Shown: in pieces, positions 1 to 64,000 of the stretch
Position numbering within the stretch: position 1 is the first letter of the stretch
Layout: each line of letters begins with the position of its first letter
DNA from: Phycisphaerae bacterium
Lineage (GTDB): Bacteria > Planctomycetota > Phycisphaerae > UBA1845 > Fen-1342
Length of the DNA stretch: 64,000 nt
Assembly (NCBI GenBank): GCA_030428945.1
Contig: JAUIEC010000001.1
Location: 156,438-220,437, forward strand
Direction of reading: 5' to 3'
Made by a program: the position numbers and the translations under genes
The notes under the pieces: generated by a model
Databases searched by the model: none
What the model saw: the letters and a program-made list of their open reading frames with translations, nothing else
What the model was told of the DNA's origin: nothing

Positions 1-63
1 CCAGCCCGGCCGACTGGCGCGACGGCGGCTACGCAGCGCTGCTCAAACGAAGAGCTGAGAGTC

Positions 64-129
64 AGTGAGCGAGTAAGCAAGTGAGCAAGTAAGCAAGTGA
101 GCAAGTGAGCAAGTAAGCAAGTGAGCAAG
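64..129 (+). repeat. GCAAGTRA heptamer tract (family A); sense orientation suggests an upstream + strand gene ends just before the window start
   Basis: Direct reading: gagtaagcaagtgagcaagtaagcaagtgagcaagtgagcaagtaagcaagtgagcaag. Confidence 0.8.
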
Positions 130-131
130 GG

Positions 132-216
132 TCGTAGGGTGCGTCATCGACGCATCAGCCCGCGCCCTCTTGTGAGCGGACGCTCAGGCGTCGATGCCGC
201 ACCGCCTGGCGCTTCC
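132..216 (-). repeat. Conserved ~80-bp intergenic core element (family D), inverted relative to the copy at 5158-5236
   Basis: Reverse complement of gtcgtagggtgcgtcatcgacgcatcagcccgcgccctcttgtgagcggacgctcaggcgtcgatgccgcaccgc aligns to 5158-5236 (gcggtgcggcatcgacgcc...gatgcgtcgctgacgcaccctacgg) with a few substitutions. It contains the internal palindrome TGCGTCATCGACGCA. Confidence 0.75.
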
Positions 217-278
217 TGCCGCAGCGAACACGGAACGCGGTGCGAAGTAAGCAAGTAAACAGGGCGTTGGGGTCATAC

Positions 279-304
279 TTCCCTGTTCCCTGTTCCCTTC
301 CCCA
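279..304 (-). repeat. GGGAACA heptamer tract (family B), sense-oriented at the 3' end of the minus-strand gene 307-906
   Basis: ttccctgttccctgttcccttcccc abuts the stop codon (cta at 307-309 on plus = TAG on minus). Confidence 0.7.
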
Positions 305-306
305 CC

Positions 307-906
307 CTATCCGTCGGCTTCACGGTCGCGGAGTACTTCGTAGTCGATGCGGAAGCTGCCGTCGGGGTTCTGTTCGAAGGTGAAGATCAACTGGTCGTCG
401 CAGGTGTAGTCCGGGCCGAGGCGGACCACGAGCGGGTCGACGCTGCCGGAGTCCGGCTGGCCTTCGCCCGGCGAACCCTGGGGCGCGCTTGAGAAGCTCG
501 CGCCCAGCACGAAGGCCTCGTCGTCGAAGTTGGCGGCCGTGTTGCTGCTGGTGTCGACGATTCGGTCGAGCAGTTTCTGGGTGCCGATCGCGATGTCGCG
601 GAAGCACGAGAAGGTCAGCGGGGCCTGGCTGGTTCCGCCCTCGATCCGCAACTGCTGGAACGACACGTCGCCCGGCGGGTCGCGGTCCAGGTCATCGAAC
701 GCTCCGATCGTGAAGATCGCCCGGAACGGCGTGTTGTTGATCAGCCGGACCGTGACGTTCCGCTGGCTCTCTTCGGTCAGGTTCAGGATCAGCGCGCCCG
801 AACAGCCGGCCGCCAGCAGCGCCAGGCCGGCCGCCAGCCAGCCGATCCACGTTCCGCCCCGTCCGCGCACGATGCCCGTTCCGCCGCCTGCCATGGCCCG
901 TTCCAT
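307..906 (-). CDS. Secreted or lipoprotein hypothetical protein
   Basis: Hydrophobic N-terminus ...WIGWLAAGLALLAAGCSGA with a lipobox-like Cys. GC3-rich codon usage. The TGATG start overlaps the stop of the upstream gene. Confidence 0.6.
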   Translation of the reverse strand: MERAMAGGGTGIVRGRGGTWIGWLAAGLALLAAGCSGALILNLTEESQRNVTVRLINNTPFRAIFTIGAFDDLDRDPPGDVSFQQLRIEGGTSQAPLTFSCFRDIAIGTQKLLDRIVDTSSNTAANFDDEAFVLGASFSSAPQGSPGEGQPDSGSVDPLVVRLGPDYTCDDQLIFTFEQNPDGSFRIDYEVLRDREADG

Positions 907-3275
907 CAGCCACCCTCCGATCCGGCCTGGTTCTGCTGCCGCGTCTGCACCAGCAGTCTCTCGCAGATCCGCAACTGGTTCGCCAGGAAGTCCTTGGTCT
1001 TCTGCGAGTACTGGCTCTGGCGCAGCCGGTTCTGCTCGCGACGAATGAAGTTGGCCGCCTGTCCGTAGGCACCGGCGCCCGCCAGTTCGCCAACGATGTA
1101 TCGATACAGCACGCGCCCGGTGGTCATGTCACGCTGCACCGCCGAGACCCACTCGCTCATCGCCCGGGCCGGGTCCGGCGGATCCGAGAAGCGGTACAGG
1201 AACCCCAGCCCCATCTGGGCCGAGGCCGTGTTCGGACGCCATTCCTCCCCGCGATCGGCCCGCGCCCGGATCTCCTGGATCAGCGGGTCGTCGCGACGGA
1301 TCATCAGCACGCCCTTGGCGCCGGCCATCAGCGGAATCCAGTTCGAGTTGCGCTGAATCGCGGCTTCGAGGGCCCGCCCGTGCCCGTACCGCAGCATGAC
1401 CATGTTCGTCCTGGTCCGGTCAAGCTCGGCGTAGATCGCCTCCGGGGTCGTGCGGTTGCCCATCACGACCTTCGTGTAGCGCTGGTAGTGGTCCACGTCG
1501 TAGACCTGCTGCGCCCGACCGTCCATGTACACCCGCGACTGCGGCGCGAAGAACATCACCATCCCGGCCTGCGTCCACTCGGTCATCAGGTTGGCCGCGA
1601 TTTCGTTCTTCGCCAGGTAGTCCAGCAGTCCGTTCGGCGTGGCGTCGAACCGGGTCACCTTCTCGAGCAGGCCGACCTCGGCGTCTTCGGGATAGAACGA
1701 GTTGATCCGCTCGATCGCGCCGCGGGCCTCCATCCCGGCCGGGATCAGCATGATCAGGCAGGCCGCCGAAACGACGTAGGGCGCCCGGCGGGCGACCTCC
1801 GGAACCTGTCGCACGACCAGGATCACCCAGGCCGTCACGCCGGGGGCCGCGAACAGCAGGAACACCGGCGCGAACCGCCGCGCGAAGAACGTCAGGATCA
1901 GGCCGATCCCGATCGCGAGCACGTCGAACGCCGTCAGGCGCGGCCAGGCGCGACCCTCGGCCGGCGCTTCCGTCGCGGTCTGCCGCGGTGTTCCGAACAG
2001 GGCGTAGATCCGCACGGCGCCGACCACGATCAGCAGGGCGGTCGAGAAGATCATGATCATCTTGATGCGGTCAAACGGCGGGAAGGCCGCGACCGGGAAG
2101 TAGGGCGGGTTCCACTCGGAGACCGAGCGCCAGACCTCGCTCTCGCCGACCTCCTGGCCGTGCACGAAGTTCTCCCAGCCGAACGGTCCCAGCACCCAGG
2201 TCGCCAGGAAGGCCGCGACCAGTGCCGCGCAGACGCCCCCGACCTGCCAGAGCGCCACCGAGGGCTCGCGCCGCCGGTCGATCATGAACTGGTACAGCAG
2301 GGCGATGCTCAGCACGATCGAGGCCAGCACCACGATGGCCCGGGCCTGGCCGAGATAGGCGCTGCCGCCCATCGGCGGACCCATCGCGAACCACTTCTCG
2401 TTGAGCGTCTTTCCGCAGGCATACCAGCAGGCCACCAGCGTGATCAGCGCCAGCACCACGTTGATGCCCAGCAGGATCCCGTCCGGAAGGTGCCGCACGT
2501 ATCGCCGCCACAGGTGCACGATCGCCCAGTAGGTGATGAACAGCCCGAAGATCACGTAACCGAAGATGAAACTGCCGTGCGAGTTGCCCCACAGGAACAG
2601 CAGCACGAAGATGCCCACGAGCGGCCACCGCCGCCGGCAGGAGCCCGACGTGCCCTCCAGGGCGCAGATCAGCATCCACATCGCCGACATCGCGAAGAAC
2701 CCGGTCGTCGCCGGCCGGGCGCTGATGAAGTCGCGGCACCCGTAGGCCACCACGCTCGCGGCGACCAGTCCGCCCAGCAGCGAGCGGGTCCGGAACCAGA
2801 CGGCCGCCAGCGTGCAGAGGAAGATCGAGGCGCTCATCGCCCAGGTGCCCCAGATGACGGCATCGGGTCCGAAGTCGCGGTACAGCCAGTACTGGACCAG
2901 GTGCGTTCCCCAGTTCTGGTTCAGCCAGGGCTCACCCTGAAAGGTGTAGCTCATGGTGTCGGCGACGGGGAAGCCGTCGGTCGCTTCGAGGATCGCGCGA
3001 CCGCCGGCAAGTCCGATATAGGTGTCGGTGGACGAGTGCACCTCGGTGATTCCGTACACGGTGCAGGCCGCCAGCAGCAGCAGCGCCGGCGCCAGCAGCA
3101 CGGCCGAGAGCCACGCGGGCCGCTCGGACGGCGGGATCTCCAGCAGATTCCAGACGCCGCCGGGCGCCTCGGATCCGTCCTGGTTTGCTGTCCCCGCGTT
3201 CGACTCGTTGGCAGGCATCGTGATCTCAAATACGGGCTGGGCCGCGGGCCGGTTCGCACGCGGCGGGCCGCGCAT
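906..3275 (-). CDS. Large polytopic membrane protein, more than 12 predicted TM helices, with a C-terminal soluble domain; possibly a glycosyltransferase-39/DUF2723-like family (family uncertain)
   Basis: Multiple hydrophobic 20-aa segments in the N-terminal ~500 aa and a hydrophilic C-terminal ~280 aa. Coding-like codon bias. The true start may lie at an internal Met (MPANESN). Confidence 0.6.
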   Translation of the reverse strand: MRGPPRANRPAAQPVFEITMPANESNAGTANQDGSEAPGGVWNLLEIPPSERPAWLSAVLLAPALLLLAACTVYGITEVHSSTDTYIGLAGGRAILEATDGFPVADTMSYTFQGEPWLNQNWGTHLVQYWLYRDFGPDAVIWGTWAMSASIFLCTLAAVWFRTRSLLGGLVAASVVAYGCRDFISARPATTGFFAMSAMWMLICALEGTSGSCRRRWPLVGIFVLLFLWGNSHGSFIFGYVIFGLFITYWAIVHLWRRYVRHLPDGILLGINVVLALITLVACWYACGKTLNEKWFAMGPPMGGSAYLGQARAIVVLASIVLSIALLYQFMIDRRREPSVALWQVGGVCAALVAAFLATWVLGPFGWENFVHGQEVGESEVWRSVSEWNPPYFPVAAFPPFDRIKMIMIFSTALLIVVGAVRIYALFGTPRQTATEAPAEGRAWPRLTAFDVLAIGIGLILTFFARRFAPVFLLFAAPGVTAWVILVVRQVPEVARRAPYVVSAACLIMLIPAGMEARGAIERINSFYPEDAEVGLLEKVTRFDATPNGLLDYLAKNEIAANLMTEWTQAGMVMFFAPQSRVYMDGRAQQVYDVDHYQRYTKVVMGNRTTPEAIYAELDRTRTNMVMLRYGHGRALEAAIQRNSNWIPLMAGAKGVLMIRRDDPLIQEIRARADRGEEWRPNTASAQMGLGFLYRFSDPPDPARAMSEWVSAVQRDMTTGRVLYRYIVGELAGAGAYGQAANFIRREQNRLRQSQYSQKTKDFLANQLRICERLLVQTRQQNQAGSEGG

Positions 3276-3475
3276 CGTACAGAAACTCCCACGGCATCGC
3301 GAGCGGGCACCTTGACGGTCTATCGGTGCCTCAAATAATACGCTGGAGGGAGGTTGCGCCGGGTCGGCCCGGAAACGCTAACATGCTGTCGCCGGCCGGA
3401 TTGTGGACCGGGCAGCCGGGTCTGCCGATAAACCGGGCAGGCCGTCCTCCCGCCCGATGATGAAAAGGACAACGC

Positions 3476-5008
3476 ATGCGGATCTCGAACGCGACCCTGC
3501 TTCCGATAATCCTCGGCGGACTGCTGACCCTCTCGGGGGCGACCTGCTTCCCGATCATCGAGTTCGGTGACGACGGGCTGACCGAGCCGACGCCGCCAGA
3601 GCCGCTGACGGTCTCGGTCCGCTTCCCGTCGGCCAGCCGCGAAGTTCCCCAGGGCACGGTCGTCAACATCGACTGGACCCTGAGCAACAACACCGGCAGC
3701 GACGCGATTGCCTCGGTCATCCTGCGCGACCGGGGCGACCTGTCCAACACGATCCTGGTCGGCGGACAGCGGATCCTGGGCGGCGGGCCCCAGCGGGTCG
3801 ACTTCGACACGACCAACTTCGGTGGCCGGCGGTTCGACATCCTGATCCAGGTTCTGGCGGGCAGCGATTTCGTCGAAGAGACGGCCGAGGGGCAGATCAC
3901 GGTCAACGGTCTGCCGGCGTTCGAGTTCACCGAGCCGTTCGAGCCGGTGGTTCTGGGCGCGGACCAGCCGGAGCAGGATCCGAATTCCGACGAGCCGCCG
4001 CCGGATCCGACGGTGACGATCCGCTGGATCGGGTCGGATGCCGAGGGCGACGGAACGGTGACGATCTTCGGCGACACCGATCTCGATCACGAGAGCGGCA
4101 ACGAGTTCGAAATCACGAGCGGGAGCCTGTCGGCCGACGCCGTCTTCGATCAGTTCGAATGGGACGGCGTCCCGGCGGACGGTCCGGTCGAGGAAGAGAC
4201 GGTCTTCAACCTGTACGCGGAGATTTCGGACGGGGTCAACGAGGACTTCATCGTCGAGGGCCTGGCGACGATCACGGTTCCGCTGCCCGAGGAGGAGGAA
4301 GAGGAGGAGGTCTTCGCGCTCGAGATCACCGATCCGAACATGGACACGGACTTCCTGACGAGCGAGGCGATGTTCACGATCGGCTACACCATCGACGATC
4401 CGAACGTGCTGATCGACCTGGGCGTGGACCTGGACGACAACCACACCAACGGCAACGAGACGCTGATCCTCTTCCAGGAGTTCATCGAGAAGGGCGCCAA
4501 CGAGAACTCGTTCGACTGGGACGGGACCGACAAGGACGGCAACGTCGTCCCGAACGGCATCTACCGCACCTACCTGGTCGTCAACCGCGGCTCCGGCACG
4601 CCGCAGATCGTCGATGCCGAGGGCCTGCTGTTCCGGCGAGCCAACGAGAACGATCCGCTGATCGCGCTGCTGGATCCCGGCGTCGACAACACCAAGGACA
4701 TCGGCGAGTCGATCACCTTCCGCTGGCGCGACGAGGACCCCGACGAGACGGCCGTGATCCGCCTGACGCTCGACGATGATCCGGATCCGGACGAAGCGGT
4801 CGAGACCGACGAGGCCGAGATCGAGATCCTGCCCGAGCGCGACGCGGCCGGCGACGGTGTCCGCGACACGTTCGCGTACTCGGTGCCCAACACGCTGGCG
4901 CCCGGGACGTACTACATCTTCGCGTACATCGACGCGGACGGGGCAGCGCCCTTCGACCACGTCAGCGTCGCGCCCGGCCGCCTGATCGTCGAGGACCCGG
5001 ACGGGTAG
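3476..5008 (+). CDS. Secreted acidic (D/E-rich) repeat-containing hypothetical protein
   Basis: Signal peptide MRISNATLLPIILGGLLTLSGATC. Strong GC3 bias. The antisense ORF 3320-4960 is an Arg/Val-rich artefact. Confidence 0.7.
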   Translation: MRISNATLLPIILGGLLTLSGATCFPIIEFGDDGLTEPTPPEPLTVSVRFPSASREVPQGTVVNIDWTLSNNTGSDAIASVILRDRGDLSNTILVGGQRILGGGPQRVDFDTTNFGGRRFDILIQVLAGSDFVEETAEGQITVNGLPAFEFTEPFEPVVLGADQPEQDPNSDEPPPDPTVTIRWIGSDAEGDGTVTIFGDTDLDHESGNEFEITSGSLSADAVFDQFEWDGVPADGPVEEETVFNLYAEISDGVNEDFIVEGLATITVPLPEEEEEEEVFALEITDPNMDTDFLTSEAMFTIGYTIDDPNVLIDLGVDLDDNHTNGNETLILFQEFIEKGANENSFDWDGTDKDGNVVPNGIYRTYLVVNRGSGTPQIVDAEGLLFRRANENDPLIALLDPGVDNTKDIGESITFRWRDEDPDETAVIRLTLDDDPDPDEAVETDEAEIEILPERDAAGDGVRDTFAYSVPNTLAPGTYYIFAYIDADGAAPFDHVSVAPGRLIVEDPDG

Positions 5009-5021
5009 CTTGGGGAAGGGA

Positions 5022-5056
5022 ACCGGGAACAGGGAACAGGGAACAGGGAACAGGGG
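5022..5056 (+). repeat. GGGAACA heptamer tract (family B) directly after the stop of gene 3476-5008
   Basis: ggggaagggaaccgggaacagggaacagggaacagggaacaggg. Confidence 0.8.
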
Positions 5057-5350
5057 GTGCCGCGTGGTGGGCAGACCCTGCTGGCCTGCTGCACTGTTCT
5101 GGCTTGCTTACCTGCTCACTTCGCACCGCGTCCCGTGTTCGCTACGGCGGGGATCGCCAAGCGGTGCGGCATCGACGCCTGCGCTTCCGCTCACAAGAAG
5201 GCGCGGGCAGATGCGTCGCTGACGCACCCTACGGCACTGGGGGAAGGGAACCGGGAACCGGGCACCGGGAACAGGGAACAGGGGGTGCCGCTTGGTTGGC
5301 AGACCCTGCTGGCCTGCTGCACTGTTCTGGCTTGCTTACCTGCTCACTTG
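5054..5350 (+). repeat. Composite intergenic repeat block: two ~68-bp direct repeats (5054-5121, 5284-5350) flanking the family-D core (5158-5236) and a second GGGAACA tract (5240-5283)
   Basis: ggtgccgc(g/t)tggt(g/t)ggcagaccctgctggcctgctgcactgttctggcttgcttacctgctcactt occurs twice. The core matches 132-216 (inverted) and 49694-49770. Confidence 0.75.
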
Positions 5351-5400
5351 CTTACTTGCTTACTTGCTTACTTGCTTACTCGCTCACTTAGTGACAGTTT
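5338..5400 (-). repeat. GCAAGTRA heptamer tract (family A) in sense orientation directly at the stop of minus-strand gene 5388-7160
   Basis: The plus-strand text cttgcttacttgcttacttgcttactcgctcacttag contains the gene stop (TAA on the minus strand). The tract follows it in the gene sense. Confidence 0.8.
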
Positions 5401-7160
5401 CGGCCGAAGTTGCGGAGCACGACGGCCAGGTCGCTGAGGGTGACCGCCTGGTCGCCGGTGACATCGCCGGCCTGGGTGGCGGTTCGGCCGAAGTTGGTCA
5501 GGACCGTCTCGAGGTCGGCCAGGTCGATCGTCGCGCTGCCGTCCGTGTCGCCCGCGCAGGTCTCGGCCAGGAGCAGGCGCTGGTTGACCGGCACGTCGTG
5601 CAGTTCGCTGACCGTTCCGGACGCCGGCCAGGTGACCCAGACGCGGTGCAGCACGCTGACCGGGCGATCGAAGCCGAAGTGGGCGAGCGTCTCGTTCTGT
5701 GACATGAAGTTGCTGGCCGCCCGCAGTTCGCGCATCTGGACGGGGCTTTCGGGGGTGGCCTGCACGCGGACGACGGCGCCGATGCCTTCACGGCTGGTGA
5801 GCGTGCCGCGGAGGGTCACCTGCAGCCAGGCCCGCTGGCTGCCGCCGTCGTTGCGGTACAGCATCGGCGTGTCGGCGTTGTTGGCGATGAACAGGTCCAG
5901 GTCGCCGTCGCGGTCGTAGTCGAAGACGACCAGTCCCTTGCCCGAGCGGGTGTCGGTCAGCCCGACCGAGGTCGAGACCTCGGGCATCAGGCCCGGGCCG
6001 TCGTTGCGCCAGAGCTTCATCGGATCGTGGTTGAAGCGGTCCTCGTTGGTCAGGAACGGGAAGTCGACGCCGTTGGTCATCACCAGGTCGAGGTCGCCGT
6101 CGTTGTCGTAGTCGAGGAACGAAGCGCCCCAGCCCCAGCCGCCATCGCGCACGCCGCGGGCGTCGGTCTGATCGCTGAACAGCGAGTCGCCCTCGTTCTG
6201 GTAGAAGCGGTTGCCGCTTCCGTCCCAGTCGCCGAACGGTGCGTTCGGGTCGAAGATCGCGGTGACGAACCAGTCGAGGTCGCCGTCGTTGTCGTAGTCG
6301 CCGATCGCCGAGCCCATCCCGTTCTCGTCGGTCCCGACCCGGGCCGCTTCGGTCACATCCTCGAAGCTCCCGTTGCGGCGGTTGCGGTAGTAGCGGCTCG
6401 TGACGAAGTCGCCGGCGTGAACCAGGTCGGCCCAGCCGTCGCCGTCCATGTCGCTGAACGCGCCCGACCAGCCCTCGACCTCGTCCCGGAAACTGACGCC
6501 CTGCCGCGGAATCCGCTCGAAGACGCGGGCCGCTTCGGTCACGTCGACGAACGCGCCCCCCTCGTTGTGATACAGCGCGTTGGCCGGGTTGTCGGCCGAC
6601 CAGGTCCAGACCACCAGGTCCAGCCTGCCGTCCAGGTCGTAGTCGCCGAAGGCCGCGCTGCTCGGGCCGCGCTCGACGCCGCCGGTCATCGCCACGCCCC
6701 AGGCGGCCGCCTCCTCGCGAAACGTGCCGTCGCCGTTGTTCAGGTAGAGGAAGTTCTGCCCGTTGCGGTTGATCGTCAGCAGGTACAGGTCGACCCAGCC
6801 GTCGTTGTTGACGTCGCCCCAGATGCAGCCCGAACTGCGGCCGCTGAAGTCGACGCCGGCCGTCGCGGCCACATCCGCGAAGGTTCCGTCGCCCAGGTTG
6901 CGGTACAGCAGGTTCGGCTGGCGGACGCGGGTGACGTACAGGTCGACCCAGCCGTCGTTGTCGAAGTCGGCCGCGGCGGCGCCGCCGACCATGTAGGCGA
7001 GACTGGCGTTCGGGCCGGCGAGCGGGATTCCGTCCCAGTGGCTGGCCGAGACGCCGGCGGTGGTCGTTACGTCGGTGAAGGTCACGACCGGGTCGTCAGC
7101 GCGGGCGATGCCGCTCAACCCACAGAGGGCGATCACCACCCGCCATTGCGGCTTCCACAT
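5388..7160 (-). CDS. FG-GAP repeat / ASPIC-UnbV (CRTAC1-like) secreted protein with C-terminal dockerin-type repeats
   Basis: Repeated DxDGDGxxDL and FxNxGDGTF motifs. The C-terminus GDTDGSATIDLADLETVL...GDVTGDQAVTLSDLAVVLRNFG is dockerin type I-like. Signal peptide after the internal Met (MWKPQWRVVIALCGLSGIARA). The ORF track begins at a TTG upstream. Confidence 0.8.
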   Translation of the reverse strand: MWKPQWRVVIALCGLSGIARADDPVVTFTDVTTTAGVSASHWDGIPLAGPNASLAYMVGGAAAADFDNDGWVDLYVTRVRQPNLLYRNLGDGTFADVAATAGVDFSGRSSGCIWGDVNNDGWVDLYLLTINRNGQNFLYLNNGDGTFREEAAAWGVAMTGGVERGPSSAAFGDYDLDGRLDLVVWTWSADNPANALYHNEGGAFVDVTEAARVFERIPRQGVSFRDEVEGWSGAFSDMDGDGWADLVHAGDFVTSRYYRNRRNGSFEDVTEAARVGTDENGMGSAIGDYDNDGDLDWFVTAIFDPNAPFGDWDGSGNRFYQNEGDSLFSDQTDARGVRDGGWGWGASFLDYDNDGDLDLVMTNGVDFPFLTNEDRFNHDPMKLWRNDGPGLMPEVSTSVGLTDTRSGKGLVVFDYDRDGDLDLFIANNADTPMLYRNDGGSQRAWLQVTLRGTLTSREGIGAVVRVQATPESPVQMRELRAASNFMSQNETLAHFGFDRPVSVLHRVWVTWPASGTVSELHDVPVNQRLLLAETCAGDTDGSATIDLADLETVLTNFGRTATQAGDVTGDQAVTLSDLAVVLRNFGRNCH

Positions 7161-7381
7161 CACGATTGCACTCCCGCAGCGCGGTCCGAACGGACCCGAC
7201 AGAATTTCGCGCTGTCTACCAGCCGTCGCCCGAAGCGGCAACGAAGTGATTCAAACTCGCATTGTATCGCGCAGCCCGCACGACACAGAAGACACTGCTC
7301 AGCAGCTCAAGAGCAGTACCGCCGGAGCGCGAGCGACAGCAGGCTTGCTCCCTCGCTCCCTGGCTCCCTCGCTCCCTCTCC

Positions 7382-9142
7382 TCAGTGACACGCCCGGCCG
7401 AAGTTGCGCAGCAGGAGTGCCAGGTCGCTCAGTCCGACCAGGCCGTCGGCGTCGAAGTCGCCTTCGCCGGGGCCGGCGGCCGGTCCGCCGAAGCGCACCA
7501 GCAGTTGCTCGAGGTCGTCGAGCGCGATCGACAGGTCGCCGTTCGTGTCGCCGGCGCAGGGCTCGGTCACGAGGATCCGCTGGTTCAGCGGCACGTCGGT
7601 CAGGCGCTGCGTCAGTCCGCTGGCCGGCCAGGTCACCCGGACCTCGGCGACGCTCGTCACTTCGCGGTCGAAGCCGAAGTGCGCGATCGGTTCGTTCTGC
7701 GACAGGAAGTTGTTGCCGCCGGTCATCTCGTGCATCTGGACCGGGCTGTCGGCCGTGGCCTGCACGCGGATCCGGGCGCCGAGTCCGGCCGAGTTGGTCA
7801 GCGTGCCGCGCAGGGCGACCTGGAGCCAGTCGCGCTGATTGCCGCCGTCGTTGCGGTACAGAACCGGCATCTCGAGGTTGTTGGCGATGACGATGTCCTG
7901 GTCGCCGTCGCGGTCGTAGTCCAGCACCGCCAGGCCCTTGCCGCTGCGATCGTCGTCAAAGCCGAGGGCCGCGCCGGTCTCGTTCATCAGGCCGCCGCCG
8001 ATGTTCTCCCACAGTCGCACCGGGGTGATGTTGAACAGGTTCTCGATGAACGTGTACGGGTAATTCACCCCGTTGGTCATCGCCAGGTCGAGGTCGCCGT
8101 CGTTGTCGTAGTCGAGGAACGAAGCGCCCCAGCCCCAGTCGCCGTCCCGGGTGGTCGTCACATCGGTGTAGTCCGAGAACAGCGAATCGCCCTCGTTGCG
8201 ATAGAAGCGGTTCCCCGTGGTCCCCCACAGGCCGACCTGGTCGTCCCAGATCGACGTGACGAACCAGTCCAGGTCGCCGTCGTGGTCGTAGTCGCCGAGG
8301 GCCGAGCCCATTCCGTTCTCGTCGGTGCCAAGCTGACCCGCCACCGTCCGGTCACTGAAGGTTCCGTCACGCTCATTGCGGTAGTAGCGGCTCGTCAGGA
8401 AATCGCCGGCCGTCACCAGGTCGACCCAGCCGTCGTTGTCCATGTCCGCGAAACTGCCGGACCAGCCGAACACTTCGCGGCCGCCGATCCGTCCGAACAC
8501 GTTGGCCGCCTCGGTCACCTCGGTGAAGTGTCCGCTGCCGTCGTTCTGGAACAGGGCGTTACCGGGGTCCGTGAAGGACCACTCCCAGACCACCAGGTCC
8601 AGGTCGCCATCCAGGTCGTAGTCGCCGAAGGCCGAACTCGAGTAGTAGCGGTCCTCGCCGCCCGCCATCGCCACGCCCCGGGCGGCCGCGTCCTCGGTGA
8701 AGGTTCCGTCGCCGTTGTTGATGTACAGCAGGTTGACCCCGTTGCGGCGGAAGACGGTCACGTACAGGTCCGGCCAGCCGTCGTTGTTGACGTCGCCCCA
8801 CATGCCGCCGGCGCTGCGTCCGCTGAAGTCGACGCCGGCCGTCGCGGCGACATCCTCGAAGGTCCCGTCGCCGAGGTTCCGCCACAGGCTGTTGGGGGTC
8901 AGCAGGCGGGTGACGTACAGGTCGGTCCAGCCGTCCTGGTCGAAGTCGCCGGCCGAGACGCCCGCGACCATGTACCAGTAGTCGACTTCGCCGGGCTGGT
9001 TCGGCAGCACGCCGTCCCAGTGCATGACCTCGATGCCGGCGGCGGCGGTCACATCGGTGAAGCCGACCGGTGTGGGATCCAGCGCCAGGCCCGGAACGGC
9101 CGGCGCGAGCAGCGCAATCGAACTCAGAACGATCCGCCTCAT
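7382..9142 (-). CDS. FG-GAP repeat / ASPIC-UnbV (CRTAC1-like) secreted protein with a C-terminal dockerin-like domain (tandem paralog)
   Basis: Co-linear similarity to 5388-7160 (GVDFSGRS..GDVNNDGW.DLY, UnbV-like RVTWPASG). Signal peptide MRRIVLSSIALLAPAVPGLA. Followed by a GGGAGCGA tract at 7344-7381. Confidence 0.8.
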   Translation of the reverse strand: MRRIVLSSIALLAPAVPGLALDPTPVGFTDVTAAAGIEVMHWDGVLPNQPGEVDYWYMVAGVSAGDFDQDGWTDLYVTRLLTPNSLWRNLGDGTFEDVAATAGVDFSGRSAGGMWGDVNNDGWPDLYVTVFRRNGVNLLYINNGDGTFTEDAAARGVAMAGGEDRYYSSSAFGDYDLDGDLDLVVWEWSFTDPGNALFQNDGSGHFTEVTEAANVFGRIGGREVFGWSGSFADMDNDGWVDLVTAGDFLTSRYYRNERDGTFSDRTVAGQLGTDENGMGSALGDYDHDGDLDWFVTSIWDDQVGLWGTTGNRFYRNEGDSLFSDYTDVTTTRDGDWGWGASFLDYDNDGDLDLAMTNGVNYPYTFIENLFNITPVRLWENIGGGLMNETGAALGFDDDRSGKGLAVLDYDRDGDQDIVIANNLEMPVLYRNDGGNQRDWLQVALRGTLTNSAGLGARIRVQATADSPVQMHEMTGGNNFLSQNEPIAHFGFDREVTSVAEVRVTWPASGLTQRLTDVPLNQRILVTEPCAGDTNGDLSIALDDLEQLLVRFGGPAAGPGEGDFDADGLVGLSDLALLLRNFGRACH

Positions 9143-9399
9143 TGCGGCAACTCCCTCGCGGACAGCAGGATGCTGACAGATTGGTCCCCCGGAACCACCT
9201 GATCCTAGTCGCCGAAACGAGGCGGCAGCAAGCGGAAAAGGGGCGCGGGAGACAGGGGCCCGGTCGGCGGCGCCATCCCGCGGACCTGGCCCCGCCCGAG
9301 GCGTACCGGGACCGGGACCAGCCGCCTGGATCCGTGCCGGGTCGATCTTCTCGGACCCCCGGCGGGGTGCGAGGCGGCGGCGCCGATCGATCCCGGCGT

Positions 9400-11508
9400 T
9401 CAGTCGTGGTCCGGTAACGTCCGGGGCCAGTAGCGGAGGTCGCCGCTGTCGTTCGAGCGGTCGTAGTCCAGTCCGCCGTCGTCCAGCATGTCGGGACCGG
9501 CCGAGTAGAGCGAAAAGCCGTCGCCTTCGAGCCGGTAGATCATCGGCTGGTTGGTGAAGGGATCGATCAGGTCCACGGCCTCGCCCAGTTCGTCGAGCGA
9601 CTGCGGCAGTTCCCCGACGGCCTGCTCGTACGCGCGAATCCGGGCGACGGCCCGGGCGGCCCGGCGGTTGGCCTCGCCGCGGGTGTACAGCATGCTGGCG
9701 CGGGTCAGCGACGGCGCCAGCACTCCGAGCACCGGGTTGGTCAGTCGCGTCGTCTGCAGTTCTTCCTCGATCGCCTGGAACATGGCGTGCGACGCCGGGT
9801 AGTCGGCCGTCGCCGCGAGCGTCATCTGGTCGTAGAAGTCGTCCGCGCCGTCGCGGATCTTCTCGAAGCCCTGCGCGCTGAGCGCCATGCCGACCGCGAA
9901 CATGCCCGCGTCCGGGCCCGAATCGCCGGCCAGCGAGGCGACGTTCGCGAACTCCCGCAGTCCGCCCGGTGCCAGCCGGTAGCCGTCGTACTCGTCGTGC
10001 TCGTACAGGCGCTGGATCTCGTCCATCATCGCCGCCCGCTCGAACTGGATCGTCTGCGAGAACGGGCGCATCGGCACCTGGTAATCGTCGTACTGCGCGA
10101 ACTGGGCGACGTAGTCGATCTGACCGTCGACATCCTTCGCGTACAGATCCAGCAGCGCATCGGTGGCCAGGTGTTCGACGGCCACGCCGACCAGTCCCTC
10201 GATCAGGGTCGTGCCGCGGCCGGTCTGTCCGCCGCTGCGGAGGGTCATCAGGTACTCGCGCGAGGCGGCCTCGTAGTCGCCGGCGACTTCCTGCTGCTTG
10301 CCGAGAATGACCTGGGCCCGGGCCAGGTTGCGAATCTTGCTGAGCGTCGGCAGCAGCACGCCGATCAGCCGCGTGTCCTCCGGATCGCCGGTCCGCAGGT
10401 CGTAGCCGGTGAAGTCATGCATGCCGGCTTCGCGCAGCAGGGCGATGCCATCGACGTTCCGGTCCAGCCAGCTCAGGATGTCCGGGTCCGCCAGTGTCTG
10501 CGGGTTCCCGGCCATCGCTTCGGCGAAGAAGTCCGGATCCATGTCGAATTCCGGCGTGGCTTCGGCCGCCTGTTCAAACAGGTCGGCCGCCGTGCCGGCG
10601 TTCGTGTGCGTGTTCATCCAGTCGATGTAGTTGACCCAGTCGCCCGGCCGGGGGTCCGGCAGGTCATCGACGGGGCGCGGCAGTTCGCGCAGCGCCGCGT
10701 CGGGGCTCGGGCTGTCGAGCCAGTTGAGGACCCGCCACGCCCAGGAGCGCTCGGGCGGGTCGGCCTGGTTCGGATCTTCCGGGTCGGAATCGGCCATCCG
10801 CATGTCGAGCATGGCCGGAGGGCCGTTCGGATCACCGCCGGCCAGCAGCGCGGCCAGTTGCTCGGACATTTCGCTGGCGCTGAGCATCTCCATCAGCGTC
10901 AGCAGCGGGTCCTTCGGATCGGCCTGCATCTCGGTCGCCGGCGTGACGAGTTCGCGGGTTGCCGGTCCGTGGCTCTCGATCAGTTCCAGCCGCTCCAGGT
11001 CCACGCGAATCTCGCGCCCGTTCTCCAGCACGATGACGAAGTGCGGCGCGTGGGCGTCGAAGCCGACCTGCCTGGCGCCGTGCCGCCAGTCGAGCGATTC
11101 GCCGCGGCGCTCGACGTTCAGCAGTTCACCCGGGTCGAGCAGTTCGTCGAGGGCCCATTCGCGTCCGGGCTCGCCGTCTTCGAGGTAGACCACCAGCGTG
11201 TGGGCCGCACCGCCCATCCGGTACTCGTCGAGCGTGACCACCCACCGGCCGCTGTCGTGGACGAACGCCGCCAGCGGGGCGATCTCGTTGACCAGTTCGA
11301 CCTCCCACTTCGTCTCGGGCCGTTTGCCGCGGGCGCGGTACTGAAGCGTGGCCCGGCACGCTGTTCCGGTTGTCTCGCCGCCGCGACCCGGCGTGACCCG
11401 CAGGCGGTACTCCTTGCTGGCCGAGTAGGCCTGGCGCACCGGGGCGGCGTCGGGTCCCTGGGTGACAAGCAGCGCAGCGGCACACAACAGAACGGCGAAG
11501 GTTGGCAT
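9400..11508 (-). CDS. Secreted hypothetical protein (~700 aa)
   Basis: GGAG located 9 nt upstream of the ATG of MPTFAVLLCAAALLVTQG (signal peptide). The ORF track start at 11556 is probably too far 5'. No confident domain. The C-terminal DPFTNQPMIYR..GFSLYSAGPDMLDDGG is reminiscent of a GspG-type pseudopilin C-terminus (weak). Confidence 0.6.
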   Translation of the reverse strand: MPTFAVLLCAAALLVTQGPDAAPVRQAYSASKEYRLRVTPGRGGETTGTACRATLQYRARGKRPETKWEVELVNEIAPLAAFVHDSGRWVVTLDEYRMGGAAHTLVVYLEDGEPGREWALDELLDPGELLNVERRGESLDWRHGARQVGFDAHAPHFVIVLENGREIRVDLERLELIESHGPATRELVTPATEMQADPKDPLLTLMEMLSASEMSEQLAALLAGGDPNGPPAMLDMRMADSDPEDPNQADPPERSWAWRVLNWLDSPSPDAALRELPRPVDDLPDPRPGDWVNYIDWMNTHTNAGTAADLFEQAAEATPEFDMDPDFFAEAMAGNPQTLADPDILSWLDRNVDGIALLREAGMHDFTGYDLRTGDPEDTRLIGVLLPTLSKIRNLARAQVILGKQQEVAGDYEAASREYLMTLRSGGQTGRGTTLIEGLVGVAVEHLATDALLDLYAKDVDGQIDYVAQFAQYDDYQVPMRPFSQTIQFERAAMMDEIQRLYEHDEYDGYRLAPGGLREFANVASLAGDSGPDAGMFAVGMALSAQGFEKIRDGADDFYDQMTLAATADYPASHAMFQAIEEELQTTRLTNPVLGVLAPSLTRASMLYTRGEANRRAARAVARIRAYEQAVGELPQSLDELGEAVDLIDPFTNQPMIYRLEGDGFSLYSAGPDMLDDGGLDYDRSNDSGDLRYWPRTLPDHD

Positions 11509-11638
11509 CGTTTCAATCTCCCCGAACCTGGTGGGTAGGACCGTTATGATACCCATCGGCGACGGCCAGTCGGCAACTTGTTCGACATCCCGCCGCCATG
11601 CCGTTGTCTGTTGTTATCACAGAGGTTAGGGAGCATCC

Positions 11639-12529
11639 ATGGCGAATCGCTGGCTGATCACCGGGGCTTCCGGCCAGCTTGGCGGGCACCTGGTCACGCA
11701 CCTGCGGCACCGACACCCGGACGAGCCCCTGCTGGCTCTGGCCGGACGGCAGCCTGTCCCGACCGCAGCCCCGGCCGACACGACCGTCCGCCGCATCCCG
11801 CTGACCGAACCGGGGAACCTGGCGCAGGCCGTGGCCGACTTCCGGCCGACGCATGTCATTCATACGGCCGCCCTGACCGCCGTCGGCGCCTGCCACGGGG
11901 ACCCCGATCTCGCCCGCCGCTGCAATGTCGACGCCACCGGGACGCTCGCCGACGCGGCCGGCGACTGTGGGGCTCGTTTTGTCTTCACCTCGACCGACAT
12001 GGTCTTTCGCGGCGACGGCGCGCCGTATGGCGAGCGCGACAGGCCCGACGCCGAGAGCGTTTACGGGCAATCGAAGATCGCGGCCGAGCGGGTGCTGGCG
12101 GGGCGGGACGGGGTTGCTGTCGTGCGGATTCCGCTGCTGTTCGGCCTGCCGGTCACGTCGCGGGATTCGACGTTCCGCGGTCAGCTTGCGGGCCTGCGTG
12201 CGGGGGAACCGCTGCGGATGTTCGCCGACGAGTGGCGGACGCCGGTGTCGCTGCGGGCGACGGCCGCGATCCTGCTGGGGCTGGCGGCGTCGGAGGAAGT
12301 CGGACTGTGGCACCTGGCGGGTCCGCGGCGGATGTCGCGCCTGGACCTGCTCCTGGCGGTGGCGGGTGTGCTGGGGCTTGGCACGGAGCATGTCGAGCCG
12401 ATTTCGCGGTTGTCGATTGACGGGCCGGAACCGCGGCCGGAGGACCTGAGCCTGGACGGCGCCCGCCTGGCGGCGCGGTTTCCGGATCTGCGACCCGGAC
12501 TGCCCGTGGCGGAGGATCTTGGGGCCTGA
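11639..12529 (+). CDS. NAD(P)-dependent epimerase/dehydratase, dTDP-4-dehydrorhamnose reductase (RmlD)-like
   Basis: Rossmann motif ITGASGQLG near the N-terminus and YGQSK (YxxxK). Length and architecture fit the RmlD/RfbD family. Confidence 0.7.
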   Translation: MANRWLITGASGQLGGHLVTHLRHRHPDEPLLALAGRQPVPTAAPADTTVRRIPLTEPGNLAQAVADFRPTHVIHTAALTAVGACHGDPDLARRCNVDATGTLADAAGDCGARFVFTSTDMVFRGDGAPYGERDRPDAESVYGQSKIAAERVLAGRDGVAVVRIPLLFGLPVTSRDSTFRGQLAGLRAGEPLRMFADEWRTPVSLRATAAILLGLAASEEVGLWHLAGPRRMSRLDLLLAVAGVLGLGTEHVEPISRLSIDGPEPRPEDLSLDGARLAARFPDLRPGLPVAEDLGA

Positions 12530-12544
12530 GGACCGCGCGGGGGT

Positions 12545-12990
12545 TACCGGCGGGACGCCAGTGTCTTCGCGGACCTTTAGATTCTGGATTTGTGGCACAG
12601 GCGTCTCGCCTGTGTCTTCCGGATAGGGTGCCCAATCACCGGCGGGACGCCGGTGCCACACAAGACAAGGCCGGTGCCACACAAGACACGGTGGCTCAGC
12701 GGAAGTTCAAGCTTGTGGCACTCCAAGCTTGTGCCATCCAAGCTGTGTGGCTGTGTGGCTGTGTGGCACAGGCGTCTCGCCTGTGTCTTCGCAGACCTTT
12801 AGATTTCTGGGTTTGTGGCACAGGCGTCCCGCCTGTGTCTTCCGGATAGGGTGCTCAATCACCGGCGGGACGCCGGTGCCACACAGGTCAAGGCCGGTGC
12901 CACACAAGGCCGGTTCCACAAGGGGGTCGGTGCTCAATCACCGGCGGGACGCCGGTGCCACACAAGACACGGCCGGTGCCACAGAAGGGT
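12545..12990. repeat. Two copies of a ~120-200-bp palindromic repeat (family E)
   Basis: Units gacctttagatt(t)ctgg(g/a)tttgtggcacaggcgtc(t/c)cgcctgtgtcttccggatagggtgc(c/t)caatcaccggcgggacgccggtgccacaca(a/g)g(a/t)caaggccggtgccacaca at ~12575-12690 and ~12790-12985. Internal perfect palindrome caccggcgggacgccggtg and near-palindrome ggcacaggcgNNcgcctgtg(t)c. Confidence 0.8.
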
Positions 12991-13138
12991 GGGCCGGGCA
13001 CGGGACCGGGCGCTTTGGCTTCCGCGCAGGCTCGCCAGCAGGTACACTTCCGTGTCAAGTATTTGGGGAGGACGATCCTCCGTTGTCTTCAGGCGCGGCC
13101 CCGTCGACGGGGACCCCATTGCTCAGCGAGGTGAATTC

Positions 13139-14593
13139 ATGCGCATTGCGCTCGTCAATCCGATTTCGCGTCGGAACCAGGGATACCACACGGTCGGCAG
13201 TTTCATCCCCCAACTGGGGCTGCAGGTGCTGGCCGAGCGGACCCCGGAAGGCCACCAGGTCGACATCATCGACGAGATCTTCGGGCCCGAGTACACCGAC
13301 AACCAGCTTGTCAAGAACGGCTACGACCTGGTCGGCATCACGGCCTACACCAGCGGGGCGACCCGCACCTACGAGATTGCCGCGATGTGCCGGGCGGCCG
13401 GGATTCCGACGATCATGGGCGGCCCGCACGCCTCGGCCTGCCCGGAGGAGGTCGGTGCCCACGTGGACTCGGTGGCGACGGGCGAGTGCGACGTGCTGTG
13501 GCCGAAGATCGTCGAGGATGCCAGCAAGGGCCGTCTGCAGCCGCGTTACTTCGGCGTGGCGCTGCCTGACCTGGAGAAGACCGGGCTGGGCCGGGCGGAA
13601 CAGCACCTTCAGCCGGTGAACGGCAAGTACGACGTCAGCGCGATTCAGACCTCGCGGGGCTGTCCGGTGGGCTGCGAGTACTGCTCGGTGACGAAGTTCA
13701 ACGGCGCGCCGATCCGTCGGCGGCGGATCGAGGACGTGCTGAAGGAATGGAACGAGACGCCGCAGCGGTTCCTGTTCGTCGTCGACGACAACTTCTTCGG
13801 CGTCGGCGAGAAGCACGCCGAGTGGGCCAAGGAGATGCTGCGCGAGATCATCAAGCGCGGCAAGAAGCGGCTCTGGTTCAGCCAGACGACGATCAACATG
13901 GGTGACGATCCCGAGGGCCTCGAACTGGCCTACAAGGCCGGCTGCCGCGGCATGCTGGTCGGCTTCGAGACCTTCAACCGCGAGTCGCTCAAGGACTACT
14001 CGAAGGGTATCAACCGCAAGAACCTGGACCGTTACCGCGAACTGATCGCCGGTTTCCACAAGGCCGGCATCGCCGTGTTCGGCGGGTTCATCATCGGGTC
14101 GGATCACGACACGCCCGAGACCGCCAGCGAGACGCTGCTGACGGCCGTGCGGATGGGGATCGACATCATCCAGGTCACGAACCTGACGCCGCTGCCCGGC
14201 ACGAAGATGTTCGACCGCTTCAAGGAGGAAGGCCGGCTGCGGGCGACCGAATACCCGGTCGACTGGGAGCGGTACTCGTTCACCGAGACCGTCTACCACC
14301 CCAAGCGGATGACGGCCGAGCAGCTTGACGAGGCGATCTACGAGGTTCGTCACGCGGCCGCCAGGCAGAGCTGGGTGATCAAGCGGGCCTTCCGGACGCT
14401 GGTGAAGACGCGTTCGCTGACGACGGCGCTGTTCGTCTACGGGATGAACCAGGGCTGGAAGCGGATGGCCAAGATCCAGGCGCCGAAGGACGCGGAGCGG
14501 TACGGGATCGCGCCGACCTCGTCGGCCCGTTTCCAGCGGGTGCTCGAGTCGTTCCGGCTGCACCTGCGCGGGCACGATCTCGAGGCGGTCTAG
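13139..14593 (+). CDS. B12-binding domain radical SAM protein (class B radical SAM)
   Basis: The N-terminal cobalamin-binding-like domain (MRIALVNPISRRNQGY...GYDLVGITAYTSGA) is followed by the CxxxxCxxC-type cluster motif SRGCPVGCEYC. The start was moved to the ATG at 13139 because the upstream part of ORF 12815-14593 reads through repeat DNA. Confidence 0.8.
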   Translation: MRIALVNPISRRNQGYHTVGSFIPQLGLQVLAERTPEGHQVDIIDEIFGPEYTDNQLVKNGYDLVGITAYTSGATRTYEIAAMCRAAGIPTIMGGPHASACPEEVGAHVDSVATGECDVLWPKIVEDASKGRLQPRYFGVALPDLEKTGLGRAEQHLQPVNGKYDVSAIQTSRGCPVGCEYCSVTKFNGAPIRRRRIEDVLKEWNETPQRFLFVVDDNFFGVGEKHAEWAKEMLREIIKRGKKRLWFSQTTINMGDDPEGLELAYKAGCRGMLVGFETFNRESLKDYSKGINRKNLDRYRELIAGFHKAGIAVFGGFIIGSDHDTPETASETLLTAVRMGIDIIQVTNLTPLPGTKMFDRFKEEGRLRATEYPVDWERYSFTETVYHPKRMTAEQLDEAIYEVRHAAARQSWVIKRAFRTLVKTRSLTTALFVYGMNQGWKRMAKIQAPKDAERYGIAPTSSARFQRVLESFRLHLRGHDLEAV

Positions 14594-14595
14594 CC

Positions 14596-14922
14596 ATGTC
14601 GGTCCCGCAGGTCAGCCCGCAGGATGTGCACACCAGGATGCAGCAGCAGGCGGCGGACTTCGTCCTGCTGGACTGCCGCCAGGCGCACGAGGTCGCCTTC
14701 GCCTCGATCGAGGGCGCGGTGCATATCCCGATGGACGAGTTGCCCGACCGGCTGGGCGAACTGGACAAGGCGGCCGAGGTGGTCGTGATGTGCCACCACG
14801 GCGTCCGCAGCATGGCCGTGGCCGGCTTCCTGCGGGAATCCGGCTACGAGCGGGTCTCCAGCATGAGCGGTGGCATCCACGGCTGGTCGCAGGCGGTCGA
14901 CGCGAGCGTACCCCAGTACTGA
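14596..14922 (+). CDS. Single-domain rhodanese-like sulfurtransferase (GlpE-like)
   Basis: Active-site loop CHHGVRS with the catalytic Cys. 108-aa size. Three bp downstream of the radical SAM stop. Confidence 0.85.
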   Translation: MSVPQVSPQDVHTRMQQQAADFVLLDCRQAHEVAFASIEGAVHIPMDELPDRLGELDKAAEVVVMCHHGVRSMAVAGFLRESGYERVSSMSGGIHGWSQAVDASVPQY

Positions 14923-15054
14923 CGCGCAGCAGGCAAGTGAGCAGGTAAGCAGGGTCGGGGGGCGCGGCCTCTTCCCGGCCTGGCTCCTTCGCTCCCTGAT
15001 CCCCGGCTCCCTTCCCGGGCTATAGTACTTCCGGCGAAACAACGGAGAACGCAC

Positions 15055-16026
15055 GTGGCTGAGAAGACGGAAAAGGTGATCATCATCGGATCGGGGCCGG
15101 CCGGGCTGACGGCGGCGATTTACGCCGCGCGGGCCAACCTGGAGCCGCTGATGTTCGAGGGGTTTAACGCCGGCGGGCTGATCCCCGGCGGGCAGTTGAT
15201 GTTCACGACCGACGTCGAGAACTACCCCGGATTCCCCGAGGGAATCATGGGGCCGCAGATGATGATGAAGTTCCGCGAGCAGGCCGAGCGTTTCGGCACG
15301 CGCTTCATTCGCGAGGACGTCCGCGAGGTCGATTTCTCGAAAGGCCCGTTCCGCGTCAGCAGCGACGAGCACACCGAGCATGCCCACGCCGTGATCATCT
15401 CGACCGGGGCGCGGGCGAACTGGCTCGAACTCGAGAACGAGCAGCGGCTCGCCAAGAGCGGCGGCGGCGTCTCGGCCTGCGCGGTCTGCGACGGCGCCCT
15501 GCCCGCGTTCCGCAACCAGGAACTGGTCGTGGTCGGCGGCGGCGATTCGGCCGTCGAGGAGGCCAGCTTCCTGACCAAGTTCGCCAGCAAGGTTCACCTG
15601 ATCCACCGCCGCGACGAACTGCGGGCCAGCAAGATCATGCAGGAGCGGGCCTTCAAGCTGCGGGACGAGGGCAAGATCGAGATCGTCTGGGACAGCCAGG
15701 TCATCGAGGTGCTGGGCGACGAGACGATCTCGGCCGTGATGCTGAAGAACACGAAGACCGGTGACGAGCGCAAGCTGCCGTGCAAGGGCATGTTCCTGGC
15801 GATCGGACACACCCCGAACACCGAGATCTTCGGCGACCAGATCGACCTGCACGAGAACCGCTACATCAAGGTCAAACCCGGTACCAGCCTGACCAGCGTC
15901 GAAGGTGTCTTCGCGTCCGGCGACGTGGTCGACTTCACCTACCGGCAGGCCGTGACCGCGGCCGGGACCGGCTGCATGGCCGCGCTCGACGCCGAGCGCT
16001 GGCTGGCGGCCAGGGGGATCGAGTAG
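15055..16026 (+). CDS. trxB: Thioredoxin-disulfide reductase
   Basis: FAD motif IIGSGPAGLTAAIYAAR, redox-active CAVC, NADPH motif VVGGGDSAVEEA. GTG start with aacggagaa RBS. Confidence 0.95.
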   Translation: MAEKTEKVIIIGSGPAGLTAAIYAARANLEPLMFEGFNAGGLIPGGQLMFTTDVENYPGFPEGIMGPQMMMKFREQAERFGTRFIREDVREVDFSKGPFRVSSDEHTEHAHAVIISTGARANWLELENEQRLAKSGGGVSACAVCDGALPAFRNQELVVVGGGDSAVEEASFLTKFASKVHLIHRRDELRASKIMQERAFKLRDEGKIEIVWDSQVIEVLGDETISAVMLKNTKTGDERKLPCKGMFLAIGHTPNTEIFGDQIDLHENRYIKVKPGTSLTSVEGVFASGDVVDFTYRQAVTAAGTGCMAALDAERWLAARGIE

Positions 16027-16080
16027 ACCTGCGGAAGATGTTCCACGCGAACGAGCGACCGCACAACGGGAGTTGTCACC

Positions 16081-16743
16081 ATGCGCATCCTTTCGGCCGT
16101 ACTGCTCCTGTTGCTGGCGTCGGGCTGCGCGCGTGACGTGCGCGTCGAGGAGGCCGAGGTGCAGCGGCCGGCGTGGATGTCGCGGTTGCCGGCCTGGGCG
16201 GGTGCCGAACGGGTCGATCGCCAGTCGGACTGGGTGGTCGACCTGGACTTCCGGGTGCTGGTCGGCCAGGACGCGATCGAGGCGATCGCGACGCTGCTGG
16301 ACCTGCGGACCGACGGCGAGCGGATCATCACCGGCGGCCAGCGCGACGCGATCGAGACCCTGGCGCTGCTCGAAGCCGAGGCCGAGGCCCTGGCGGCGCC
16401 GCGCCTGTCGGTCTTTGAACAGCAGCCCGCCTGGCTGGCGCTGACGGCCAGCGCGGAGCGTGGCCTGCGGATGACCGCGCTGGTTGACCAGGTCAGCGGC
16501 AGCGCCGCCCGCGTGCGCTACGAGATCCTCTTCGTCCGCGGCAACGATCCCCAGGCGGCGGGTACCTGGCGCCTCGAGGGGACCCGGCGACTGCGCGTCG
16601 GGCAGAGTCTGCTGCGTCTGCAGCGGGTTCCGGACACCGGGCGGAGCGTCCTGACGGCGATGACGCTCCGTCGCATCGTTCCGGCGGAATCCGTCGCACC
16701 ACCCGCCGAGCCCGCACCGACCACCGCCCCGGCGTCCGAGTAG
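16081..16743 (+). CDS. Lipoprotein, hypothetical
   Basis: Signal peptide with lipobox MRILSAVLLLLLASGCA. Codon bias coding-like. Confidence 0.55.
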   Translation: MRILSAVLLLLLASGCARDVRVEEAEVQRPAWMSRLPAWAGAERVDRQSDWVVDLDFRVLVGQDAIEAIATLLDLRTDGERIITGGQRDAIETLALLEAEAEALAAPRLSVFEQQPAWLALTASAERGLRMTALVDQVSGSAARVRYEILFVRGNDPQAAGTWRLEGTRRLRVGQSLLRLQRVPDTGRSVLTAMTLRRIVPAESVAPPAEPAPTTAPASE

Positions 16744-16994
16744 CCTGCGCCGTCCCGGCGTCAGCGCGTCGAACATCGTCGCGGCCGGAACACTGCCTGG
16801 CAGGTGCGTTGCCGCGCGCCGGCCCCGCGCTTTCCGAGGGGGCGGGATCGCCTTCTGACGGGCCGGAACGCGGTTTTCGCGTCGCTTCCCTCCGATTTCC
16901 GACCCTGTCGGCCGCCGACGTCGCACTGGCCTCTGCTGGGCGGGGCTGGCAGAACCCGCCGTGATCCGCTGATCCGCACTCGGAGGCTACCGCT

Positions 16995-18863
16995 ATGCGA
17001 TCCGTACGACAGACCCTGACCCTCACCGTGGCCGTTGTGGTCACCGCATCGGCCTGGGCTGATGTTCCCCGTCTGATTTCCTACCAGGGCCGACTGGCCA
17101 GCGGCGTGACGGGGACGGTTGATCTCGAAATCGATGTTCACAAGGACCCGGTGCTGGATGTTTCGCAGTTCAATGAACTGCACGTGGGCGTTCCGGTCAG
17201 TGACGGCGTCTTCTCGATCCTGATCGGGTCGGAGACGGTCGGCGGTGTCCCGGAGGCGGTCTACAACAGCACCGCCCGCTGGATCGGCGTGTCGGTCGAC
17301 GGGGCGCCGGAACTGCTGCCGCGGGCGCGGTTCACGCTCGTGCCGTTCGCGGCCCGCAGCCTGCACGCCGACGGGCTGGTGATTCCCGGCGACAGTCTGC
17401 AGGTCGCGGTTGTCGTCGGCGCGGACGGTGACGTCACGATGCGCGACGACGATGGCAACCCGCAGGTCCGCTTCGATCTGAACGGGCAGGGCAGCGCCCC
17501 GCGCCTGGAGATGCTGGCCGCCGATCACAGCACCGCGACCTTCGTGGCCGAGGCGTCCGGTGGCGCCAACGGCGGCGGCTACCTGTCGCTGAACGATGAC
17601 CTCGGCGCGCCCGTGTTCCAGTTCGACGCCGGGATCGGCGAGGTGGAACTGCGCGAGAGCGGGAACACGGCCTTTCAGGTCGAAGCCGACGCGTCCGGTT
17701 CGCCGGTGGCGCGGCTGTCGCTGTTCGATCCGGCCGGGGCGACGCGCCTGGTCGAGATCCAGGCGGCCGAGACGACCTCGACCGGCCCGCAGTTGTTTCT
17801 GCGGGACAGCGACGGGACGACGACGTTCGATCTGGACGCCGAGTTCAACGCCGACGGCGGCGCCCAGATGGCGTTGAAGACCGGTCTGGGCGTTCAGACG
17901 CTGCTGCTGGACGCGCAGTCCTCGGAGGGCGGCGGCGAGATCCAGGTGGAGGACGCCGCCGGGCAGTTGCGCGTGCAGATCAACGCCGAGGACCCGGCGT
18001 CCGAGGGCGTGCTGACGGCGTTCGCTGACGGCGGCAACCAGGTCTTCCGGCTGCGGACCGGGCAATCGGGCGACAACGGGCAGATCGATCTGCTCAACCA
18101 GAACGGCGTGACCGCGGTCGAGGCGGTGGCGTTCAGCAGCACGACCGGCGGTCGCCTGGTCCTGCGTGAGGGAACCGTCGGCGAGGATCGCATCCGGATG
18201 TACGCCGACAACGGCGGCAACAATGCCGAACTGGCCCTGCGGGAAGGCACGACCACGCGCGTCCGTCTCAACAGTGCCTTCGACGGCCGCGTGCAGATCC
18301 TGGACGGCGGCCTTCCGGTGGTGGAGATGACCGGTGCCAACGGCGGCGAAGTGAATCTTTCGCAGGGCGGCGTCGACGTGCTGCAACTGATCGCCTCGGA
18401 CGTCAACGGCGACTCGCGGGTGGTGACCGACGTGCTGCAGATCAACGCCGGATCGGACCTGAGCGAGCGCTTCGATATCCGCGGCGAGGTCGTGCCGGGG
18501 TACGTGGTCGCGATCGATCCGACCACGCCGGGCGGGCTGACCGTCGCCGACCGGGCCTACGACACGCGCGTGGCCGGCATCGTCAGCGGCGCGGGCGGCG
18601 TCAAGCCCGGGATGCTGATGGGCCAGGTCGGCTCGATCGCCGACGGGGCTCACGCGGTCGCCCTGACCGGTCGCGTCTGGACGTGGTGCGATGCCGGACA
18701 GCATCCGATCGAGGCCGGTGATCTGCTGACGACCTCGGCGACGGTCGGACATGCGATGAAGGTCACGGACCCCGCGCGGGCCGGCGGCGCGATGATCGGC
18801 AAGGCGATGACCTCGCTCGAGAGCGGGCGCGGGCTGGTCCTGGTCCTGGTCAACCTGCAATAA
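16995..18863 (+). CDS. Secreted tail-fibre-like protein (N-terminal ISYQG module; Gly-rich beta-repeat body)
   Basis: Signal peptide. The N-terminus ISYQGRL..G...VD..I.......S.F.E.H.GV.VS.GVFS.LIGS resembles the N-terminal module of bacterial 'tail fiber domain-containing' proteins. The C-terminal SDLSERFDI is only weakly S74-chaperone-like and lacks the Lys. Confidence 0.55.
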   Translation: MRSVRQTLTLTVAVVVTASAWADVPRLISYQGRLASGVTGTVDLEIDVHKDPVLDVSQFNELHVGVPVSDGVFSILIGSETVGGVPEAVYNSTARWIGVSVDGAPELLPRARFTLVPFAARSLHADGLVIPGDSLQVAVVVGADGDVTMRDDDGNPQVRFDLNGQGSAPRLEMLAADHSTATFVAEASGGANGGGYLSLNDDLGAPVFQFDAGIGEVELRESGNTAFQVEADASGSPVARLSLFDPAGATRLVEIQAAETTSTGPQLFLRDSDGTTTFDLDAEFNADGGAQMALKTGLGVQTLLLDAQSSEGGGEIQVEDAAGQLRVQINAEDPASEGVLTAFADGGNQVFRLRTGQSGDNGQIDLLNQNGVTAVEAVAFSSTTGGRLVLREGTVGEDRIRMYADNGGNNAELALREGTTTRVRLNSAFDGRVQILDGGLPVVEMTGANGGEVNLSQGGVDVLQLIASDVNGDSRVVTDVLQINAGSDLSERFDIRGEVVPGYVVAIDPTTPGGLTVADRAYDTRVAGIVSGAGGVKPGMLMGQVGSIADGAHAVALTGRVWTWCDAGQHPIEAGDLLTTSATVGHAMKVTDPARAGGAMIGKAMTSLESGRGLVLVLVNLQ

Positions 18864-18878
18864 GGGGGAGGGTCGATC

Positions 18879-20318
18879 ATGTTGAGACGAAGCATCTGTT
18901 CCCTGGGACTGCTGGCGGCCGCGAGCCTGCTGCCGCCGGCGGGGGCCCAGGTCACGGGGACGGCGCCGCGGGTGACGGTGGCCGAGCGACTCGGCCTGCG
19001 GCAGGTGGACGTTCAGTCGCTGGCGATCACCGAGATGGACCGCGGGGTCGAGGTGGAGCTGGCGCTGGCGGGCACGCCGCTGACGATCGAGGCGGTCCGG
19101 GTCAGCCTGCGGACGAGTGATTTCGAAGTGCTGGTCGAGGACGCGACCGGGCTGCGGCGTGTGGCGGCGCCGCCGCCGACGACGATTCGCGGGGCGATCC
19201 GGGAGATTCCGGGCAGTTACGTGAGCGGGTCGCTGTTCGAGGGTTCGCTGCGGGTCCGGATCATGCTTTCGCGGGACGAGGTCTTCTTCGTGCAGCCGGT
19301 TCCGAACGCGGCGGCGGACGCGCACGCGGTCTACGGCTACTGGGACGTGCTGCCGGTGGACAATGGCTGCGCGCTGCCGGACGAGGTGCCGACGGCGGGC
19401 TTCGAGGCGGCGGACCCGCCAGCGGCGGGGTCGGGTGATCCGGCCCCGTCGGGCGAGGACGAGACGCCGACGTACCTGCGGGCGTTCTATCCGCGGCACA
19501 CCGAGATTTCGTGGGACACCGACACGCAGTTCGTCAACGGTGAAGGCGGTGCCGAGGCGGCGCTCAACTACATCGAGACGGTGATGGTCGGGGTGGACGA
19601 CATCTATCGCACGAACGCGCAGATCGCCTACGTGCTGAACCGGATCATCATTCGGACGGCCGAGCCGGACCCGTACACGTCGAGCGACTCGTCGACGCTG
19701 CTGGGGCAGGTGCGGTCCGAGTGGAACGGGAACCTGTCGGCGCTCGAGCGCGACGTCGTGCACCTGTTCAGCGGGCGCGACTTCGAGCAGAACGTGATCG
19801 GCCGGGCGTACTTCGCCGGTATCTGCAACACGGACGGGTACGGCGTGAACCAGCGGATCACGAACTTCGCGAACCAGGTCGGCGAGGTTGCGCACGAGCT
19901 GGGGCACAACTGGAACGCGGCCCACTGTGCGGAAATCGTGGGCGGCAACTGTCCGACGAACGCGCCGGCGGACTGCGGCATCATGTGCGCCTGCATCGCC
20001 GGCTGCAACGGCAGCACGACCGTGTTCGGCGCGGCGTCGCTGAACAGCATCATCACGCACCGCAACGGGCGGACGTGTCTGAACGGCGAGGAACTGGTCG
20101 TGTACGTGGATGCGGCCGCGACCGGAACCGAATCCGGGACGAGCGGGGCGCCGTACGACACGCTGCGCGAGGGGCTCTGGGCGTCGCCGCCGACCGGTGG
20201 CACGCTGGAGATCGCGGGTTCCGCGCTGTACTTCGAAGACGGCGTGCTCGATCGGCTGAACCGGCCGGTGATCTTGCGCGGGCAGCCCGGTACGGGGGCG
20301 GCGCTGATTCAGCGGTAA
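18879..20318 (+). CDS. Secreted zinc metalloprotease, metzincin / reprolysin (M12B)-like with a propeptide
   Basis: Extended zinc motif HELGHNWNAAH (HExxHxxxxxH). Cys-rich segment after the catalytic domain. Signal peptide. The start lies 16 bp after the stop of 16995-18863. Confidence 0.7.
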   Translation: MLRRSICSLGLLAAASLLPPAGAQVTGTAPRVTVAERLGLRQVDVQSLAITEMDRGVEVELALAGTPLTIEAVRVSLRTSDFEVLVEDATGLRRVAAPPPTTIRGAIREIPGSYVSGSLFEGSLRVRIMLSRDEVFFVQPVPNAAADAHAVYGYWDVLPVDNGCALPDEVPTAGFEAADPPAAGSGDPAPSGEDETPTYLRAFYPRHTEISWDTDTQFVNGEGGAEAALNYIETVMVGVDDIYRTNAQIAYVLNRIIIRTAEPDPYTSSDSSTLLGQVRSEWNGNLSALERDVVHLFSGRDFEQNVIGRAYFAGICNTDGYGVNQRITNFANQVGEVAHELGHNWNAAHCAEIVGGNCPTNAPADCGIMCACIAGCNGSTTVFGAASLNSIITHRNGRTCLNGEELVVYVDAAATGTESGTSGAPYDTLREGLWASPPTGGTLEIAGSALYFEDGVLDRLNRPVILRGQPGTGAALIQR

Positions 20319-20370
20319 CGCGAGCGCGGGTCGAGGATCTGAAGGAGTGAATGGGTGCCGTGGTGCCCGT

Positions 20371-22932
20371 TCACTCTTTCGCTGCGCCGGCTGGTTTGTG
20401 CAGGGCCTGCCAGCGGGCGTGCTGCGCTGGCTGGTCGGTGGCCTGATAGAGGTCGACCAGGCCGCCGATGCCGCGCTGGGTGTAGGGGTGCTCGTCGCCG
20501 ACCTGGTCGCGGAGAGTTTTGACGCCGGTCAGCAGCAGCGGTTCGGCCTCGGCGGGGCGGCCGACGGTCAGCAGGGCGGTTCCGAGCCGGCACTGGTAGT
20601 CGCCGAGGCGCCAGTGGTTTTCGGGCAGTGATTCGGTCGCGCCGGCCAGGGCTTCGGTGAAGTGTTCGAGGGCCAGTTCGGTTTCGCCGCGGGCCAGCAG
20701 GATTTCGCCGACGAGGCTGAGCGTCAGCATGGTTTCCTCGTGGGAGAGGCCGAGGTCGGCCCGGCGGGCGGCGAGGGTCTGGCGGGCGAGGGTCTCGGCC
20801 TCATCCAGTTCGCGGACCAGCAGCAGGCTGGACGCGAGGTTGTGTCGGCTGGTCAGGGTGTCCGGGTGGTTCTCGCCGAGGACCCGTTCGCGGATTTCGA
20901 GCAGGGAGCGCATCAGCGCGATCGCTTCGTCCTGTCGGCCGAGGTTCTTCAGCACGAGTGCCAGGTTGTTGCGGACGCTGAGCGTGTGCGGGTGTTCGTC
21001 GCCGAAGCGTTCGGCCAGGCCGGCCTCGGTCTGTCGCAGCAGCGGTTCGGCCTCGGCGGACTTGCCGATTTCCCACAGCAGCAGCGCCAGGCTGTTGCGG
21101 GTTCCGAGTGTCAGCAGGGCGTCGGGCTGGGTTTCCTCGAGGCCGGCCAGGGTTTCGCGCAGCAGGGCCTCGGCTTCGTCAAGTCTGCCGAGCGACTGCA
21201 GCAGGTTGCCGAGGCTGCTGCGGGCGGCGCGGGTGTTGCGGTGGTTCGGGCCGAGCAGTCGCTGGCGGATGGTCAGCAGGCGGCGTTTCCAGTACTCGGC
21301 GTCGTTCAGCTTGCCGCGCTGCTGCAGGGCGCTGGCGTAGTTGTTCATCGTGATCTGGGTGTGGTCGTGGTCCTCGCCGAGCACCTCGACCCGCGTGTCG
21401 AGCGCCTGGCGGAGCGTCTCTTCGGCCTGTTCCAGCTTGCCGAGTCCGAGGAACGCGGTGCCGAGGGTGTGCTGCAGGCCCGCCCGGATCTCGGGGTTTT
21501 CGGCGAACTCGGTCTCGGCATGCGGGGCGGCCCAGGTCAGCATCTCCGAGATCCGCACATCGCCGCCTTCGCCCTGCGTCGGGTCGGCCGAGGCGAGGAT
21601 CTTCCGCAGGAACTCGTTGATCGCCGTGACCTTCTCGGCCTCTTCCTCGGCCAGCGTCTGTGCCCGGCGGGTTTCCTGGAGGCGCGTGTCGGCCAGGTCG
21701 AGGGCCTCGATCGCCCGGTTGCGGTCCGCGTCGGCCTGGCGGCGGAGCGTTTCCGCCTGGCGGTAGAGGACGCCCATCCATGCGCCGAACGCGAGCACCA
21801 GGCCGAACAGCACGCCGGCGGCCGCGAAGGGGGCCTTGTGACGGGCGACCAGTTTCCGCAACTGGTAGCCGAAGGTGTGCGGTGTGGCGAGGATCGGTTC
21901 GTTGCCGAGGTAGCGTTCGATGTCCTCGTTCATGGCGGCCGCGCTCTGGTAGCGGCGGGCGGGGTCTTTCTCGATCGCCTTGAGGATGATCGCTTCGAGG
22001 TCGGCGTCGATGCGCGGGTTGAGGGTGCGGGGGCGGACGGGGTCCTGTTCGCAGATGACGCGGAGGGCGTCGAGCAGTTGCGTGCGGTCGACTTCGTAGG
22101 GCAGCCGCAGCGTGAGCAGTTGGAAGAGGATGATGCCGAGGGCGTAGACGTCGGTCCGCAGGTCGATCTCGTCGGGGTTGCCGCGGGCCTGCTCGGGGCT
22201 CATGTAGTGCAGGGTGCCCTGGATCCGGCCGACCTCGGTGACGATGGTGTGTTCGTCGCGTTCGTCGTCGGTGATCCGGGACAGGCCGAAGTCGAGGATC
22301 TTGGGGTTTCCGGTCGGGGTGACGATGATGTTGGACGGTTTCAGGTCGCGGTGGATCACGCCGCGCTGATGGGCGTAGTGGACGGCGTCGCAGATCCGGC
22401 GGAAGAGGTCGAGGCGGGCCTGCAGGGTCGGTTCGCCCCGGGCGGCGAAGCGCCCGAGCTGGACGCCCTCGACCAGTTCCATCACGAAGTACTGCAGGTT
22501 GCTGTCGCTGCCGTCCGCGGCGTGGATCGCGGCGATCGCGGGGTGCTTCAGGCGGGCGAGGGCCTCGGCCTCGCGCTGAAAGAGGCGCAGGTGGTACTCG
22601 TCGAGCGTGCGGCCGTGGAAGACCTTGACGGCCACGCGTCGGCGGGGCTGTTCCTGTTCGGCCTCGTAGACGATGCCGCTGCCGCCGCGTCCGATTTCGC
22701 GGAGGACGCGGTAGCCGGCCAGGTGCGGAATGGCCTGGGCGGGTGCGGTGCGGACGGCGGGTTCGGCCAGTCGGGCGATGCTGCCGCTGACCTGGAGGTT
22801 GGCGGAGACGTCGTCGAACTGCTGGCGGCAGTCGGGGCAGGCGTCGAGGTGGCTGCGGAGCTGGAGCGAGAGCGACTCGGTCAGGTCTTCGCAGGCGAGG
22901 GCCTCAAGTTGTTCGAGGTCCGGACACGGCAC
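20371..22932 (-). CDS. Ser/Thr protein kinase with an N-terminal zf-HC2 anti-sigma-like zinc finger, a TM segment and a C-terminal TPR array
   Basis: HLDACPDC (H-x3-C-x2-C). Kinase subdomains GxGxxG (GRGGSG), VAVK, HRDLKPSN, DFG, SPE. Hydrophobic helix about aa 380-400. More than 8 TPR-like repeats. Confidence 0.9.
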   Translation of the reverse strand: MPCPDLEQLEALACEDLTESLSLQLRSHLDACPDCRQQFDDVSANLQVSGSIARLAEPAVRTAPAQAIPHLAGYRVLREIGRGGSGIVYEAEQEQPRRRVAVKVFHGRTLDEYHLRLFQREAEALARLKHPAIAAIHAADGSDSNLQYFVMELVEGVQLGRFAARGEPTLQARLDLFRRICDAVHYAHQRGVIHRDLKPSNIIVTPTGNPKILDFGLSRITDDERDEHTIVTEVGRIQGTLHYMSPEQARGNPDEIDLRTDVYALGIILFQLLTLRLPYEVDRTQLLDALRVICEQDPVRPRTLNPRIDADLEAIILKAIEKDPARRYQSAAAMNEDIERYLGNEPILATPHTFGYQLRKLVARHKAPFAAAGVLFGLVLAFGAWMGVLYRQAETLRRQADADRNRAIEALDLADTRLQETRRAQTLAEEEAEKVTAINEFLRKILASADPTQGEGGDVRISEMLTWAAPHAETEFAENPEIRAGLQHTLGTAFLGLGKLEQAEETLRQALDTRVEVLGEDHDHTQITMNNYASALQQRGKLNDAEYWKRRLLTIRQRLLGPNHRNTRAARSSLGNLLQSLGRLDEAEALLRETLAGLEETQPDALLTLGTRNSLALLLWEIGKSAEAEPLLRQTEAGLAERFGDEHPHTLSVRNNLALVLKNLGRQDEAIALMRSLLEIRERVLGENHPDTLTSRHNLASSLLLVRELDEAETLARQTLAARRADLGLSHEETMLTLSLVGEILLARGETELALEHFTEALAGATESLPENHWRLGDYQCRLGTALLTVGRPAEAEPLLLTGVKTLRDQVGDEHPYTQRGIGGLVDLYQATDQPAQHARWQALHKPAGAAKE

Positions 22933-22942
22933 GCGGGCATCC

Positions 22943-23542
22943 TCACAGGGCGATCACTTCCATGTCGGTCTGCAGTTGCCGCACGCGTTTCAGCACGCGG
23001 TGCTTGGCGGTATAGACGGCGGCCCGCGACATGCCGAGCTGATCGGCGGCCTGGTCGGCGGTGTGTCCTTCGCAGACGGTCAGGGCGAAGGCCGCGTAGG
23101 TCTGGGCGTTGACCTCGGTCTGCACGCGGGTCAGGCAGCGGTTCAGCAGGTTCCGCTGCCACTCCTCGTCGAAGCAGCGGGTCGCCTCCTGCTCGTCCGG
23201 CAGCGAGGCCCAGAAGGCGGTGTCCGCGCTGACCTGCTGGTCGTTGCCGCTGCGGCGTCGCCGGCGGCGCAGATTGAGCGCCTTGCGGTAGGCGATGCCG
23301 AACAGCCAGGAGCTCAGGCGGCCTTTCTCGCGCTCGTACTTGCCGCGGCGGAGGGCCTCGGCGAAGTCGAGCAGCGTCTCCTGGGCGCAGTCCTCGGCCT
23401 CGGCCTCGGTCAGGCCGATCCGGCGGGCAAAGCGCACCAGCGGGTCCTGGAACCGTCCGGTAAAGCGGTTCCAGGCTTCCTGGTTGGTGAACTCGCGCAG
23501 GCCGAGCAACAGCGTCGAACTGGTAACCCACTCGTTGGTCAA
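22943..23542 (-). CDS. ECF-type sigma-70 family RNA polymerase sigma factor
   Basis: Region 2-like FARRIGLTEAEAEDCAQETLL and a region 4 HTH (LGMSRAAVYTAKHRVLKRV). About 200 aa. Co-directional with, and 10 bp from, the kinase gene. Confidence 0.85.
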   Translation of the reverse strand: MTNEWVTSSTLLLGLREFTNQEAWNRFTGRFQDPLVRFARRIGLTEAEAEDCAQETLLDFAEALRRGKYEREKGRLSSWLFGIAYRKALNLRRRRRRSGNDQQVSADTAFWASLPDEQEATRCFDEEWQRNLLNRCLTRVQTEVNAQTYAAFALTVCEGHTADQAADQLGMSRAAVYTAKHRVLKRVRQLQTDMEVIAL

Positions 23543-23701
23543 GACTTGATGCCACCTCCCTGCCCGAGAGTATAGGAGCCTCGAGCCGTTTCCCTCAAAC
23601 GCGGCCCTCCCCTGACACGCTCAGGCTGCCGCCCGCGGACCGAAAAAACCGATAAAAAAATTAGCGTGTAAGACGTTCCGAAGCGCCGGCCAATACCGGG
23701 T
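23543..23701. promoter_or_regulatory. Divergent intergenic region between the ECF sigma gene and vgrG; locally AT-rich
   Basis: gaccgaaaaaaccgataaaaaaattagcgtgtaagacg is strikingly AT-rich for this genome. No properly spaced ECF -35/-10 consensus is recognisable. Confidence 0.4.
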
Positions 23702-26056
23702 GTGACGCCGATTGTCGGCGGGAGGATGCCAATGCCGTCAGCGAGTCGCCCCGCCAACCAGGCCGACTTCACCTTCGAGATCGATCAGCCGGACACGCCC
23801 GCGCTGCGGGTGACCGGCTTCCGCGGCCAGGCCGCGCTGAGCACGCTGTTCCACGTGCAGGTCGACCTGGCGTCGGATGAACCGGCGCTCGACAAGGCCG
23901 CGCTGCTCGGGCAGGCCTGCCGGCTGACGCTCCGGTCGCCGCGCGGCGATCGGTTCATCTCGGGCATCGTCCGCGCGCTGGCCCGCACCGGGCAGGGGTC
24001 GCGGGTGACGCACTACGCGGCCGAGATCGTGCCGGTGCACTGGTACCTGACCCGCCGGCAGCAGTCGCGGATTCTGCAGAGTCACCTCTGCACGGACATG
24101 AGTGTCCCGGGCGTGATCCAGCACGTGCTGGAAAAGGCCGGCATTCCGGACACGCACTTCCGCTTCGCGTTGCAGGGCACCTATCCGCAGCGTGAGTGCG
24201 TCGTGCAGTACCGCGAGACGGACATGAACTTCATCGCGCGGCTGATGGAGATCGAAGGCCTGCACTTCTTCTTCGAGCACGAGGCGGACCGGCATGTGCT
24301 GGTGATCGCCGACGGCGACGTCGCGCACGTGCCGGGCGAGGGGATCGAGGAGATCGCCTTTCGCGCGCCGACCGGCCTGGTGCCGGCCGAGACCTGCGCG
24401 TTCGAACTGGAGGATCGGCGGGCGATCGAGGTCGACGCGGTTTCGCTGGACGATTTCGACTTCAAGAATCCGGCCCAGCAGTTGCGGGCCCGGCTGGAAG
24501 GTCCGGACGCGCCGGCCCTCGAGACGGTCGACTATCCCGGCTGCTACGTGACCCGCGGCGATGGCGAGCGCTACGCCCGCGTGCGACTGGAGGCCGAGCA
24601 GGTCGGGCGGCACGTCGTCCGCCTGCGGGCCAATGTCCGCGGGCTGCGCCCGGGCTCGACCTTTCACCTGGTCGATCATCCGGCCGCCGAGTGCAACCGC
24701 GAGTACCTGGTGATCGCGGCCGAGGAGCAGGCCGCCCAGCCACAGAGCGTGACGAACGAGGCGGGCGCGGCCGAGGCCCCGCAGTACCGGGTGCTGCTGA
24801 CGCTGATTCCGGTGGAGGTGCCGTACCGGGCGCCGCTGGACACGCCGGTCCCGCGGGTGGCGGGCAGCCAGACGGCGCTGGTGGTCGGTCCGCCGGGCGA
24901 GGAGATCTGGCCGGACGAGTACGGACGGGTCAAGGTGCAGTTCCACTGGGACCAGGCCGGGACGTACAACGAGGAGAGTTCGGCCTGGATCCGGGTCAGC
25001 CAGGGGTGGGCCGGCGGGCGTTACGGGATGTTCTTCCTGCCGCGGGTCGGGCAGGAGGTGGTGGTCGATTTCCTGGAGGCGAACCCGGATCGGCCGCTGA
25101 TCACGGGCAGCGTCTACAACAAGGACAACATGCCGCCGGTGCAGTTGCCGGAGGACAAGACCTGCAGCACGATCAAGTCGCGCAGCACGGTCGGCGGGGG
25201 CGGGGCGAACGAACTGCGGTTCGACGATCGCAAGGACGAGGAACTGCTGTTCCTGCACGCCCAGAAGAACCTTCACCTGCGGGCGCTGAACGACGCGATC
25301 GAGACGATCGGGGCGAACCGGCACTCGCACGTGTCGGGCGACGTGATCAGCGAGGTCTCGAAGAACGTCTCGACCGCGATCGAACTGGATCGCTGCGAGC
25401 AGATCGGCGGGAACGCCTCGCTGTCGATCACGGGTGACCAGATCGAGGTGGTGTCCGGCAATCAATCGGTCGATGTCGGCGGCGGGCAGACCTTGACCTG
25501 CGGCGGCACGGTCGTGGTCGAATCGAGCACGGGCATCACGCTGAAGGTCGGCGGCAACTTCCTGACGATCGACCCGAGCGGGATCTACCTGATGGGTACG
25601 GTCGTGCACGTCAACGGCGCCGGCGCGGCTCTGAACGGCACGTCGCTCGAAGCGCTCGAGACCGGCGAGGCGGCCGTGGCGGCCACGACCGAGCCGGGCA
25701 CGGACGTCACCTACCAGGCCGATCCGGATACGCCGGGACAGATCGAGGCGACGCTGCAGCAGGTCGCCGACGCGGACGAGGACCAGGCCGAAGACGAGGC
25801 GAGCTGGGTCGAGATCGAACTGGTGGACCAGAACGGGCTGCCGGTGGCCGGCGAGGCCTGGGAACTGATTTCGCCGAGCGGGAAGACCTACAGCGGCAGC
25901 CTGGACGCCAACGGCCGGTCGCACGTGGCCGTCGATCAGCCGGGGACCTGCCAGGTCAGCTTCCCGCGACTCGACCGGCGGGCCTGGTCGCGGACAGGCG
26001 GAGAGCAGGCGGCCGCGACGGCCGCGGGTGGCGCGACGCAGGAGGGCTCGGCATGA
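23702..26056 (+). CDS. vgrG: Type VI secretion system spike protein VgrG
   Basis: gp5 OB-fold hallmark RVGQEVVVDFLEANPDRPLITGSVYN. gp27-like N-terminal domain and a beta-helical repeat region (GNASLSITGDQIEVVSGNQSVDVGGGQ...). About 90-aa C-terminal extension after an acidic linker. The start may be M9 or M11 (23726 or 23732). Confidence 0.9.
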   Translation: MTPIVGGRMPMPSASRPANQADFTFEIDQPDTPALRVTGFRGQAALSTLFHVQVDLASDEPALDKAALLGQACRLTLRSPRGDRFISGIVRALARTGQGSRVTHYAAEIVPVHWYLTRRQQSRILQSHLCTDMSVPGVIQHVLEKAGIPDTHFRFALQGTYPQRECVVQYRETDMNFIARLMEIEGLHFFFEHEADRHVLVIADGDVAHVPGEGIEEIAFRAPTGLVPAETCAFELEDRRAIEVDAVSLDDFDFKNPAQQLRARLEGPDAPALETVDYPGCYVTRGDGERYARVRLEAEQVGRHVVRLRANVRGLRPGSTFHLVDHPAAECNREYLVIAAEEQAAQPQSVTNEAGAAEAPQYRVLLTLIPVEVPYRAPLDTPVPRVAGSQTALVVGPPGEEIWPDEYGRVKVQFHWDQAGTYNEESSAWIRVSQGWAGGRYGMFFLPRVGQEVVVDFLEANPDRPLITGSVYNKDNMPPVQLPEDKTCSTIKSRSTVGGGGANELRFDDRKDEELLFLHAQKNLHLRALNDAIETIGANRHSHVSGDVISEVSKNVSTAIELDRCEQIGGNASLSITGDQIEVVSGNQSVDVGGGQTLTCGGTVVVESSTGITLKVGGNFLTIDPSGIYLMGTVVHVNGAGAALNGTSLEALETGEAAVAATTEPGTDVTYQADPDTPGQIEATLQQVADADEDQAEDEASWVEIELVDQNGLPVAGEAWELISPSGKTYSGSLDANGRSHVAVDQPGTCQVSFPRLDRRAWSRTGGEQAAATAAGGATQEGSA

Positions 26057-26955
26057 GCAACCCGACCGACGATTCGTTTTCCGTGCGACTGAGCCAGGCG
26101 GCGGGGGGCGGGCAGGCGCCGGCCGATCCGCGGGAGGAGATTGGCGAACTGCCGAACCGCAGGTCGACGGAGCCGGCTGCGCAGCCGCAGGAGGCCGCGT
26201 TCAATCCGCTGGACTCGTTCGCGGCCCGGCTGGAGTCGCACCTGGACCAGGCGGCGCCGCAGCAGCAGGAACCGGCGGCGCCGCGCGTCGCGCCGGACGC
26301 GGTGATCCGGGCCGAGGCGTGCGGGGCCGGTGCGCACGAGGTGGCCCGCGGCGCGTGCCTGGCGGGGATCGCGCGGCAGGTCGGGCACGACTGGGAGACG
26401 ATCTGGAACGACCCGGCCAACGCGCCGGTGCGCGAGGCGCGTCAGGACCCGAACCTGCTGCTGGCGGGTGACCGGCTGCACATTCCGCCGCAGGAGGCCA
26501 AGCAGGAGTCGGTGGCGACGGAGGCCCGGCATCGGTTCGTGCTGCACAGCGCGCCGGTGCGGCTGGTGCTGCAGTTGAAGGACGAGGCCGGCAAGCCGCG
26601 GGCGAACCTGGCGTACACGCTGGAGGTCGACGGTGCGGCGCGGGAGGGCTTCACCGATCCGAGCGGGACGCTGCGCGAGTTCGTGCCGGCCGAAGCCCGC
26701 GAGGCGCTGCTGACGCTGACGGAATCGGGCGAGGCCTATCCGTTGCGGCTGGGGGCCCTGCAGACGGCCGAGGCGTGTGGCGGCGTGCAGGCGCGGCTGA
26801 ACAACCTGGGTTTCCACTGTGGTCCGCCGAGCGGGCAGTGGGACGAGCGGACGCGGCTGGCGCTGAAGGCATTCCAGGGTCGCGAGGGCCTGCCGGCGCA
26901 CGGAGAACTGGACGAGGCGACGCTGCAGCGCCTGCGGGCGACGCACAGGAGTTAG
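26053..26955 (+). CDS. LysM-like plus peptidoglycan-binding (PGBD_1-like) domain protein, no signal peptide
   Basis: LysM-like HEVARGACLAGIARQVGHDWETIWNDPAN...LLLAGDRLHIP. PG-binding-like GVQARLNNLGFHCGPPSGQWDERTRLALKAFQGREGLPAHGELDEATLQRL. ATGA overlap with the vgrG stop. Confidence 0.7.
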   Translation: MSNPTDDSFSVRLSQAAGGGQAPADPREEIGELPNRRSTEPAAQPQEAAFNPLDSFAARLESHLDQAAPQQQEPAAPRVAPDAVIRAEACGAGAHEVARGACLAGIARQVGHDWETIWNDPANAPVREARQDPNLLLAGDRLHIPPQEAKQESVATEARHRFVLHSAPVRLVLQLKDEAGKPRANLAYTLEVDGAAREGFTDPSGTLREFVPAEAREALLTLTESGEAYPLRLGALQTAEACGGVQARLNNLGFHCGPPSGQWDERTRLALKAFQGREGLPAHGELDEATLQRLRATHRS

Positions 26956-27014
26956 TGAGCAGGTAAGCGGGTAGGCAGGTGTGCTGCGGGGCCTTTTCGG
27001 GCGTTGGATTGGAG

Positions 27015-28028
27015 ATGGCGGTGTCAACGACGACTTCGAGTGATGCGATCTTTGCGGACTGGATGCAGAAGGCGCTGACGTTTCCGGATCCGGGGCATGG
27101 TCACCGGCACAAGCCGATCAACATCTCGTGCTGGATCGCGCTGCATGCCGAGCAACTGGTGGTGACGGTGCACACGGTCTGTTACTCGCAGTATTTCAAC
27201 GACACGCATCGCCAGGGCTGGACCAGCGGGATCAAGTCGTGCTGGGACGGCGAGTTCCTGATCGAGGCCGACGCGACGCCGGGCGGCGGGCACGATGTGC
27301 CGCTGTCGGTGCCGGGCACCGAGACGCCGGCCGTGCTGCGGCCGCAGACCTGGCAGGTTCCGATCGTGTTCGATCCGCGGTTCTACAAGAGCGGCGATCC
27401 GAATGCGCCGGCCAACGCCGACTGTTCGCCGCCGATTCATCGGATCGTCGACCCGGCCGTCGAGCGCGGTGACACGAACAACTGGTGGGGCAAGGACAGG
27501 AATCCGCAGGACACGATGGGGCACATGGCCGCCCACGAGTTCGGGCATTACATCGGCTGCGGGGACGAGTACGGGCTGCACGAGGCGGCCTTCCAGAGCG
27601 TGGTCGGTCGGGCGCCGCGTCCGGACGAGCGGATGGTCGGCAAGGACGGCGTCCCGAACGGGCTGTACAGCACGCACGACAGCATCATGGGGTTGTACAC
27701 GGATCAGTTTCCGAAGCGGCGGCACGCCGAGATGATCGTGGACTGGCTGAACGAGACATACGTGCCGCGGCAGAGCCTGGTCGAGCGCTTCATCCTGCGG
27801 ACCTATGACGAACTGGGCGGGGATCCGATCGGGGAGAACGACTGGTCGTGGTACACGGTCCAGGAGGGCGAGTGGCTGTCGCACATCGCCGAGCGGCACG
27901 GCTACACCTGGGATCAGCTCTACAACTACGACCCGGTCGGCGGCGAGCCGAACCGCATGCTGCTGAGCAGCGGCGACCCGAACCTGATCTATCCCGGCGA
28001 ACAGATTCGCGTTCCGAACGGAGGCTGA
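27015..28028 (+). CDS. HExxH zinc metallopeptidase-like protein with a C-terminal LysM domain (candidate T6SS effector)
   Basis: HEFGHYIGCGDEYG (HExxH plus a downstream acidic GDEY). C-terminal LysM YTVQEGEWLSHIAERHGYTWDQLYNYD...GDPNLIYPGEQIRVP. No signal peptide. GGAG located before the ATG at 27015. Confidence 0.7.
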   Translation: MAVSTTTSSDAIFADWMQKALTFPDPGHGHRHKPINISCWIALHAEQLVVTVHTVCYSQYFNDTHRQGWTSGIKSCWDGEFLIEADATPGGGHDVPLSVPGTETPAVLRPQTWQVPIVFDPRFYKSGDPNAPANADCSPPIHRIVDPAVERGDTNNWWGKDRNPQDTMGHMAAHEFGHYIGCGDEYGLHEAAFQSVVGRAPRPDERMVGKDGVPNGLYSTHDSIMGLYTDQFPKRRHAEMIVDWLNETYVPRQSLVERFILRTYDELGGDPIGENDWSWYTVQEGEWLSHIAERHGYTWDQLYNYDPVGGEPNRMLLSSGDPNLIYPGEQIRVPNGG

Positions 28029-28030
28029 AC

Positions 28031-28858
28031 GTGCCGGCTGCCGCCCGCGTACTGGACACGACTTCGCACGGTACACCGCTGATGCCCGGACCCGGCAGCA
28101 GTGACGTGCTGATCGGCATGCTGCCGGCCTGGCGGGCGCTGCCGGCGGGAGTCGGCGCGGGGCTCGAATCGGCCTCGTCGCAGATGCAGTCGCTGATGTC
28201 GTCGCCGAGCCTGACGCCCGTGGATGCGACCGCCACGCTGGTGCAGGTGCAGACCGGGCTGGCGCAGTCGGCGGCGGCGGCCACCGCGGACGGAAACATG
28301 TCGGCCCTGCCGAGCACGGCCTCGGCGATGGTCAGCCTGAACGCGACCAACGCGGCGCTGACGGCCACCTACCTGGCGGCCGCGGCGGTGCCGGGCGGCG
28401 CGGCGGCCGCGGGCGTGGCGTATGCGCAGGGTCTGCAGGCGGCGGCCGCGGCAACCGTCGGGGCGGCGTTCCAGGCGATCGCGGGGACGACCGACCTGCA
28501 CAACTGTCCGATTCCCTGTCCGATCCCGCCGCACGGACCGGGGGTGGTGACGCAGGCGAGCACGAGCGTGTTCGTCAACAACCTGCCGGCCGTGCGGCAG
28601 GCGGACAACGTGGTCGAGGCCTGCGGCGGTTCGAACGCGATCGCGATGGGGGCGCCGACCGTGTTCATCGGGGACCAGGGCGGCAGCAGTTCGCCGGCGG
28701 GGCAGAGCGGGTCCTCGGTGACGGGGGCGGTGGCGAGTTTCGTGGCGACGGTCGCGGACGTGATCGCGGCGGCGACGGTGATCATGCAGAACGAGGCGGC
28801 GGCGACGAGCGGTGCGGCGTTGTGCGAGGTCTGCGACGATTCGGGGGCGGGCACATGA
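28031..28858 (+). CDS. PAAR-domain protein with an Ala/Ser-rich insertion
   Basis: GTG start gives MPAAARVLDTTSHGTPLMPGPGSSDVLIGMLPAWRA (PAAR motif 1). The C-terminal HNCPIPCPIPPHG...NLPAVRQADNVVEACGGSNAIAMGAPTVFIG is PAAR motif 2. GGAGG RBS located 5 nt upstream inside the preceding gene. Confidence 0.8.
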   Translation: MPAAARVLDTTSHGTPLMPGPGSSDVLIGMLPAWRALPAGVGAGLESASSQMQSLMSSPSLTPVDATATLVQVQTGLAQSAAAATADGNMSALPSTASAMVSLNATNAALTATYLAAAAVPGGAAAAGVAYAQGLQAAAAATVGAAFQAIAGTTDLHNCPIPCPIPPHGPGVVTQASTSVFVNNLPAVRQADNVVEACGGSNAIAMGAPTVFIGDQGGSSSPAGQSGSSVTGAVASFVATVADVIAAATVIMQNEAAATSGAALCEVCDDSGAGT

Positions 28859-29241
28859 AGCCGGTGTTCACGCTGCGCGACGCGCACCTGGAGGCGTTTG
28901 CCGCGGCGGCGCGGGAGAGCTTCGAGGATCGCATGCTGGCGCACGTCCGCCTGGCGTTTCGCGCGCGGCATGACGAACTGGGCGCGGTCGAGTCCCGCCG
29001 CTGGGTCCGCAGCGGGATCGAGCGGGCGGCCGACTACGGGATCACGGTCGAACGGGACGTCAGTCGCTTCATCCGGCTGATGTTTCAACTGGGTGAGAAC
29101 TTCGACCGCGGGCAGGCCCGGGCGATGCTGGCGCGGCGCGACGTGCCGGCCGCGCTGCGGTTGAACCGGGTGCTGACGATGGCGGTCAGTTCGGGGGCCC
29201 TGCCGGCCGGGACGGTGCGGGCGGTGGAGGCGGAGTCGTGA
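28855..29241 (+). CDS. Hypothetical 128-aa cytoplasmic protein in the vgrG operon
   Basis: ACATGA stop/start overlap with the PAAR gene. Coding-like bias. No signal peptide or recognisable motif. Confidence 0.55.
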   Translation: MKPVFTLRDAHLEAFAAAARESFEDRMLAHVRLAFRARHDELGAVESRRWVRSGIERAADYGITVERDVSRFIRLMFQLGENFDRGQARAMLARRDVPAALRLNRVLTMAVSSGALPAGTVRAVEAES

Positions 29242-30425
29242 GGCTGACAAAGCTGACGCTGCACTACCTGCTCTGCGTGCAGTCGCAGGAGGGGGCGACG
29301 GTCGGGGGCATCAACGTGTCGGATGACGAGATCCGGCTGGAGCTGGGCAGCCTGGTGGTTGCGCGGGCGAACATGCTGCCGGGTCAGACGCTGACCGACT
29401 TCAGCCAGAGCGTGTTCGAGTTCGAGCACGCCCCGGAGTTCCGGCTGTACGAGGAGGACGTCGAGTACGTCGGGGACGGCGACGACCTGCTGGGGGCCTG
29501 GACGGTCGAGACGGTCAAGGGCGTGCACGTGGCGCACTTCGCGCAGAGCGGGGCCTACTACATGCTGCAGTACGAGGTCGAGCCGCCGCCGGATCCGACC
29601 AGCCCCTCGGAGCGGTGCGGCGCGCCGCCGGGCGAGACGCTCGCGTACGTGACCTGCGGGCACGACGTGCCGGAGTCGCAGCGGTTCGACGAGTACCGCG
29701 AGATCATCGAATCGCTCGGGGTGTTCCTTGAGGACGGCTACAACCTGATCGGGCTGCGGTGCCTGGACTACGAGACGCGCGAGATCGTCGAGAACACCTG
29801 GAACGCCTGGAACGACACGCTGGCGGTCGTCTGGCTGGACGCGGCCGGGACCAAGCGGGTGGTCGAGTACCAGGGCACCTGCGATCCGGGCAAGCACTCC
29901 AAGACCGCGCACGAGGATGGCGAGGATGCCAATCCGAACGGGCTGGCGCACCTCTGTGACGGGCAGTGGGAGTACGAGTGCGGCTATCACCACGGCAGCT
30001 ATCCGTGCCTGGTGCAGAAAGAGGACGTGACGGTCTGGCGGAGCCAGTTCGGCGATGACGGCTGGGCGAACAACACCTTCGAGGAAGGCGAGCAGACCGA
30101 CACGGGCATCTTCGGGATCAACATTCACGCCTCGAAGGACAACTCGTCGGGCGTCTACAACTGGTCGGCCGGCTGCCAGGTGTTCCGCAGTTCGAAGGGC
30201 GCGGGCACGCGTTACGCCGAGGTGATGGGCTCGGGGACCAAGGGCGATTCCGAGCACGGCGGATACGTCGGCGAGCATTTCGAGACGCACGACGTGATCT
30301 ACTACACGGTCGTGACGGCCCGGGAGAAGGGCACCGAAGAGGACAACGTGCCGTGCGCGTGCGAGGCCGGGGACGGTGAGGTCGGGGCCGGGAGCGTGGC
30401 GTGTCCACAGGAGGGTGCCTCGTGA
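29238..30425 (+). CDS. Hypothetical 395-aa protein with a YkuD (L,D-transpeptidase fold)-like Cys/His motif (candidate effector)
   Basis: GTGA overlap with the preceding gene. The segment GIFGINIHAS...GVYNWSAGCQVFRS resembles the YkuD HG...SHGCIR active-site region. No signal peptide. Confidence 0.5.
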   Translation: MRLTKLTLHYLLCVQSQEGATVGGINVSDDEIRLELGSLVVARANMLPGQTLTDFSQSVFEFEHAPEFRLYEEDVEYVGDGDDLLGAWTVETVKGVHVAHFAQSGAYYMLQYEVEPPPDPTSPSERCGAPPGETLAYVTCGHDVPESQRFDEYREIIESLGVFLEDGYNLIGLRCLDYETREIVENTWNAWNDTLAVVWLDAAGTKRVVEYQGTCDPGKHSKTAHEDGEDANPNGLAHLCDGQWEYECGYHHGSYPCLVQKEDVTVWRSQFGDDGWANNTFEEGEQTDTGIFGINIHASKDNSSGVYNWSAGCQVFRSSKGAGTRYAEVMGSGTKGDSEHGGYVGEHFETHDVIYYTVVTAREKGTEEDNVPCACEAGDGEVGAGSVACPQEGAS

Positions 30426-30955
30426 TTGCCGAGCGCGTGCTCGAGCCGCTGCAGCGGGGGCTGCGGGCCGGTGACCAGGCGGGGCTGCACTGGTACGCGG
30501 TGGTCGACGCCGCGCAGCCGCTGGATGCGATCCGGCGGGTGCGGGTGGCGCGGCGCAAGAACCGGACGCTGTACCAGGGACGGCTCGGGGCCCTGGCACA
30601 CGCGGCGGCGCCGTACCTGGTGGAACTGGACCTGCAGGACAACCTGACGGCCTGGCTGCTGGCGCACGGGAGCCAGCACTGGGGGATCCTGCTGCAGTCA
30701 TCGGCCGACTTCGAGACGGTTCGACAGCACCTGCGGCGGTTCCTGGTGGTCAGCGATCCGGAGGGTCGTCGGCAGCGGTTCCGGTTCTACGATCCGCGGA
30801 TCCTGCGTGCGTTCCTGCCGGTCTGCACGGGCGAAGAGGCGGCCAGGTTCTTCGGTCCGGTCAAGCGGTACTACGCGGTGGGGCGCGACCTGCTCGACTG
30901 GGAGCGCTTCTCGGCCGTCTCGCGCGGCGTGCATCGGGAGCAGGTAAGCAGGTAA
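30401..30955 (+). CDS. DUF4123-like protein (T6SS effector adaptor Tap/Tec family)
   Basis: LHWYAVVDAAQPLDAIRRV...RTLYQGRLGALAHAAAPYLVELD matches the DUF4123 LYALxDGA...L(Y/F)xG...APxLV pattern. An alternative GTG start at 30422 overlaps the upstream stop. The last codons and the TAA stop are supplied by the heptamer tract. Confidence 0.55.
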   Translation: MSTGGCLVIAERVLEPLQRGLRAGDQAGLHWYAVVDAAQPLDAIRRVRVARRKNRTLYQGRLGALAHAAAPYLVELDLQDNLTAWLLAHGSQHWGILLQSSADFETVRQHLRRFLVVSDPEGRRQRFRFYDPRILRAFLPVCTGEEAARFFGPVKRYYAVGRDLLDWERFSAVSRGVHREQVSR

Positions 30956-30996
30956 GCAGGTGAGCACGTAAGCACGTAGGCAAGCAGCAAGTGACC
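30939..30996 (+). repeat. GCAAGTRA-type heptamer tract (family A) overlapping the end of the DUF4123 gene
   Basis: gagcaggtaagcaggtaagcaggtgagcacgtaagcacgtaggcaagcagcaagtga. Confidence 0.8.
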
Positions 30997-31213
30997 ATGC
31001 GTGGGTCCACCCACTGATGAAGCCGCTCGACAACAACCGCGGCGCGCTCACCGATCGCGCCGCGACGCATCATCCGGATGCATTCTAGGTGTGCTAGGCA
31101 AGGCCCCGGGTGTCCTACAAGACTGGGGTGGAAATCTAATCGCGGGCGGGGGGTTTGCACGGCAGACTGGGGACGGTTACACGAAGAGTGCCGGGTAGTC
31201 CGGTTGAGGAGGA

Positions 31214-32782
31214 ATGCACATGTCACTGTTCATTGTTCTGGTCGGGGTGATCCTGGCGATTCTGCTGATTGGTTCGGTGTTCACGCACTTCCGGGCGCTG
31301 CCGATTCGGATCGCGGGCATCGTCGGCGGCGTGCTGGTGATCCTGCTGAGCGTCTGGACCGGTTCGTTCCGGTACGTGAGCGAAGACGGGATCGGGGTCG
31401 TGGTCAAGAATTTCGGGACGAAGATGCCGGCCGGGCAGATCATCGCGACCAACGGCGAGACCGGTCCGCAGGCGAAGGTGCTTGGCCCGGGCTGGCACCC
31501 GTGGTTGTGGCCGTTCGTCTACGACATCGACATTGAGCCGGTGGTCGAGATCGAGGAGGGGGAGATCGGTCTGCTGACGACGACGGACGGCAAGCCGCTG
31601 CCGCCGGGCGAGATCTACGCGCCGGAGTGGGATGACAAGAAGCAGATGCTGGACGCCGACTATTTCCTGGGCACGGGCAACGGGTACAAGGGTCCGCAGG
31701 CGTCGGTGCTGTCGCCGGGCAAGTACCGGATCAATCCGAAGCTGTACCGGGTCGAGAAGCAGCCGGTGCTGAACATCGAGAAGGCGACCGTCGGCGTGGT
31801 CAAGTCGAACGTCGGCGAGGCGCCGCCGCAGACCGAGGGTGAGCCGCTGGTGGATCGCGGCAAGCGCGGGATCTGGAGCGAGCCGTACCTGCCGCAGAAG
31901 CTGTACCTGAACCCGAACGCGTTCGAGGTGACGGTGATTTCGACGGCCGAGCGGACGGTGCGGTACACGAAGGAGGCCTCGCTGGGCGAGGAGAGCGCGA
32001 TCACGGTGCGGTCGTCGGACGGGTTCACGTTCCCGGTGGATGTGCGGATCGAGTACCGGATCAAGCCGCAGGATGCGCCGCTGGTGGTGGCCAAGTTCGG
32101 CGATGACGGCGAGCAGTTGATGGCCCGTCTGACGTCGGCGGTGCGGGCGATCTTTCGGAACAACGCCGAATCGGTCAAGGCGCTGGACTACGTGCAGCAG
32201 CGTTCGAAGCAGGAGACGCAGTCGCTCGAGGCCCTCGCGACGGCGATGACGGCCGTGGGCGTGACGGTCACGGCCGTGCGGATCGGCGATGTCGGTGACG
32301 AAGCGACGCTCGGCCCGCTGCTGAAGACGCAGACGGACCGCGAAATCGCGATCCAGGAGCAGAAGACCTTCGACGAGCAGCAGCGGACGGCCGAGCGGAA
32401 GAAGGAACTGGCCCGGACCGAGCAGGAAGCGGAGGAGGAGAAGCGCCTGGCGACGGCGAACTACCAGGTGAAGATCGCCGAGCAGGACAAGGAGAAGCGG
32501 ATCATCAGCGCGCAGGCCGAGGCGGAGGCGATCAAGATCGAGGCCGAGGCGCAGGCGGACGCGTACAAGCTGATCGCCAGCCAGATCGGCAAGGGGAATG
32601 CGGCGCTGGTGGAACTGATGCGGATCGTGGGTGACAGCAACGTCAACATCACGCCGCGGGTGATGGTCAGCGGCGGCCCGACCGGCGGGGGCTTCGGTGC
32701 GGGGGGCGAGACGACGGCGCTGATCGGGACGATGCTGGACACGATGCTGGAGAAGAACCCGGAGACGCCGGCCGTCGAGTAG
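31214..32782 (+). CDS. SPFH / band-7 (flotillin-like) membrane protein
   Basis: Two N-terminal TM segments, an SPFH-like core (EVTVISTAERTVRYTKEASLGEESAITVRSSDGFTFPVDVRIEYRI) and a long Glu/Ala/Lys coiled coil (EAEAIKIEAEAQADAYK). Confidence 0.75.
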   Translation: MHMSLFIVLVGVILAILLIGSVFTHFRALPIRIAGIVGGVLVILLSVWTGSFRYVSEDGIGVVVKNFGTKMPAGQIIATNGETGPQAKVLGPGWHPWLWPFVYDIDIEPVVEIEEGEIGLLTTTDGKPLPPGEIYAPEWDDKKQMLDADYFLGTGNGYKGPQASVLSPGKYRINPKLYRVEKQPVLNIEKATVGVVKSNVGEAPPQTEGEPLVDRGKRGIWSEPYLPQKLYLNPNAFEVTVISTAERTVRYTKEASLGEESAITVRSSDGFTFPVDVRIEYRIKPQDAPLVVAKFGDDGEQLMARLTSAVRAIFRNNAESVKALDYVQQRSKQETQSLEALATAMTAVGVTVTAVRIGDVGDEATLGPLLKTQTDREIAIQEQKTFDEQQRTAERKKELARTEQEAEEEKRLATANYQVKIAEQDKEKRIISAQAEAEAIKIEAEAQADAYKLIASQIGKGNAALVELMRIVGDSNVNITPRVMVSGGPTGGGFGAGGETTALIGTMLDTMLEKNPETPAVE

Positions 32783-32809
32783 GCGGGTTTCGGATTTCGG
32801 ATGCGGATT

Positions 32810-32840
32810 GGGTCCGGCCGCCCGGGCCCAGTCCTTTTTT
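32810..32840 (+). terminator. Candidate intrinsic terminator for the SPFH gene
   Basis: GGGTCCGG-ccgc-CCGGGCCC forms an 8-bp stem (one G·U wobble) with a 4-nt loop, followed by agtccTTTTTT. This is a rare T-run in this genome. Confidence 0.5.
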
Positions 32841-33100
32841 GTTGGACCTTTGGCGTTCGTAGCCACAAACATAGCCATGAATAGCCATTCTGTTGCTGCG
32901 GGCGGGTCAGCGTCCGGGATGTCATTCGTCTCACGGAGGCACCGCGCGGCTCGGTGAAGAAGCATCTGTCGGACCTGGTCGCAAGCGGCTATCTCGCGGC
33001 GGTTGGTCGGGGGCGGGGCGTGCAGTACGTCCTCAAGTGAGGTGGCTGTCGCGCGGGCGACCATGCTCACCGTGGGCCCCCGGTCCATTCGTCCGAGCCG

Positions 33101-34045
33101 CTACGGCGCGGGTCTGTCTCCCAACTGCCGCAGTCTGGCGATTCGGTCGGGCTCGTTTTCGACCAGCCACGGGTCCTGGCTGAGGCGCTCGTGGGCCCTG
33201 GCGAAGTACGGGCGGGCCGCTTCGGCGCTTCCCTGCGCCAGCAGGCACTCGGCCAGCTCTTCCCAGGTGTAGCCGGGTTCGGCGTCTTCGAGCGGGCTGG
33301 CTTCCAGTTCGCGCAGGATCTTCAGCGCGTCGTCGAGGCGGCCCTGCATGCGGCAGGTCTTGGCGATGCACCAGCGCGCGATCTGGATCTCGGCCGCGGT
33401 GCCCGATTCCTCTCGAAAAACCAGCGCTCTCTCGAAACTGTCGAGGGCCCGGTCGTAGTCCCGCTGCTCGAAATGCGTCCAGCCGATGTTGTTGGCCAGC
33501 GAACCGCGCCACTTGCGGGCGGCCGGGTCGTCGGATGCCTCGGCCAGGGCGAACGCGCGCTCGTTCCAGGCGAGGGCCTCCGCGGGCGGGCTGACGATCG
33601 CGAGCATGTGGGCCGCGTCGACGGCGAGCCCGTCCCGGCCGGCCTCGCCCGCCCGTTTCCAGGCGTCCTGGAAGTCGCGGGTCGCGGCGGGCTTGTCGCC
33701 GGCGGAGTTGAACGTGCGGCCGCGTTCGAGCCGGTGCCGGATGGTGGCGGTCTGCATGTTCGGTCGGGCGAGCATGGCCTGGACCTGATCGAGGACCGCG
33801 TGGGCCTGGTCGAAGTTGCGGCGCAGCGAGTGCGTGCGGGCGATCTGGGTGAGCAGTTCGGCAATGTATTCCGGCGGTGCGGTGTCGCGCGTGTCGCGGA
33901 GGATCTGCTCGAAGCGGGCGGCCGTCTCGGCGGGCTGGTTGTAGTTCCACCGGGCGTCGAAGTCGGGGAGTGATCCGGGCGTTGGCTGCGTCATGCGGCA
34001 CCCGAGTTGCAGAAGGAGCAGGATCGCGAACGGGACGCGGATCAT
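33101..34045 (-). CDS. TPR-repeat lipoprotein
   Basis: Start at MIRVPFAILLLLQLGC (lipobox). TPR-like helical repeats (AHAVLDQV..., YDRALDSFERAL...). Confidence 0.65.
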   Translation of the reverse strand: MIRVPFAILLLLQLGCRMTQPTPGSLPDFDARWNYNQPAETAARFEQILRDTRDTAPPEYIAELLTQIARTHSLRRNFDQAHAVLDQVQAMLARPNMQTATIRHRLERGRTFNSAGDKPAATRDFQDAWKRAGEAGRDGLAVDAAHMLAIVSPPAEALAWNERAFALAEASDDPAARKWRGSLANNIGWTHFEQRDYDRALDSFERALVFREESGTAAEIQIARWCIAKTCRMQGRLDDALKILRELEASPLEDAEPGYTWEELAECLLAQGSAEAARPYFARAHERLSQDPWLVENEPDRIARLRQLGDRPAP

Positions 34046-34186
34046 GGCTCGGATGGTAACGCGCGGCGCGGGAATTGCGGCTTGCGGAACGGGGATTGCG
34101 ATTGAACGGGGAAATGGCGAAAGAGTGAAAGAGGCGGACACGGCGTCCTCTTTCACTCCTTCACGCACTCACGTCTTCACGGATCG

Positions 34187-35563
34187 TCAGGCGCTGGCCG
34201 CCCGCGGGCGTCGGCGCTTGGACTTGAGGGGGTGCTGGGCCTTCTTCCTGGCGGCCGGGGCGTTGCCGGCCTGCTTGCGGCGGCCGGTTTTCCCGGATGC
34301 GGCCGCTTTGCCGGCCCGGGGCCTGGCCTGCTTGGGATCGGGCTTGCCCGAGGTCGGACGGGGCTTGGTCTTGAGCGGCGGCAGCTTGGCGACTTCGATC
34401 CGGCCCTGCAGCAGTTTCTCGATGGCCTTCAGGTCGCCGCGCTGGTCGGACATGCAGAAGGTGATCGAGACGCCGGTGGCGCCGGCCCGGGCGGTCCGAC
34501 CGATGCGGTGGATGTAGGTCTCGGGATCGGGGGTCATGTCGTAGTTGATCACCAGGGCGATGTCGTCGACGTCGAGGCCGCGGGCGGCGATGTCGGTCGC
34601 CACCATCACCGGAGAATCGCCGGTGCGGAAGGCGGCCAGCGCGCGGGTGCGGGCACCCTGGCTCTTGTTGCCGTGCAGGGCGACGGCGTCGACACCGACC
34701 TTGCCGAGGATGCGGACGAGTCGGTCGGCTCCGTGCTTGGTGCGCGAAAAGATCAGGGTGCGGCCGTCATGCGGGCCCTTCAGCAGGTAGGCGAGCAGTT
34801 CGGGCTTGTCGGGCTTCTCGACGTGATAGACCCACTGCTGGACGCCGGCGGCCGGGGCCGAGACGCGGGCCATCTTGAGCGAGACAGGATCGTCGAGCAT
34901 GTCATCGGCGAGTTCGCGGATCGGCCCGGGCATGGTGGCCGAGAAGAGCAGCGACTGCCGCTGCTGCGGGACCTGTGCGAGGATCCGACGGATGTCGGGC
35001 AGGAAGCCCATGTCGAGCATGCGGTCGGCTTCGTCGAGGACGAGGATCGAGACGTCCTGCAGGGAGAGCAGTCCCTGTCCGATCAGGTCGAGCAGTCGTC
35101 CGGGCGTCGCGATGACGACATCGGTGCCCTGCTGAAGGTCGCGGACCTGGCGGTTCTGGTTGACGCCGCCGAAGATCGGAACGCTGCGGAGTCCGGAGTG
35201 CCGGCCGTAGGTCGCGAAGCTTTCGTGAATCTGCTGGGCGAGTTCGCGGGTGGGCGCGAGGACGAGTCCGCGGATGGTGCGCCCGGCGGCCGGCCGGGGG
35301 CGGCGACGGCGCCGTCCGGTGGTGAGTGCGGCCTTGACGTCGGCGTCGCGTTGCTGGCTGTCCTGCTCGGGCATGAGCAGATGGAGCATGGGAAGGGCGA
35401 AGGCGGCGGTTTTCCCGGTCCCGGTCTGGGCGCAGCCGAGGAGGTCGCGACCCTTGAGGACGTGGGGGATGGCCTTGGCCTGAATGGGTGTGGGGGTGTC
35501 GTAACCGGACGCATGGATGGCCCGGAGGAGCGGCTGCTTGAGCCGCAGATCATCAAACTGCAT
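34187..35563 (-). CDS. DEAD-box ATP-dependent RNA helicase (RhlE-like)
   Basis: Q-motif, motif I AQTGTGKT, motif II DEAD (VLDEADRM), SAT, HRIGRTAR. Basic C-terminal tail. Confidence 0.95.
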   Translation of the reverse strand: MQFDDLRLKQPLLRAIHASGYDTPTPIQAKAIPHVLKGRDLLGCAQTGTGKTAAFALPMLHLLMPEQDSQQRDADVKAALTTGRRRRRPRPAAGRTIRGLVLAPTRELAQQIHESFATYGRHSGLRSVPIFGGVNQNRQVRDLQQGTDVVIATPGRLLDLIGQGLLSLQDVSILVLDEADRMLDMGFLPDIRRILAQVPQQRQSLLFSATMPGPIRELADDMLDDPVSLKMARVSAPAAGVQQWVYHVEKPDKPELLAYLLKGPHDGRTLIFSRTKHGADRLVRILGKVGVDAVALHGNKSQGARTRALAAFRTGDSPVMVATDIAARGLDVDDIALVINYDMTPDPETYIHRIGRTARAGATGVSITFCMSDQRGDLKAIEKLLQGRIEVAKLPPLKTKPRPTSGKPDPKQARPRAGKAAASGKTGRRKQAGNAPAARKKAQHPLKSKRRRPRAASA

Positions 35564-35827
35564 GCATTTCTTCTTCTACGGAATTCAGGCTGGGATGGGT
35601 TGGCGCGCTGTGCACCGAACGTGAGCCATCAGGGGCCTGGTTGCTCCCATGGCGTTGTCCAGAGGATGCAGGGCGAAAGAGTACCAGAGTGGTAAATGGT
35701 TGTCAATAAGGGAGCAAGGGAGCGAGGGAGCGAGGGAGCCAGAGTGAGTGGCGACGGAGCGCGCGGGATCTGGTGCCACTGCTCTTGAGCTCTTGAGCAG
35801 TGTCCTCTCCGCGCGGTGGGCCCGGGC

Positions 35828-37654
35828 TCAGCGATTCAGTTGTTCGAGGAACAGCACGTACGCCCGCCCGTAGGGGCTCTGGCCGGCCTGATCCACCGCA
35901 GCCTGCAGGGCGGCCTGGGCGTTGGCGCGGTAGGCGGCCGCCTCCGACGGATTCAGCATGCCCCGCAGGTACTCGGCCGAGCCCTTCGCGGCGTTGAAGA
36001 TCCAGGCGGTGGCGCCGCCGCCTTCGGCCAGGCCGGTGTAGGCTTCGATCGCGGCCGTCAGGCTGTTGGAGCCTTCGGTCCGGGCGGCGGTCAGCAGTTC
36101 TTCGTGGGCCGCTTCGTCGAACGCGACGGTCGCGCCCAACTGGCGGATCACCGCAACCGAGTCGCGATAGCCCATCAGTCCGCGGACGCGTTCGGCATAC
36201 AGCCGCCCGATCAGCGTGTTGGCTTCGGCCTGGGCCGTGGTGGCCATCTCTTCCGGACGCTGGTCGGCGAGTTGCTTCTTCAGTCGTTCGTTCAGTCGCT
36301 GCGGATCGAACTCGTTCTGCGTCTTGCGGGCGTCGCTGACGAGTTTGCCGGCGGCGCTGCTGCTGCGCTGGAACTGCGACAGGGCGGCCTGGGCCGCGCT
36401 CAGGGCGGCATCTTCCTGCTCAATCGCTTCGCCGGCCAGGCTGGCCAGTTGGGCCAGCGCGCTCGACAGGGCCTCGGTGTCCTGCTCGACGGCGGCCGTG
36501 TAGGTCTCGACCCGCCGGCGGGCCGACGCGCCGATGGCGGTGGCCATGTCGGCCTGCTCGTTGAGGGTGCCGATGCCGCTTTCGTAGCGTTCGATCTTGT
36601 CTTCCAGCAGGGCGAGCCGCCGGGTCAGTTCCTCGTGTCCGATGACCGGGCCGTCGAATTCGACGACCGCTTCCGCGTCCTGGATCAGCAGGGCGTCCCA
36701 GTCCAGTTCGCCCTGTTCGAAGCCGCCCCAGCGCAGCAGGTGTTCGCGCTTCTGCAGGTCGCGCATGCGTTCCGAGACCGACCGGTACTGGCTGCGGTAG
36801 CCGCTGAACGAGCTTTCGTTGCCGGGCTGGAAGCCGGTCGACTGCAGGCTGAGCAACTGGTCGCGGGTGCTGGTGATCTGGCTCAGCAGTTGCGACAGTT
36901 CGGCGTCACGCTCGCCGATCGTCTGTCGCAGTCGCTCCGCCTCGGCCCGCACCTCGCCCAGTTCGGCTTCCATCCGCTCGCGGTCCTGCTTGAGCGTCGC
37001 GAGGGTCTCGCTCGGGTCCAGGCCACGGTAGTGGACCAGTTCGGCCCGGCTGCGGGCCAGGCGATTGGCGGCCGCGACCGCCTGCGTCTGGATCGCGCGC
37101 ATCTCGGTGCGGACCCGGGTGGCGAGGCCGTACAACTGCCGGGCCTTGGCCAGTTCCGTCATGCCGCCGATCATCGGGACGCCGAAGACCGACCCGCCGG
37201 CGCTGCCCGCCTTGCTGGCGTTGGCCTTGGCGGCGGCCCACTTGTCGGCGTTCTCGCGGGCGAACCGTTCGAATCCCTCGATCGCCTGCGACACGCTGGT
37301 CGGGTCGACCTGCTGGAGTTGTCCGCTGGCGTCCAGGTTGCTGTTGCGATCGATGCTGCGGGCGGCCGAAACCTGTCCGCTGAAGTTGCTTTGCAGGGAC
37401 TCGATGGCGGCGCGGGCACCCTCGGTGCCGAGCAGGGCACCAGTGTCGGCTTCCTTCAGGGCGGTCAGATCGGCCCGGGCGTCGAGCAGGTCGATCCCGG
37501 GGTTCCACTGGTGCAGTTGCCGGCGGGCCAGTTCCGCGTCTTCGCGGGCCCGGTCGGCGTCGACCTCGGCGCCGGGACGGAGCACCTGCGGGACAATCAC
37601 GGCCGCGACGAGCAGACCGACTCCGAGAATCAAACCAATCAGAAAGCCACGCAC
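35828..37654 (-). CDS. Membrane-anchored coiled-coil protein, hypothetical
   Basis: N-terminal TM helix MRGFLIGLILGVGLLVAAVIV and a long Ala/Glu/Arg/Leu-rich helical body. Coding-like bias. Confidence 0.55.
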   Translation of the reverse strand: MRGFLIGLILGVGLLVAAVIVPQVLRPGAEVDADRAREDAELARRQLHQWNPGIDLLDARADLTALKEADTGALLGTEGARAAIESLQSNFSGQVSAARSIDRNSNLDASGQLQQVDPTSVSQAIEGFERFARENADKWAAAKANASKAGSAGGSVFGVPMIGGMTELAKARQLYGLATRVRTEMRAIQTQAVAAANRLARSRAELVHYRGLDPSETLATLKQDRERMEAELGEVRAEAERLRQTIGERDAELSQLLSQITSTRDQLLSLQSTGFQPGNESSFSGYRSQYRSVSERMRDLQKREHLLRWGGFEQGELDWDALLIQDAEAVVEFDGPVIGHEELTRRLALLEDKIERYESGIGTLNEQADMATAIGASARRRVETYTAAVEQDTEALSSALAQLASLAGEAIEQEDAALSAAQAALSQFQRSSSAAGKLVSDARKTQNEFDPQRLNERLKKQLADQRPEEMATTAQAEANTLIGRLYAERVRGLMGYRDSVAVIRQLGATVAFDEAAHEELLTAARTEGSNSLTAAIEAYTGLAEGGGATAWIFNAAKGSAEYLRGMLNPSEAAAYRANAQAALQAAVDQAGQSPYGRAYVLFLEQLNR

Positions 37655-37742
37655 AGGCGCACTCCCTTTGCGAACCAGGTTTTCAGGCGGACTGCGCCCG
37701 GCAGGTCAATCGGCCCAGTGTACCCCCGAATCGGCCCCACCA

Positions 37743-38759
37743 CTAACCGCCGCCGGAATTGCTGTCAATTGTGGTCGCCAGCAACGACTCCCAGGTCTCT
37801 TCGGAACCGATCCCGGCCAGCCGGCCGCCGCGGTCGATCACCAGCACCCGCGGCGTCTGGCGAATGCCCCAGCGGCGGGCCGTCCGGTGCGCCGGACCCA
37901 GCCGGTCGTGCAGGTGCTGCCAGCCGGCCGGTCGGCCCTCGGCCTGTTCCGGCCGGGCCCGCAGGTCGACGCCGATCACGAAGAGTCCGTCCCGCGCGCG
38001 GGCCCGCTCGATCGCGGCGAGCAGGTCCGCGTCGGGGTTGGCGCTCGACCAGAAGACGATCAGGCCCGCCCGCCCGCGGTTCAGGCGCGAGTCGATCGGA
38101 GCGCCCTGCGGGTCGACCCCGGTGACGTGGAACGGCTGGCCGACCCGGCCGCGGAGGTCGAGGGCCCCGCGGAGCAGTTCGGTGACGAGGTGGTCGGGGT
38201 GCCACTGCTCGAGCAGGCTGACGAGTCCGCGCATCGCTTCGAGGGCGTCGGCCGACTCGGCTTCCTGGAACAGGACTTCGACCAGCCGAGGCGCGTAAAT
38301 GCTGTCGGGGTAGGCTCGCAGGTATTCCTGGTAGGCCTGGATCGTACCGGGCGGGACCCGCAGGACCGGGGCGCTGGTCGGCGTGCCGCGCTGGCAGAGC
38401 ATCAGCCAGTAGGCCGCCTCGGCCCGGGCTCCGGGGTGCGTTCGCAGCAGGGTGTTGCAGCGGGTCTGGAGCGCGTCGAGATCCCCGCCGCGAATCATGC
38501 CGAGTTCGAACATCGTCTGCAGTTCGAGTCGGACCGCCTCGGCATTTCGTCGCCCGCCCGGATACAACTGCTGGTAGCGGCGGGTGGCGCTGACCAGTCC
38601 CTCGCGGATTTCGAGCGCCTGGTCGGTCTGTTCGGTGGGCGAGACGGCCAGCAGTCGTTCCCGCAGGGCGGTCACCTGCTGCCAGTGGACCTCGTCCGGC
38701 GGCGGATCCGCGGACGCGGCCGGCAGAAGCAGCAGCAGACCGATCAGAGCGGGCACCAT
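37743..38759 (-). CDS. Secreted thioredoxin-fold (TlpA/redoxin-like) protein, apparently lacking the CxxC
   Basis: Signal peptide MVPALIGLLLLLPAASA. C-terminal redoxin-like segment GRAGLIVFWSSANPDA...VIGVDL with no Cys pair. Confidence 0.5.
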   Translation of the reverse strand: MVPALIGLLLLLPAASADPPPDEVHWQQVTALRERLLAVSPTEQTDQALEIREGLVSATRRYQQLYPGGRRNAEAVRLELQTMFELGMIRGGDLDALQTRCNTLLRTHPGARAEAAYWLMLCQRGTPTSAPVLRVPPGTIQAYQEYLRAYPDSIYAPRLVEVLFQEAESADALEAMRGLVSLLEQWHPDHLVTELLRGALDLRGRVGQPFHVTGVDPQGAPIDSRLNRGRAGLIVFWSSANPDADLLAAIERARARDGLFVIGVDLRARPEQAEGRPAGWQHLHDRLGPAHRTARRWGIRQTPRVLVIDRGGRLAGIGSEETWESLLATTIDSNSGGG

Positions 38760-38769
38760 CGCGCATCCC

Positions 38770-39537
38770 CTACCAGTGCATCCAGGCCTCGACATTGCCC
38801 CGCGCGACCCCCTGGTACACGACCCAGATGTACAGGAACAGGTTGGTCAGGCCATGGACAAGGACGAGGAACAGCAGGCTCTTCTTCCAGATGAACAGCG
38901 CGTTGAACGCGAACCAGCAGGGGATGCTCACGGCCCAGTTGTACGGGTGTTCGATCGTCGAGATCAGCGACGTGCCGATGAAACTCCACCAGGTGAACGT
39001 GCCGAGCGGGACCTGCTCGAAATCGTCCCAGTTGATCAGGGCCCGCAGCAGGAACACGCGCCAGAAGATCTCCTCGACGAACGCGACCGTGGTCGAGGCC
39101 ACCAGGATCCGGGTGACCACGTCCAGCCAGAAGACGGTCTGCAGTCCCAGGCGCTGCGTCCAGAAGCCGGGTTCCTCGGCCAGGACCACACGCGGGTCGC
39201 CGTACTCGACTTCGCCGGGGAACAGTGGCAGGGCGTGCGGGATGCCGATCGCGTTGGCCAGGAACTGCCCGTAGTACCATCCGGCCGCGATCAGCAGGGC
39301 CGCGACGACCGCGAGTCCGAGGTGCGGCTTGCCCCAGGGCGGGAGTTGTTTGCGGAACAGCCAGACGAGGGCCAGTCCGCCGACGCCGCGGATCAGGGCG
39401 GCGATCCAGTAGTTATCCGGACCCATGAGGTCCTTGAGGGCCAGCAGGCCGAGGTAGCCCAGCATCGGGGCCATCAGGGCGAGGTCCGGCCGGCGGGCGC
39501 CGAGTTCGTCGATTCGAGTCTGCAGGCTGGCGGACAT
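38770..39537 (-). CDS. CPBP family intramembrane metalloprotease (CAAX protease / Abi-like)
   Basis: Several TM helices with the EExxxR motif (EEIFWR) and the FxxxH motif (VLVHGLTNLF). Confidence 0.75.
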   Translation of the reverse strand: MSASLQTRIDELGARRPDLALMAPMLGYLGLLALKDLMGPDNYWIAALIRGVGGLALVWLFRKQLPPWGKPHLGLAVVAALLIAAGWYYGQFLANAIGIPHALPLFPGEVEYGDPRVVLAEEPGFWTQRLGLQTVFWLDVVTRILVASTTVAFVEEIFWRVFLLRALINWDDFEQVPLGTFTWWSFIGTSLISTIEHPYNWAVSIPCWFAFNALFIWKKSLLFLVLVHGLTNLFLYIWVVYQGVARGNVEAWMHW

Positions 39538-39702
39538 CGGTGCTCCGTGCTCCTGTCGGCGGGGCGGCGAACCGGCGACTATAGCGGCCGGGACCGCCGC
39601 GGGCGAAGGGGTGGCCGCGATGGAATCCGGAATCCTCTTGGCGGTCGACGGCTGCCCGACCTACGATGAAACGGCATATTCTCTGTTTCAGCGAGGGCAT
39701 TC

Positions 39703-41391
39703 ATGTTTCGCGTTATCGGCATTCCTGTCGCGCTACTGTTGTGCGCGAGCACCGGCCCGGCCCAGACATTCAGCGAGGTCAGCGGCCTGCGTGGCGTGGA
39801 TTACCTGGTGGAGGTCACCACCTCGTACGGATCCGGCGTGCTGCTGGCCGACCTGGACGGCGATGACGACCTCGACATGGTCGCGCTCGGGGACCTGGGC
39901 GGGCCCGGCCTGTTCGAGAACGTGGGCAATGCGTTCTTCGTCGAGCATCCGTCGATTCCGCTCGCGTCCGGGGCGGCCGGGATTGCATCGGCGCTGAGTG
40001 CGGCCGACTACGACGGGGACGGCGACCGCGACCTGCTGATCACGGTCTGGGAGGGTCCGAACAGCCTGTTCCGCAATGACGGCAATTTCACGTTCACCGA
40101 TGTTTCGGCGGTGGCGGGGCTGGACGATGACGGGATCGGGATGGGCAGCACCTGGGGCGACTACGACGGCGACGGCTGGCTGGACCTGTACGTCAGCAAC
40201 CGTTCGGGGACGACGCTGTCGGGTGGCGGCCAGGACTTCCAGCCGAACCGCCTGTACCGCAACCTCGGGGACGGCACGTTCGAGGAGCGGGCGGTGCTGG
40301 AGACGGTTGACGCGGGGATCGCTCCGACGCTGCAGGCGACGTTCGTCGATCTGGATCGCGACGGTGACGTCGAACTGTACCTGGCGAACGACAAGGGTTC
40401 GTACTCGAACTGCATGTCGTGGCGGAACCAGTTGTGGGACAACCAGAACGGCAGCCTGGTCGAGATCTCGTCGACGTCGGGCACCGACGTCTGCGTCGAT
40501 TCGATGACGATCACGCTCGGCGACGTCAACCAGGACGGGCTGCTGGACATCTACACGACCAACACGCCCGAAGGGAACGCCCTGATGGTGCAGGATCCGA
40601 ACGGGCACTTCCGCGAGGTGGCCGGCGCATACGGCGTGCTGGTCAATCAGCTCAGTTGGGGCGCGGTGTTGATCGACTACGACCTGGACCAGGATCAGGA
40701 CCTGTATGTCTGCAACGCGACCAGCTTCAACATGATGTTCCGCAACGAGCCGACGCTGCCCTGGCCGCAGGTGGCCTTCGCGCTCGGGCTGGCCGACATC
40801 AGTGTCTCGTACTGCGTGGCCCAGGGTGACCTGGACGACGACGGTGACGTCGACATGATTCTCTCGAGCGACGACACGCGCCTGAAGGTGCTGATCAACA
40901 ACGCGGCGACGGGCAACTCGCTGCAGGTCCGCCCGATCGGTGCCTGGCCGAACTACGACGCGATCGGCGCGACGATCCTGGTCGAGGCGGGCGGCGTCAC
41001 GCAGGTCCGTGCGGTTGCGGCCGGGAGTGCGTACAAGTCGCAGCACGAACTGCGGCAGACCTACGGGCTCGGCGGCCACACCAGCGCGGACCGGATCGAG
41101 ATCATCTGGCCGGGCGGTGAGATGCGGGAACTGTTCGACTACCCGGCCGGCAGTTGGCTGGCGATTCCGGACGGTCTGCTGGGCGACTTCAACCGGGACG
41201 GTATTCTGAATCACCGCGATGCGCGGCGGCTGAAGGGCTGCCTGTCGGCGGCGACGTTCGAGCCGGGCTGCGAGTGTTTCGACTTCGACGGCGACGCGGA
41301 CGTGGACGTGCTGGACGCGATCGAGTTCGGCCTGCGGCGCGGCGGTGCGACGAGGGTTCCGGCCGCGTCGGGCGGCGGGGTGATTCCGTAA
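39703..41391 (+). CDS. FG-GAP repeat / ASPIC-UnbV (CRTAC1-like) secreted protein with a dockerin-like C-terminus (third paralog)
   Basis: DLDGDDDLD, DYDGDGDRDL, GDYDGDGWLDLYV and the UnbV-like VRAVAAGSAYKSQHE. C-terminal GDFNRDGILNHRDARRLKGCL and FDGDADVDVLD. Signal peptide. Confidence 0.8.
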   Translation: MFRVIGIPVALLLCASTGPAQTFSEVSGLRGVDYLVEVTTSYGSGVLLADLDGDDDLDMVALGDLGGPGLFENVGNAFFVEHPSIPLASGAAGIASALSAADYDGDGDRDLLITVWEGPNSLFRNDGNFTFTDVSAVAGLDDDGIGMGSTWGDYDGDGWLDLYVSNRSGTTLSGGGQDFQPNRLYRNLGDGTFEERAVLETVDAGIAPTLQATFVDLDRDGDVELYLANDKGSYSNCMSWRNQLWDNQNGSLVEISSTSGTDVCVDSMTITLGDVNQDGLLDIYTTNTPEGNALMVQDPNGHFREVAGAYGVLVNQLSWGAVLIDYDLDQDQDLYVCNATSFNMMFRNEPTLPWPQVAFALGLADISVSYCVAQGDLDDDGDVDMILSSDDTRLKVLINNAATGNSLQVRPIGAWPNYDAIGATILVEAGGVTQVRAVAAGSAYKSQHELRQTYGLGGHTSADRIEIIWPGGEMRELFDYPAGSWLAIPDGLLGDFNRDGILNHRDARRLKGCLSAATFEPGCECFDFDGDADVDVLDAIEFGLRRGGATRVPAASGGGVIP

Positions 41392-41436
41392 GCAAGTCAG
41401 CAAGTGAGCAAGTAAGCAAGTAAGCACGTGAGCGCG
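41389..41436 (+). repeat. GCAAGTRA heptamer tract (family A); the gene's TAA stop is part of the first unit
   Basis: gtaagcaagtcagcaagtgagcaagtaagcaagtaagcacgtgagc. Confidence 0.8.
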
Positions 41437-41459
41437 GTGACGGTGGTCGGGTCGCGTGA

Positions 41460-42041
41460 TTGGGACTGTCCCTGACGGATTCGCGGGGCGTGCGGGTGGC
41501 GAACTTCGTTTACATCGGCGTGAGTCTGGACGGTTATATCGCGGATCGGGACGGGGGGCTGGACTGGCTGGACCGTGTGCCGGTTCCGGAGGGCGAGGAC
41601 CTCGGCTGGGCCGGGTTCTACGGGCGGATCGACGCCCTGCTGATGGGGCGGGTGACGTTCGAGACCGTCTGCGGGTTCGATGTGGACTGGCCGTATGACA
41701 AGCCCGTCTTCGTGCTGAGCGGGACGATGACGACGGTGCCCGACGCGTACCGGCAGCGGGCCGAGGTTGTCGGCGGGCCGTTGCCCGAGATCGTCGCGGC
41801 TCTGCGCGGGCGCGGGTTCGGCAACCTGTACATCGACGGTGGCGCGACGATCCGGTCCTTCCTGCGAGCCGACCTGATCGACGAACTGATCCTGACGCGG
41901 ATCCCGGTCCTGCTGGGCGGGGGTGTTCCGCTGTTCGGAGAACTCGCCCGGCCGATGGCGCTGGAGCATGTCGACACGCGGGTCCACGCGGGGGCGATTG
42001 TTCAGAGTCACTATCGGCGCGGTGAGCAAGTGAGCAGGTGA
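41460..42041 (+). CDS. Dihydrofolate reductase-like (RibD C-terminal domain / YwjB family) protein
   Basis: VYIGVSLDGYIADRDGGLDW and GRVTFE are typical of RibD_C/DHFR-like reductases. The last codons GEQVSR and the stop come from a heptamer tract. Confidence 0.75.
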   Translation: MGLSLTDSRGVRVANFVYIGVSLDGYIADRDGGLDWLDRVPVPEGEDLGWAGFYGRIDALLMGRVTFETVCGFDVDWPYDKPVFVLSGTMTTVPDAYRQRAEVVGGPLPEIVAALRGRGFGNLYIDGGATIRSFLRADLIDELILTRIPVLLGGGVPLFGELARPMALEHVDTRVHAGAIVQSHYRRGEQVSR

Positions 42042-42043
42042 GC

Positions 42044-42236
42044 CGAATGCAGTCCCCCACCCTGCGCTCGCTGGCGCTCGCTAGAGGGTGGGGCACCCGG
42101 GCAAGCAAGTCAGCAAGTGAACAAGTGAGCAAGTAAGCAGGTGAGTCGAATGCAGTCCCCCACCCTGCGCTTGCTGGCGATCGCTGAAGGGTGGGGCACC
42201 CGGGGCTGACGCTCGCTAAAGGGTGGGGCACCCGGG
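42044..42236. repeat. Two-and-a-half tandem hairpin units CCCACCCT-N22-AGGGTGGG + GCACCCGG (family F), interleaved with a GCAAGTRA tract
   Basis: gaatgcagtcccccaccctgcgct(c/t)gctggcg(c/a)tcgct(a/g)(g/a)agggtggggcacccgg at 42044-42100 and 42148-42205, with a partial third at 42206-42236. The region lies between convergent genes. Confidence 0.8.
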
Positions 42237-42239
42237 TGT

Positions 42240-42320
42240 TCCCTGGCTCCCTCGCTCCCTCGCTCCCTCGCTCCCTTGCTCCCTTGCTCCCTCGCTCCCT
42301 GGCCCCCCGCTCCCTCCTGT
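42240..42320 (-). repeat. GGGAGCGA octamer tract (family C), sense-oriented after the stop of minus-strand gene 42328-42777
   Basis: ccctggctccctcgctccctcgctccctcgctcccttgctcccttgctccctcgctccctgg. Confidence 0.75.
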
Positions 42321-42327
42321 CAGCCGC

Positions 42328-42777
42328 TTACTTCCTGGCGTGTCCGGCGATTGCGCTCTGGATGATCTTCGGCAGGGCGAAGGCGGGGGTTTCGATCTTG
42401 CGGTGGATTGAGATCACGCTGCTGTCGAGGCTGCGGCGTTCCATGCCGGTGCGGATCAGGTCGACGCGGCGGTTGGTCAGGATCACGACCGGGAACGGGT
42501 ACTGCCGGTTGTTGCGCTTCTGGAACATGTCCAGCAGCCACAGGCCGGTCTCGAAACCCGAGTCGGTCTCGTGGTCGTCGGCGCCCGGCGGGACCGGCAT
42601 CATCACGTCCAGCACCACCGCCGCGAGGCTGCCGGCCTGCTCGCTGAGAATCGCCAGGGCCTTGTCGGCCTCCTCGACGTAGGTCACCTCGAACAGTTCC
42701 TCGACCTTCTTGACGTAGAACTTGGCGTAGTTCGGCTCGTCATCAACGTACAGCACACGCTGCCTGGCTTCGGACAC
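42328..42777 (-). CDS. Single-domain response regulator (CheY-like receiver)
   Basis: VLYVDDEP, phospho-acceptor region AAVVLDVMMP, conserved T/K positions (VVILTNR). 149 aa. Confidence 0.85.
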   Translation of the reverse strand: MSEARQRVLYVDDEPNYAKFYVKKVEELFEVTYVEEADKALAILSEQAGSLAAVVLDVMMPVPPGADDHETDSGFETGLWLLDMFQKRNNRQYPFPVVILTNRRVDLIRTGMERRSLDSSVISIHRKIETPAFALPKIIQSAIAGHARK

Positions 42778-42792
42778 GCTGGCACTCCCTGG

Positions 42793-45042
42793 TCAGGCCC
42801 GCAGATCGGCGGGGAAGAATAGGCGGAAGATCGTCGGATTCTTGCGGCGATGCAAGCGCAAACTGCCGCCGTGACGCCGCATCGCCTTCTCGGCGATCGG
42901 CAGACCCAGGCCGGCACCCAGCGCCGTCCGCTGGGCCGCCAGCGAACGATACCCGGACGTGAACACGAACGGCTCGTCGGCCGCCTCGATGCCGATCCCG
43001 AAGTTGCTGACGTCGACGATGTAGCCCGATCCGTCCTCGAGCGCGGCCGCCCGGACGTCGATCGTCGTGTTCCGCTGCCCGTACTTGATCGCATTCAGCA
43101 GCAGGTTGTAGATCGCCCGCTCGATCAGCGTCGCGTCCACCATCAGGGCCGGCACCTGCCGGAACCCGTCGAAGCGAATGTCCATCCGCCGCGTGTCGCG
43201 GGCGATCGACTGCAGCATGTCCTTCAGGCGGGCGACGATGTCCCCCTCCAGCAGCGTCGCACGCGGGTGGAACTCGCGGACGACCCCCGGGTCCGGGTCA
43301 AGCTGGTCGACCAGGTTCGACGCCAGGCGGATCGTCGCCCGCAGGTCGGTCAGCCCGGTCGTGTTCGGTGGCTGGCCGGCTTCGGCCTCCTCGATCAGCA
43401 TGTCGACCACGTCGCGCATCATCGCCAGCGGACTCGACAGGTCGTGCTTGATCGTGCTGATCGTCCGCTCGCGCAGGATCCGCTGCTCGAAACTCTTCAG
43501 GGCCGGGCCGACCTGGGCCGCGATGAACCGCAGTGTCTCGACTTCCGGACGGTCGAAGCGGGCCCGCGCGCTCGGAAAGACCGGGCTGCGGTGATCGAAA
43601 CAGCGGATCACGCCGAGGGCCCGCCCCTCCGGACGCAGCGGATCCAGGATCGGAATGTAGATCGACGGATCGAACTCGCCCTCGACCGCGGCCGGCCGCT
43701 CGGAGAACTTCAGGTCCTCGACGTCCTCGACGCCGTCGGTGACGATCGGACGGGCGGTCGCGAAACACCGGCCGGTGTTGCGCTCGCCGGCCGCGTACTT
43801 GGCGAGTCCGAGTCCGGAGTGGGGCAGGGGTTTGCCGGTGGCCACGTCGCGCAGGCCGGTGGTGCCGATGCACTCGACGGCGTCCTCGAATCCGCCGCGG
43901 TAGAAGACCGAGACGTAGCTGACGCCGAAGCGCGACTGGATCAGGTCGATCAGTTCGTCCAGGTACTTCGGGCGCGACTCGGCCGGGGCCTTGGTTTCGA
44001 TCAGGTACTGTTGCGCGAAGCGGTTGAGCTGCACGAGGATGTCGTGCTGCTTGCGTTCCTGGCTGCGGGCGATGCACATGGCGGTCAGGCGTCCCATCAC
44101 CAGCAGGATCGGGTCGTCATGGCGGACGCGGCGGGCCGGGTCGCTGTAGTGCAGGGAGATCACGTTGGTCAGGGCGTCGTCGCCATCGGGGGCCGCGTGC
44201 TGGTCGCCCTCGAACAGCGGGACGCACAGCAGGCTCGGGGCGGCCCGCTCGAGCAGGAAGTCGCGGACCACGACGCTGTAGCTGGCTTGCTCGAGGTCGC
44301 GCTCCCAGTCGGCCACGTTTTCGATCCAGACCGGCGCCGCGGTCCGGCAGGCGTAGTGCCCGACCGAGCAGCGGCCGGGGGCGACCCGCTGGGCCGGGAT
44401 GTCGCGTGGTCCGTCGCCGGCCCGGGCGTGGGCGGTCAGTTCGTAGCTGCGGTGCGGATCGAGGCGGTTCAGCATCCAGAGCCAGCACCAGTCGGCCCCG
44501 GTGACCGACTGCCAGATCTCGCAGATGCGTTCGTAGTCGGCGTGCGTTCCGGTCGGCTCGGTGTGCACCATCCGGTCGAAGAACGCGCGGCGCTGCTGGA
44601 GCGGGCTGAGCGGGTCGGGTTCGAGTTCGGCCAGGATCAGGCGCAGGCCGACCGCGAGGGCCTCGGGATCGGTCGGCGCCGGTTGCAGTTCGACCCACGC
44701 CAGCGCGGACGGTTCGCGCACGCGCAGCAGCGTCGTCTGTTCGTCCAGCGATTCGATCACGACCGCCCGCATGTCGCCCAGGACGGCCGGCTTGTCGGCG
44801 AAGCGGAGCGACGCGAGCGAGATCGTCCGGGCGGCGGACTCGTCGCTGGCGGCCTGGCAGGCCGATCCGGACGCCGGGGGCTGATCCTCGTCCGGCGGGA
44901 TCGCGGCGGTCGTGATCCGCAGGTAGCGGGTTCCCAGTTCCGCGTGCAGGGCGTCGACCAGCCACCGCAGGCGATCCTGCTCGGGCTCGTGGGCGACCTC
45001 GCGGGCGGCGGTCAGCAGGGCGGCCAGTTGCGACGCGTTCAT
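42793..45042 (-). CDS. Cytoplasmic sensor histidine kinase with GAF-like domains
   Basis: H-box HDLSSPLAMMRD. HATPase_c motifs (NLLLNAIKY, DVSNFGIGI, GAGLGLPIAEKAMRRHGG). No TM segment. The start was moved to MNASQLAALL because the upstream 113 codons are a Pro/Arg-rich low-complexity artefact. Confidence 0.8.
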   Translation of the reverse strand: MNASQLAALLTAAREVAHEPEQDRLRWLVDALHAELGTRYLRITTAAIPPDEDQPPASGSACQAASDESAARTISLASLRFADKPAVLGDMRAVVIESLDEQTTLLRVREPSALAWVELQPAPTDPEALAVGLRLILAELEPDPLSPLQQRRAFFDRMVHTEPTGTHADYERICEIWQSVTGADWCWLWMLNRLDPHRSYELTAHARAGDGPRDIPAQRVAPGRCSVGHYACRTAAPVWIENVADWERDLEQASYSVVVRDFLLERAAPSLLCVPLFEGDQHAAPDGDDALTNVISLHYSDPARRVRHDDPILLVMGRLTAMCIARSQERKQHDILVQLNRFAQQYLIETKAPAESRPKYLDELIDLIQSRFGVSYVSVFYRGGFEDAVECIGTTGLRDVATGKPLPHSGLGLAKYAAGERNTGRCFATARPIVTDGVEDVEDLKFSERPAAVEGEFDPSIYIPILDPLRPEGRALGVIRCFDHRSPVFPSARARFDRPEVETLRFIAAQVGPALKSFEQRILRERTISTIKHDLSSPLAMMRDVVDMLIEEAEAGQPPNTTGLTDLRATIRLASNLVDQLDPDPGVVREFHPRATLLEGDIVARLKDMLQSIARDTRRMDIRFDGFRQVPALMVDATLIERAIYNLLLNAIKYGQRNTTIDVRAAALEDGSGYIVDVSNFGIGIEAADEPFVFTSGYRSLAAQRTALGAGLGLPIAEKAMRRHGGSLRLHRRKNPTIFRLFFPADLRA

Positions 45043-45196
45043 CCGCGGCGGCCGATCGGGGAGAACGGGTGCGCGGACGGGGGTCGCAGGCGGGGCGCGT
45101 GGGCCCGTCCGGTGCGGTGGGTTGCGAGGGTACGGGGCGCCGGGATGGGAGCGCGCGGCGGGCGGTCCTGGTTCACGCCGTCCCTCCTGCGGGTCG

Positions 45197-46405
45197 TCAC
45201 CGACCGACCACGTTGAGCGGCACGCTGCCGTCCGGTCGGGCGAGCGGGTCGGGCGGGGCGATCTCGACGGATGCGTTGCTGAGCGCGGCCTCGCCGCGTT
45301 CGACGCGATCGGCGAAGGCGTGGCACTCTTCGAGCAGGGCGTCGAGCATCCGGTCCTCGGGCACGGTCTGCTTCTTGTCACCTTGGACGTAGATGATGCC
45401 CTTGCCGTTGCCGGCGAAGATGGCGACGTCCGAGCCTTCGCACTCGCCGGGTCCGTTGACGACGCAGCCCATCACGGCCACCTTGATCGGCAGCTTGATT
45501 TCGCTGGCGATCTTGCGGCGGACGTTGGTGACCAGTTCGTACAGGTCGACCTGGATGCGTCCGCAGGCCGGGCAGGCGATCAGTTCCGGTTCGGTCCGGC
45601 TGCGGAGTCCCAGGCAGCAGAGCAGTTCCTTGGCGTCTTCGACCTCGTAGACCGGGTCGGCGGCGTAGCTGATCCGGACGGTGTCGCCGATGCCGTTGGC
45701 CAGCAGGGTGCCGAGGGCCGCGATCGAGCGGATCCGCCCGGTTTCCGGCGGTCCGGCGTGGGTCACGCCGAGGTGCAGCGGGTAGTCGTGCCGCTGGCTG
45801 ATCGAGGTGTAGGCGTCGATCACGATCCGCGGGTCGATGCTCTTGCAGGAGATGACGATGTCGTGATAGTCGGCCTCGTCGAAGATGCGGATGTACTCGT
45901 CGAGCTTCTCGTGCATGATCCGCATCAGTTCGGCCGTGTAGGAGCCGGTCAGGGCGCTCTTCTCCCGGGCCCGCAGTTCCTTGTCCTTCCGCTCGATGAT
46001 GCCGCCTTCGTTGACGCCGACGCGGATCGGAATGCCGCGCTCCTTGCAGGCGGCGATGACCTTCAGGACCTGTTTGCGGTCAGTGATGTTGCCGGGGTTC
46101 AGGCGGATCTTGTGGACGCCGGCTTCGATCGCCTCGAGGGCCCGTTGAAAGTGGAAGTGCACGTCGGCGACGATCGGCACGGGTGAGGCCGCGAGGACGT
46201 GCCGGAGGGCCTCGGTGTCCTTCTTTTCCGGGACGGCCACGCGGACGACGTCGGCGCCGGCCCGGGCCAGTTTCTGGACCTCGTCGATGCACTTGTCCAC
46301 TTCCCAGGTGTAGCCCGAGGTCATGGACTGAATCACGACCGGGGCGTCGCCGCCCAGCTTGACGTTTCCGACCGATACCTGGCGTGTCTTCTTCCGCGGG
46401 GGCAT
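45197..46405 (-). CDS. ispG: 4-hydroxy-3-methylbut-2-en-1-yl diphosphate synthase (flavodoxin), IspG/GcpE
   Basis: Co-linear match to GcpE (VGNVKLGGDAPVVIQSMT, RVAVP, IRVGVNEGG), including the C-terminal Cys triad CPACGR...GCVVNGPGE. Confidence 0.95.
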   Translation of the reverse strand: MPPRKKTRQVSVGNVKLGGDAPVVIQSMTSGYTWEVDKCIDEVQKLARAGADVVRVAVPEKKDTEALRHVLAASPVPIVADVHFHFQRALEAIEAGVHKIRLNPGNITDRKQVLKVIAACKERGIPIRVGVNEGGIIERKDKELRAREKSALTGSYTAELMRIMHEKLDEYIRIFDEADYHDIVISCKSIDPRIVIDAYTSISQRHDYPLHLGVTHAGPPETGRIRSIAALGTLLANGIGDTVRISYAADPVYEVEDAKELLCCLGLRSRTEPELIACPACGRIQVDLYELVTNVRRKIASEIKLPIKVAVMGCVVNGPGECEGSDVAIFAGNGKGIIYVQGDKKQTVPEDRMLDALLEECHAFADRVERGEAALSNASVEIAPPDPLARPDGSVPLNVVGR

Positions 46406-46540
46406 GCAGCGCTCGCCTCTCAGGATTCCAAGCTTCGCGCCGCCCGGGCCACCCACGGCCCGGGTCGGCTGAAGAGTCTACGATAGAGCCTTTTCGTGGT
46501 TGGGGGAATCCGGGCCCGATTCCGGCCGATCGCCTCCGGC

Positions 46541-47062
46541 TTACGTCAGGTCGGTCAGGAACGCCAGCACATCGGCCGCCGGTTCGCCGCCGACCCGGGC
46601 GTGCACGATCAGCGGGATGCCGTGCGGGCCGGGCGTGTGCAGGGCCTCGGGAAACGCCGCCAGGGCGGCCTGGACGACTTCGAGTCGCCCGAGCATGGCG
46701 GCCGCGAAGATGTCGAGCCGGGCGCCCCGGTCGAGCAGCAGCAGGGCGATCTCTCGGCCGCCGGTGTGGGCCGCGGCCCCGAGTCCGGTCTCGAAGTCTC
46801 CGCCGCCCCAGTCCCAGGTGGCGTTGACGAGCTTCGGTTCGGTTTCGAGCATCTGCGTGACGGCCGGCAGGTCGCGGTGGCTGACGCTGACGAACTCGCG
46901 CACGAGGTCGCTGCCGAGCGCGGGAGGGCGTTCGCGCTTCGTGGTGGTTGTCGCGGATTCGGTCGCGTTGCCGTGTGCGCAGCCGAGCAGGCTGGCGCCG
47001 CCGGCGAGGGCGATTCCGCCGGCGGCCTGCCGGAGCAGTTCACGTCGGTTGATCCTGGTCAT
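46541..47062 (-). CDS. Tat-signal ankyrin-repeat protein
   Basis: MTRINRRELLRQAAGGIALAGGASLLGC (twin-Arg). Ankyrin-like GLGAAAHTGGREIALLLLDRGARLD repeats. ATGA overlap with the upstream gene. Confidence 0.6.
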   Translation of the reverse strand: MTRINRRELLRQAAGGIALAGGASLLGCAHGNATESATTTTKRERPPALGSDLVREFVSVSHRDLPAVTQMLETEPKLVNATWDWGGGDFETGLGAAAHTGGREIALLLLDRGARLDIFAAAMLGRLEVVQAALAAFPEALHTPGPHGIPLIVHARVGGEPAADVLAFLTDLT

Positions 47063-48237
47063 GGTCCCATCTCCGCCTGGGGCTCGCGTGCGTATCGTTC
47101 GGCAAGCTGGTGCATCACCTGCCGGATGCCGTTCTGTGCCTGGGCGTCGGCCCGGTTGGTGGCGGCGACCACCGCGACCTGTCGGCCGGGCGCGATGGCG
47201 ATCTGCGCCAGCCACATCGTGTTGCTGCCGCCGTGCTGCAGCACCTGGCCGCCGGCCCAGTCGCGCTCGCTGAGGCCCCACCCGTAGGCGTAGCCCTGCT
47301 CGAACGTGTCGGTGTGCAGCCGGGCAAAGGTCTCGGGCTTCAGCAGGCGGTCCGCGGTCAGGTGCAGGCGCGCGTAGCGGGCCCAGTCCAGCACGCTGCA
47401 GTGCACGTTGCCGGCCGGACCGGTCACGCCCGGATTGTCGGCCGCCGGCGACGGCGCCACGTAGCGGAGGCTGCCGAAGGTGCGGTGCCCCCAGGGTTGA
47501 TCGACTTTCCCGGCATCGCCCGGCGGACCAAAGCCGGCGGAGCGCATCTCCAGCGGCGCGAACAACTCGGCGCGGATCATCGTCTCCCAGGTCTCGCCGG
47601 CGGCCGCTTCCGCCATGGCCGCGGCGATCGTGATGCCGTTGTTGGAATACGCGAAGGCCGTGCCGGGCGGCGTGGCGGGTTCACCGGCCAGGACGATGCG
47701 GATCAGGTCGCGGCGCTGTTCGTCCATGGGGCCCTTGAGCCCGCGGAGGCGCACAAGCGTCAGGCCCGGGCGGCGATCATCCGGCAGGCCGCTGCGATGG
47801 CAGAGCAGTTGCTCCAGGGTCACCGCGTGCCAGGCCGGTTTGATCTCGTCCTTCAGGCCCGCGAGAACTTCGCCGATCGTGCTGTCCCACCGCAGGCGGC
47901 CGCGTTCGACGAGCCGCGCGCAGAGCGTGGCCGTCATCGACTTCGTGCACGAGCCGATATGGAACTTGTCGTCCAGGCCGACCCGTTCGCCGTGGCCGGC
48001 CCGGCGGACGCCGACGGCCCCGGCGGCCAGCAGACGCTCGTCGGAGACCACGGCCGCGGCGAGAGCCGGCAGTTCGTGCTCGGAGCGGATCGACTCGAGC
48101 ATCTCGGACAGGTCTTCCGCGCCGAGGGAGGCGGCGGTCGGGCCGGGCACGGGGCCGCTGGCGGCGGCGGCGGGGTCATCGGCCCGCAGGGGTGCGACGG
48201 ACAGGAGCATCAGCAGGGGGATCGCAAGCGGCCGCAT
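47059..48237 (-). CDS. Serine hydrolase, beta-lactamase class C / PBP family
   Basis: Active-site SxxK (SCTKS), YSN motif (AYSNNG), HGG near the C-terminus. Signal peptide MRPLAIPLLMLLSVAPLRA. Confidence 0.85.
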   Translation of the reverse strand: MRPLAIPLLMLLSVAPLRADDPAAAASGPVPGPTAASLGAEDLSEMLESIRSEHELPALAAAVVSDERLLAAGAVGVRRAGHGERVGLDDKFHIGSCTKSMTATLCARLVERGRLRWDSTIGEVLAGLKDEIKPAWHAVTLEQLLCHRSGLPDDRRPGLTLVRLRGLKGPMDEQRRDLIRIVLAGEPATPPGTAFAYSNNGITIAAAMAEAAAGETWETMIRAELFAPLEMRSAGFGPPGDAGKVDQPWGHRTFGSLRYVAPSPAADNPGVTGPAGNVHCSVLDWARYARLHLTADRLLKPETFARLHTDTFEQGYAYGWGLSERDWAGGQVLQHGGSNTMWLAQIAIAPGRQVAVVAATNRADAQAQNGIRQVMHQLAERYAREPQAEMGP

Positions 48238-48446
48238 CGAGGTCTCCTCGAGGAGTGGTGGCATCGGTCGCGCAGTATAGCGATCCCGCCTGGGTGTTCG
48301 GGCGCGAAACCGGGTTCGATTCGGGTCGGAAGCCGGCTTCGCCGAGGGCCGGCCTCGAATCCGGGGCGGACCGGTTTTTTTTGATCTGGTACCGGCTGCC
48401 GGCTCGTCCTACTCTGCGACAACACGGGCCTCGGAGGATACCTGTC

Positions 48447-49631
48447 ATGCCGCGTCCGCTCGCTTTCCTGCTGATTGTGCTGCTGGCCGCCCCCGCCTGG
48501 GCGGAAGATCCGTCCTCGGAGCCGGCGCCGTTGCCGCTGTTCGACCGCGTCGGGTCGGTGCTGGCCAAGCGATTCCACGACAAGGCGTTCCGCGAGAAGC
48601 AGTTGCCGGCCCTGATCGAGCGTTTCGCGCCGCTGGCCGCCCAGGCCGAAACGCTGGCCGAGCAGCGGGCGGTGACGCACGCGCTGCTGGCCGAGATTCC
48701 GGCCTCGCACCTCGGGCTGTTGTCGAAGGACGGCATGGCGCGGGCGATGCGTGAACTGCGGGGCCAGCCGGGTCCGACGTTCGGGTTCGAGCTGATCAAC
48801 TACGACGGCAAGTACTTCGCCCGCAACGTGCTCGAGGGGGGGCCGGCCGCCACGGCGGGCCTGCTGCGTGGTGACCGGTTGATTTCGATCGACGGTGTTC
48901 CGGTCGAGGGATCACCGCGGCTGGACTGGCGGACCGATGACGCCTATCTGCCGGATCCGCCGGTGCATGACATTGCGGCCGAACTGGGCGAGACGATCGA
49001 GGTACGGGTCGAGCGTCGTCCGCGCGAGTACGTGACGTTTCCGATCACGTCGGCGGAGTACTGCGCGATGGAGGCCTCGCGGGTCGGGACGCGGGTGATC
49101 GAAGCGGACGGGCTTCGGTTCGGTTACGTGCACCTGCGGTACATCCACATGATGGGGACGCGTGAACTGGTTGAGGACGCGCTGAACGGTCCGCTGGCCG
49201 AGTGTGACGCGTTCCTGCTGGACCTGCGTGGCCGGGGCGGAAACGGGATGGCGATCAACGGGCTGCTGGAATTGTTCCGGGGCGACGATCCCGTCTGGGG
49301 CAAGCCGGTGGTGGCGATCACCAACACGCTGACCCGCAGCGCGAAGGAGATCATCGCGCAGCAGCTCAAGGAGAAGGACCTGGCCCGGCTGGTCGGAGAG
49401 CCGACCGCGGGTGCCGTGATTCCGGCCACGTTCGCCAACGTCGGTCACGACACCGTGCTGATGTTCCCGACCATGCGGCTGGGCAAGTACACCCGCGACC
49501 TCGAAGGCCATCCGGTCACGCCGCACGTGCTGGTCAAGGACTCGGGGCCGTACTCGGCCGGGGCCGAACCGCTGATCGACGCGGCGGTCGTTGAGGCCTC
49601 CCGGATGGTGCGTGAGCGGGTCACGAAGTGA
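48447..49631 (+). CDS. S41 family peptidase with a PDZ domain (C-terminal processing protease-like)
   Basis: GGAGG RBS. Signal peptide. PDZ-like GLLRGDRLISIDGVPV. S41 signature LLDLRGRGGNG and a downstream Lys region. Confidence 0.75.
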   Translation: MPRPLAFLLIVLLAAPAWAEDPSSEPAPLPLFDRVGSVLAKRFHDKAFREKQLPALIERFAPLAAQAETLAEQRAVTHALLAEIPASHLGLLSKDGMARAMRELRGQPGPTFGFELINYDGKYFARNVLEGGPAATAGLLRGDRLISIDGVPVEGSPRLDWRTDDAYLPDPPVHDIAAELGETIEVRVERRPREYVTFPITSAEYCAMEASRVGTRVIEADGLRFGYVHLRYIHMMGTRELVEDALNGPLAECDAFLLDLRGRGGNGMAINGLLELFRGDDPVWGKPVVAITNTLTRSAKEIIAQQLKEKDLARLVGEPTAGAVIPATFANVGHDTVLMFPTMRLGKYTRDLEGHPVTPHVLVKDSGPYSAGAEPLIDAAVVEASRMVRERVTK

Positions 49632-49693
49632 AGGGCCCGGCACCGGCAGTCTTCCCTGCGCCGGTTGGTTTTCCGGTGTACGGAGTTGCCACG

Positions 49694-49842
49694 CGGTGCG
49701 GCATCGACGCCCGGGATTTCCGCGCCGGGCGCGAGCGCGGTCTGCCGCGTCGATGACGCACCCTACGGTGGCCGCGTGAAACCCTTGCGCCCACGCCGAT
49801 GATGCACCCTACGGTGGTGGCGTGAAACCCTCGCGCCCACGC
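49694..49842 (+). repeat. Family-D core element (third copy) with a partial internal duplication, followed by a GGGAGCGA tract (49858-49915)
   Basis: gcggtgcggcatcgacgcc...gtcgatgacgcaccctacggtgg matches 5158-5236. The segment gcaccctacggtgg(c/t)(c/g)gcgtgaaaccct(t/c)gcgcccacgc is duplicated. Confidence 0.75.
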
Positions 49843-49925
49843 TGCCTGGCGCCCACCGCTCCCTCATCCGGGCTCCCTGGCTCCCTCGCTCCCTCGCTCC
49901 CTCGCTCCCTCATCCTGGCTCAGGG

Positions 49926-51317
49926 TCAGCTTCCTTCTTCGGTGGGGACGTTGGACAGGCGGGGGCGGGCGGCTTCGCGCTTTTCGGCGTAGCGCTGCTC
50001 GATGTCTTCGGCCGTGCCGAGGCGGTAGCGGTGGTCGCCTTCGGTCCAGTGGAGCGGGTTTCCGAAGGCGTCCGCGGTGAGTGTCACGACGGGGCCGTGG
50101 CCCCAGCGGAATTCGAAGCGGCGGCCGGGGCGGGTCTGGCCTTCGAGGTCGATCTCGCCGACGCAGCGGATGGTGAAGGGGACGAGGTCGCGGGATTCCG
50201 GGTGGTAGCTCATCACCGTCAGCCACTCGGTCTGGGTCGTCGGCAGCAGGGCCGGCAGGACGCGGACCCAGCCGAGTCCGAGGAAGTCGCGGCCCAGTGT
50301 GAACGGGCGGCGCGGATCGGGGAGGGCGACCTGCAGGCTGTGCGTGTAGCTGGTGACGAGCTGGTCGCCGGCGCGGATGCATTCGTCGCGGGTCACCAGC
50401 GGGGCGGTGAAGACGCCGCCGATCTGGGCCGTCTCCGACAGCGTCACCTCGTACAGGCCGGTCTTGCCCGACACGCTGCTGAAGGCGTCCCACGATGAGA
50501 AGCTGGCGTGCGGGCCGGCGAACTGCCATTCCTCCTCGTGCACCCGCAGGCCCGGTTCGCCGCGCGTGTTGCCGTAGCTCGGATCCTCGGCCGAGTGGCG
50601 CTCGGGGCGGAAGGTGATCGTGCGATAGCCACGGCCGTTGCCGGCGACCTCGAGCAGGTAGTGCCGCGTGTCGGGGTCGAGTCGTACGCCGCGAATCGCG
50701 GCGGGCAGCGTTTCGCGCAGGAACTTCAGTCCGCGCCGCCGGGCGAACGGCAGTTCGCGGGCGAGTTCCGGGTCGTGGTAGACCTGCAGCGTGCCGAGCA
50801 GCACCTGCAGGGCCCGGTCGGCGGCCAGCGGCGCGCCTGCCTCGGCCGAGACGCTCGCGGTCGAGTGCGCGAACGTCAGGACGGTTTCGGCATCGAGCCG
50901 CAGGCAGACATAGCTGGTGTCGATCTGGTCCGGCGCGACCTCGGCCCGCACGAGCAGCATCCGGGCGGGACGCGGCAGGGGCGGAGGGGACGCCTGCTGG
51001 ACGGCCACCACGCCCGGGATCGTGCGCAAGGCCGCCTCGAAGTCGGCGATCCAGGCGTCGAAGTCGTCGGCGTCGGTGCTCTCGAACTGGTAGACCTGGA
51101 CGGCCGTACGACCGTTGACCGAGCCGGCCCGGATCAGTCCGGCCGCATCGCCGGGCCCCCGGAACGGGCGGTTGTCGAGCGTCCAGTTGCCCGGCAGGTC
51201 GAAGCGCACGCCGGCCGCCAGCTTGTCGATCCGTTGCGGCCGCGGCGCCTGTGCCAGTCCCGGGACGAGTCCGAGCAGGGCGAGCGCGACACAAAACCGG
51301 GCGGGCCCGTAGGCCAT
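49926..51317 (-). CDS. Secreted hypothetical protein
   Basis: Signal peptide MAYGPARFCVALALLGLVPGLAQA. Coding-like codon bias. No recognisable motif. Confidence 0.55.
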   Translation of the reverse strand: MAYGPARFCVALALLGLVPGLAQAPRPQRIDKLAAGVRFDLPGNWTLDNRPFRGPGDAAGLIRAGSVNGRTAVQVYQFESTDADDFDAWIADFEAALRTIPGVVAVQQASPPPLPRPARMLLVRAEVAPDQIDTSYVCLRLDAETVLTFAHSTASVSAEAGAPLAADRALQVLLGTLQVYHDPELARELPFARRRGLKFLRETLPAAIRGVRLDPDTRHYLLEVAGNGRGYRTITFRPERHSAEDPSYGNTRGEPGLRVHEEEWQFAGPHASFSSWDAFSSVSGKTGLYEVTLSETAQIGGVFTAPLVTRDECIRAGDQLVTSYTHSLQVALPDPRRPFTLGRDFLGLGWVRVLPALLPTTQTEWLTVMSYHPESRDLVPFTIRCVGEIDLEGQTRPGRRFEFRWGHGPVVTLTADAFGNPLHWTEGDHRYRLGTAEDIEQRYAEKREAARPRLSNVPTEEGS

Positions 51318-51410
51318 GAGCGACTCCTCGCCTATCCTGTTGACCTGTTCGGCGCCGGCCGGGGCACCCCGCGTGCCGGCCAGGCCCGTGTAATGAGGAG
51401 AGCTTAGCGG

Positions 51411-52772
51411 ATGTCAAAGCAGAATCGCTACCTGGCGGTTGGACTGGCCTGGCTGGCCGGGCTGGCCAGCGTCGCCGTCGCCGAGGACACGGACCTGTCG
51501 GAGGCCCGCAAGGCCCTGGTCGAGTTGTCGAAGGAGATTGAGCGGGAGGTCGAGGCCCTGCGCGGCTGGAAGTTCAAGCGGCCGGTCCAGACCGACATCC
51601 GCACGCGTGACGAGCTGCTGACCTTCATCAAGGGCAAGATTGCCGAGGAGTACGGTCCGGGCAAGATGTCGCGCAAGCAGGCCATGCTGCGGATGATCGG
51701 CATGATTCCGCCGGACTGCGAGATGGTCGAGACGCTGCTGGAGGTGCTCAGCGACCAGATCGGCGGATTCTACGACCCCGACAAGCAGACCTTCTACATG
51801 ATGGTCCGCGAAGGCATGGAGACCACCGGGGCGATGGGCCGGGTGGTGATCGCGCACGAACTGACGCATGCGCTCGACGACCAGCACCTGGATCTCGAGG
51901 GCCTGATGGAACTGGCCAAGGGCAGCGAAGATCGCGAACTGGCGATCGGGGCGGTGGTCGAAGGGTCGGCCACGTTCCTGATGACCCGTTACATCGTCAC
52001 GCCGCCGTACAACCAGAAGCTCAGTCCCGAGGAGCTGGCCGCGTCGGCGACGGCCGAGATGAAGACGGCCCAGAAGCTGCTCGAGGCGCCGCGTTACTTC
52101 AGCGTGCTGCTGGCGAACTACATCTGCGGCATGAACTTCATGGCCGAGGGCAACCAGGCTCTGATCATGGCCGAGGACGCCGGGGCCCGGATGCGCAGGA
52201 ACCTGCTGGCCGTCCGGAAAGACCCGCCGAGCAGTTCCGAGCAGATCCTGCACCCCGAGAAGTACTGGAAGCAGCGCGACGAGCCGGTCGTGATCCGCGA
52301 CGAACTCGTTCAGCAGGCGGTGGCGGACGCGGGCCTGAAGATCGTGCACCGCGACACGATCGGCGAGGTGCTGCTGGGCATCCTGACCGCGCCGATCGAC
52401 GAGCCGATGAGCCTGATGGGTTCGCAGTTGCCGACCTACTGGACCAACGAGGCGGCCAGCGGCTGGGGCGGCGACCGGTTCTTCCTGCTCAGCGACAAGG
52501 CCGTCGACGCGGACGCGCCGGTCGCGGGCAAGCTGGCCGGCCTGTGGATCACCGCCTGGGACAGGGAAACCGATCGCGAGGAGTTCGAGGAGGACTACGC
52601 CTTCGAGCGTGACGAACTGCCGCTGACCCGGCGGGCGTATCCGCTCGGCCCGCGGGTGGTGGTCTACACGTTCGGGCTCGACGCGGACGCCGGCGACCGG
52701 CTGGCCGCCCGCCTGCGGCAGGTGCCGGGGCTGTTCACCCGCGACGGGCAGACCTGGTCGAGCCAGCCGTGA
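51411..52772 (+). CDS. Secreted putative zinc metallopeptidase (HExxH), family unassigned
   Basis: Signal peptide. VVIAHELTHALDDQH (HExxH plus a downstream His/Asp). Four-bp overlap with the next gene. Confidence 0.5.
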   Translation: MSKQNRYLAVGLAWLAGLASVAVAEDTDLSEARKALVELSKEIEREVEALRGWKFKRPVQTDIRTRDELLTFIKGKIAEEYGPGKMSRKQAMLRMIGMIPPDCEMVETLLEVLSDQIGGFYDPDKQTFYMMVREGMETTGAMGRVVIAHELTHALDDQHLDLEGLMELAKGSEDRELAIGAVVEGSATFLMTRYIVTPPYNQKLSPEELAASATAEMKTAQKLLEAPRYFSVLLANYICGMNFMAEGNQALIMAEDAGARMRRNLLAVRKDPPSSSEQILHPEKYWKQRDEPVVIRDELVQQAVADAGLKIVHRDTIGEVLLGILTAPIDEPMSLMGSQLPTYWTNEAASGWGGDRFFLLSDKAVDADAPVAGKLAGLWITAWDRETDREEFEEDYAFERDELPLTRRAYPLGPRVVVYTFGLDADAGDRLAARLRQVPGLFTRDGQTWSSQP

Positions 52773-53974
52773 CCGAAGCCGGCCCGCTGCTTGCCCAGTT
52801 TGCCGACCTGACGACCTGGCCGGCGACGCTCTGGTTCTGGTTCATGATCGTGATCGGCCTGGTCTGGCTGAAACGGCACGTCGACATCGCGCGCGGCAAG
52901 CGCGAGCACCTGCTCGACGCCGACCAGCCCGGCCCGCCGGCTGATCAGCTACCGGCGCTGTCGATGCTGGTGGCCGCCAAGGACGAAGAGGAGAACATCG
53001 AGCGCTGCCTGCGGGGCCTGCTGCGGCAGGACTATCCCCGGCTGCAGGTGATCGCGATCAACGATCGCAGCGACGACGCGACCGGGGCGATCATCGACCG
53101 GATCGCGGCCGAGGACTCGCGGCTGACGGCGGTGCACGTGCAGGAACTGCCGGACGGCTGGTTCGGCAAGAACAACGCGATGCGGCTGGGTGTTGAGCAG
53201 GCGACCGGCGACTGGATGTGTTTTTCGGACGCGGACTGCGCCTACGACAGTCCGCACCTGCTGCGCAGCGCGCTGCGCTACGCGCTCACCGAGCGGGTGG
53301 ATTTCCTGTCGGTGCTGCCGCAGCTCGAGGCGGGCACGTTCTGGGAGCGGGTCGTGCAGCCGGTGGCCGGCGCGATCATGGTCTACTGGTATCCGCCGCA
53401 ACTGGTGAACAGCGACGAGGCGCCGCACGCCTACGCGAACGGGGCGTTCATGCTGATGCCGCGGGCGACCTACGAGAAGCTGGGCGGGCACGAACCGGTC
53501 AAGGCGACGCTGAACGAGGACATGCACCTGGCGCGGCGGACCAAGCAGGCCGGGCTGCGGCTGCGGGTGATCCGCGGCGACCGGCTCTATCGCGTGCGGA
53601 TGTACGTCGGGTTCCGCCAGATCTGGCGGGGCTGGAGCCGGATTTTCTACGGCTGCCTCGGCACGCTGCCGCGTCTGCTGCGCAGCATCCTGCTGCTGAC
53701 GCTGGTCAGCCTGAGCCCGTGGGTGACGCTGCTGCTGAGTCCCCTGGCCGGCAGCGCGGCCGGCTGGATGGCGGGCGCCGCACTGTTCGCGATCGCCGGC
53801 CAGCAGTCGGTCCTGTGGCGGTTCTACGGGATGACCGGCAACGGACCGGCCTGGGCGATCACGTACCCGCTGGGCGCGGCGGTCTGCCTGGGGATGACGT
53901 TCGGCTCGATCCGCAAACTGCTCGGAATGACGCAGACGACCTGGCGCGGGACGACGTATTCAGGGGGCGCCTGA
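52769..53974 (+). CDS. Membrane glycosyltransferase family 2
   Basis: GT-A motifs LSMLVAAKDEEENI, DxD-like FSDADCA, and NGAFM(L)MPRATYEKLGG. Several C-terminal TM helices. The architecture is HpnI- or ceramide-glucosyltransferase-like. Confidence 0.8.
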   Translation: MTEAGPLLAQFADLTTWPATLWFWFMIVIGLVWLKRHVDIARGKREHLLDADQPGPPADQLPALSMLVAAKDEEENIERCLRGLLRQDYPRLQVIAINDRSDDATGAIIDRIAAEDSRLTAVHVQELPDGWFGKNNAMRLGVEQATGDWMCFSDADCAYDSPHLLRSALRYALTERVDFLSVLPQLEAGTFWERVVQPVAGAIMVYWYPPQLVNSDEAPHAYANGAFMLMPRATYEKLGGHEPVKATLNEDMHLARRTKQAGLRLRVIRGDRLYRVRMYVGFRQIWRGWSRIFYGCLGTLPRLLRSILLLTLVSLSPWVTLLLSPLAGSAAGWMAGAALFAIAGQQSVLWRFYGMTGNGPAWAITYPLGAAVCLGMTFGSIRKLLGMTQTTWRGTTYSGGA

Positions 53975-53978
53975 ATCG

Positions 53979-54078
53979 GTAAGCAAGTAAGCAAGTAAGC
54001 AAGTCAGCAGGCAGCAAGCCACGCTCGCAGACTCCGCACTTGCTCACTTGCTTGCCTGCTTACTTGCTTACTCGCTCT
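53979..54078. repeat. Opposed GCAAGTRA / TYACTTGC heptamer tracts forming a long imperfect inverted repeat
   Basis: ggtaagcaagtaagcaagtaagcaagtcagcaggcagcaagcc ...19 nt... cttgctcacttgcttgcctgcttacttgcttactcgc. Confidence 0.8.
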
Positions 54079-54119
54079 CCAAGAACGACAATCACGGCCA
54101 AGTCTGAGGGAGTGAATCC

Positions 54120-54830
54120 ATGAACAAGGTAGTGGCCACGGCGGCGGAGGCGCTGGAGAGCGCCGGGCTGCGTGACGGCATGACGATCATGGCCGGGGGG
54201 TTCGGGCTCTGCGGGATTCCCGAGAACTGCATCGCGGCGATTCGGGCGCTGGGCGTCAGGGACCTGACGATCATCAGCAACAACTGCGGGGTCGATGACT
54301 TCGGGCTGGGGATCCTGCTGGCGACGCGGCAGATTCGCAAGATGGTCTCGAGCTACGTCGGCGAGAACGCCGAGTTCGAGCGGCAGTTCCTGGCCGGCGA
54401 ACTCGAGGTCGACCTGGTGCCGCAGGGGACCCTGGCCGAGCGGATCCGGGCCGGCGGGGCGGGGATTCCGGCCTTCTACACGCCGACCGGGGTGGGGACG
54501 GTGGTGGCCGAGGGCAAGGAGATCCGCGACTTCGACGGGCGGATGTACGTGATGGAGCGTGGCCTGCGGGCGGACCTGTCGATCGTCAAGGCGGACGTCG
54601 GCGATCACAGCGGCAACTGCATCTATCGCAAGACGGCCCGCAACTTCAATCCGATGATGGCGACGGCCGGCGAGACGTGCATCGTCGAGGTCGAGCGGCT
54701 GGTTCCGACGGGGCAACTGGACGCGGACCAGATTCACACGCCGGGCATCTTCGTGGACTACATCCTGGAAGGTTCGAACTATGAAAAGCGTATCGAGCAG
54801 AGAACGAATCGTCCTGCGGGCAGCGCGTGA
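54120..54830 (+). CDS. scoA: 3-oxoacid CoA-transferase subunit A
   Basis: Co-linear with the ScoA/AtoD family (GMTIMAGGFGLCGIPE, SNNCGVDDFGLG, ENAEFERQ). Confidence 0.9.
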   Translation: MNKVVATAAEALESAGLRDGMTIMAGGFGLCGIPENCIAAIRALGVRDLTIISNNCGVDDFGLGILLATRQIRKMVSSYVGENAEFERQFLAGELEVDLVPQGTLAERIRAGGAGIPAFYTPTGVGTVVAEGKEIRDFDGRMYVMERGLRADLSIVKADVGDHSGNCIYRKTARNFNPMMATAGETCIVEVERLVPTGQLDADQIHTPGIFVDYILEGSNYEKRIEQRTNRPAGSA

Positions 54831-55443
54831 ACTGCAGGACGGTTTCTATGTGAACCTCGGGATCGGGATGCCGACCCAGGTGGCGAATCACATCCCGGCC
54901 GGGATGAACATCGTGCTCGAGAGCGAGAACGGGATGCTCGGCATCGGCCCGTTCCCGTACGAGGGCGAGGAAGACGCCGACCTGATCAACGCGGGCAAGC
55001 AGACGATCACCGAACTGCCGGGTTCGAGCTACTTCTCGAGCGCCGATTCGTTCGGGATGATTCGCGGCGGACACATCGACCTGACGATCATGGGGGCGAT
55101 GGAGATCAGCCAGGAGGGCGACCTGGCCAACTGGATGATCCCGGGCAAGCTGGTCAAGGGGATGGGCGGCGGGATGGACCTGGTCGTCAGCGCCAGGCGG
55201 GTCGTGATGATCATGACGCACTGCGACAAGAAGGGGAACCCCAAGCTGCTGCCGCAATGCACGCTGCCGCTGACCGGCAAGCGCTGCGTCCACCGCGTGA
55301 TCACCGAACACGCCGTGTTCGACTTCGAAGACGGAAAGATGATCCTCAAGGAACGCTGGCCGGAGACTTCGGCGGAAGAACTGCGGAAGATCACGGCGGC
55401 GGAGTACACCGAAGCGGACAGCGTGGTTGAGATGGTGATCTGA
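54781..55443 (+). CDS. scoB: 3-oxoacid CoA-transferase subunit B
   Basis: ScoB/AtoA family with the catalytic Glu region (SENGMLGIGP). Overlaps scoA by 50 nt; the scoA C-terminus in that overlap may be overextended. Confidence 0.9.
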   Translation: MKSVSSRERIVLRAARELQDGFYVNLGIGMPTQVANHIPAGMNIVLESENGMLGIGPFPYEGEEDADLINAGKQTITELPGSSYFSSADSFGMIRGGHIDLTIMGAMEISQEGDLANWMIPGKLVKGMGGGMDLVVSARRVVMIMTHCDKKGNPKLLPQCTLPLTGKRCVHRVITEHAVFDFEDGKMILKERWPETSAEELRKITAAEYTEADSVVEMVI

Positions 55444-55454
55444 TTTCCTAAGAG

Positions 55455-55494
55455 AGGGAACAGGGAACCGGGAACAGGGAACAGGCCCTGGTGC
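55455..55494 (+). repeat. GGGAACA heptamer tract (family B) after the scoB stop
   Basis: agagggaacagggaaccgggaacagggaacagg. Confidence 0.8.
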
Positions 55495-55611
55495 GGTGTG
55501 TCACGGGCAGGGTGCCCCGCCCTTGAGCGTCAGCGGAAGGGTGGGGGACTGCGTTGGAACCCGATCGAGCCCAACGCCTCTACACTACAAATGCGAAGTG
55601 GAGGCTTGGGA

Positions 55612-55800
55612 ATGAAGCCGCAGGACCTGCTGGACTTGCTGCGACGACGTCCGTTCGAACCGTTCCGCCTGCATCTCTCGGACGGCGCGGTCTACGACGT
55701 GCGGCACCCCGACATGGCGATCGTGCAGCGTTCGAAGGTGATTGTTGCCGTGCCCGGCCCTGATCGGCCCGATGGACCGGCCGAGCGGACCGTCAACTGA
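55612..55800 (+). CDS. Small hypothetical protein (62 aa)
   Basis: GGAGG located 7 nt before the ATG. MKPQDLLDLLRRRPFEPFRLHLSDGAVYDVRHPDMAIV... No domain assignment. Confidence 0.35.
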   Translation: MKPQDLLDLLRRRPFEPFRLHLSDGAVYDVRHPDMAIVQRSKVIVAVPGPDRPDGPAERTVN

Positions 55801-55891
55801 GCTCTCGTCCAGATCACGCGGACGGAGTTCGTCACGGCGAGTAATCCAGATTCAGAACGCGCTTTTGGTGCCACCGCTCACGCACCCGCCA

Positions 55892-57769
55892 CTAGATGAA
55901 GTGCGGCCCGATTTCATCCGGGCGGATCTCACGTGCATACTGCCGTACCCGGGGCTCAACGTCGGGCCGCTTCAGAAAGCGCTCCAGTGTTCGCGGCATC
56001 CAGTCGGTATTCGAAGCGTAGGAACTGAGCGCGCACAGCGCCCCCGCCTGGCAGTTGGGTGATCGGCAAGTCACAAGAATCGAGCGAATCAGCGCCGCCT
56101 TGGCCTGTCCGACGGGTGTGTACTCGTCCGCCCCGATCGCCCAATGGTCGAGCAGCAGAAAAATGGACTGGTCGATTGAGTCGAAGCTGTACAGGGCGTT
56201 GAAGTCGTGACCGATCTGCGGAATCTGTACCGGCAGCTTGTCCAGCAGATCGGTATGCAGTTTCAGCAGCACCTGTATGCATCGAACTCGCTCCACCTCC
56301 GGTAGCGGTGGTTGCAGCAGATCACACCACCACTCCGAGTTCCGAAACACGAACAGCAATCCGATTCGGATCTGCTCAAGCGTGAAACGGTCGCGCAGTG
56401 CGGCCGGGTTCTTCCACAGTCGCGTCCAGTATCGAGCGAGGGTTGCCGGCTCCATGTTGTCAAACGGATTGTCGGCCCACTTGCACTCGCCCAGTCCGTT
56501 CGTGAAACAGTACTCCACCCAACTTTCGTAGTTAGCGACCGGGAAAGCAAGGTAGCGCACTTCGACGATCGTGATTTCCAGCGCACGATGTTTCTCAAGC
56601 AGTTCCAGCGTCTCCGCATCCGTGGCATACACCGAATACCACCCCGGCGGTTCGTGCCAGGGATCACCGATCAACGCGTCGCCCGCGCGCCCTTCGCCGG
56701 TCCAGGCCCACAGGTTGCTGCCCCGCAGAGGGCCGTTCGCCTCGATCGATCGCTCCACCTCGGCGTACATGGCCGCGAAGAAGCGGTTGCGGATCGTCGT
56801 CGGTGACGCCGGGTCGTAACGCTCGGCCTCGGTCGCGCCGTCGCGCGGCAGGCCGAACTCCTCCAGAACGAGCGGCTTGCCGAGTTCGGCCGCGCCCGCG
56901 ATGTGCTCGGCCAGGTACGCGCGGGCCTTTGCTTCGGCCGCCTCGTAGGTCTCGGGTCGGTCGGGATCGTACCAGCCCCAGTTCTGTGGCCAGATGTGGA
57001 CGGTGGCGTAGTCGATGCTCTCGTCCGCGTGCGTCGCGCGGAAGTCGCCGCCGACGCTGCCCTCGGATCCTGTTGAGATCATGTGATGCGGATCGAGCGA
57101 GCGAATGTAGCCGGCCGTCTCGGCGATCCATTCGAGTGGGTAGTGCCGCGGCTCGTTGGCGAGTTGCCAACTGAAGATGGCCGGCTCGTCGCGATACGCG
57201 CGCCCGGTGCAGGGGTTGTCGCGATGCACGATCGCGGCGATGTGGTCACGGGCCCATCGCCGGCACTCGGGCAGCGTGTAGAAGCGTTTCGCGTAGGCGA
57301 GGAAGTCTTCGTAGCGATCGTCGCGGGGATAGGGGATCGCCTCGCCGGTCGCCCAGGCGACGTAGGCGGCCATGCCGCCGGACCACTCCCAGAAGTTGTT
57401 GAGCACGAGCACGGCCTGCATGTCGCGGGCGGCGATTTCGGCGATGGCGTAGTCGAGGCCGTCGAGGACCCGCGGGTCGTACTGGCCGGGGGCTGGCTGC
57501 AGGGGGGGCGTGACGCGCCAGGGCTGACCGGCGGGTCCTTCGCCGCTGGCCATGATGCGGAGGTTGTTGACGCCGAGGCGCTGCAGGTGGTCGAGTTCGC
57601 GCTGCAGGCGCGGGCGGTCGCCGGGCGGGTCGGCCATGCCGAGGTGCATGGCGTGCCACATGTTGACGCCGAGGATGGTCTGCGGCTGGTGTCCGCGGTC
57701 GAAGCCGAAGCGGCGGAAGGGGCCGCGGTGGATGCGGGAGAAGTGTGCGGGTTGGTCGGATGCCGGCAT
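55892..57769 (-). CDS. Glycoside hydrolase family 5 (beta-mannanase-like) with a C-terminal extension
   Basis: GH5 acid/base motif LANEPR and nucleophile LEEFG. FWEWSGG aromatic platform. About 250-aa C-terminal domain of unknown function. Confidence 0.75.
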   Translation of the reverse strand: MPASDQPAHFSRIHRGPFRRFGFDRGHQPQTILGVNMWHAMHLGMADPPGDRPRLQRELDHLQRLGVNNLRIMASGEGPAGQPWRVTPPLQPAPGQYDPRVLDGLDYAIAEIAARDMQAVLVLNNFWEWSGGMAAYVAWATGEAIPYPRDDRYEDFLAYAKRFYTLPECRRWARDHIAAIVHRDNPCTGRAYRDEPAIFSWQLANEPRHYPLEWIAETAGYIRSLDPHHMISTGSEGSVGGDFRATHADESIDYATVHIWPQNWGWYDPDRPETYEAAEAKARAYLAEHIAGAAELGKPLVLEEFGLPRDGATEAERYDPASPTTIRNRFFAAMYAEVERSIEANGPLRGSNLWAWTGEGRAGDALIGDPWHEPPGWYSVYATDAETLELLEKHRALEITIVEVRYLAFPVANYESWVEYCFTNGLGECKWADNPFDNMEPATLARYWTRLWKNPAALRDRFTLEQIRIGLLFVFRNSEWWCDLLQPPLPEVERVRCIQVLLKLHTDLLDKLPVQIPQIGHDFNALYSFDSIDQSIFLLLDHWAIGADEYTPVGQAKAALIRSILVTCRSPNCQAGALCALSSYASNTDWMPRTLERFLKRPDVEPRVRQYAREIRPDEIGPHFI

Positions 57770-58058
57770 GGCCTGGGTACCGTCGTGGTTGGGGCGGCGT
57801 TCGTGGTTCAGCGGTGCGGGTGCGGCGTTCGGGGTTCGGCTTCAGGGTTCAGTAGCGGGACGGGCACACCATGCCGCCCGACCCGCGATGCGACGCGCGC
57901 ACCCCCGCCCGACCCACGGGTGGGGGCGATCCTCGCCCCTGAGTTCCATTGTACCGGGGCCGCGCCGCCGGCGGGTTCGGGCAAACACCTGAGACTTTGG
58001 AGACTTCGCGGCGTTTCGAAACACGCCGGGCGGACGACCGAGTCGCCGGCGACGCCGC

Positions 58059-58745
58059 TCACCACGGAATCTCGGTCCCGTCCAGGTCCAGGAAGGTGCC
58101 GGTGCGACTCGGCGTCAGGCCGTCGATCACCGTCAGCATCCGGGCCACCGAATCATCCGGCGTCAGCGGCGCCTCCGACCCGCCCATGTCCGTGTGCACC
58201 CAGCCCGGATGCAGCACCACCACCGAAATCCCCCGCCGCCGGTAGTCCCGCGCCGCAATCACGCTGTTCATGTTCAGGGCCGCCTTGCTCGAACTGTAGG
58301 CATAGTCGCCGCCCCGGCCACCCTCGATCGCCCGCGTGATGCTGCCCATCTGGCTGCCGATGTTCACGCACAACCGCCGCGAGCCGTCCTCCAGGTTCGG
58401 GGCCAGATGCCGCAGCACCAGCAGCGGACCGAGCGCGTTAACCCGGTAGCAATCCAGCAGCGCCTGCGGATCCACCTCGTCCAGCCCCTTCCCGCGATCC
58501 GGAAAAACTCCCGCGTTGTTGATCAGCACGTCGATCGAACGCCCCGCCAGGCTGCCCGCCAGCGCCTGCACGCTGGCCTCGTCGCCACAGTCCAGCGGCT
58601 GGATCTCTCCGCCCAGATCGGCCAACTCGACCGCCTGCTCCGGCTGCCGGGCCGTCCCGATCACAACCTCTCCGCGGGTCAGCAGTTGCCGCGCGAACGC
58701 CAGCCCGATGCCGCGATTCGCCCCTGTCACCAGATATGTCGCCAT
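58059..58745 (-). CDS. SDR family short-chain dehydrogenase/reductase
   Basis: TGANRGIG cofactor motif, NNAG, catalytic YSSSK. Confidence 0.9.
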   Translation of the reverse strand: MATYLVTGANRGIGLAFARQLLTRGEVVIGTARQPEQAVELADLGGEIQPLDCGDEASVQALAGSLAGRSIDVLINNAGVFPDRGKGLDEVDPQALLDCYRVNALGPLLVLRHLAPNLEDGSRRLCVNIGSQMGSITRAIEGGRGGDYAYSSSKAALNMNSVIAARDYRRRGISVVVLHPGWVHTDMGGSEAPLTPDDSVARMLTVIDGLTPSRTGTFLDLDGTEIPW

Positions 58746-58957
58746 GCCCTCAACCTCCGCCAGGCCGGTCTCGCCGTCCCGCTCGATGCGCCCTCAACCG
58801 CGAACAGCATACCACGCGGATCCCAACAACGCGGCCCATCGCGCCGATGCAACATTCACCCAATTCTAACAGTTTCTTTGCAGGCCACAGCTAGTCTCCC
58901 GCCCGGTCTCCGCCAGCGCTGGCGGACCGGTTTGTGGGAAAGATTGGAGAGAACAAC

Positions 58958-59626
58958 ATGCGGGCTTTCCTGATGGGTGCCGCCGCGCTGCTCAGCGCGG
59001 CCACCGCCAACGCCAATATCGTCGTAAGCGAAATCTGGGCCGGCGGCCTGGCCGGGACCGAGGCCACCTCGGACTGGTTCGAACTGACCAACCTCGGCGG
59101 CGCGGCCGTCGATCCGACGGGCTGGTACTACGACGATAGTACCAACGACCCGACCTCCGACGACCCCGTTCTCGGCCTCGGCTCGATCGCGGCCGGCGAA
59201 TCGGTCATCGTCCTGACGAGCTGGGAAGACGACTTCCTGACCGCGGCCGACGCGATCACGGCCTTCACGGCCCAGTGGGATGTCGCCAGTTCGCTCAGCG
59301 GCGTCCAGATCGGTTACGTCGACGGCGGTGGCGGCCTCGGCAGCGGAACCGACGCGGTCTTCATCTACGACGGCAACAACGCCGGCGCCAACACGCTCGC
59401 CGCGCAGCAGTACGTCGGCCCGACCCTGCCGGCCTCGTTCGTCACCGATGGCGCCGGAAACTGGAGCAACCAGGCCGCCGTCGCCGGCGTGCTCGGCGCC
59501 TACGAGTCGAACTTCGCCGCCTCCGACGGACTGACCGAAAAGGCCGTCGGCTCGCCCGGCGTCATCCCGGAACCCGGAACCCTGATGCTGCTCGCCCTGG
59601 CCGGCCTGGCCGTGAAGCGGCGCTAA
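58958..59626 (+). CDS. PEP-CTERM-anchored protein with a lamin-tail-domain (LTD)-like region
   Basis: Signal peptide. IVVSEIW...SDWFELTNLGGAAVDPTGWYYDD (LTD-like). C-terminal VIPEPGTLMLLALAGLAVKRR is a PEP motif plus a TM helix and basic tail. Confidence 0.75.
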   Translation: MRAFLMGAAALLSAATANANIVVSEIWAGGLAGTEATSDWFELTNLGGAAVDPTGWYYDDSTNDPTSDDPVLGLGSIAAGESVIVLTSWEDDFLTAADAITAFTAQWDVASSLSGVQIGYVDGGGGLGSGTDAVFIYDGNNAGANTLAAQQYVGPTLPASFVTDGAGNWSNQAAVAGVLGAYESNFAASDGLTEKAVGSPGVIPEPGTLMLLALAGLAVKRR

Positions 59627-59732
59627 TCTTTTCTTAATACTCCGGGCGTAGTGTTCGCGGCCGTGGCGGTCCTGCCGTCGCGGCCGCTTTCGTTTCAGTC
59701 GGTTGAACGTTCCAGTTCTTGGGGTAACACGT

Positions 59733-60980
59733 ATGCGTCACGCCTGGATCGCGGCCGCCGCCGCGCTGCTGTCCGGATCCGCCCTCGGCCAGGTTGTACT
59801 CAACGAAGCCAACGCCGTCGGCAACACCGAGCCGTACACCGAGATCGACCCGAGCAAGCCCTACGAGGGTTTTGACTTCGGCATCCTGCCCTACAGCGGC
59901 AACACCAACAGCCCGACCGCCGCGGTCGATCCCGGCAATCCGTTCAGCGACGTCGACGCCGGCACCCCCGGCGTGCAGACGACCCTGCCGAACGGCTGGG
60001 ACGGCACCACCGGCTGGGCCCGGATCCTCGAAAACGGCGGCGACTGGATCGAACTGGTCGTCACCGAGGACTTCGCCGACCTGCGCGGCTACTGGCTCTA
60101 CTGGGAAAACGACGACGACCAGGACGGCATCCCGGCCGAGCCGAACGAGTTCGGCTACATCCACCTGTCCTACGACCCCGCCTGGAACAACCTGCGGGCC
60201 GGCACGATCATCACGATCAGCGAAGACCCGCTTCGCGACGAAATCCGCGACCGCTACCCCGACTTCATCGACCTGCCCAGTTCGCCGATCACCCACGACA
60301 CCGGCTTTGACTACGACCTGACCGACAACCTGACGTTCGACCCGATCGGCGTCGGCACCCAGACCAGCCCCGAGGTCGATCCCGACTGGCACATGCACTT
60401 CCGGGTCAACGAGCCGATCACCCAGAACGCCAACATGGACACGCAGTACTTCCTGGCCGGCTCGAACATCAAGGTCGACAACGACTCGTGGCGTCAGATC
60501 ATCTTCGACGCCAACAATCCCGGCCCGATGCCCGGCGGCGACCTGACCACCGGACAGGTCCAGCCCCCGATCGGCGAGGACGAATTCACCTGGGGCCTGA
60601 ACACCGGCGGCGGTGGCGTCGGCAACCAGGAAGTCATCTCGCTGCTGGCCGACCCCGTCAGCGGAATCACCGCGGCCGACTACGAAGACACCGACTTTTC
60701 GACCTTCGGCCGGCCGAACCTGTACAACCTGGCCGGCAACGAGAACACGCTCGGCGGGGTGCAGGACTTCTCGGCCCTGCGCGGCTGGGTCGCGAGCGTC
60801 ACGACCGGCGACAGCAACTTCGACGGAATCGTCGACTTCGGCGACGCGCTGACGCAGTTCGGCAACCTGACCGGACCCGGCAACAGCAGCGTGATTCCGT
60901 GGTCGCAGGGCAGCTTCGACGGAGACGGCGACAGCGATCTCGACGACGTGATCCTGCTGCAGCGCAACTTCGGTCTCTGA
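59733..60980 (+). CDS. Secreted LTD-like protein with a C-terminal dockerin-like repeat
   Basis: Signal peptide MRHAWIAAAAALLSGSALG. VVLNEANAV...GDWIELVVTED (LTD-like). C-terminal GDSNFDGIVDFGD...DGDGDSDLDDVILLQRNFG. Confidence 0.6.
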   Translation: MRHAWIAAAAALLSGSALGQVVLNEANAVGNTEPYTEIDPSKPYEGFDFGILPYSGNTNSPTAAVDPGNPFSDVDAGTPGVQTTLPNGWDGTTGWARILENGGDWIELVVTEDFADLRGYWLYWENDDDQDGIPAEPNEFGYIHLSYDPAWNNLRAGTIITISEDPLRDEIRDRYPDFIDLPSSPITHDTGFDYDLTDNLTFDPIGVGTQTSPEVDPDWHMHFRVNEPITQNANMDTQYFLAGSNIKVDNDSWRQIIFDANNPGPMPGGDLTTGQVQPPIGEDEFTWGLNTGGGGVGNQEVISLLADPVSGITAADYEDTDFSTFGRPNLYNLAGNENTLGGVQDFSALRGWVASVTTGDSNFDGIVDFGDALTQFGNLTGPGNSSVIPWSQGSFDGDGDSDLDDVILLQRNFGL

Positions 60981-61008
60981 TCCACTTCGACCGTCGAGGA
61001 GTCCGCCG

Positions 61009-61872
61009 ATGCGCACCGGCAAGTCCGCCTTCACGCTGATCGAACTGATGGTCGTGGTCGCGATCATCGCCCTGCTGCTCGCGATCCTGCTGCCGTCGCT
61101 CAACCAGGCCCGGGCCCAGGCCAAGGACGTCAAGTGCCTCTCCAGCGTCCGGCAGTGGGGCGTCGGCACGATCATGTGGTCCGACGAGAACAACGGCGAT
61201 CTGCCCTGGGACGGACCCAGCAGCGAGATCCTCAGCCAGACCGTCGACGCGGACGGCACCCAGGCGTTCGAAGTGCCGTACTTCTTCGCCAACGCCGTCC
61301 CGCCCTACGTGGCCGTCGAGCGCTATCGCCAGTTGATGGAGACCGCGCTCAAGCAGGGCGACGCCCGCGACGTCCCGGTCCCGGGCGACAAGAGCATCTT
61401 CGTCTGTCCGTCGGCCGAGAAGCCCAGCCCCGGCGCGGATCTGCCCGGCACGGTTCCGTTCGAAGTCGACGGGACGCCGTACTATTACTACTTCAACTAC
61501 GTGATCAACTCGAAGCTGGAGAACGGCTCGAAGGACCGCTGGCCGATCGGCGAGGAGAAGGCCCGCCTCGGCTGGATCCGCAACCCGTCGGTGACGGTCC
61601 TGCTGTTCGACATGCGTTCGACGGTCAACGAGATTCCGCCGAGCTACACCGAGATCGTCGGCGGCAACAACCTGAAGCGCGTGCACGCCAAGTGGGCCGA
61701 GATGGCTTATCGCCACAAGGAAGGCGCCAACGTGCTGTTCGCCGACGGCTCCGGGCGTCCGGTCAAGTTCGCCTACGCCAACACCCGCCAGCAGCGCGAC
61801 TACATCAAGCCCAACTTCTGGGGCTACAACCAGCCCGACCTGATCTGGTCACCACTCGACCGGGCCCGCTGA
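61009..61872 (+). CDS. DUF1559 protein with a prepilin-type N-terminal cleavage/methylation domain (H-X9-DG family)
   Basis: Class III signal GKSAFTLIELMVVVAIIALLLAILLP. C-terminal HKEGANVLFADGSG (H-X9-DG). Confidence 0.9.
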   Translation: MRTGKSAFTLIELMVVVAIIALLLAILLPSLNQARAQAKDVKCLSSVRQWGVGTIMWSDENNGDLPWDGPSSEILSQTVDADGTQAFEVPYFFANAVPPYVAVERYRQLMETALKQGDARDVPVPGDKSIFVCPSAEKPSPGADLPGTVPFEVDGTPYYYYFNYVINSKLENGSKDRWPIGEEKARLGWIRNPSVTVLLFDMRSTVNEIPPSYTEIVGGNNLKRVHAKWAEMAYRHKEGANVLFADGSGRPVKFAYANTRQQRDYIKPNFWGYNQPDLIWSPLDRAR

Positions 61873-61926
61873 CGCCGCCAAGCCCCTGTGTAAACGTGAA
61901 TGGGTGCAGGAGTGAAAGAGGGGGCG

Positions 61927-61976
61927 GGCAAGTGAGCAAGTAAGCAAGTGAGCAAGTGAGCAAGTAAGCACGTCAG
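61927..61976 (+). repeat. GCAAGTRA heptamer tract (family A) downstream of the DUF1559 gene
   Basis: ggcaagtgagcaagtaagcaagtgagcaagtgagcaagtaagcacgtcagc. Confidence 0.8.
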
Positions 61977-62104
61977 CACAGATGCGCAGGGGAATACCTG
62001 GACGCTGCTCCCCTTGCGAAGCTGGCCGATGTTCTGTTCCGCAGACGGGGGCGCGAGGATCCCTTTGTCGTTGCCCCCGGCCGTGCTACACTGCGCCGCT
62101 TCCG

Positions 62105-62178
62105 CGGGGTGTAGCTCAGCCTGGCAGAGCGCTTGGTTTGGGACCAAGAGGTCGCTGGTTCGAATCCAGTCACCCCGA
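62105..62178 (+). tRNA. tRNA-Pro (anticodon TGG)
   Basis: Manual cloverleaf: acceptor CGGGGTG/CACCCCG (C1:G72), D-stem GCTC/GAGC, anticodon stem CTTGG/CCAAG with loop TTTGGGA, T-stem GCTGG/CCAGT with loop TTCGAAT, discriminator A. CCA is not encoded. Coordinates were anchored to the ORF 61982-62278 frame. Confidence 0.85.
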
Positions 62179-62306
62179 TTCCGGAGGCCGGATGACCTCG
62201 GCAAGCGCTGGGGCCACGATCGGCCGTCTCCTGTTCAATCCTGTCCCCGTCCGCTCCGGGCGCGAGTGCGGGGGTTGATCCAGAACATGAACGAGGCAGA
62301 CCGGGC

Positions 62307-62801
62307 TCAGAGCTTCCAGAGACCGTGCTCGATTCCGCCGAGAATGTAAATCGAGAACGTGCCGTGATCGGGAATCTCCATGGGCGGCAGCGCTATCTCC
62401 GCGCCGGCTGCTTTGGCGGCCTTGACCGCGGCTTCGATGTCATCCACGAGAATGTACGGTCGCACGACCGGCTGTTCCGTCGCACGCATCGGCGCCCGCA
62501 CGCCGATCCGCCCCCCGTCCTTGAGTTTGGCCGTGCGGGCGTTGCCCAGCGCCGCGACGGCTTCGCCGAAGACCACACCATGCGCCCTGGCCAGGGCCGC
62601 GCACGTTTCGTTCACCTGGGGCGTGACAATCTCGAGGTACTGGACTTTCAAGGTCTGTTCCTTTCCTCGCTTCTCGGCCTGGCTGGCGGACTCGGCGCTG
62701 GTCTGCCCGGGATCCACGGTGAACCGGACACCCGCCGTTGCGCCGACGAGCAGCAACGGGGCCAGGCACAGGATGCTCCAACGGATTGGTGATGAGATCA
62801 T
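62307..62801 (-). CDS. Secreted VOC/glyoxalase-like small protein (assignment weak)
   Basis: Signal peptide MISSPIRWSILCLAPLLLVGATAG. The C-terminal YILVDDIEAAVKAAKAAGAEIALPPMEIPDHGTFSIYILGG resembles a VOC-fold half-site. Confidence 0.5.
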   Translation of the reverse strand: MISSPIRWSILCLAPLLLVGATAGVRFTVDPGQTSAESASQAEKRGKEQTLKVQYLEIVTPQVNETCAALARAHGVVFGEAVAALGNARTAKLKDGGRIGVRAPMRATEQPVVRPYILVDDIEAAVKAAKAAGAEIALPPMEIPDHGTFSIYILGGIEHGLWKL

Positions 62802-62845
62802 GGTTGCTTTTCTCCTGCGCGTGCTGCGGACTGGTCATCGGGCGG

Positions 62846-63652
62846 TCAGCCCACCTGCGGCATCGGGAACCGTTCGTTCATCCACGCCTGCCAGCGCGGC
62901 CGGTCGCGCTCGACGGCGGCCTGCGCCTCGGCACCGTACAGGTAGATCGCCATGTGCACCATGACCATCTCGCCACACGGGAACGCACCAACGTAGGCCG
63001 TCCCGGGCAGCGGCGCGTCAAGGCCCAGCAGCACCGTGGTCGCGTGCATCCCGTCTCCCATCGAAACCCCGGCCAGGGGCGGGACGCCATCCGGCGCACG
63101 CCATCGCTGCCCCTCGGCCACCGGCACCAGGCCCAGCGGTCCGCCCAGTTGTTCCCAGGCCTCGGCCGCCGATCCCTGCGCGTAGCTGACGAACTGCATC
63201 GCCGCGCACGCCGCGCCGCGGAACGAATCGAGATAGCGATGCAGGACCCGGAAGATCGCCGGCCAGCCCTGTTCCAGACCGTCAAGCTGGTTGTCCCAGT
63301 CGTCGGTGCTGGCGAACAGGCTGTGCACGACCCGGACCACGCAGCGGCCTCCCGCGACGGCCTCGACGGTCCACTCGGTCGCGACCGGCGGCGAGTCGGG
63401 CGGCCCCATCGTGCCCTCGGCCACGAAGCGGTGCGGCGCGTCCCAGGTGGTGATCGTGGCCGGGCAGTCCATTCCCGGCCCGAAGTTCGAAACCACCTGG
63501 CCGCCCGCACGCTCCTCGCTGCGGGTCGGCACGAACCAGGACGAAATGCCCGGCCCGGTGGCGATGGCCCGCCAGACTTCCTCGGGCGTTCCCGGGACCT
63601 CGACTTCGACGCTGACCGATCGACGGCCGGATTCTTCCTTCCTGATGCTCAT
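62846..63652 (-). CDS. SRPBCC family (AHSA1 / polyketide-cyclase-like) protein
   Basis: The start was moved to MSIRKEESGRRSVSVEVEVPGTPEEVWRAIATGPGISSWF, a typical SRPBCC/AHSA1 N-terminus. The upstream 70 codons are Arg-rich low complexity. Confidence 0.65.
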   Translation of the reverse strand: MSIRKEESGRRSVSVEVEVPGTPEEVWRAIATGPGISSWFVPTRSEERAGGQVVSNFGPGMDCPATITTWDAPHRFVAEGTMGPPDSPPVATEWTVEAVAGGRCVVRVVHSLFASTDDWDNQLDGLEQGWPAIFRVLHRYLDSFRGAACAAMQFVSYAQGSAAEAWEQLGGPLGLVPVAEGQRWRAPDGVPPLAGVSMGDGMHATTVLLGLDAPLPGTAYVGAFPCGEMVMVHMAIYLYGAEAQAAVERDRPRWQAWMNERFPMPQVG

Positions 63653-63948
63653 GTCGTCTTCCTTTCTTTCGCGGTCCCGGGGGTTGGATAGGCTCCGACG
63701 ATCAGCCGATGTCGCCGTCCGCCGGGTGCGGATTCGTCGTGATAGCGGGAGACCAGCGCGGTGACCGCGGCGGTCAGTTCGCGGCTGAATGCGGCCCGCG
63801 CTTCGGCGGACCGGAATCGAACTTTCGTATCGATCGAGAGCGTCGCCAGCCGTTTGTTGCACTCCGCGGACTTGCGCTGCAACTGCCCCAGTTCGCGAAC
63901 CACCCGGGCGGCCAGCGCCACCAGGTAGCTCGCGGCCAGGCGATCCAT
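63649..63948 (-). CDS. Hypothetical protein, possibly a small transcriptional regulator (ArsR-like partner of the SRPBCC gene); may extend beyond the window
   Basis: ATGA overlap with the SRPBCC gene start. Helical, Arg-rich. The 5' end is near the window edge. Confidence 0.35.
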   Translation of the reverse strand: MDRLAASYLVALAARVVRELGQLQRKSAECNKRLATLSIDTKVRFRSAEARAAFSRELTAAVTALVSRYHDESAPGGRRHRLIVGAYPTPGTAKERKTT

Positions 63949-64000
63949 GTTCCGCTCGGGATCGACGGCCGCGGGTCCGAGCGCGTCGGGCGAAACGACG

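Follow-up and report, generated by a model that had tools for sequence, protein, structure and literature searches.

What does a protein with a LysM fold and a peptidoglycan-binding domain, and with no export signal, do when its gene sits between vgrG and a toxin-like gene? The question is raised by an open reading frame of 300 aa at positions 26053..26955 (+) of the window, the 64,000-nucleotide stretch of Phycisphaerae bacterium DNA analysed here. [quoted passage not shown] Physical contacts of the protein, its secretion and any peptidoglycan binding are inferred.

The gene and its operon

The open reading frame is a real gene, which begins at the first start codon past an in-frame stop. As the original prediction had it, the gene shares an ATGA with the end of vgrG, the ATG at 26053-26055 overlapping the vgrG TGA at 26054-26056. 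Read directly from the sequence, a Shine-Dalgarno-like AGGAGG (26040..26045, +) lies within the 3' end of vgrG, 7 nt upstream of the ATG. Position 26053 is taken as the real start because conservation with P0002, a homologue at 70% identity, begins at residue 1. Could a mis-called start hide a signal peptide? This was rejected, since the frame offers no start codon further upstream and P0002 conserves the N-terminus. The protein has no signal peptide or transmembrane segment (Kyte-Doolittle 15-mers peak at 0.15 within residues 1-70 and at 0.99 over the full length), and searches of Pfam and NCBIfam gave no match to a catalytic family. The predicted lack of an export signal and of a catalytic motif was thus borne out; no better start with a cleavable signal peptide was found, and an enzyme reading was dropped for want of catalytic family matches. 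An immunity-protein reading was likewise rejected, since the gene is upstream of the cargo and its product has no signal peptide.

The preceding vgrG (23702..26056, +) encodes 784 aa by the longest open reading frame, or 774 aa from the public gene call start at 23732, and matches TIGR03361 (E=8e-168), Phage_GPD, Phage_base_V and Gp5_trimer_C. VgrG has a C-terminal beta domain of ~65 aa, prealbumin/TTR-like (aa ~692-764; 25775..25993, +; 'SWVEIELVD...CQVSFPRLD..AW'), with weak Pfam similarity to CarboxypepD_reg/SpaA. We propose that the LysM protein docks here.

Downstream by 59 nt is the putative cargo gene (27015..28028, +; public gene-call start), whose 337-aa translation has a zinc-peptidase-like motif, HEFGH..GCGDEY, and a C-terminal LysM (Pfam E=9.7e-6). 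This LysM is of the same subtype as that of the 300-aa protein: it matches the family LysM profile (HMM positions 34-86), and the motif DPNL..PG is common to both. The cargo is otherwise almost an orphan, with one partial relative in a search of 5.8 billion proteins, and PDB sequence searches with it and with the 395-aa open reading frame further on gave nothing useful. No evident immunity gene follows the cargo gene. A PAAR-domain protein of 275 aa (28031..28858, +; PF05488, E=1e-9) starts 3 nt past the cargo stop, and the gene call completes a tightly packed operon, with overlapping stops and starts, by a 128-aa open reading frame, the 395-aa one and a DUF4123 adaptor (together 28855..30955, +). 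The 128-aa and 395-aa products have no Pfam matches. The DUF4123 adaptor (30422..30955, +), in the same operon as the 300-aa protein, shows that other loading routes coexist at the locus. T6SS core genes were not found within the window, and the vgrG island is an orphan.

Domain architecture of the 300-aa protein

Pfam, AF2 models, Foldseek and comparison with relatives together divide this signal-less protein into a LysM, a beta-sandwich and a PG_binding_1 domain, preceded by an extension. The extension (aa 1-90; 26053..26322, +) is variable, is absent from the core family members of 207-213 aa, and is rich in Ala and Pro (20% and 12% of the first 90 aa), in agreement with the original prediction. 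A short helix motif, D-S-F-x-x-R-L, occurs twice in it (aa 7-17 and 54-64), where AF2 places helices at low pLDDT (aa 8-17 and 52-65); among relatives the motif recurs only within such N-terminal extensions.

Is the next segment, aa ~93-147 (26329..26493, +), a LysM domain? Pfam LysM (PF01476) does not match the 300-aa protein, even at E<=1, and the gathering threshold is not reached. A single-sequence PDB search gave NSD2 as the sole matches in the region, and these are spurious. The segment was modelled and searched with Foldseek separately, because the beta-sandwich and the PG-binding domain dominated the search with the whole model. For aa 90-152 the AF2 model has a pLDDT of 87 and a beta-alpha-alpha-alpha-beta layout, and its top-ranked Foldseek PDB matches are LysM domains (TM 0.6-0.72), among them 4uz2 and the phiCD508 baseplate chain 9gb2_S (TMq 0.72). 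Pfam LysM is matched by 18 of 49 family members, and the family profile matches PDB LysM chains at E 0.007-0.01. The segment is accordingly a LysM fold, its membership resting on fold and relatives. The LysM-like segment earlier proposed at aa ~95-150 therefore stands by fold and by family, without a Pfam match of its own.

A conserved linker, 'K.E..ATE.RHRF' (aa 148-166; 26494..26550, +), follows, and its TE.RHRF motif is highly conserved across the family. After it comes a prealbumin/CarboxypepD_reg-like beta-sandwich (aa ~167-233; 26551..26751, +) with six AF2 strands at pLDDT >90 and Foldseek matches to SpyCatcher/CnaB, transthyretin-like and SusC NTE folds. By hhalign (probability 81%, E=1.2e-5) this domain is related to the VgrG C-terminal domain. 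The earlier domain map was right on the LysM fold and PG_binding_1 and had overlooked both the linker and this third folded domain. The PGBD_1-like C-terminus it had named is PG_binding_1 (PF01471) at aa 245-294 (26785..26934, +; Pfam E=1.6e-12; score 47.8 bits, cutoff 23), with profile matches to the PG-binding domains of SleB, CtpB and KZ144 (E 4e-8 to 4e-5). The domain passes Pfam in 47 of 49 family members; in the 300-aa protein SGQWDERT stands in place of the family consensus DGxxGPxT.

Gene order and fusions among relatives

The family is very large and without a name: 264 relatives, well above chance expectation, come from the species genomes of GTDB, and its metagenomic clusters number in the thousands. 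The profile for the locus search was built from a 7-sequence alignment; 78 related loci come from species genomes of several phyla, with Planctomycetota, Acidobacteriota and others as hosts. A culturable host is Pyxidicoccus fallax DSM 14698 (locus L073). No family member has a hydrophobic segment or signal peptide. Among the homologue-search matches P0052 alone had a signal-like N-terminus, and it is an unrelated PG_binding_1 protein.

How closely is the family tied to vgrG? The vgrG stop lies <=150 nt before the start of the family gene in 56 of 102 full-length members, and vgrG is further upstream in 28 more. The VgrG-type C-terminal domain ends <=700 nt before the LysM in 61 of the 102, is further upstream in 24 and is absent from the fetched locus in 17. 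Every long VgrG open reading frame that precedes a family gene has this domain, either fused or as a separate gene of 108-139 aa, and two second VgrGs in the same loci, with no family gene after them, are without it. Going in reverse, from the VgrG C-terminal domain in metagenomes, a family match starts <=600 nt downstream in 43 of 73 cases; about a third of the domain-bearing VgrGs have no family member after them.

The order vgrG, family gene, toxin-like gene is kept in most of the 78 loci. Large, hypervariable open reading frames follow the family genes directly: about 88 of them fall into 43 BLAST clusters, and some bear Metallophos, M19/Amidohydro_2, OmpA-like or HExxH features. A conserved gene before hypervariable open reading frames is the usual arrangement for an adaptor preceding polymorphic effectors. 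A locus can hold up to three full family copies, each preceding a different open reading frame. Pfam LysM was found in none of 10 representative downstream open reading frames scanned, and few of the downstream open reading frames match the family profile.

Relatives are encoded in three forms: as stand-alone genes, as PAAR fusions and as LysM-toxin fusions. In the PAAR form the whole module is joined to the C-terminus of PAAR proteins, giving PAAR/TTR-like/family fusions (L053, 702-2399; L063, 8861-10723). In the toxin form the LysM and linker alone are joined to HExxH toxins whose genes come straight after vgrG (L080, 15130-17094 and 18055-19962; L063, 5613-7841; L134), and the linker is retained, with HMM matches extending to about position 112-116. 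Both kinds of fusion imply that the module would be exported, and the PAAR fusions support the delivery part of the earlier suggestion of a non-enzymatic co-effector or anchor.

Do the two halves of the protein follow different partners? Identity comparisons are suggestive only, as the pairs are non-independent and dominated by one 23-member acidobacterial cargo cluster: in same-locus paralogues, which share one VgrG, identity is 0.60 against a background of 0.51 for the LysM and 0.63 against 0.44 for the linker, the most conserved segment, with the beta-sandwich and PG-binding domain at background, and in pairs from the same cargo cluster matched for LysM identity the beta-sandwich is 0.11-0.19 and the PG-binding domain 0.06-0.14 more identical. 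The pattern suggests that LysM plus linker tracks the common VgrG, and that beta-sandwich plus PG-binding domain tracks the cargo. The earlier view of the two modules as mainly peptidoglycan-recognition devices is not sustained by this: LysM plus linker behaves as a spike-docking part, and the other half co-varies with cargo.

A probable adaptor on the spike and its alternatives

Six domain families recur in vgrG loci, and two of these are LysM and PG_binding_1 (Wang et al. 2023, Commun Biol, PMC10673891). In that work a stand-alone LysM protein of Ketobacter alkanivorans GI5, Kalk_10460, was required for co-immunoprecipitation of effector and VgrG, and deletion of LysM from a fused toxin abolished VgrG binding. 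The assignment of the 300-aa protein to this class of VgrG-effector loading helpers, known since 2023, is well supported by its LysM fold, its locus and the fused forms among relatives. Shared features are the LysM fold, the lack of a toxicity domain, a gene between vgrG and a toxin-like gene, the three encoding forms (stand-alone, fused to the spike, fused to the toxin N-terminus) and the proposed link of effector to VgrG. The 300-aa protein differs in joining LysM to a TTR-like beta-sandwich, PG_binding_1 and a variable N-terminal extension, and in its hosts, which here are Planctomycetota, Acidobacteriota and others, whereas PG_binding_1 in the PMC10673891 survey was found only in gammaproteobacterial families. 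A second parallel is Tae17 of Acinetobacter baumannii, which attaches to the TTR C-terminus of VgrG17 by an N-terminal region made up of an Ig-like domain and LysM (PMC11796386). In that pair the strands lie edge to edge. There too LysM stands beside a beta-sandwich with a short strand-forming linker, the partner, here a putative one, is a TTR-like VgrG C-terminus and the effector gene follows its cognate vgrG; however, the loading module of Tae17 is inside the toxin, with the Ig-like domain before LysM, and here it is a separate protein in the order LysM, linker, beta-sandwich.

In the mechanism we propose, the 300-aa protein would be synthesised in the cytoplasm by translation coupled to that of VgrG, and its N-terminal LysM fold and RHRF linker would dock on the ~65-aa TTR-like domain at the VgrG C-terminus. 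The C-terminal half, beta-sandwich plus PG_binding_1, would hold the 337-aa HExxH peptidase-like protein encoded directly downstream, and the spike would carry the cargo out; inside the target periplasm, the cargo may in addition be kept at the wall by the LysM and PG-binding folds. Of the roles originally suggested, a bridge between the C-terminal extension of VgrG and the peptidase is the one favoured, with putative contacts, because the family is tied to one VgrG C-terminal domain, precedes hypervariable cargo open reading frames and fits a published class. Domain co-occurrence and identity patterns give indirect support to a need for it when the effector binds VgrG. Several observations stand against it. 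The cargo has a LysM of this subtype too and might attach to VgrG unaided; no immunity gene can be seen behind the cargo; a DUF4123 adaptor shares the operon; and the link to the VgrG-type domain is incomplete in both directions, with 17 of 102 members and about a third of the domain-bearing VgrGs as exceptions.

The LysM of the cargo opens another reading, in which the protein is an independent passenger: a non-enzymatic cell-wall-binding co-effector that rides VgrG via its LysM and does not carry the peptidase neighbour, which would occupy a different subunit of the VgrG trimer through its own C-terminal LysM. The profile match and DPNL..PG motif of the cargo LysM agree with this, as does the strong conservation of PG_binding_1; moreover, PG-binding domains on T6SS spikes are known, and the family profile matches the V. 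cholerae VgrG3 C-terminal chain 4nso. We nevertheless hold it rather doubtful, since LysM is so rarely seen in the downstream open reading frames, beta-sandwich and PG-binding domain co-vary with cargo type, the published stand-alone LysM protein was needed for effector-VgrG binding, and the PG-binding domain here departs from the DGxxGPxT consensus. Might the protein instead act in the cytoplasm as a chaperone for stabilising or loading the cargo, without being exported itself? It shares with the DUF4123 (Tap/Tec), DUF1795 (Eag) and DUF2169 adaptors the classical position between vgrG and effector, as a conserved helper before polymorphic cargo, and it lacks an export signal. The classical adaptors are believed to remain in the producer. 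The fusion of the whole module to the PAAR C-terminus and of LysM plus linker to toxins, which must leave with the spike, makes such a chaperone improbable, and the 300-aa protein is related to none of the three adaptor families in sequence or fold (no Pfam or NCBIfam match).

Two further proposals would make the protein part of the machine. As a producer-side cell-wall anchor or wall-passage accessory, like TagL, TagN or TagP, it would make use of two folds that usually bind peptidoglycan; but with no signal peptide or transmembrane segment it could not reach the producer periplasm by Sec or Tat, and neither an orphan island, with no core genes found in the window, nor up to three full copies per locus, each before a different open reading frame, suits an anchor, which is thus very improbable. 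A structural LysM hub inherited from contractile tails, at the VgrG-tube junction, is the most remote suggestion of all. The tail and eCIS hubs (P2 gpX, Afp7/Pvc7, phiCD508 gp61) do use LysM for protein-protein assembly in a contractile injection machine, and the best full-length LysM matches include a phage tail-tube-initiator, 9g8s_T (E=0.0066), and the CIS baseplate chain 9gb2_S already mentioned. Those proteins, however, are core baseplate-hub parts, often fused to a tube initiator, whereas the 300-aa protein has no tube-initiator domain and is accessory, multicopy and encoded 3' of vgrG alongside cargo. Fusion to the PAAR C-terminus also places it on the tip side, not the tube side, and T6SS has no LysM core component (PMC10673891).

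The adaptor reading, which we prefer, can be carried a step further. Since the LysM subtype of the 300-aa protein is also that of the peptidase-like cargo, one interface may serve twice in series: the family might represent a repeatable, chainable handshake of LysM onto TTR-like domain, in which the TTR-like domain of VgrG or PAAR takes the adaptor's LysM plus linker, and the adaptor's homologous beta-sandwich, with PG_binding_1 re-used as a protein-recognition surface and not to bind the wall, takes the next partner. This extension is tentative and on balance unlikely. If it were true, tandem adaptor-cargo pairs and half-size paralogues without LysM would extend or branch the chain, and several toxins could be carried per spike.

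To our knowledge, hardly any work exists on the T6SS effectors of Planctomycetota, Acidobacteriota and related phyla, and the majority of these effectors have no recognisable toxin domains. A helper that is conserved, easily recognised and encoded directly before hypervariable open reading frames can act as a marker for the discovery of effector families across thousands of metagenomic loci. The suggested division of roles, with LysM and linker for the spike and beta-sandwich and PG-binding domain for the cargo, would offer a model of how one type of VgrG is matched to many cargos. It would also advise caution in the automatic annotation of LysM and PG_binding_1 proteins as wall binders.

The helper gene and its domains

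The helper, a 300-aa open reading frame at 26053..26955 (+ strand, read from the first start to the stop in frame), follows a clear VgrG gene (TIGR03361, E = 8e-168). The two genes share ATGA, as originally predicted (helper ATG 26053-26055, vgrG stop 26054-26056), and the ATG has a perfect AGGAGG 7 nt before it (26040-26045). This annotated start is real, as homologue P0002, which is 70% identical, is conserved from residue 1. The helper contains no hydrophobic stretch fit for a signal peptide or membrane anchor, and its residues 1-90 are rich in Ala and Pro; thus, the proposed Pro/Ala-rich N-terminus and lack of an export signal both hold.

In the AF2 model, for which 49 relatives were used (mean pLDDT 80), four parts can be told apart: a poorly ordered extension at the N-terminus that contains two short helices, a small domain of alpha/beta type (aa ~93-147), a beta-sandwich of six strands (aa ~167-233, pLDDT above 90) and a C-terminal three-helix PG-binding domain. 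The last was also foreseen, and is matched by Pfam PG_binding_1 at aa 245-294 (E = 1.6e-12); the corresponding domains of SleB, CtpB and KZ144 are matched by the family profile with E values from 4e-8 to 4e-5. The LysM-like segment is backed by fold and by relatives, but not by Pfam on the helper sequence itself, where there is no LysM match even at E<=1. Pfam LysM is found in 18 of the 49 relatives (PG_binding_1 in 47), LysM chains in the PDB are matched by the family profile (E 0.007-0.01), and aa 90-152, modelled separately (pLDDT 87), has LysM domains as its top-ranked PDB matches in Foldseek, e.g. those of T. thermophilus NlpC/P60, the phage phiCD508 baseplate tube initiator (TMq 0.72) and intimin. 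What the two-module map overlooked is the beta-sandwich, which resembles prealbumin, CarboxypepD_reg and CnaB-type sandwiches, and the highly conserved linker TE.RHRF.RKG.P that joins it to the LysM.

The N-terminal extension carries two copies of a motif predicted to be helical, [DE]x[FY]xxR[LIV]xxx[LM] (DSFSVRLSQAA, 26071-26103; DSFAARLESHL, 26212-26244). One to three copies occur in the extensions of a subset of members, never in the core; these include members from loci L022, L012, L014, L018 and L019 and homologues P0005, P0007, P0025 and P0032. At the very C-terminus, H-G-[SC] is conserved in most members (family alignment A1); the window protein ends in HRS.

Family extent and gene order

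The family core is about 207-213 aa and begins directly with the LysM, and N-terminal extensions such as the helper's vary among members. When one genome of each GTDB species was scanned, 264 relatives came up, in Planctomycetota, Acidobacteriota, Gammaproteobacteria, Gemmatimonadota, Zixibacteria and deltaproteobacterial lineages, the last including a cultured myxobacterium, Pyxidicoccus fallax. Among 1.84 billion cluster representatives, 3,979 proteins match the family profile at E<=1e-30; of the best 150 of these, most match its whole length without a break, and the rest are long multi-PG-binding repeat proteins. Relatives are publicly named only 'peptidoglycan-binding protein', 'hypothetical' or, mistakenly, 'amidase'. 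There are also half-size paralogues (163-197 aa), which have the beta-sandwich and a degenerate PG-binding domain without LysM or signal peptide, and which directly follow a full-length helper in several loci (L016 10107-10670; L017 14241-14741 and 17385-17912; L042 10657-11148; L052 10664-11167; L069 10649-11164; L076 10645-11190; L079 5550-6143).

Gene order was read from ORF calls in 78 distinct loci, with each VgrG, PAAR, DUF4123 and family member marked. Of 102 full-length members, 56 begin <=150 nt from a vgrG stop; vgrG is further upstream for 28, often with the member in the second or third of consecutive helper-plus-ORF pairs, and 18 have no vgrG in the fetched DNA. Next to each member, usually 10-60 nt downstream, comes a large and extremely variable ORF: about 88 such ORFs fall into 43 BLAST clusters, one of which, 23 acidobacterial proteins of ~670 aa, is itself followed by PAAR. 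Representatives mostly lack a Pfam match; a few resemble Metallophos, M19 dipeptidase/Amidohydro_2 or OmpA-like proteins, and some of the translations contain HExxH motifs. This arrangement, in which a conserved small gene behind vgrG is followed by large polymorphic ones, is classically the mark of a T6SS adaptor or co-effector.

In the window, vgrG, the helper, a putative peptidase-like cargo, PAAR, a 128-aa ORF, a 395-aa ORF and DUF4123 form a tightly packed operon. The cargo (27015..28028) combines an HEFGH..GCGDEY motif with a LysM at its C-terminus, and a search of 5.8 billion proteins found one partial homologue only (54% identity). It is followed directly by PAAR and by no signal-bearing candidate for an immunity protein. 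The 128-aa and 395-aa ORFs (28855-30955), both without a Pfam match, precede the DUF4123 adaptor gene; DUF4123 is normally placed before its effector, so this order is unusual. Relatives of the 128-aa ORF adjoin DUF4123 in L007, L069 and L074, and one more is in L020. About thirty ORFs, the largest of the 64-kb window, were scanned and none matches a T6SS core family; the locus is thus read as an orphan vgrG island. Divergent from vgrG are an ECF-type sigma factor right beside it (22943-23542, - strand) and, further upstream, a Ser/Thr kinase with TPR repeats (20371-22932, - strand), which are possible local regulators. Other neighbours include a radical SAM protein, a reprolysin-like protease, a DEAD helicase and three paralogous FG-GAP/ASPIC-UnbV repeat proteins (5391-7241, 7385-9142 and 39703-41388), unrelated to the helper.

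A proposed partner domain on VgrG and PAAR

The last ~65 folded residues of the window VgrG (25775-25993, aa ~692-764, 'SWVEIELVD...CQVSFPRLD..AW') form a TTR-like beta domain. Its similarity to CarboxypepD_reg/prealbumin is weak, and hhalign relates it to the beta-sandwich of the helper itself (probability 81%, E = 1.2e-5). No long VgrG ORF before a family member is without this domain, which is either fused to it or encoded by its own 108-139 aa gene lying between vgrG and helper (L002 6828-7208; L005 9599-9997; L017 9558-9956; L060 9447-9851). Two additional VgrGs in the same loci, each followed by other genes, lack it. The domain ends <=700 nt before the LysM in 61 of the 102 members and lies further upstream in 24 more. 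As an independent test, metagenomes were scanned with the VgrG C-terminal domain alone: in 43 of the 73 instances with >=500 nt of DNA behind the domain, a family match starts <=600 nt downstream. The 'negatives' include at least one LysM-toxin fusion that has diverged, and in several other cases ORFs of housekeeping type come next.

Fusions bring the same parts together. PAAR, the VgrG-type TTR-like domain and the complete family module are in one chain in L053 (702-2399) and L063 (8861-10723); a related 378-aa ORF follows both. Several proteins directly behind vgrG have the LysM and linker only, fused to large HExxH-containing bodies (L080 15130-17094 and 18055-19962; L063 5613-7841; L134), which marks LysM plus linker as the smallest part to accompany the VgrG domain.

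Adaptor, chaperone or wall binder

Does each half of the protein have its own partner? All full members were aligned to the family HMM and identity was compared domain by domain. In 28 same-locus paralogue pairs, which share one VgrG but have different downstream ORFs, identity exceeds the family background in the LysM (0.60 vs 0.51) and still more in the linker (0.63 vs 0.44), and is near background in the beta-sandwich (0.38 vs 0.37) and PG-binding domain (0.44 vs 0.45). Between loci, at matched LysM identity, pairs with same-cluster cargo are more identical in the beta-sandwich (by 0.11-0.19) and PG-binding domain (by 0.06-0.14), and the linker shows no consistent difference between same- and other-cluster pairs. 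As the pairs are not phylogenetically independent, these sequence comparisons are only suggestive of a two-part adaptor, where the N-terminal half would serve the spike and the C-terminal half the cargo.

In a survey of 130,825 vgrG loci, LysM and PG_binding_1 are among six domain families that stand alone or are fused to the VgrG C-terminus or the toxin N-terminus, PG_binding_1 being seen only in gammaproteobacterial families (Wang et al. 2023, PMC10673891). There, the stand-alone LysM protein Kalk_10460 is non-toxic but needed for co-immunoprecipitation of the downstream toxin with VgrG, and removal of LysM from an NlpC/P60 fused toxin abolishes VgrG binding (PMC10673891). The N-terminal Ig-like plus LysM region of A. 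baumannii Tae17 binds the TTR C-terminus of VgrG17 (PMC11796386), and M. xanthus TsxE, encoded behind vgrG2, has a LysM (PMC5801462). The helper very probably works like, and is a member of, this vgrG-locus LysM class, Kalk_10460 being compared by its published description. New here, relative to that class, are the LysM/sandwich/PG-binding architecture in a very large family outside Proteobacteria, the defined VgrG/PAAR partner domain and the domain-wise covariation.

The original prediction, largely confirmed, left a choice between a co-effector or anchor delivered with the spike and an adaptor from VgrG to the downstream peptidase. The adaptor is the best-supported reading, given the vgrG-linked gene order, the partner domain, the covariation and the published class. 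Delivery on the spike is also likely, since a module that is one chain with PAAR or a toxin has to travel out with it; the same fusions argue against a purely cytoplasmic chaperone. The observations speak neither for nor against the two modules acting mainly as wall binders. The helper is also of some practical use, as a marker with which to discover effectors in phyla that are little studied.

Follow-up and report, generated by a model that had tools for sequence, protein, structure and literature searches.

The gene described here encodes a predicted, previously unclassified zinc protease from a rare sequence family without a curated model. The protein is a credible new toxin that we infer to be secreted. 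With moderate confidence, it is regarded as a metzincin cargo effector of a T6SS VgrG spike that would be recruited by the neighbouring protein p300 and would act on a protein or peptide substrate in the recipient envelope. All coordinates refer to the window, which is the whole stretch of 64,000 nucleotides that was analysed.

Target gene and product

27015..28028, + strand: target gene, metzincin-LysM protein of 337 aa; uninterrupted ORF, ATG start, TGA stop

The same 337-aa product was obtained from an independent gene call (Logan/NCBI contig), and the GC3 of 0.88 was like that of the other real genes of the window. ATG 27015 was favoured over an upstream GTG at 26979 because the start of the homolog P0002 is at the corresponding position. 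The original prediction had described an ORF with an HExxH motif, a C-terminal LysM and no signal peptide. The ORF is real, the translation being intact and the second gene call in agreement, and hydropathy likewise detected neither a signal peptide nor a transmembrane (TM) segment. The surrounding DNA is 68% GC and carries Ser/Thr kinases with TPR and an ECF sigma factor, features that suggested a myxobacterial origin; this idea was set aside because the nearest VgrGs all come from planctomycetes, and a planctomycete is the probable source.

Operon and neighbouring genes

The target is the third gene of a single operon, whose other genes are, in order:

23702..26056, + strand: vgrG, 784 aa, spike protein opening the operon (Pfam: Phage_GPD E 3e-75, Phage_base_V, Gp5_trimer_C)
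26053..26955, + strand: p300, 300 aa (PG_binding_1 E 1.6e-12), candidate VgrG-cargo adaptor or co-effector
28031..28858, + strand: PAAR protein, 275 aa, spike tip (PAAR_motif E 4e-10)
28855..30425, + strand: two unknown genes of 128 aa and 395 aa, translationally coupled with 4-nt overlaps
30422..30955, + strand: T6SS adaptor or chaperone of the DUF4123 type, closing the operon (Pfam DUF4123 E 1e-29)

The operon is translationally coupled by 4-nt overlaps, the PAAR gene starting 2 nt past the target stop codon, and none of its products has a signal peptide or TM segment. The closest relatives of vgrG are VgrGs from Planctomycetota/Phycisphaerae MAGs (46-54% identical), and the PAAR protein carries an Ala-rich insertion of ~130 aa. 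The target had been placed between vgrG and PAAR. It does lie between them, but vgrG is not its direct neighbour, since p300 (26053-26955) intervenes.

No family match was found for the 128-aa and 395-aa genes in Pfam or NCBIfam; relatives of the former adjoin DUF4123 in other loci. The 395-aa gene was considered as a YkuD/L,D-transpeptidase-like effector (INIHAS...SAGC), for which Pfam (E ≤ 10), NCBIfam and PDB gave no support. A GCAGGTAAGC-like repeat flanking the cassette was considered as a cassette boundary and set aside as a genome-wide feature of gene 3' ends.

The interval from p300 to the target holds no ORF, and no immunity gene adjoins the target, the latter being unusual for an antibacterial T6SS effector. 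The vgrG island is auxiliary and is not part of a structural T6SS cluster. No T6SS core genes are present in the 64-kb window, and a functional T6SS in the source organism is therefore an assumption.

Catalytic domain

27132..27794, + strand: metzincin-type catalytic domain, aa ~40-260, common to the target and 25 other representative proteins
27270..27350, + strand: ~25-aa insertion, aa ~86-112 (family alignment columns 55-80)
27534..27572, + strand: zinc-binding motif HEFGHYIGCGDEY, aa 174-186, in invariant columns and on predicted helix 168-179
27681..27692, + strand: candidate Met-turn S-I-M-G, aa 223-226 (M225), from conservation and sequence position
27720..27758, + strand: C-terminal helix of the catalytic domain, with R236, H237, W244 and N246 in near-invariant columns

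The alignment of 26 homologs shows no variation at H174, E175, G177, H178, D184 or Y186, and conservation of at least 90% at G181, E185 and M225. Identity within the family is otherwise 25-35%. Because the motif residues are invariant in the 26 homologs, the HExxH of the target is not due to chance. The zinc motif has the metzincin form HEFGHYIGCGD (aa 174-184), its H, E, H, G and D being invariant in 23-26 homologs. Zinc is predicted to be bound by H174, H178 and D184, with E175 as the catalytic base. Of the GDEY stretch, suggested earlier to hold an acidic third ligand, D184 is the predicted one; it lies six, not the proposed seven, residues past the second His, which is exactly the canonical metzincin spacing. 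In sequence, M225 of the S-x-M-G stretch falls where a Met-turn is expected, past the third ligand and ahead of the C-terminal helix. The ~25-aa insertion occurs only in the LysM-fused subfamily (target, P0002 and P0003).

AlphaFold gave a pLDDT of 33 from the target sequence alone, and a usable model needed the 26-sequence alignment (pLDDT 80.5, pTM 0.73). Structure prediction, which had been suggested as a check, returned a metzincin-type fold with a five-stranded sheet and backing, active-site and C-terminal helices. In this model the active-site helix (predicted helix 168-179) bears the zinc motif, and predicted helix 239-248 is the C-terminal helix. The insertion was modelled at low confidence (pLDDT < 50 for aa 89-109).

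Comparison with known peptidases

The metzincin criteria used here come from PMC12237041 and PMC3890501; those of the former include the motif and a Met-turn that follows the third ligand and precedes the C-terminal helix. The target core can be assigned to the metzincin clan (MEROPS MA(M)), outside any named family. The arrangement had been thought not to be assignable by name; this was too cautious for the clan, since HExxHxxGxxD with a Met-turn is the metzincin signature and the Asp third ligand is as in M6 and M7, and it stands for the family.

The best PDB matches of the family profile were snapalysin M7 (E 0.004), myroilysin, M64 IgA protease and MMPs. Weak Pfam matches of individual family members were to M64 (12/23), M6 (11/23) and M7 (9/23), and also to reprolysin and M10. 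Foldseek searches of the PDB with the target recognised the LysM alone. Rh ammonium transporters returned by a short motif-only PDB query were discarded as chance matches. No non-toxin or housekeeping family was matched by the target in profile searches (Pfam, NCBIfam), in keeping with the original prediction.

Snapalysin (M7) and thuringilysin/InhA (M6) have the same HExxHxxGxxD spacing as the target, an Asp third ligand, a downstream Met and a C-terminal helix. The target motif aligns with snapalysin HETGHVLGLPDHY, with a Tyr two residues past the Asp in both (DEY versus DHY). However, a search for membership of snapalysin M7 (PF02031) or thuringilysin M6 (PF05547) gave the target no Pfam family at E ≤ 10, the NCBIfam M6 domain scored 16 bits against a cutoff of 110.8, and the M6/M7 matches of the family (best E 0.009-0.016) were far under the family thresholds and limited to the motif region. 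At ~220 aa, the target catalytic domain exceeds snapalysin (~132 aa) in size and falls far short of InhA, and its candidate Met-turn follows the Asp by ~40 residues, compared with ~10 in snapalysin (PMC3890501). M6 and M7 enzymes are Sec-secreted extracellular proteases and not contractile-injection cargo.

Igalysins (M64) are defined by one additional residue ahead of the Gly, HExxHxxxGxxD (PMC12237041). Assignment to M64 was rejected on the motif spacing, which is HExxHxxGxxD in the target and all family members. The Pfam matches to M64 were all under the gathering score, and the target is without the second structural zinc site with Cys ligands.

Tox-MPTase1-5, Tox-HopH1 and the C-terminal metallopeptidase of VgrG2b embody the same concept, an HExxH peptidase as a T6SS/PVC-delivered toxin. 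Tox-MPTase1-5 and Tox-HopH1 are described as small, Wss1-like, RHS-linked and without the HExxHxxGxxD/Met-turn signature (Zhang et al. 2012). The target had no match at E ≤ 10 in the Pfam library, including any Tox-MPTase or HopH1 models in it; going by the description, Tox-MPTase1 is probably distinct from the target.

Relatives of the catalytic domain

The family is rare, with 26 representatives among 1.84 billion proteins in an exhaustive HMMER search; a word-indexed search gave only 2-3 matches. No match was found in a scan of genome contigs with the close-subfamily alignment or in the first metagenome scan. Most of the 26 relatives are long proteins that end with the domain as their extreme C-terminal module. 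Three of them (P0006, P0007 and P0012) have an N-terminal eCIS_core/DUF4157 (E 1e-29 to 1e-32), and locus L086 is a tandem DUF4157 array. Two relatives have annexin repeats, a eukaryote-type membrane-binding domain, at the N-terminus.

An N-terminal DUF4157 with a C-terminal toxin is the layout of eCIS-associated toxins (PMC8213781), and P0006, P0007 and P0012 have their homolog of the target domain at the C-terminal end, in the toxin position. Since long proteins, DUF4157/eCIS ones among them, repeatedly end in this catalytic domain, it appears to behave as a portable toxin domain, in support of the toxin reading first proposed. The likeness to these three proteins has limits: identity is only ~27-31% and confined to the core, the target lies in a vgrG/PAAR/DUF4123 (T6SS-type) operon, and its subfamily gains the ~25-aa insertion and the LysM. 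No eCIS_core/DUF4157 was matched in the target or the neighbouring genes, the domain being carried by distant relatives only.

The distant relatives (~30% identity) have a conserved downstream gene, often with a lipoprotein-type signal. This partner was considered as the immunity protein of the target and rejected, as no homolog is present in the 64-kb window. The lipoprotein-type partners, which belong to relatives outside the target subfamily, give a hint of an envelope site of action.

LysM domain, p300 and the variable cargo slot

27846..28019, + strand: C-terminal LysM of the target, aa 278-335, subtype W..LYNY..GG..N..L.SGDPNLIYPGE.IRVP
26335-26490, + strand: divergent LysM of p300, aa ~95-146, reciprocally similar to the target LysM

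The target LysM (PF01476) scored above the Pfam gathering score and has the beta-alpha-alpha-beta fold. It had been called a textbook example. It is a genuine LysM, but with a longer loop ahead of the last strand (Kbp/YgaU-like), because of which Pfam matches it in two pieces. It is also a swapped module, 51-64% identical, common to unrelated p300-linked peptidase cargo. Among p300-linked cargo, LysM was found on peptidase-like proteins only, namely three zincin types and one transglutaminase-like protein whose LysM was sub-threshold (Pfam E 0.0078, below the gathering score). In p300 itself, a disordered N-terminus precedes the LysM, which is followed by a central beta region and, at the C-terminus, by PG_binding_1 (aa 245-294).

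A total of 103 p300 copies was found in 85 loci. The ORFs 3' of p300 (n = 88) fell into 33 clusters, and most of the ten cluster representatives checked had no Pfam family. vgrG adjoined p300 in at least 18 of 29 metagenomic loci and was not detected upstream of it in about 10 of the 29. In sister islands, p300 is directly 3' of vgrG, in one to three copies. The sister planctomycetal islands keep p300 and PAAR (the latter in L006-L009 and L011), with the target absent and unrelated genes in its slot. p300 is immediately upstream of the only close relatives of the target (loci L089 and L090). The p300-target pair thus recurs in 3/3 contexts of the close subfamily, and this shared upstream partner does not speak against the original prediction, as conserved synteny outside vgrG contexts would have. 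An operon with vgrG, PAAR and a DUF4123 adaptor, a slot that varies between related islands and a product without a signal peptide together support the reading of the target as secreted T6SS cargo.

LysM and PG_binding_1 are recurrent domains of vgrG loci, and proteins with these domains have been shown experimentally to bridge VgrG and effector; binding of a hydrolase effector to VgrG requires its fused LysM (PMC10673891). In LysM-assisted T6SS cargo (Kalk_10460/Kalk_10455 and BRPE67_05220), the gene order is vgrG, a stand-alone LysM protein, then the effector, as here. In contrast to the published cases (PMC10673891), in which the fused LysM precedes the toxin and the toxins are peptidoglycan (PG) hydrolases such as NlpC/P60, the target LysM is C-terminal and the enzyme a metzincin. 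The stand-alone protein here combines LysM with PG_binding_1 in tandem [p300-cargo] cassettes, an arrangement that differs from the published one. A PG-directed or cell-wall-anchored toxin had been proposed, a reading for which the LysM is the one basis. This part of the proposal is weakened by the demonstrated loading of VgrG by LysM/PG_binding_1 (PMC10673891), by the presence of the same swapped module on unrelated p300-linked cargo and by the absence of an adjacent immunity gene.

Proposed mechanism and alternatives

Secretion, catalytic activity, substrate, site of action and the adaptor function of p300 are proposed here as a model. The target would be made without a signal peptide, as VgrG-spike cargo of a T6SS, its gene lying in an auxiliary vgrG island. 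Its core (aa ~40-260) would be a catalytically competent zinc endopeptidase with His174, His178 and Asp184 as ligands, Glu175 as base and Met225 in the Met-turn. p300 would recruit it to the VgrG/PAAR spike, as a cargo-specific adaptor or co-effector. The LysM of the target probably aids loading and/or holds the enzyme on peptidoglycan after delivery. After injection, the most likely event would be cleavage of a protein or peptide substrate in the recipient cell envelope.

A more specific proposal, tentative and rather unlikely as a whole, is that the C-terminal LysM subtype is a dedicated loading tag read by p300 and not a wall anchor. The vgrG-[p300-cargo]n-PAAR arrays would then be a new cargo-recruitment system, widespread in Planctomycetota and other environmental phyla. 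Through it, many uncharacterised toxins would be delivered, the Asp-type metzincin among them. Planctomycetes could carry this metzincin without an immunity gene because they would lack its substrate.

It is considered unlikely that the target is a peptidoglycan hydrolase whose LysM docks on the sacculus while the metzincin, in the periplasm of the prey, cuts cross-links or stem peptides, leading to lysis. To our knowledge, no metzincin cleaves peptidoglycan, and the known zinc PG peptidases (M23, M15, M14 and M74) are none of them HExxH enzymes. The target matched no PG-hydrolase family in profile searches and has no periplasmic immunity gene beside it. Its genuine LysM, the PG_binding_1 of p300 and the restriction of LysM among p300-linked cargo to peptidase-like proteins (one of them sub-threshold) are consistent with wall hydrolysis, and the frequent lipoprotein partners of distant relatives suggest envelope action. 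[quoted passage not shown]

An anti-eukaryotic effector, with a host or grazer protein as substrate and the LysM purely as a loading tag, is likewise considered unlikely. A eukaryotic target would make an immunity gene unnecessary, and none adjoins the target; the other carriers of the domain are DUF4157/eCIS-type proteins, and annexin repeats occur at the N-terminus of two relatives. The four eCIS studied before the survey of PMC8213781 act on invertebrate hosts, but the same survey also reports antibacterial eCIS toxins, and the DUF4157 linkage therefore does not imply eukaryotic targets. The conserved downstream partner of the relatives, often a lipoprotein, resembles immunity against a bacterial-envelope toxin, and LysM and PG_binding_1, if functional binders, point to bacterial walls.

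There is little to recommend the target as an accessory or processing factor, either for wall opening on the producer side (TagX/MltE-like) or as a maturation or releasing peptidase for spike cargo. PG-binding-type modules in two consecutive genes, the lack of an adjacent immunity gene and the occurrence of zincins as releasing peptidases in some polymorphic toxin systems (Zhang et al. 2012) would fit such a role. However, none of the sister islands with vgrG, p300 and PAAR has the target, which therefore cannot count as a conserved accessory. Neither a signal peptide nor a TM segment would take it to the producer's own periplasm, its island is auxiliary rather than part of a structural T6SS cluster, and the DUF4157 proteins hold the domain in the C-terminal toxin position, DUF4157 itself being the putative processing zincin.

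That the target is a degenerate, inactive peptidase-like module, a binding-only decoration of the spike, is scarcely credible, since H174, E175, H178, D184 and the Met-turn vary little or not at all in a family of otherwise 25-35% identity and selection for catalysis therefore seems to have acted.

Implications

The concept of a LysM-bearing, secreted zincin effector encoded in a vgrG island is established, and the target extends it without altering it; the target is credible as a new metzincin toxin family of a known general kind. If confirmed, the family would be a new one among the metzincins, one of few with an Asp third zinc ligand and the first of these shown as contractile-injection cargo. 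The same toxin module would then be exchanged between eCIS (DUF4157-linked) and T6SS (vgrG-linked) delivery. The locus would also be a natural test of how the LysM of vgrG loci acts, whether in loading, in wall anchoring or in both. The surrounding architecture, in which a conserved p300 is followed by a highly polymorphic gene, sometimes as tandem cassettes between vgrG and PAAR, may outweigh the target gene itself. p300 followed by a variable gene would be a simple genomic rule for finding T6SS cargo in planctomycetes and other poorly studied phyla.

Gene and operon

The open reading frame at 27015-28028 (+) runs unbroken for 337 codons in translation, from ATG to TGA. Its GC3 of 0.88 is usual for the real genes of the window (window GC 68%), and an independent gene call on the public contig gave the same 337-aa product; the gene proposed in the original prediction is thus real. 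ATG 27015 was taken as the start rather than GTG 26979, because P0002, a close relative, starts at the equivalent residue. The gene order was as follows.

23702-26056, vgrG
26053-26955, p300 (300-aa LysM-like/PG_binding_1 protein)
27015-28028 (+), metzincin-LysM protein (337 aa)
28031-28858, PAAR protein (275 aa)
28855-30425, two coupled genes for unknown proteins of 128 aa and 395 aa, between PAAR and DUF4123
thereafter, DUF4123 adaptor

Adjoining genes overlap by 4 nt or are separated by a 2-nt gap at five of the seven junctions, and the genes from vgrG to DUF4123 form one operon. The predicted position between vgrG and PAAR was borne out, with the addition that p300 also lies between vgrG and the metzincin gene. 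No signal peptide or TM segment was found in any product from vgrG through DUF4123, in line with the lack of a signal peptide previously noted for the metzincin protein. Since no other T6SS or eCIS structural genes were found within the 64-kb window, the locus was regarded as an auxiliary vgrG island. The closest VgrG relatives (46-54% identity, full length) all come from Planctomycetota/Phycisphaerae MAGs, so the host is itself probably a planctomycete.

The PAAR protein carries a ~130-aa Ala-rich insertion, probably helical, that separates its N-terminal PAAR motif from the C-terminal one, and its tail is rich in Ala and Ser. This unusual split form recurs in the planctomycetal sister islands L006-L009 and L011 and at several metagenomic loci. 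Relatives of the 128-aa protein adjoin DUF4123 genes at two other loci (L129, L157), which makes it a possible co-chaperone. The 395-aa protein had no match in Pfam, NCBIfam or PDB and may be a DUF4123-dependent effector. It contains INIHAS-(12)-NWSAGCQVF; a YkuD-type assignment, considered for the resemblance of this His/Cys motif, found no support in the same three databases.

Catalytic domain

Residues 1-277 had no match in Pfam even at E ≤ 10, and the single NCBIfam match of the protein was M6, at 16 bits; no known non-toxin family was thus found by profile search. A single-sequence PDB search matched the LysM and nothing else. One related fragment was recovered by a word-indexed search of 5.8 billion clusters, and an exhaustive HMMER search through 1.84 billion representative proteins gave a family of 26. 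Full-length relatives were limited to P0002 (54% identity) and P0003 (44%), the other members aligning to aa ~40-260 only.

The predicted zincin HExxH with a downstream acidic GDEY (HEFGHYIGCGDEY) lies at aa 174-186. In the family alignment H174, E175, G177, H178, D184 and Y186 are invariant and G181, E185, M225, R236, H237, W244 and N246 near-invariant. [quoted passage not shown] The defining features of metzincins are the motif HExxHxxG/NxxH/D, a Met-turn, a C-terminal helix and a sheet of five strands accompanied by a backing helix and an active-site helix (PMC12237041). An Asp third ligand, as predicted here for D184, is rare among them and is found in snapalysins (M7) and thuringilysins (M6) (PMC12237041). 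Top matches of the family profile in the PDB, all limited to the motif region, were snapalysin (HETGHVLGLPDHY, E 0.004), myroilysin, M64 IgA protease and MMPs. Pfam scans of individual members gave M64 (12/23), M6 (11/23), M7 (9/23), reprolysin (8/23) and M10 (7/23), all sub-threshold and consistently metzincin families. From this pattern the protein is assigned to the metzincin clan as a predicted peptidase with an Asp third ligand at canonical spacing, and its family is, on sequence grounds, an uncurated one inside a known clan. The arrangement, at first left without a named peptidase family, can therefore be placed at clan level and still has no curated family. M6, M7 and M64 belong to MEROPS subclan MA(M) (PMC3890501). 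Sequence membership of M6 or M7 was not found, and M64 was rejected: igalysins have one additional residue ahead of the Gly (PMC12237041), whereas this family has the canonical HExxHxxGxxD.

A second metallopeptidase gene, reprolysin-like M12B (18879-20318; Reprolysin_5, E 1e-19), lies ~3 kb upstream of the island, separated from it by a Ser/Thr kinase-TPR gene and an ECF sigma factor on the opposite strand. Its product has no sequence relation to the metzincin-LysM protein.

Distant relatives

The domain reaches the last residue of a far longer protein in almost every distant relative (e.g. 1040-1140 of 1158 aa; 613-704 of 712 aa). Three carriers, P0006, P0007 (a Kordia periserrulae DUF4157 protein) and P0012, bear eCIS_core/DUF4157 at the N-terminus (E 1e-29 to 1e-32), which is exactly the layout of eCIS-associated toxins, DUF4157 being N-terminal and the toxin C-terminal (PMC8213781). 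P0012 is encoded in a run of three DUF4157 genes arranged in tandem. Annexin repeats occur in two further carriers.

Six relatives were examined for the gene 3' of the metzincin. In five of them its product, of ~260-330 aa, comes from a single, loosely related family, with E-values of 1e-15 to 1e-22 between pairs and 1e-7 in the profile comparison across groups. These genes, immediately downstream and unannotated, were:

L002:11876-12727
L003:11925-12770
L086:6857-7645
L004:7271-8095 (true start probably upstream)
L087:5252-6241

A common N-terminal motif of the family is ..GG.PP....L.I..DG......SW......AG... At the sixth relative (P0004, locus L088) the downstream gene, of 245 aa (L088:1105-1842), is unrelated and encodes a lipoprotein-type signal; such signals were also present downstream at L002, L004 (after 5' extension) and L087. 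From sequence features, the partner family looks like a candidate envelope-located immunity partner of the distant relatives. No homolog of it was found in the window, and no immunity gene adjoins the metzincin-LysM gene.

p300 and the variable, proposed cargo slot

Each island protein was searched against 80 VgrG loci. The sister planctomycetal islands among them keep p300 and PAAR and lack the metzincin-LysM gene. One p300 copy was present in L006, L008 and L010, two in L009 and three in L007, where the cassettes are in tandem, and at L008 a p300-like protein occurs as an 834-aa fusion. Genes after p300 in these islands are mutually unrelated; among their products are calcineurin-like phosphoesterases, a DUF5675-like protein, several unknown proteins and one of transglutaminase-like type whose N-terminal LysM is weak. 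A p300 homolog lies directly upstream of both close relatives of the metzincin-LysM gene, on independent metagenomic contigs (E 2e-72 for one homolog and 6e-16 for the other, which is partial), so that the pair is kept in 3/3 contexts.

Scanning metagenomes with a p300 alignment gave 156 relatives; 80 loci were retained from these. In total, 103 p300 ORFs at 85 loci (L006-L010, L089-L170) were followed by 88 ORFs in 33 sequence clusters. At least 3 kb of upstream sequence was available for 29 loci; vgrG lay directly upstream of p300 at 18 or more of these and was not seen there at ~10. Eight of ten cargo cluster representatives tested had no Pfam match and two matched LysM only. By its sequence contexts, p300 is taken to define a cassette system of wide distribution, vgrG-[p300-variable gene]n-PAAR.

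The p300 C-terminus is a robust PG_binding_1, and the protein also has a divergent LysM, missed by Pfam and significantly similar to that of the metzincin protein (per-comparison E 4e-7). LysM and PG_binding_1 are two of six domain families recurring in vgrG loci; a stand-alone LysM protein bridges VgrG and a downstream effector in co-immunoprecipitation, and a fused LysM is required for VgrG binding (PMC10673891). By analogy the locus fits this model, with p300 as putative cargo-specific adaptor or co-effector and the metzincin protein as its cargo.

LysM module

The predicted C-terminal LysM is genuine, passing the Pfam gathering threshold (E 9e-6 in the full protein; 1e-7 for the isolated tail). 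It is 51-64% identical to C-terminal or internal LysM domains of unrelated p300-linked cargo, and its 61% identity to the LysM of the ortholog P0003 is no higher. LysM-bearing cargo types include a ~700-aa family with HEFGHILNLGH and HENVMHW, and another with HELCHAFDNAH. As their catalytic parts have no significant similarity to that of the metzincin protein, the LysM is a swapped, system-specific module on peptidase-type cargo of these islands. Judged from sequence, such swapping is compatible with a loading tag and equally with a shared wall-anchoring need.

The ~700-aa family is the biggest cargo cluster (28/88). Members directly following p300, except at L128, where the member is upstream of the detected p300 copy, were:

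L157:9665-11752
L151:1082-3160
L146:10719-12905
L117:2768-5032
L128:4415-6502

HEFGHILNLGH is a HExxHxxNxxH, the pappalysin-like Asn variant of the metzincin motif, and HENVMHW is a probable Met-turn. A Pro-rich linker leads to a C-terminal LysM 53-64% identical to that studied here. The member in L010 also matches Metallophos.

Other features of the window

The following were also recorded.

84-118, 14940, 26958, 30939-30982, 41407-41425, 42033, 53982-54000, 61935-61969; 5106-5376 (minus): octamer tandem repeat (AGCARGTA)n, ...TAAGCAGGTAAGCAGG...
5388-9142 and 39703-41391: three paralogous FG-GAP/ASPIC-UnbV repeat proteins, ~560-620 aa
31214-32782: SPFH/Band_7 protein, 522 aa, N-terminal TM segments

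Matches to AGCAGGTAAGC with at most one mismatch numbered 26 in the window against 0.34 expected by chance; 5.5 repeat copies follow DUF4123. At the seven sites compared with gene ends (14940, 26958, 30939, 41407, 53982, 61935 and 5334-5376 (minus)), the repeat lies just 3' of a stop codon, oriented as the upstream gene. With a period of 8 and TAA in each unit, three copies give stops in all three frames. The element might be a terminator or back-stop, or a genome-specific repeat. The SPFH/Band_7 gene, 258 nt downstream of DUF4123, was not found in sister islands and is probably a separate transcription unit.

Proposed function

The reading somewhat favoured is that the protein is exported as a predicted active Asp-type metzincin, that p300 would load it onto the VgrG/PAAR spike with a contribution from its LysM, and that it would cut a protein or peptide of the recipient's envelope. 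This reading is weakened by the lack of an adjacent immunity gene and of T6SS core genes in the window. The secreted toxin originally predicted, peptidoglycan-directed or wall-anchored, keeps its support as cargo from the slot and the toxin-module relatives; direct peptidoglycan cleavage, to which the LysM is the sole pointer, is unlikely, and no metzincin is known to have such activity. An anti-eukaryotic role would agree with the missing immunity gene and with the eCIS and annexin relatives of the domain, and is considered quite improbable. A producer-side accessory or processing factor is very unlikely, given the absence of the gene from sister islands and of an export signal.

Zincin toxins in T6SS and PVC systems (Zhang et al. 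2012) and LysM-assisted T6SS effectors (PMC10673891) are established. The LysM here is C-terminal, whereas it is N-terminal in PMC10673891. New here are an uncurated, very rare metzincin family, the occurrence of that family both in a vgrG island and in DUF4157/eCIS-type proteins, the C-terminal LysM module, and the cassette organisation vgrG-[p300-cargo]n-PAAR.

Follow-up and report, generated by a model that had tools for sequence, protein, structure and literature searches.

The locus analyzed here raises the question of what a 395-aa protein, encoded between T6SS spike genes and a DUF4123 adaptor gene, might do. It lies in a window of 64,000 nucleotides from a Phycisphaerae bacterium (JAUIEC010000001.1:156438-220437), by which we mean the whole stretch of DNA that was analyzed; all evidence on the protein is computational. 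The initial annotation had proposed a Tlde1-type effector with an L,D-transpeptidase fold. The fold, as a prediction, and the effector context are retained below, but the Tlde1 membership and the proposed domain boundaries are not.

Gene structure and operon organization

The open reading frame at positions 29238-30425 of the plus strand encodes 395 aa, and its translation contains both peptides quoted in the initial annotation, GIFGINIHAS (residues 290-299) and SGVYNWSAGCQVFRS (residues 304-318). The gene is real and its coordinates are right, because it overlaps its neighbors, a protein record identical to its product exists at NCBI, and an ortholog with an aligned start occurs in another genome. 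In particular, the GTG start codon, with GGAGG 8 nt upstream, overlaps the stop codon of the upstream gene orf139 (GTGA), and the stop codon is overlapped by a GTG at 30422, which is preceded by AGGAGG and is likely the start of the DUF4123 gene. The ortholog, from a Phycisphaerae MAG (locus L001), has 394 aa, is 61% identical and starts at the matching position; comparison of the two orthologs revealed purifying selection on both domains of the protein (dS ~0.87).

The gene under study is the sixth in a translationally coupled series of seven, from VgrG to DUF4123, whose ends overlap or almost touch:

23702-26056, plus strand: VgrG, first gene of the operon (Phage_GPD, E=2.8e-75; Gp5_trimer_C, E=2.7e-27; Phage_base_V, E=3.7e-14)
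26053-26955, plus strand: 300-aa protein with C-terminal PG_binding_1 domain (Pfam E=1.6e-12), without signal peptide
26979-28028, plus strand: 349-aa HEFGH/LysM protein with C-terminal LysM (Pfam E=9.7e-6), syntenic in L001
~28031-28858, plus strand: PAAR spike-tip protein (Pfam PAAR_motif, E=1.1e-9)
28855-29241, plus strand: orf139, ~128 aa from the ATG at 28855, helical, without signal peptide
29238-30425, plus strand: the 395-aa protein
30422-30955, plus strand: DUF4123 adaptor/chaperone (Tap/Tec/Tla1-like), last gene of the operon (Pfam E=1e-29)

The DUF4123 gene thus directly follows the gene of interest, as had been proposed. Its longest open reading frame begins at 30401, and its product also matches the NCBIfam model Tla1 with E=1.9e-11, under the cut-off of that model. 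For the PAAR gene the longest frame begins at 27848; the probable start at ~28031 was set by the 278-aa ortholog in L001. The orf139 product has an ortholog in L001 (phmmer E=2.3e-19) and no Pfam, NCBIfam or meaningful PDB match; its PDB matches are de novo designed helical repeat proteins and were treated as a composition artefact. This conserved protein is a candidate chaperone or immunity protein.

The 300-aa PG_binding_1 gene overlaps the vgrG stop codon (ATGA, from the coordinates) and is syntenic in L001. Its product, which also has a LysM-like stretch, is possibly a co-cargo, an accessory protein or an immunity protein. The 349-aa protein demonstrates a weak match to M6 metalloproteases over residues 172-200 and is possibly a second cell-wall effector candidate, of the metallopeptidase type. 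Its translation contains the zinc-peptidase-like motif HEFGHYIGCGDEYG (HEFGH), and it has no signal peptide.

Several further features surround the operon. An imperfect short tandem repeat (units gcaggtaa, gcaggtaa, gcaggtga, gcacgtaa, gcacgtag and gcaagcag) occupies positions 30940-30992, at the 3' end of the DUF4123 gene and just beyond, and a SPFH/Band-7 gene is next at 31214. Upstream of vgrG, a divergent region of the minus strand (20371-23542) codes for an ECF-type sigma factor (22943-23542) and for a protein of 853 aa in which a Cys-rich, anti-sigma-like N-terminus is joined to a Ser/Thr kinase domain and TPR repeats; L001 is arranged likewise. These two proteins may be a dedicated regulator pair for the island.

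Domain architecture and predicted fold

The 395-aa protein has no N-terminal signal peptide, lipobox or transmembrane segment. Residues 4-15 form a predicted beta-strand of the N-terminal domain in the AF2 model, in agreement with the initial description of the protein as signal-less. The full-length model (pLDDT 70) consists of two domains followed by a tail:

29238-29642, plus strand: N-terminal domain, residues 1-135, predicted C2-like beta-sandwich
29643-30335, plus strand: catalytic domain, residues 136-366, predicted YkuD-fold Cys/His domain of the phrog_3000 family
30126-30128, 30165-30167 and 30174-30176, plus strand: codons of H297, S310 and C313, respectively
30336-30425, plus strand: C-terminal tail and stop codon; low-confidence, acidic, Cys-containing

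Instead of the featureless N-terminus of about 200 aa described at first, the model has a 135-aa sandwich with the catalytic domain directly after it. A Foldseek search of the PDB with this N-terminal domain yields just weak C2-domain matches, and the domain is lineage-specific, being seen only in the two Phycisphaerae orthologs. The C-terminal tail, with pLDDT <50 at residues 372-395, is likewise restricted to these two proteins. In homology searches, the widely conserved part of the protein comprises residues ~140-365 only. The Cys/His motif lies where it had been reported, in the C-terminal third, but the conserved domain that contains it is wider.

Examination of an alignment of 211 diverse relatives demonstrated that the motif is genuine and not a chance resemblance. 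H297 is conserved in 100% of the sequences, C313 in 99% and S310 in 98.6%, the remainder being gaps; four more residues, H251, R268, Q260 and R174, are each conserved in at least 98%. The motif reads H297-x12-S310-A311-G312-C313-Q314-V315. The order, His first, and the spacing of 16 residues from His to Cys are the same as in YkuD of B. subtilis, the sequence of which was verified against 2MTZ and 1Y7M. They also agree with the arrangement typical of the superfamily, in which the catalytic His is followed 14-19 residues on by the Cys of an S-x-G-C motif. Compared with the canonical (S/T)HGChR, the second His and the Arg are replaced (SAGCQV).

The predicted structure of the catalytic domain has the beta-sandwich catalytic fold of YkuD, and this prediction is well supported. 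Among the YkuD-fold structural matches of the domain, LDT_Go (8QZG) is the best and Tlde1a the weakest. A Foldseek search against the PDB did not return these YkuD-fold matches, and the profile comparison was not significant. In the latter, hhalign of the family profile against an alignment of 120 YkuD sequences, which is shallow (at least 67% identity) and limits the comparison, gave a probability of 0.2% with E=0.29; the sole alignment, although not significant, pairs H297 and C313 with the catalytic His and Cys of YkuD, respectively. There was no match in hhalign of the profile against the single YkuD sequence. Similarly, in Pfam the protein matches neither PF03734 (YkuD) nor PF10908 (DUF2778), and none of 63 relatives searched at E<=10 matches either family; searches of the PDB by sequence, and by profile at E<=10, were empty; and NCBIfam returned nothing for the protein and no model for this domain in nine family members. 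Homology to YkuD at the sequence level is thus not demonstrated.

A widespread domain family shared with phages

The only named match of the 395-aa protein is the PHROG family phrog_3000, of unknown function (E=6.8e-27, residues 164-320), which its relatives match with E values from 1e-35 to 1e-43. Judged from sequence, phrog_3000 is the true family of the domain. A further match of the relatives is to the PHROG 'endolysin' family phrog_33083, in its C-terminal part. Neither Pfam nor NCBIfam has a model of this domain family, and a literature search found no experimental test of the function of phrog_3000. The family is large: a profile search identified 4,439 proteins at E<=1e-3 (1,308 at E<=1e-30) among 1.84 billion cluster representatives, equivalent to at least 4,439 clusters at 50% identity.

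Most family members stand alone as proteins of ~200 aa, encoded by phages or in Bacteroidota genomes away from any T6SS genes. The phages include crAss-like phages, Bacteroides DAC phages and P2-like Pseudoalteromonas phages. In crAss-like phages, the family gene is followed by two small open reading frames and then by the large terminase gene. In the P2-like Pseudoalteromonas phage ACA1, two holins and no endolysin are annotated; the family member there, gp35 (L003, 21970-22590, 'hypothetical protein'), is encoded between the tail tube and tail chaperone genes and may be the missing endolysin of that phage. In other relatives the domain is fused to Amidase_2 with or without LysM, to an SLT lytic transglycosylase, to CBM9, or to one to four PG_binding_1 repeats, the last with a lysozyme-like region in Myxococcales that was recognized by eye from the sequence and has no profile match. 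A different combination is observed in Hymenobacter sp. CA1UV-4 (L045, 5556-8426), where a 944-aa protein carries SLOG (LSDAT_prok), DUF4231 and SLATT_1 transmembrane modules with this domain at the C-terminus; such modules are typical of conflict or abortive-infection systems, and their pairing with a wall peptidase is unexpected.

The wall-enzyme and wall-binding fusion partners, together with the phage contexts of the relatives, point to peptidoglycan as the substrate of the domain. Two other readings of the family data were considered. According to the first, the domain is a non-catalytic peptidoglycan-binding module. One crAss-like phage record indeed names its family member 'peptidoglycan-binding domain 1 protein', and the domain often adjoins proven catalytic domains; on the other hand, many members stand alone, and a binding module would not be expected to have His, Ser and Cys residues at 99-100% conservation, ordered and spaced as in a thiol peptidase. 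The invariance of this triad argues for catalysis rather than binding, and we regard a purely binding role as very improbable. The second reading accepts a delivered thiol peptidase or amidase and places its substrate outside the stem peptide, either in the link between lipoprotein and peptidoglycan, as for DpaA/LdtF, or in a periplasmic or cytoplasmic protein. This is unlikely, given that the dominant fusion partners are Amidase_2, SLT, LysM and PG_binding_1 and that the phage hosts (Bacteroidota, Pseudoalteromonas and others) do not have one common lipoprotein anchor.

Conservation of the locus and linkage to T6SS

The gene order of the window is the same in L001, including the divergent genes for the ECF sigma factor and the Ser/Thr-kinase/TPR protein. 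The VgrG proteins differ at the C-terminus: in L001 (3906-6776) VgrG has 956 aa and ends in a CHAP domain, whereas the 784-aa VgrG of the window has a different, unannotated extension. The toxin module of the spike itself seems to have been swapped between the two loci while the cargo genes stayed. The 265-aa gene call downstream of DUF4123 in L001 is Arg-rich and probably in the wrong frame; the real genes next to the operon encode a PEP-CTERM protein and a RAYT-type transposase, and therefore no downstream effector has been lost from the window.

The placement beside a DUF4123 adaptor gene in a vgrG operon is that of DUF4123-dependent cargo. The usual gene order is vgrG, adaptor, effector, immunity, as for Tap-1/TseL in V. 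cholerae and Tap-1/Tde1 in A. tumefaciens, and here DUF4123 does not precede the effector candidate but follows it, closing the operon in both genomes. No open reading frame with a signal peptide that would fit a periplasmic immunity protein was found in or beside the operon, in the window or in L001.

Outside this lineage, a search of 185,579 species-representative genomes placed the nearest relative of the domain (42% identity) in the Planctomycetota MAG JAJDCP010000165 (L004, 6534-9326). It is part of a protein of 898 aa that begins with a PAAR domain (Pfam E=1.2e-6; 29.1 bits, the cut-off being 27; the region contains the literal sequence NGMPAARQFD), followed by a Gly-rich linker, a weak CHAT-like region, the predicted YkuD-fold domain and a C-terminal region of ~170 aa. 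The fusion to PAAR indicates that, in Planctomycetota, the domain serves as a toxin module for delivery by the spike. The C-terminal region contains the Cys/His motifs QSYCCGQSF and GDLCQYWCGATSGHSTVF and resembles CHAP or NlpC/P60 peptidases, and the protein as a whole may combine two wall-cutting domains in one spike toxin. On the opposite strand, there is a SUFU-domain gene close by.

Delivery by T6SS is an exception in the family, because the other loci have no detectable spike or adaptor genes: with the VgrG, PAAR and DUF4123 proteins of the window as phmmer queries, no match was found in the other 79-80 bacterial loci that hold the domain, a single-sequence search that may miss divergent versions and did miss the PAAR domain of L004. 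Genes for the T6SS core were absent from the scanned parts of the window (the profile scan reached to about 45 kb). The search for them there led instead to FG-GAP/ASPIC proteins, an RmlD-like reductase, a radical-SAM enzyme, thioredoxin-reductase-like and reprolysin-like proteins, and TPR, SPFH and histidine kinase proteins, with no Tss protein among them.

These observations bear on two explanations in which the protein is not a weapon delivered by the spike. It could be directed to the producer's own wall, opening its peptidoglycan for assembly or firing of the secretion machine. TagX and MltE are precedents for such self-directed wall opening; a predicted YkuD-fold wall enzyme encoded with spike genes would suit this role, and the absence of an immunity gene fits an enzyme that is not a weapon. 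However, with no signal peptide, lipobox or transmembrane segment the protein cannot reach the periplasm alone. Moreover, its gene occupies a cargo position between PAAR and the adaptor, the vgrG island is an orphan one and not a core cluster, and the fusion of the protein's nearest relative to PAAR is a delivery architecture. We judge self-directed remodelling to be quite improbable.

Alternatively, the gene could be phage-derived lysis-type cargo that came into the island by chance and is not a T6SS substrate, DUF4123 serving another candidate cargo; two other proteins of the operon are possible cargoes and could be its client. The stand-alone form of most family members, in phages and Bacteroidota and away from T6SS genes, and the atypical position of the adaptor gene are consistent with this scenario. 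It is hard to reconcile with the overlap of the start and stop codons with both neighboring genes, with synteny kept between orthologs that are 61% identical (dS ~0.87), and with the extra N-terminal domain, which is exclusive to the two orthologs in VgrG/PAAR operons. In addition, there are no phage genes near the gene, and the closest relative is PAAR-fused. A chance acquisition of this kind is accordingly given a low probability.

Proposed function and significance

The above analysis favors, with some confidence, the interpretation of the 395-aa protein as a T6SS spike cargo effector with YkuD fold that cuts the peptide part of the cell wall of a rival. It would be made without a signal peptide and loaded on the VgrG/PAAR tip encoded upstream, probably via its own N-terminal C2-like beta-sandwich, which we infer to be a loading domain, and via the DUF4123 adaptor encoded downstream. 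The spike would then fire it into the periplasm of a neighboring bacterium. In the YkuD-like C-terminal 230 residues, C313 would be the nucleophile, activated by H297 and positioned by S310; its attack on an L-D peptide bond of the peptidoglycan stem would yield a thioester to be resolved by water. The protein would thus act as an L,D-carboxypeptidase or endopeptidase, or possibly as a D-amino-acid exchanger, and either activity would weaken the wall.

A broader and more tentative suggestion concerns the family as a whole. The phrog_3000 domain might be an unrecognized, widespread lytic L,D-peptidase of the YkuD fold, possibly cutting the L-Ala-D-iGlu bond or 3-3 cross-links, that serves crAss-like, Bacteroides and P2-like Pseudoalteromonas phages as the missing or an accessory endolysin. 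In that case, Planctomycetota might have turned it into a T6SS weapon on two occasions, in one as VgrG/PAAR cargo and in the other fused to PAAR, without a conventional periplasmic immunity protein.

T6SS-delivered toxins with the L,D-peptidase fold are already known, and the principle is not new. The new part is the toxin domain, whose family comprises thousands of clusters, is named by no curated library, is unlinked to YkuD by sequence methods, and is found both in gut phages of the crAss-like group and in numerous wall hydrolases. With a predicted fold and a probable chemistry, a large set of phage and bacterial proteins now called 'hypothetical' gains a testable function, and the domain may add an enzymatic class to the endolysin toolbox. 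The locus also supplies a concrete effector candidate in Planctomycetota, whose interbacterial weapons have barely been studied.

Comparison with known systems

Hydrolases with the YkuD fold include Csd6, Pgp2, Bd1075, DpaA and Tlde1a. Csd6, Pgp2 and Bd1075 are L,D-carboxypeptidases, and LDT_Go (8QZG) is a 1,3 L,D-transpeptidase. The bond attacked by LDT_Go is that between L-Ala1 and D-Glu2 (PMC10864386). LDT_Go, Csd6, Pgp2 and Bd1075 have no detectable sequence similarity to the 395-aa protein. These enzymes are exported by Sec, have housekeeping or cell-shape roles and in some cases carry NTF2-like or PG-binding domains, whereas the protein studied here has no signal peptide and is encoded with spike genes.

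In phages, a handful of canonical YkuD domains are recorded among the lytic proteins of PhaLP (PMC8310338). The phage members of phrog_3000 and phrog_33083 are stand-alone proteins of ~200 aa or fusions to amidase or SLT domains, and, unlike the 395-aa protein, none has the N-terminal C2-like domain or T6SS neighbors.

The Tox-LD-peptidase class consists of toxin domains of the LD-peptidase fold with conserved H, S and C (Zhang et al. 2012, PMC3482391). They occur in T6SS- and T2SS-linked polymorphic toxins and are predicted to hydrolyse wall cross-links (PMC3482391); they are associated with RHS repeats and with Imm16/Imm57, and are distributed in Proteobacteria, Bacteroidetes, Firmicutes and other phyla (PMC3482391). 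The (predicted) LD-peptidase fold and the conserved H, S and C are common to this class and the 395-aa protein, a likeness drawn from the description of the class. In contrast to the RHS-linked toxins, the 395-aa protein is a separate cargo without RHS or PAAR fusion, and its neighbors have no Pfam match to Imm16 or Imm57. The L004 relative, the only one fused to PAAR, is closer to the polymorphic-toxin type.

Tlde1a of Salmonella Typhimurium (DUF2778, 7UMA) is a T6SS effector with L,D-carboxypeptidase and D-amino-acid exchange activities and a modified LDT fold (PMC9638812). The L,D-transpeptidase fold of the Tlde1 family has a capping subdomain. The Tlde1 motif is HXX14-17-(S/T)HGCh, with H121, S128, H129 and C131 as the catalytic residues of Tlde1a (PMC9638812). 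H121, S128 and C131 correspond to H297, S310 and C313. The spacing between His and Cys is 10 residues in Tlde1a and 16 here, and SHGC is replaced by SAGC, the second His being Ala. The Tlde1a domain has 171 aa, compared with ~230 aa and an extra N-terminal C2-like domain in the Phycisphaerae protein. The DUF2778 match that defines Tlde1 in Pfam is absent from the latter, and the adjacent periplasmic immunity protein Tldi1 has no counterpart in the window or in L001. The genomic settings differ as well, an enterobacterial SPI-6 cluster for Tlde1a as opposed to VgrG, PAAR and DUF4123 genes in Planctomycetota. Since the 395-aa protein fails the Tlde1 sequence model, differs in spacing and motif, and has no immunity partner, it is not a member of Tlde1; in its proposed mode of action it works like Tlde1a and Tox-LD-peptidase, but it represents a separate, uncurated family that is shared with phages.
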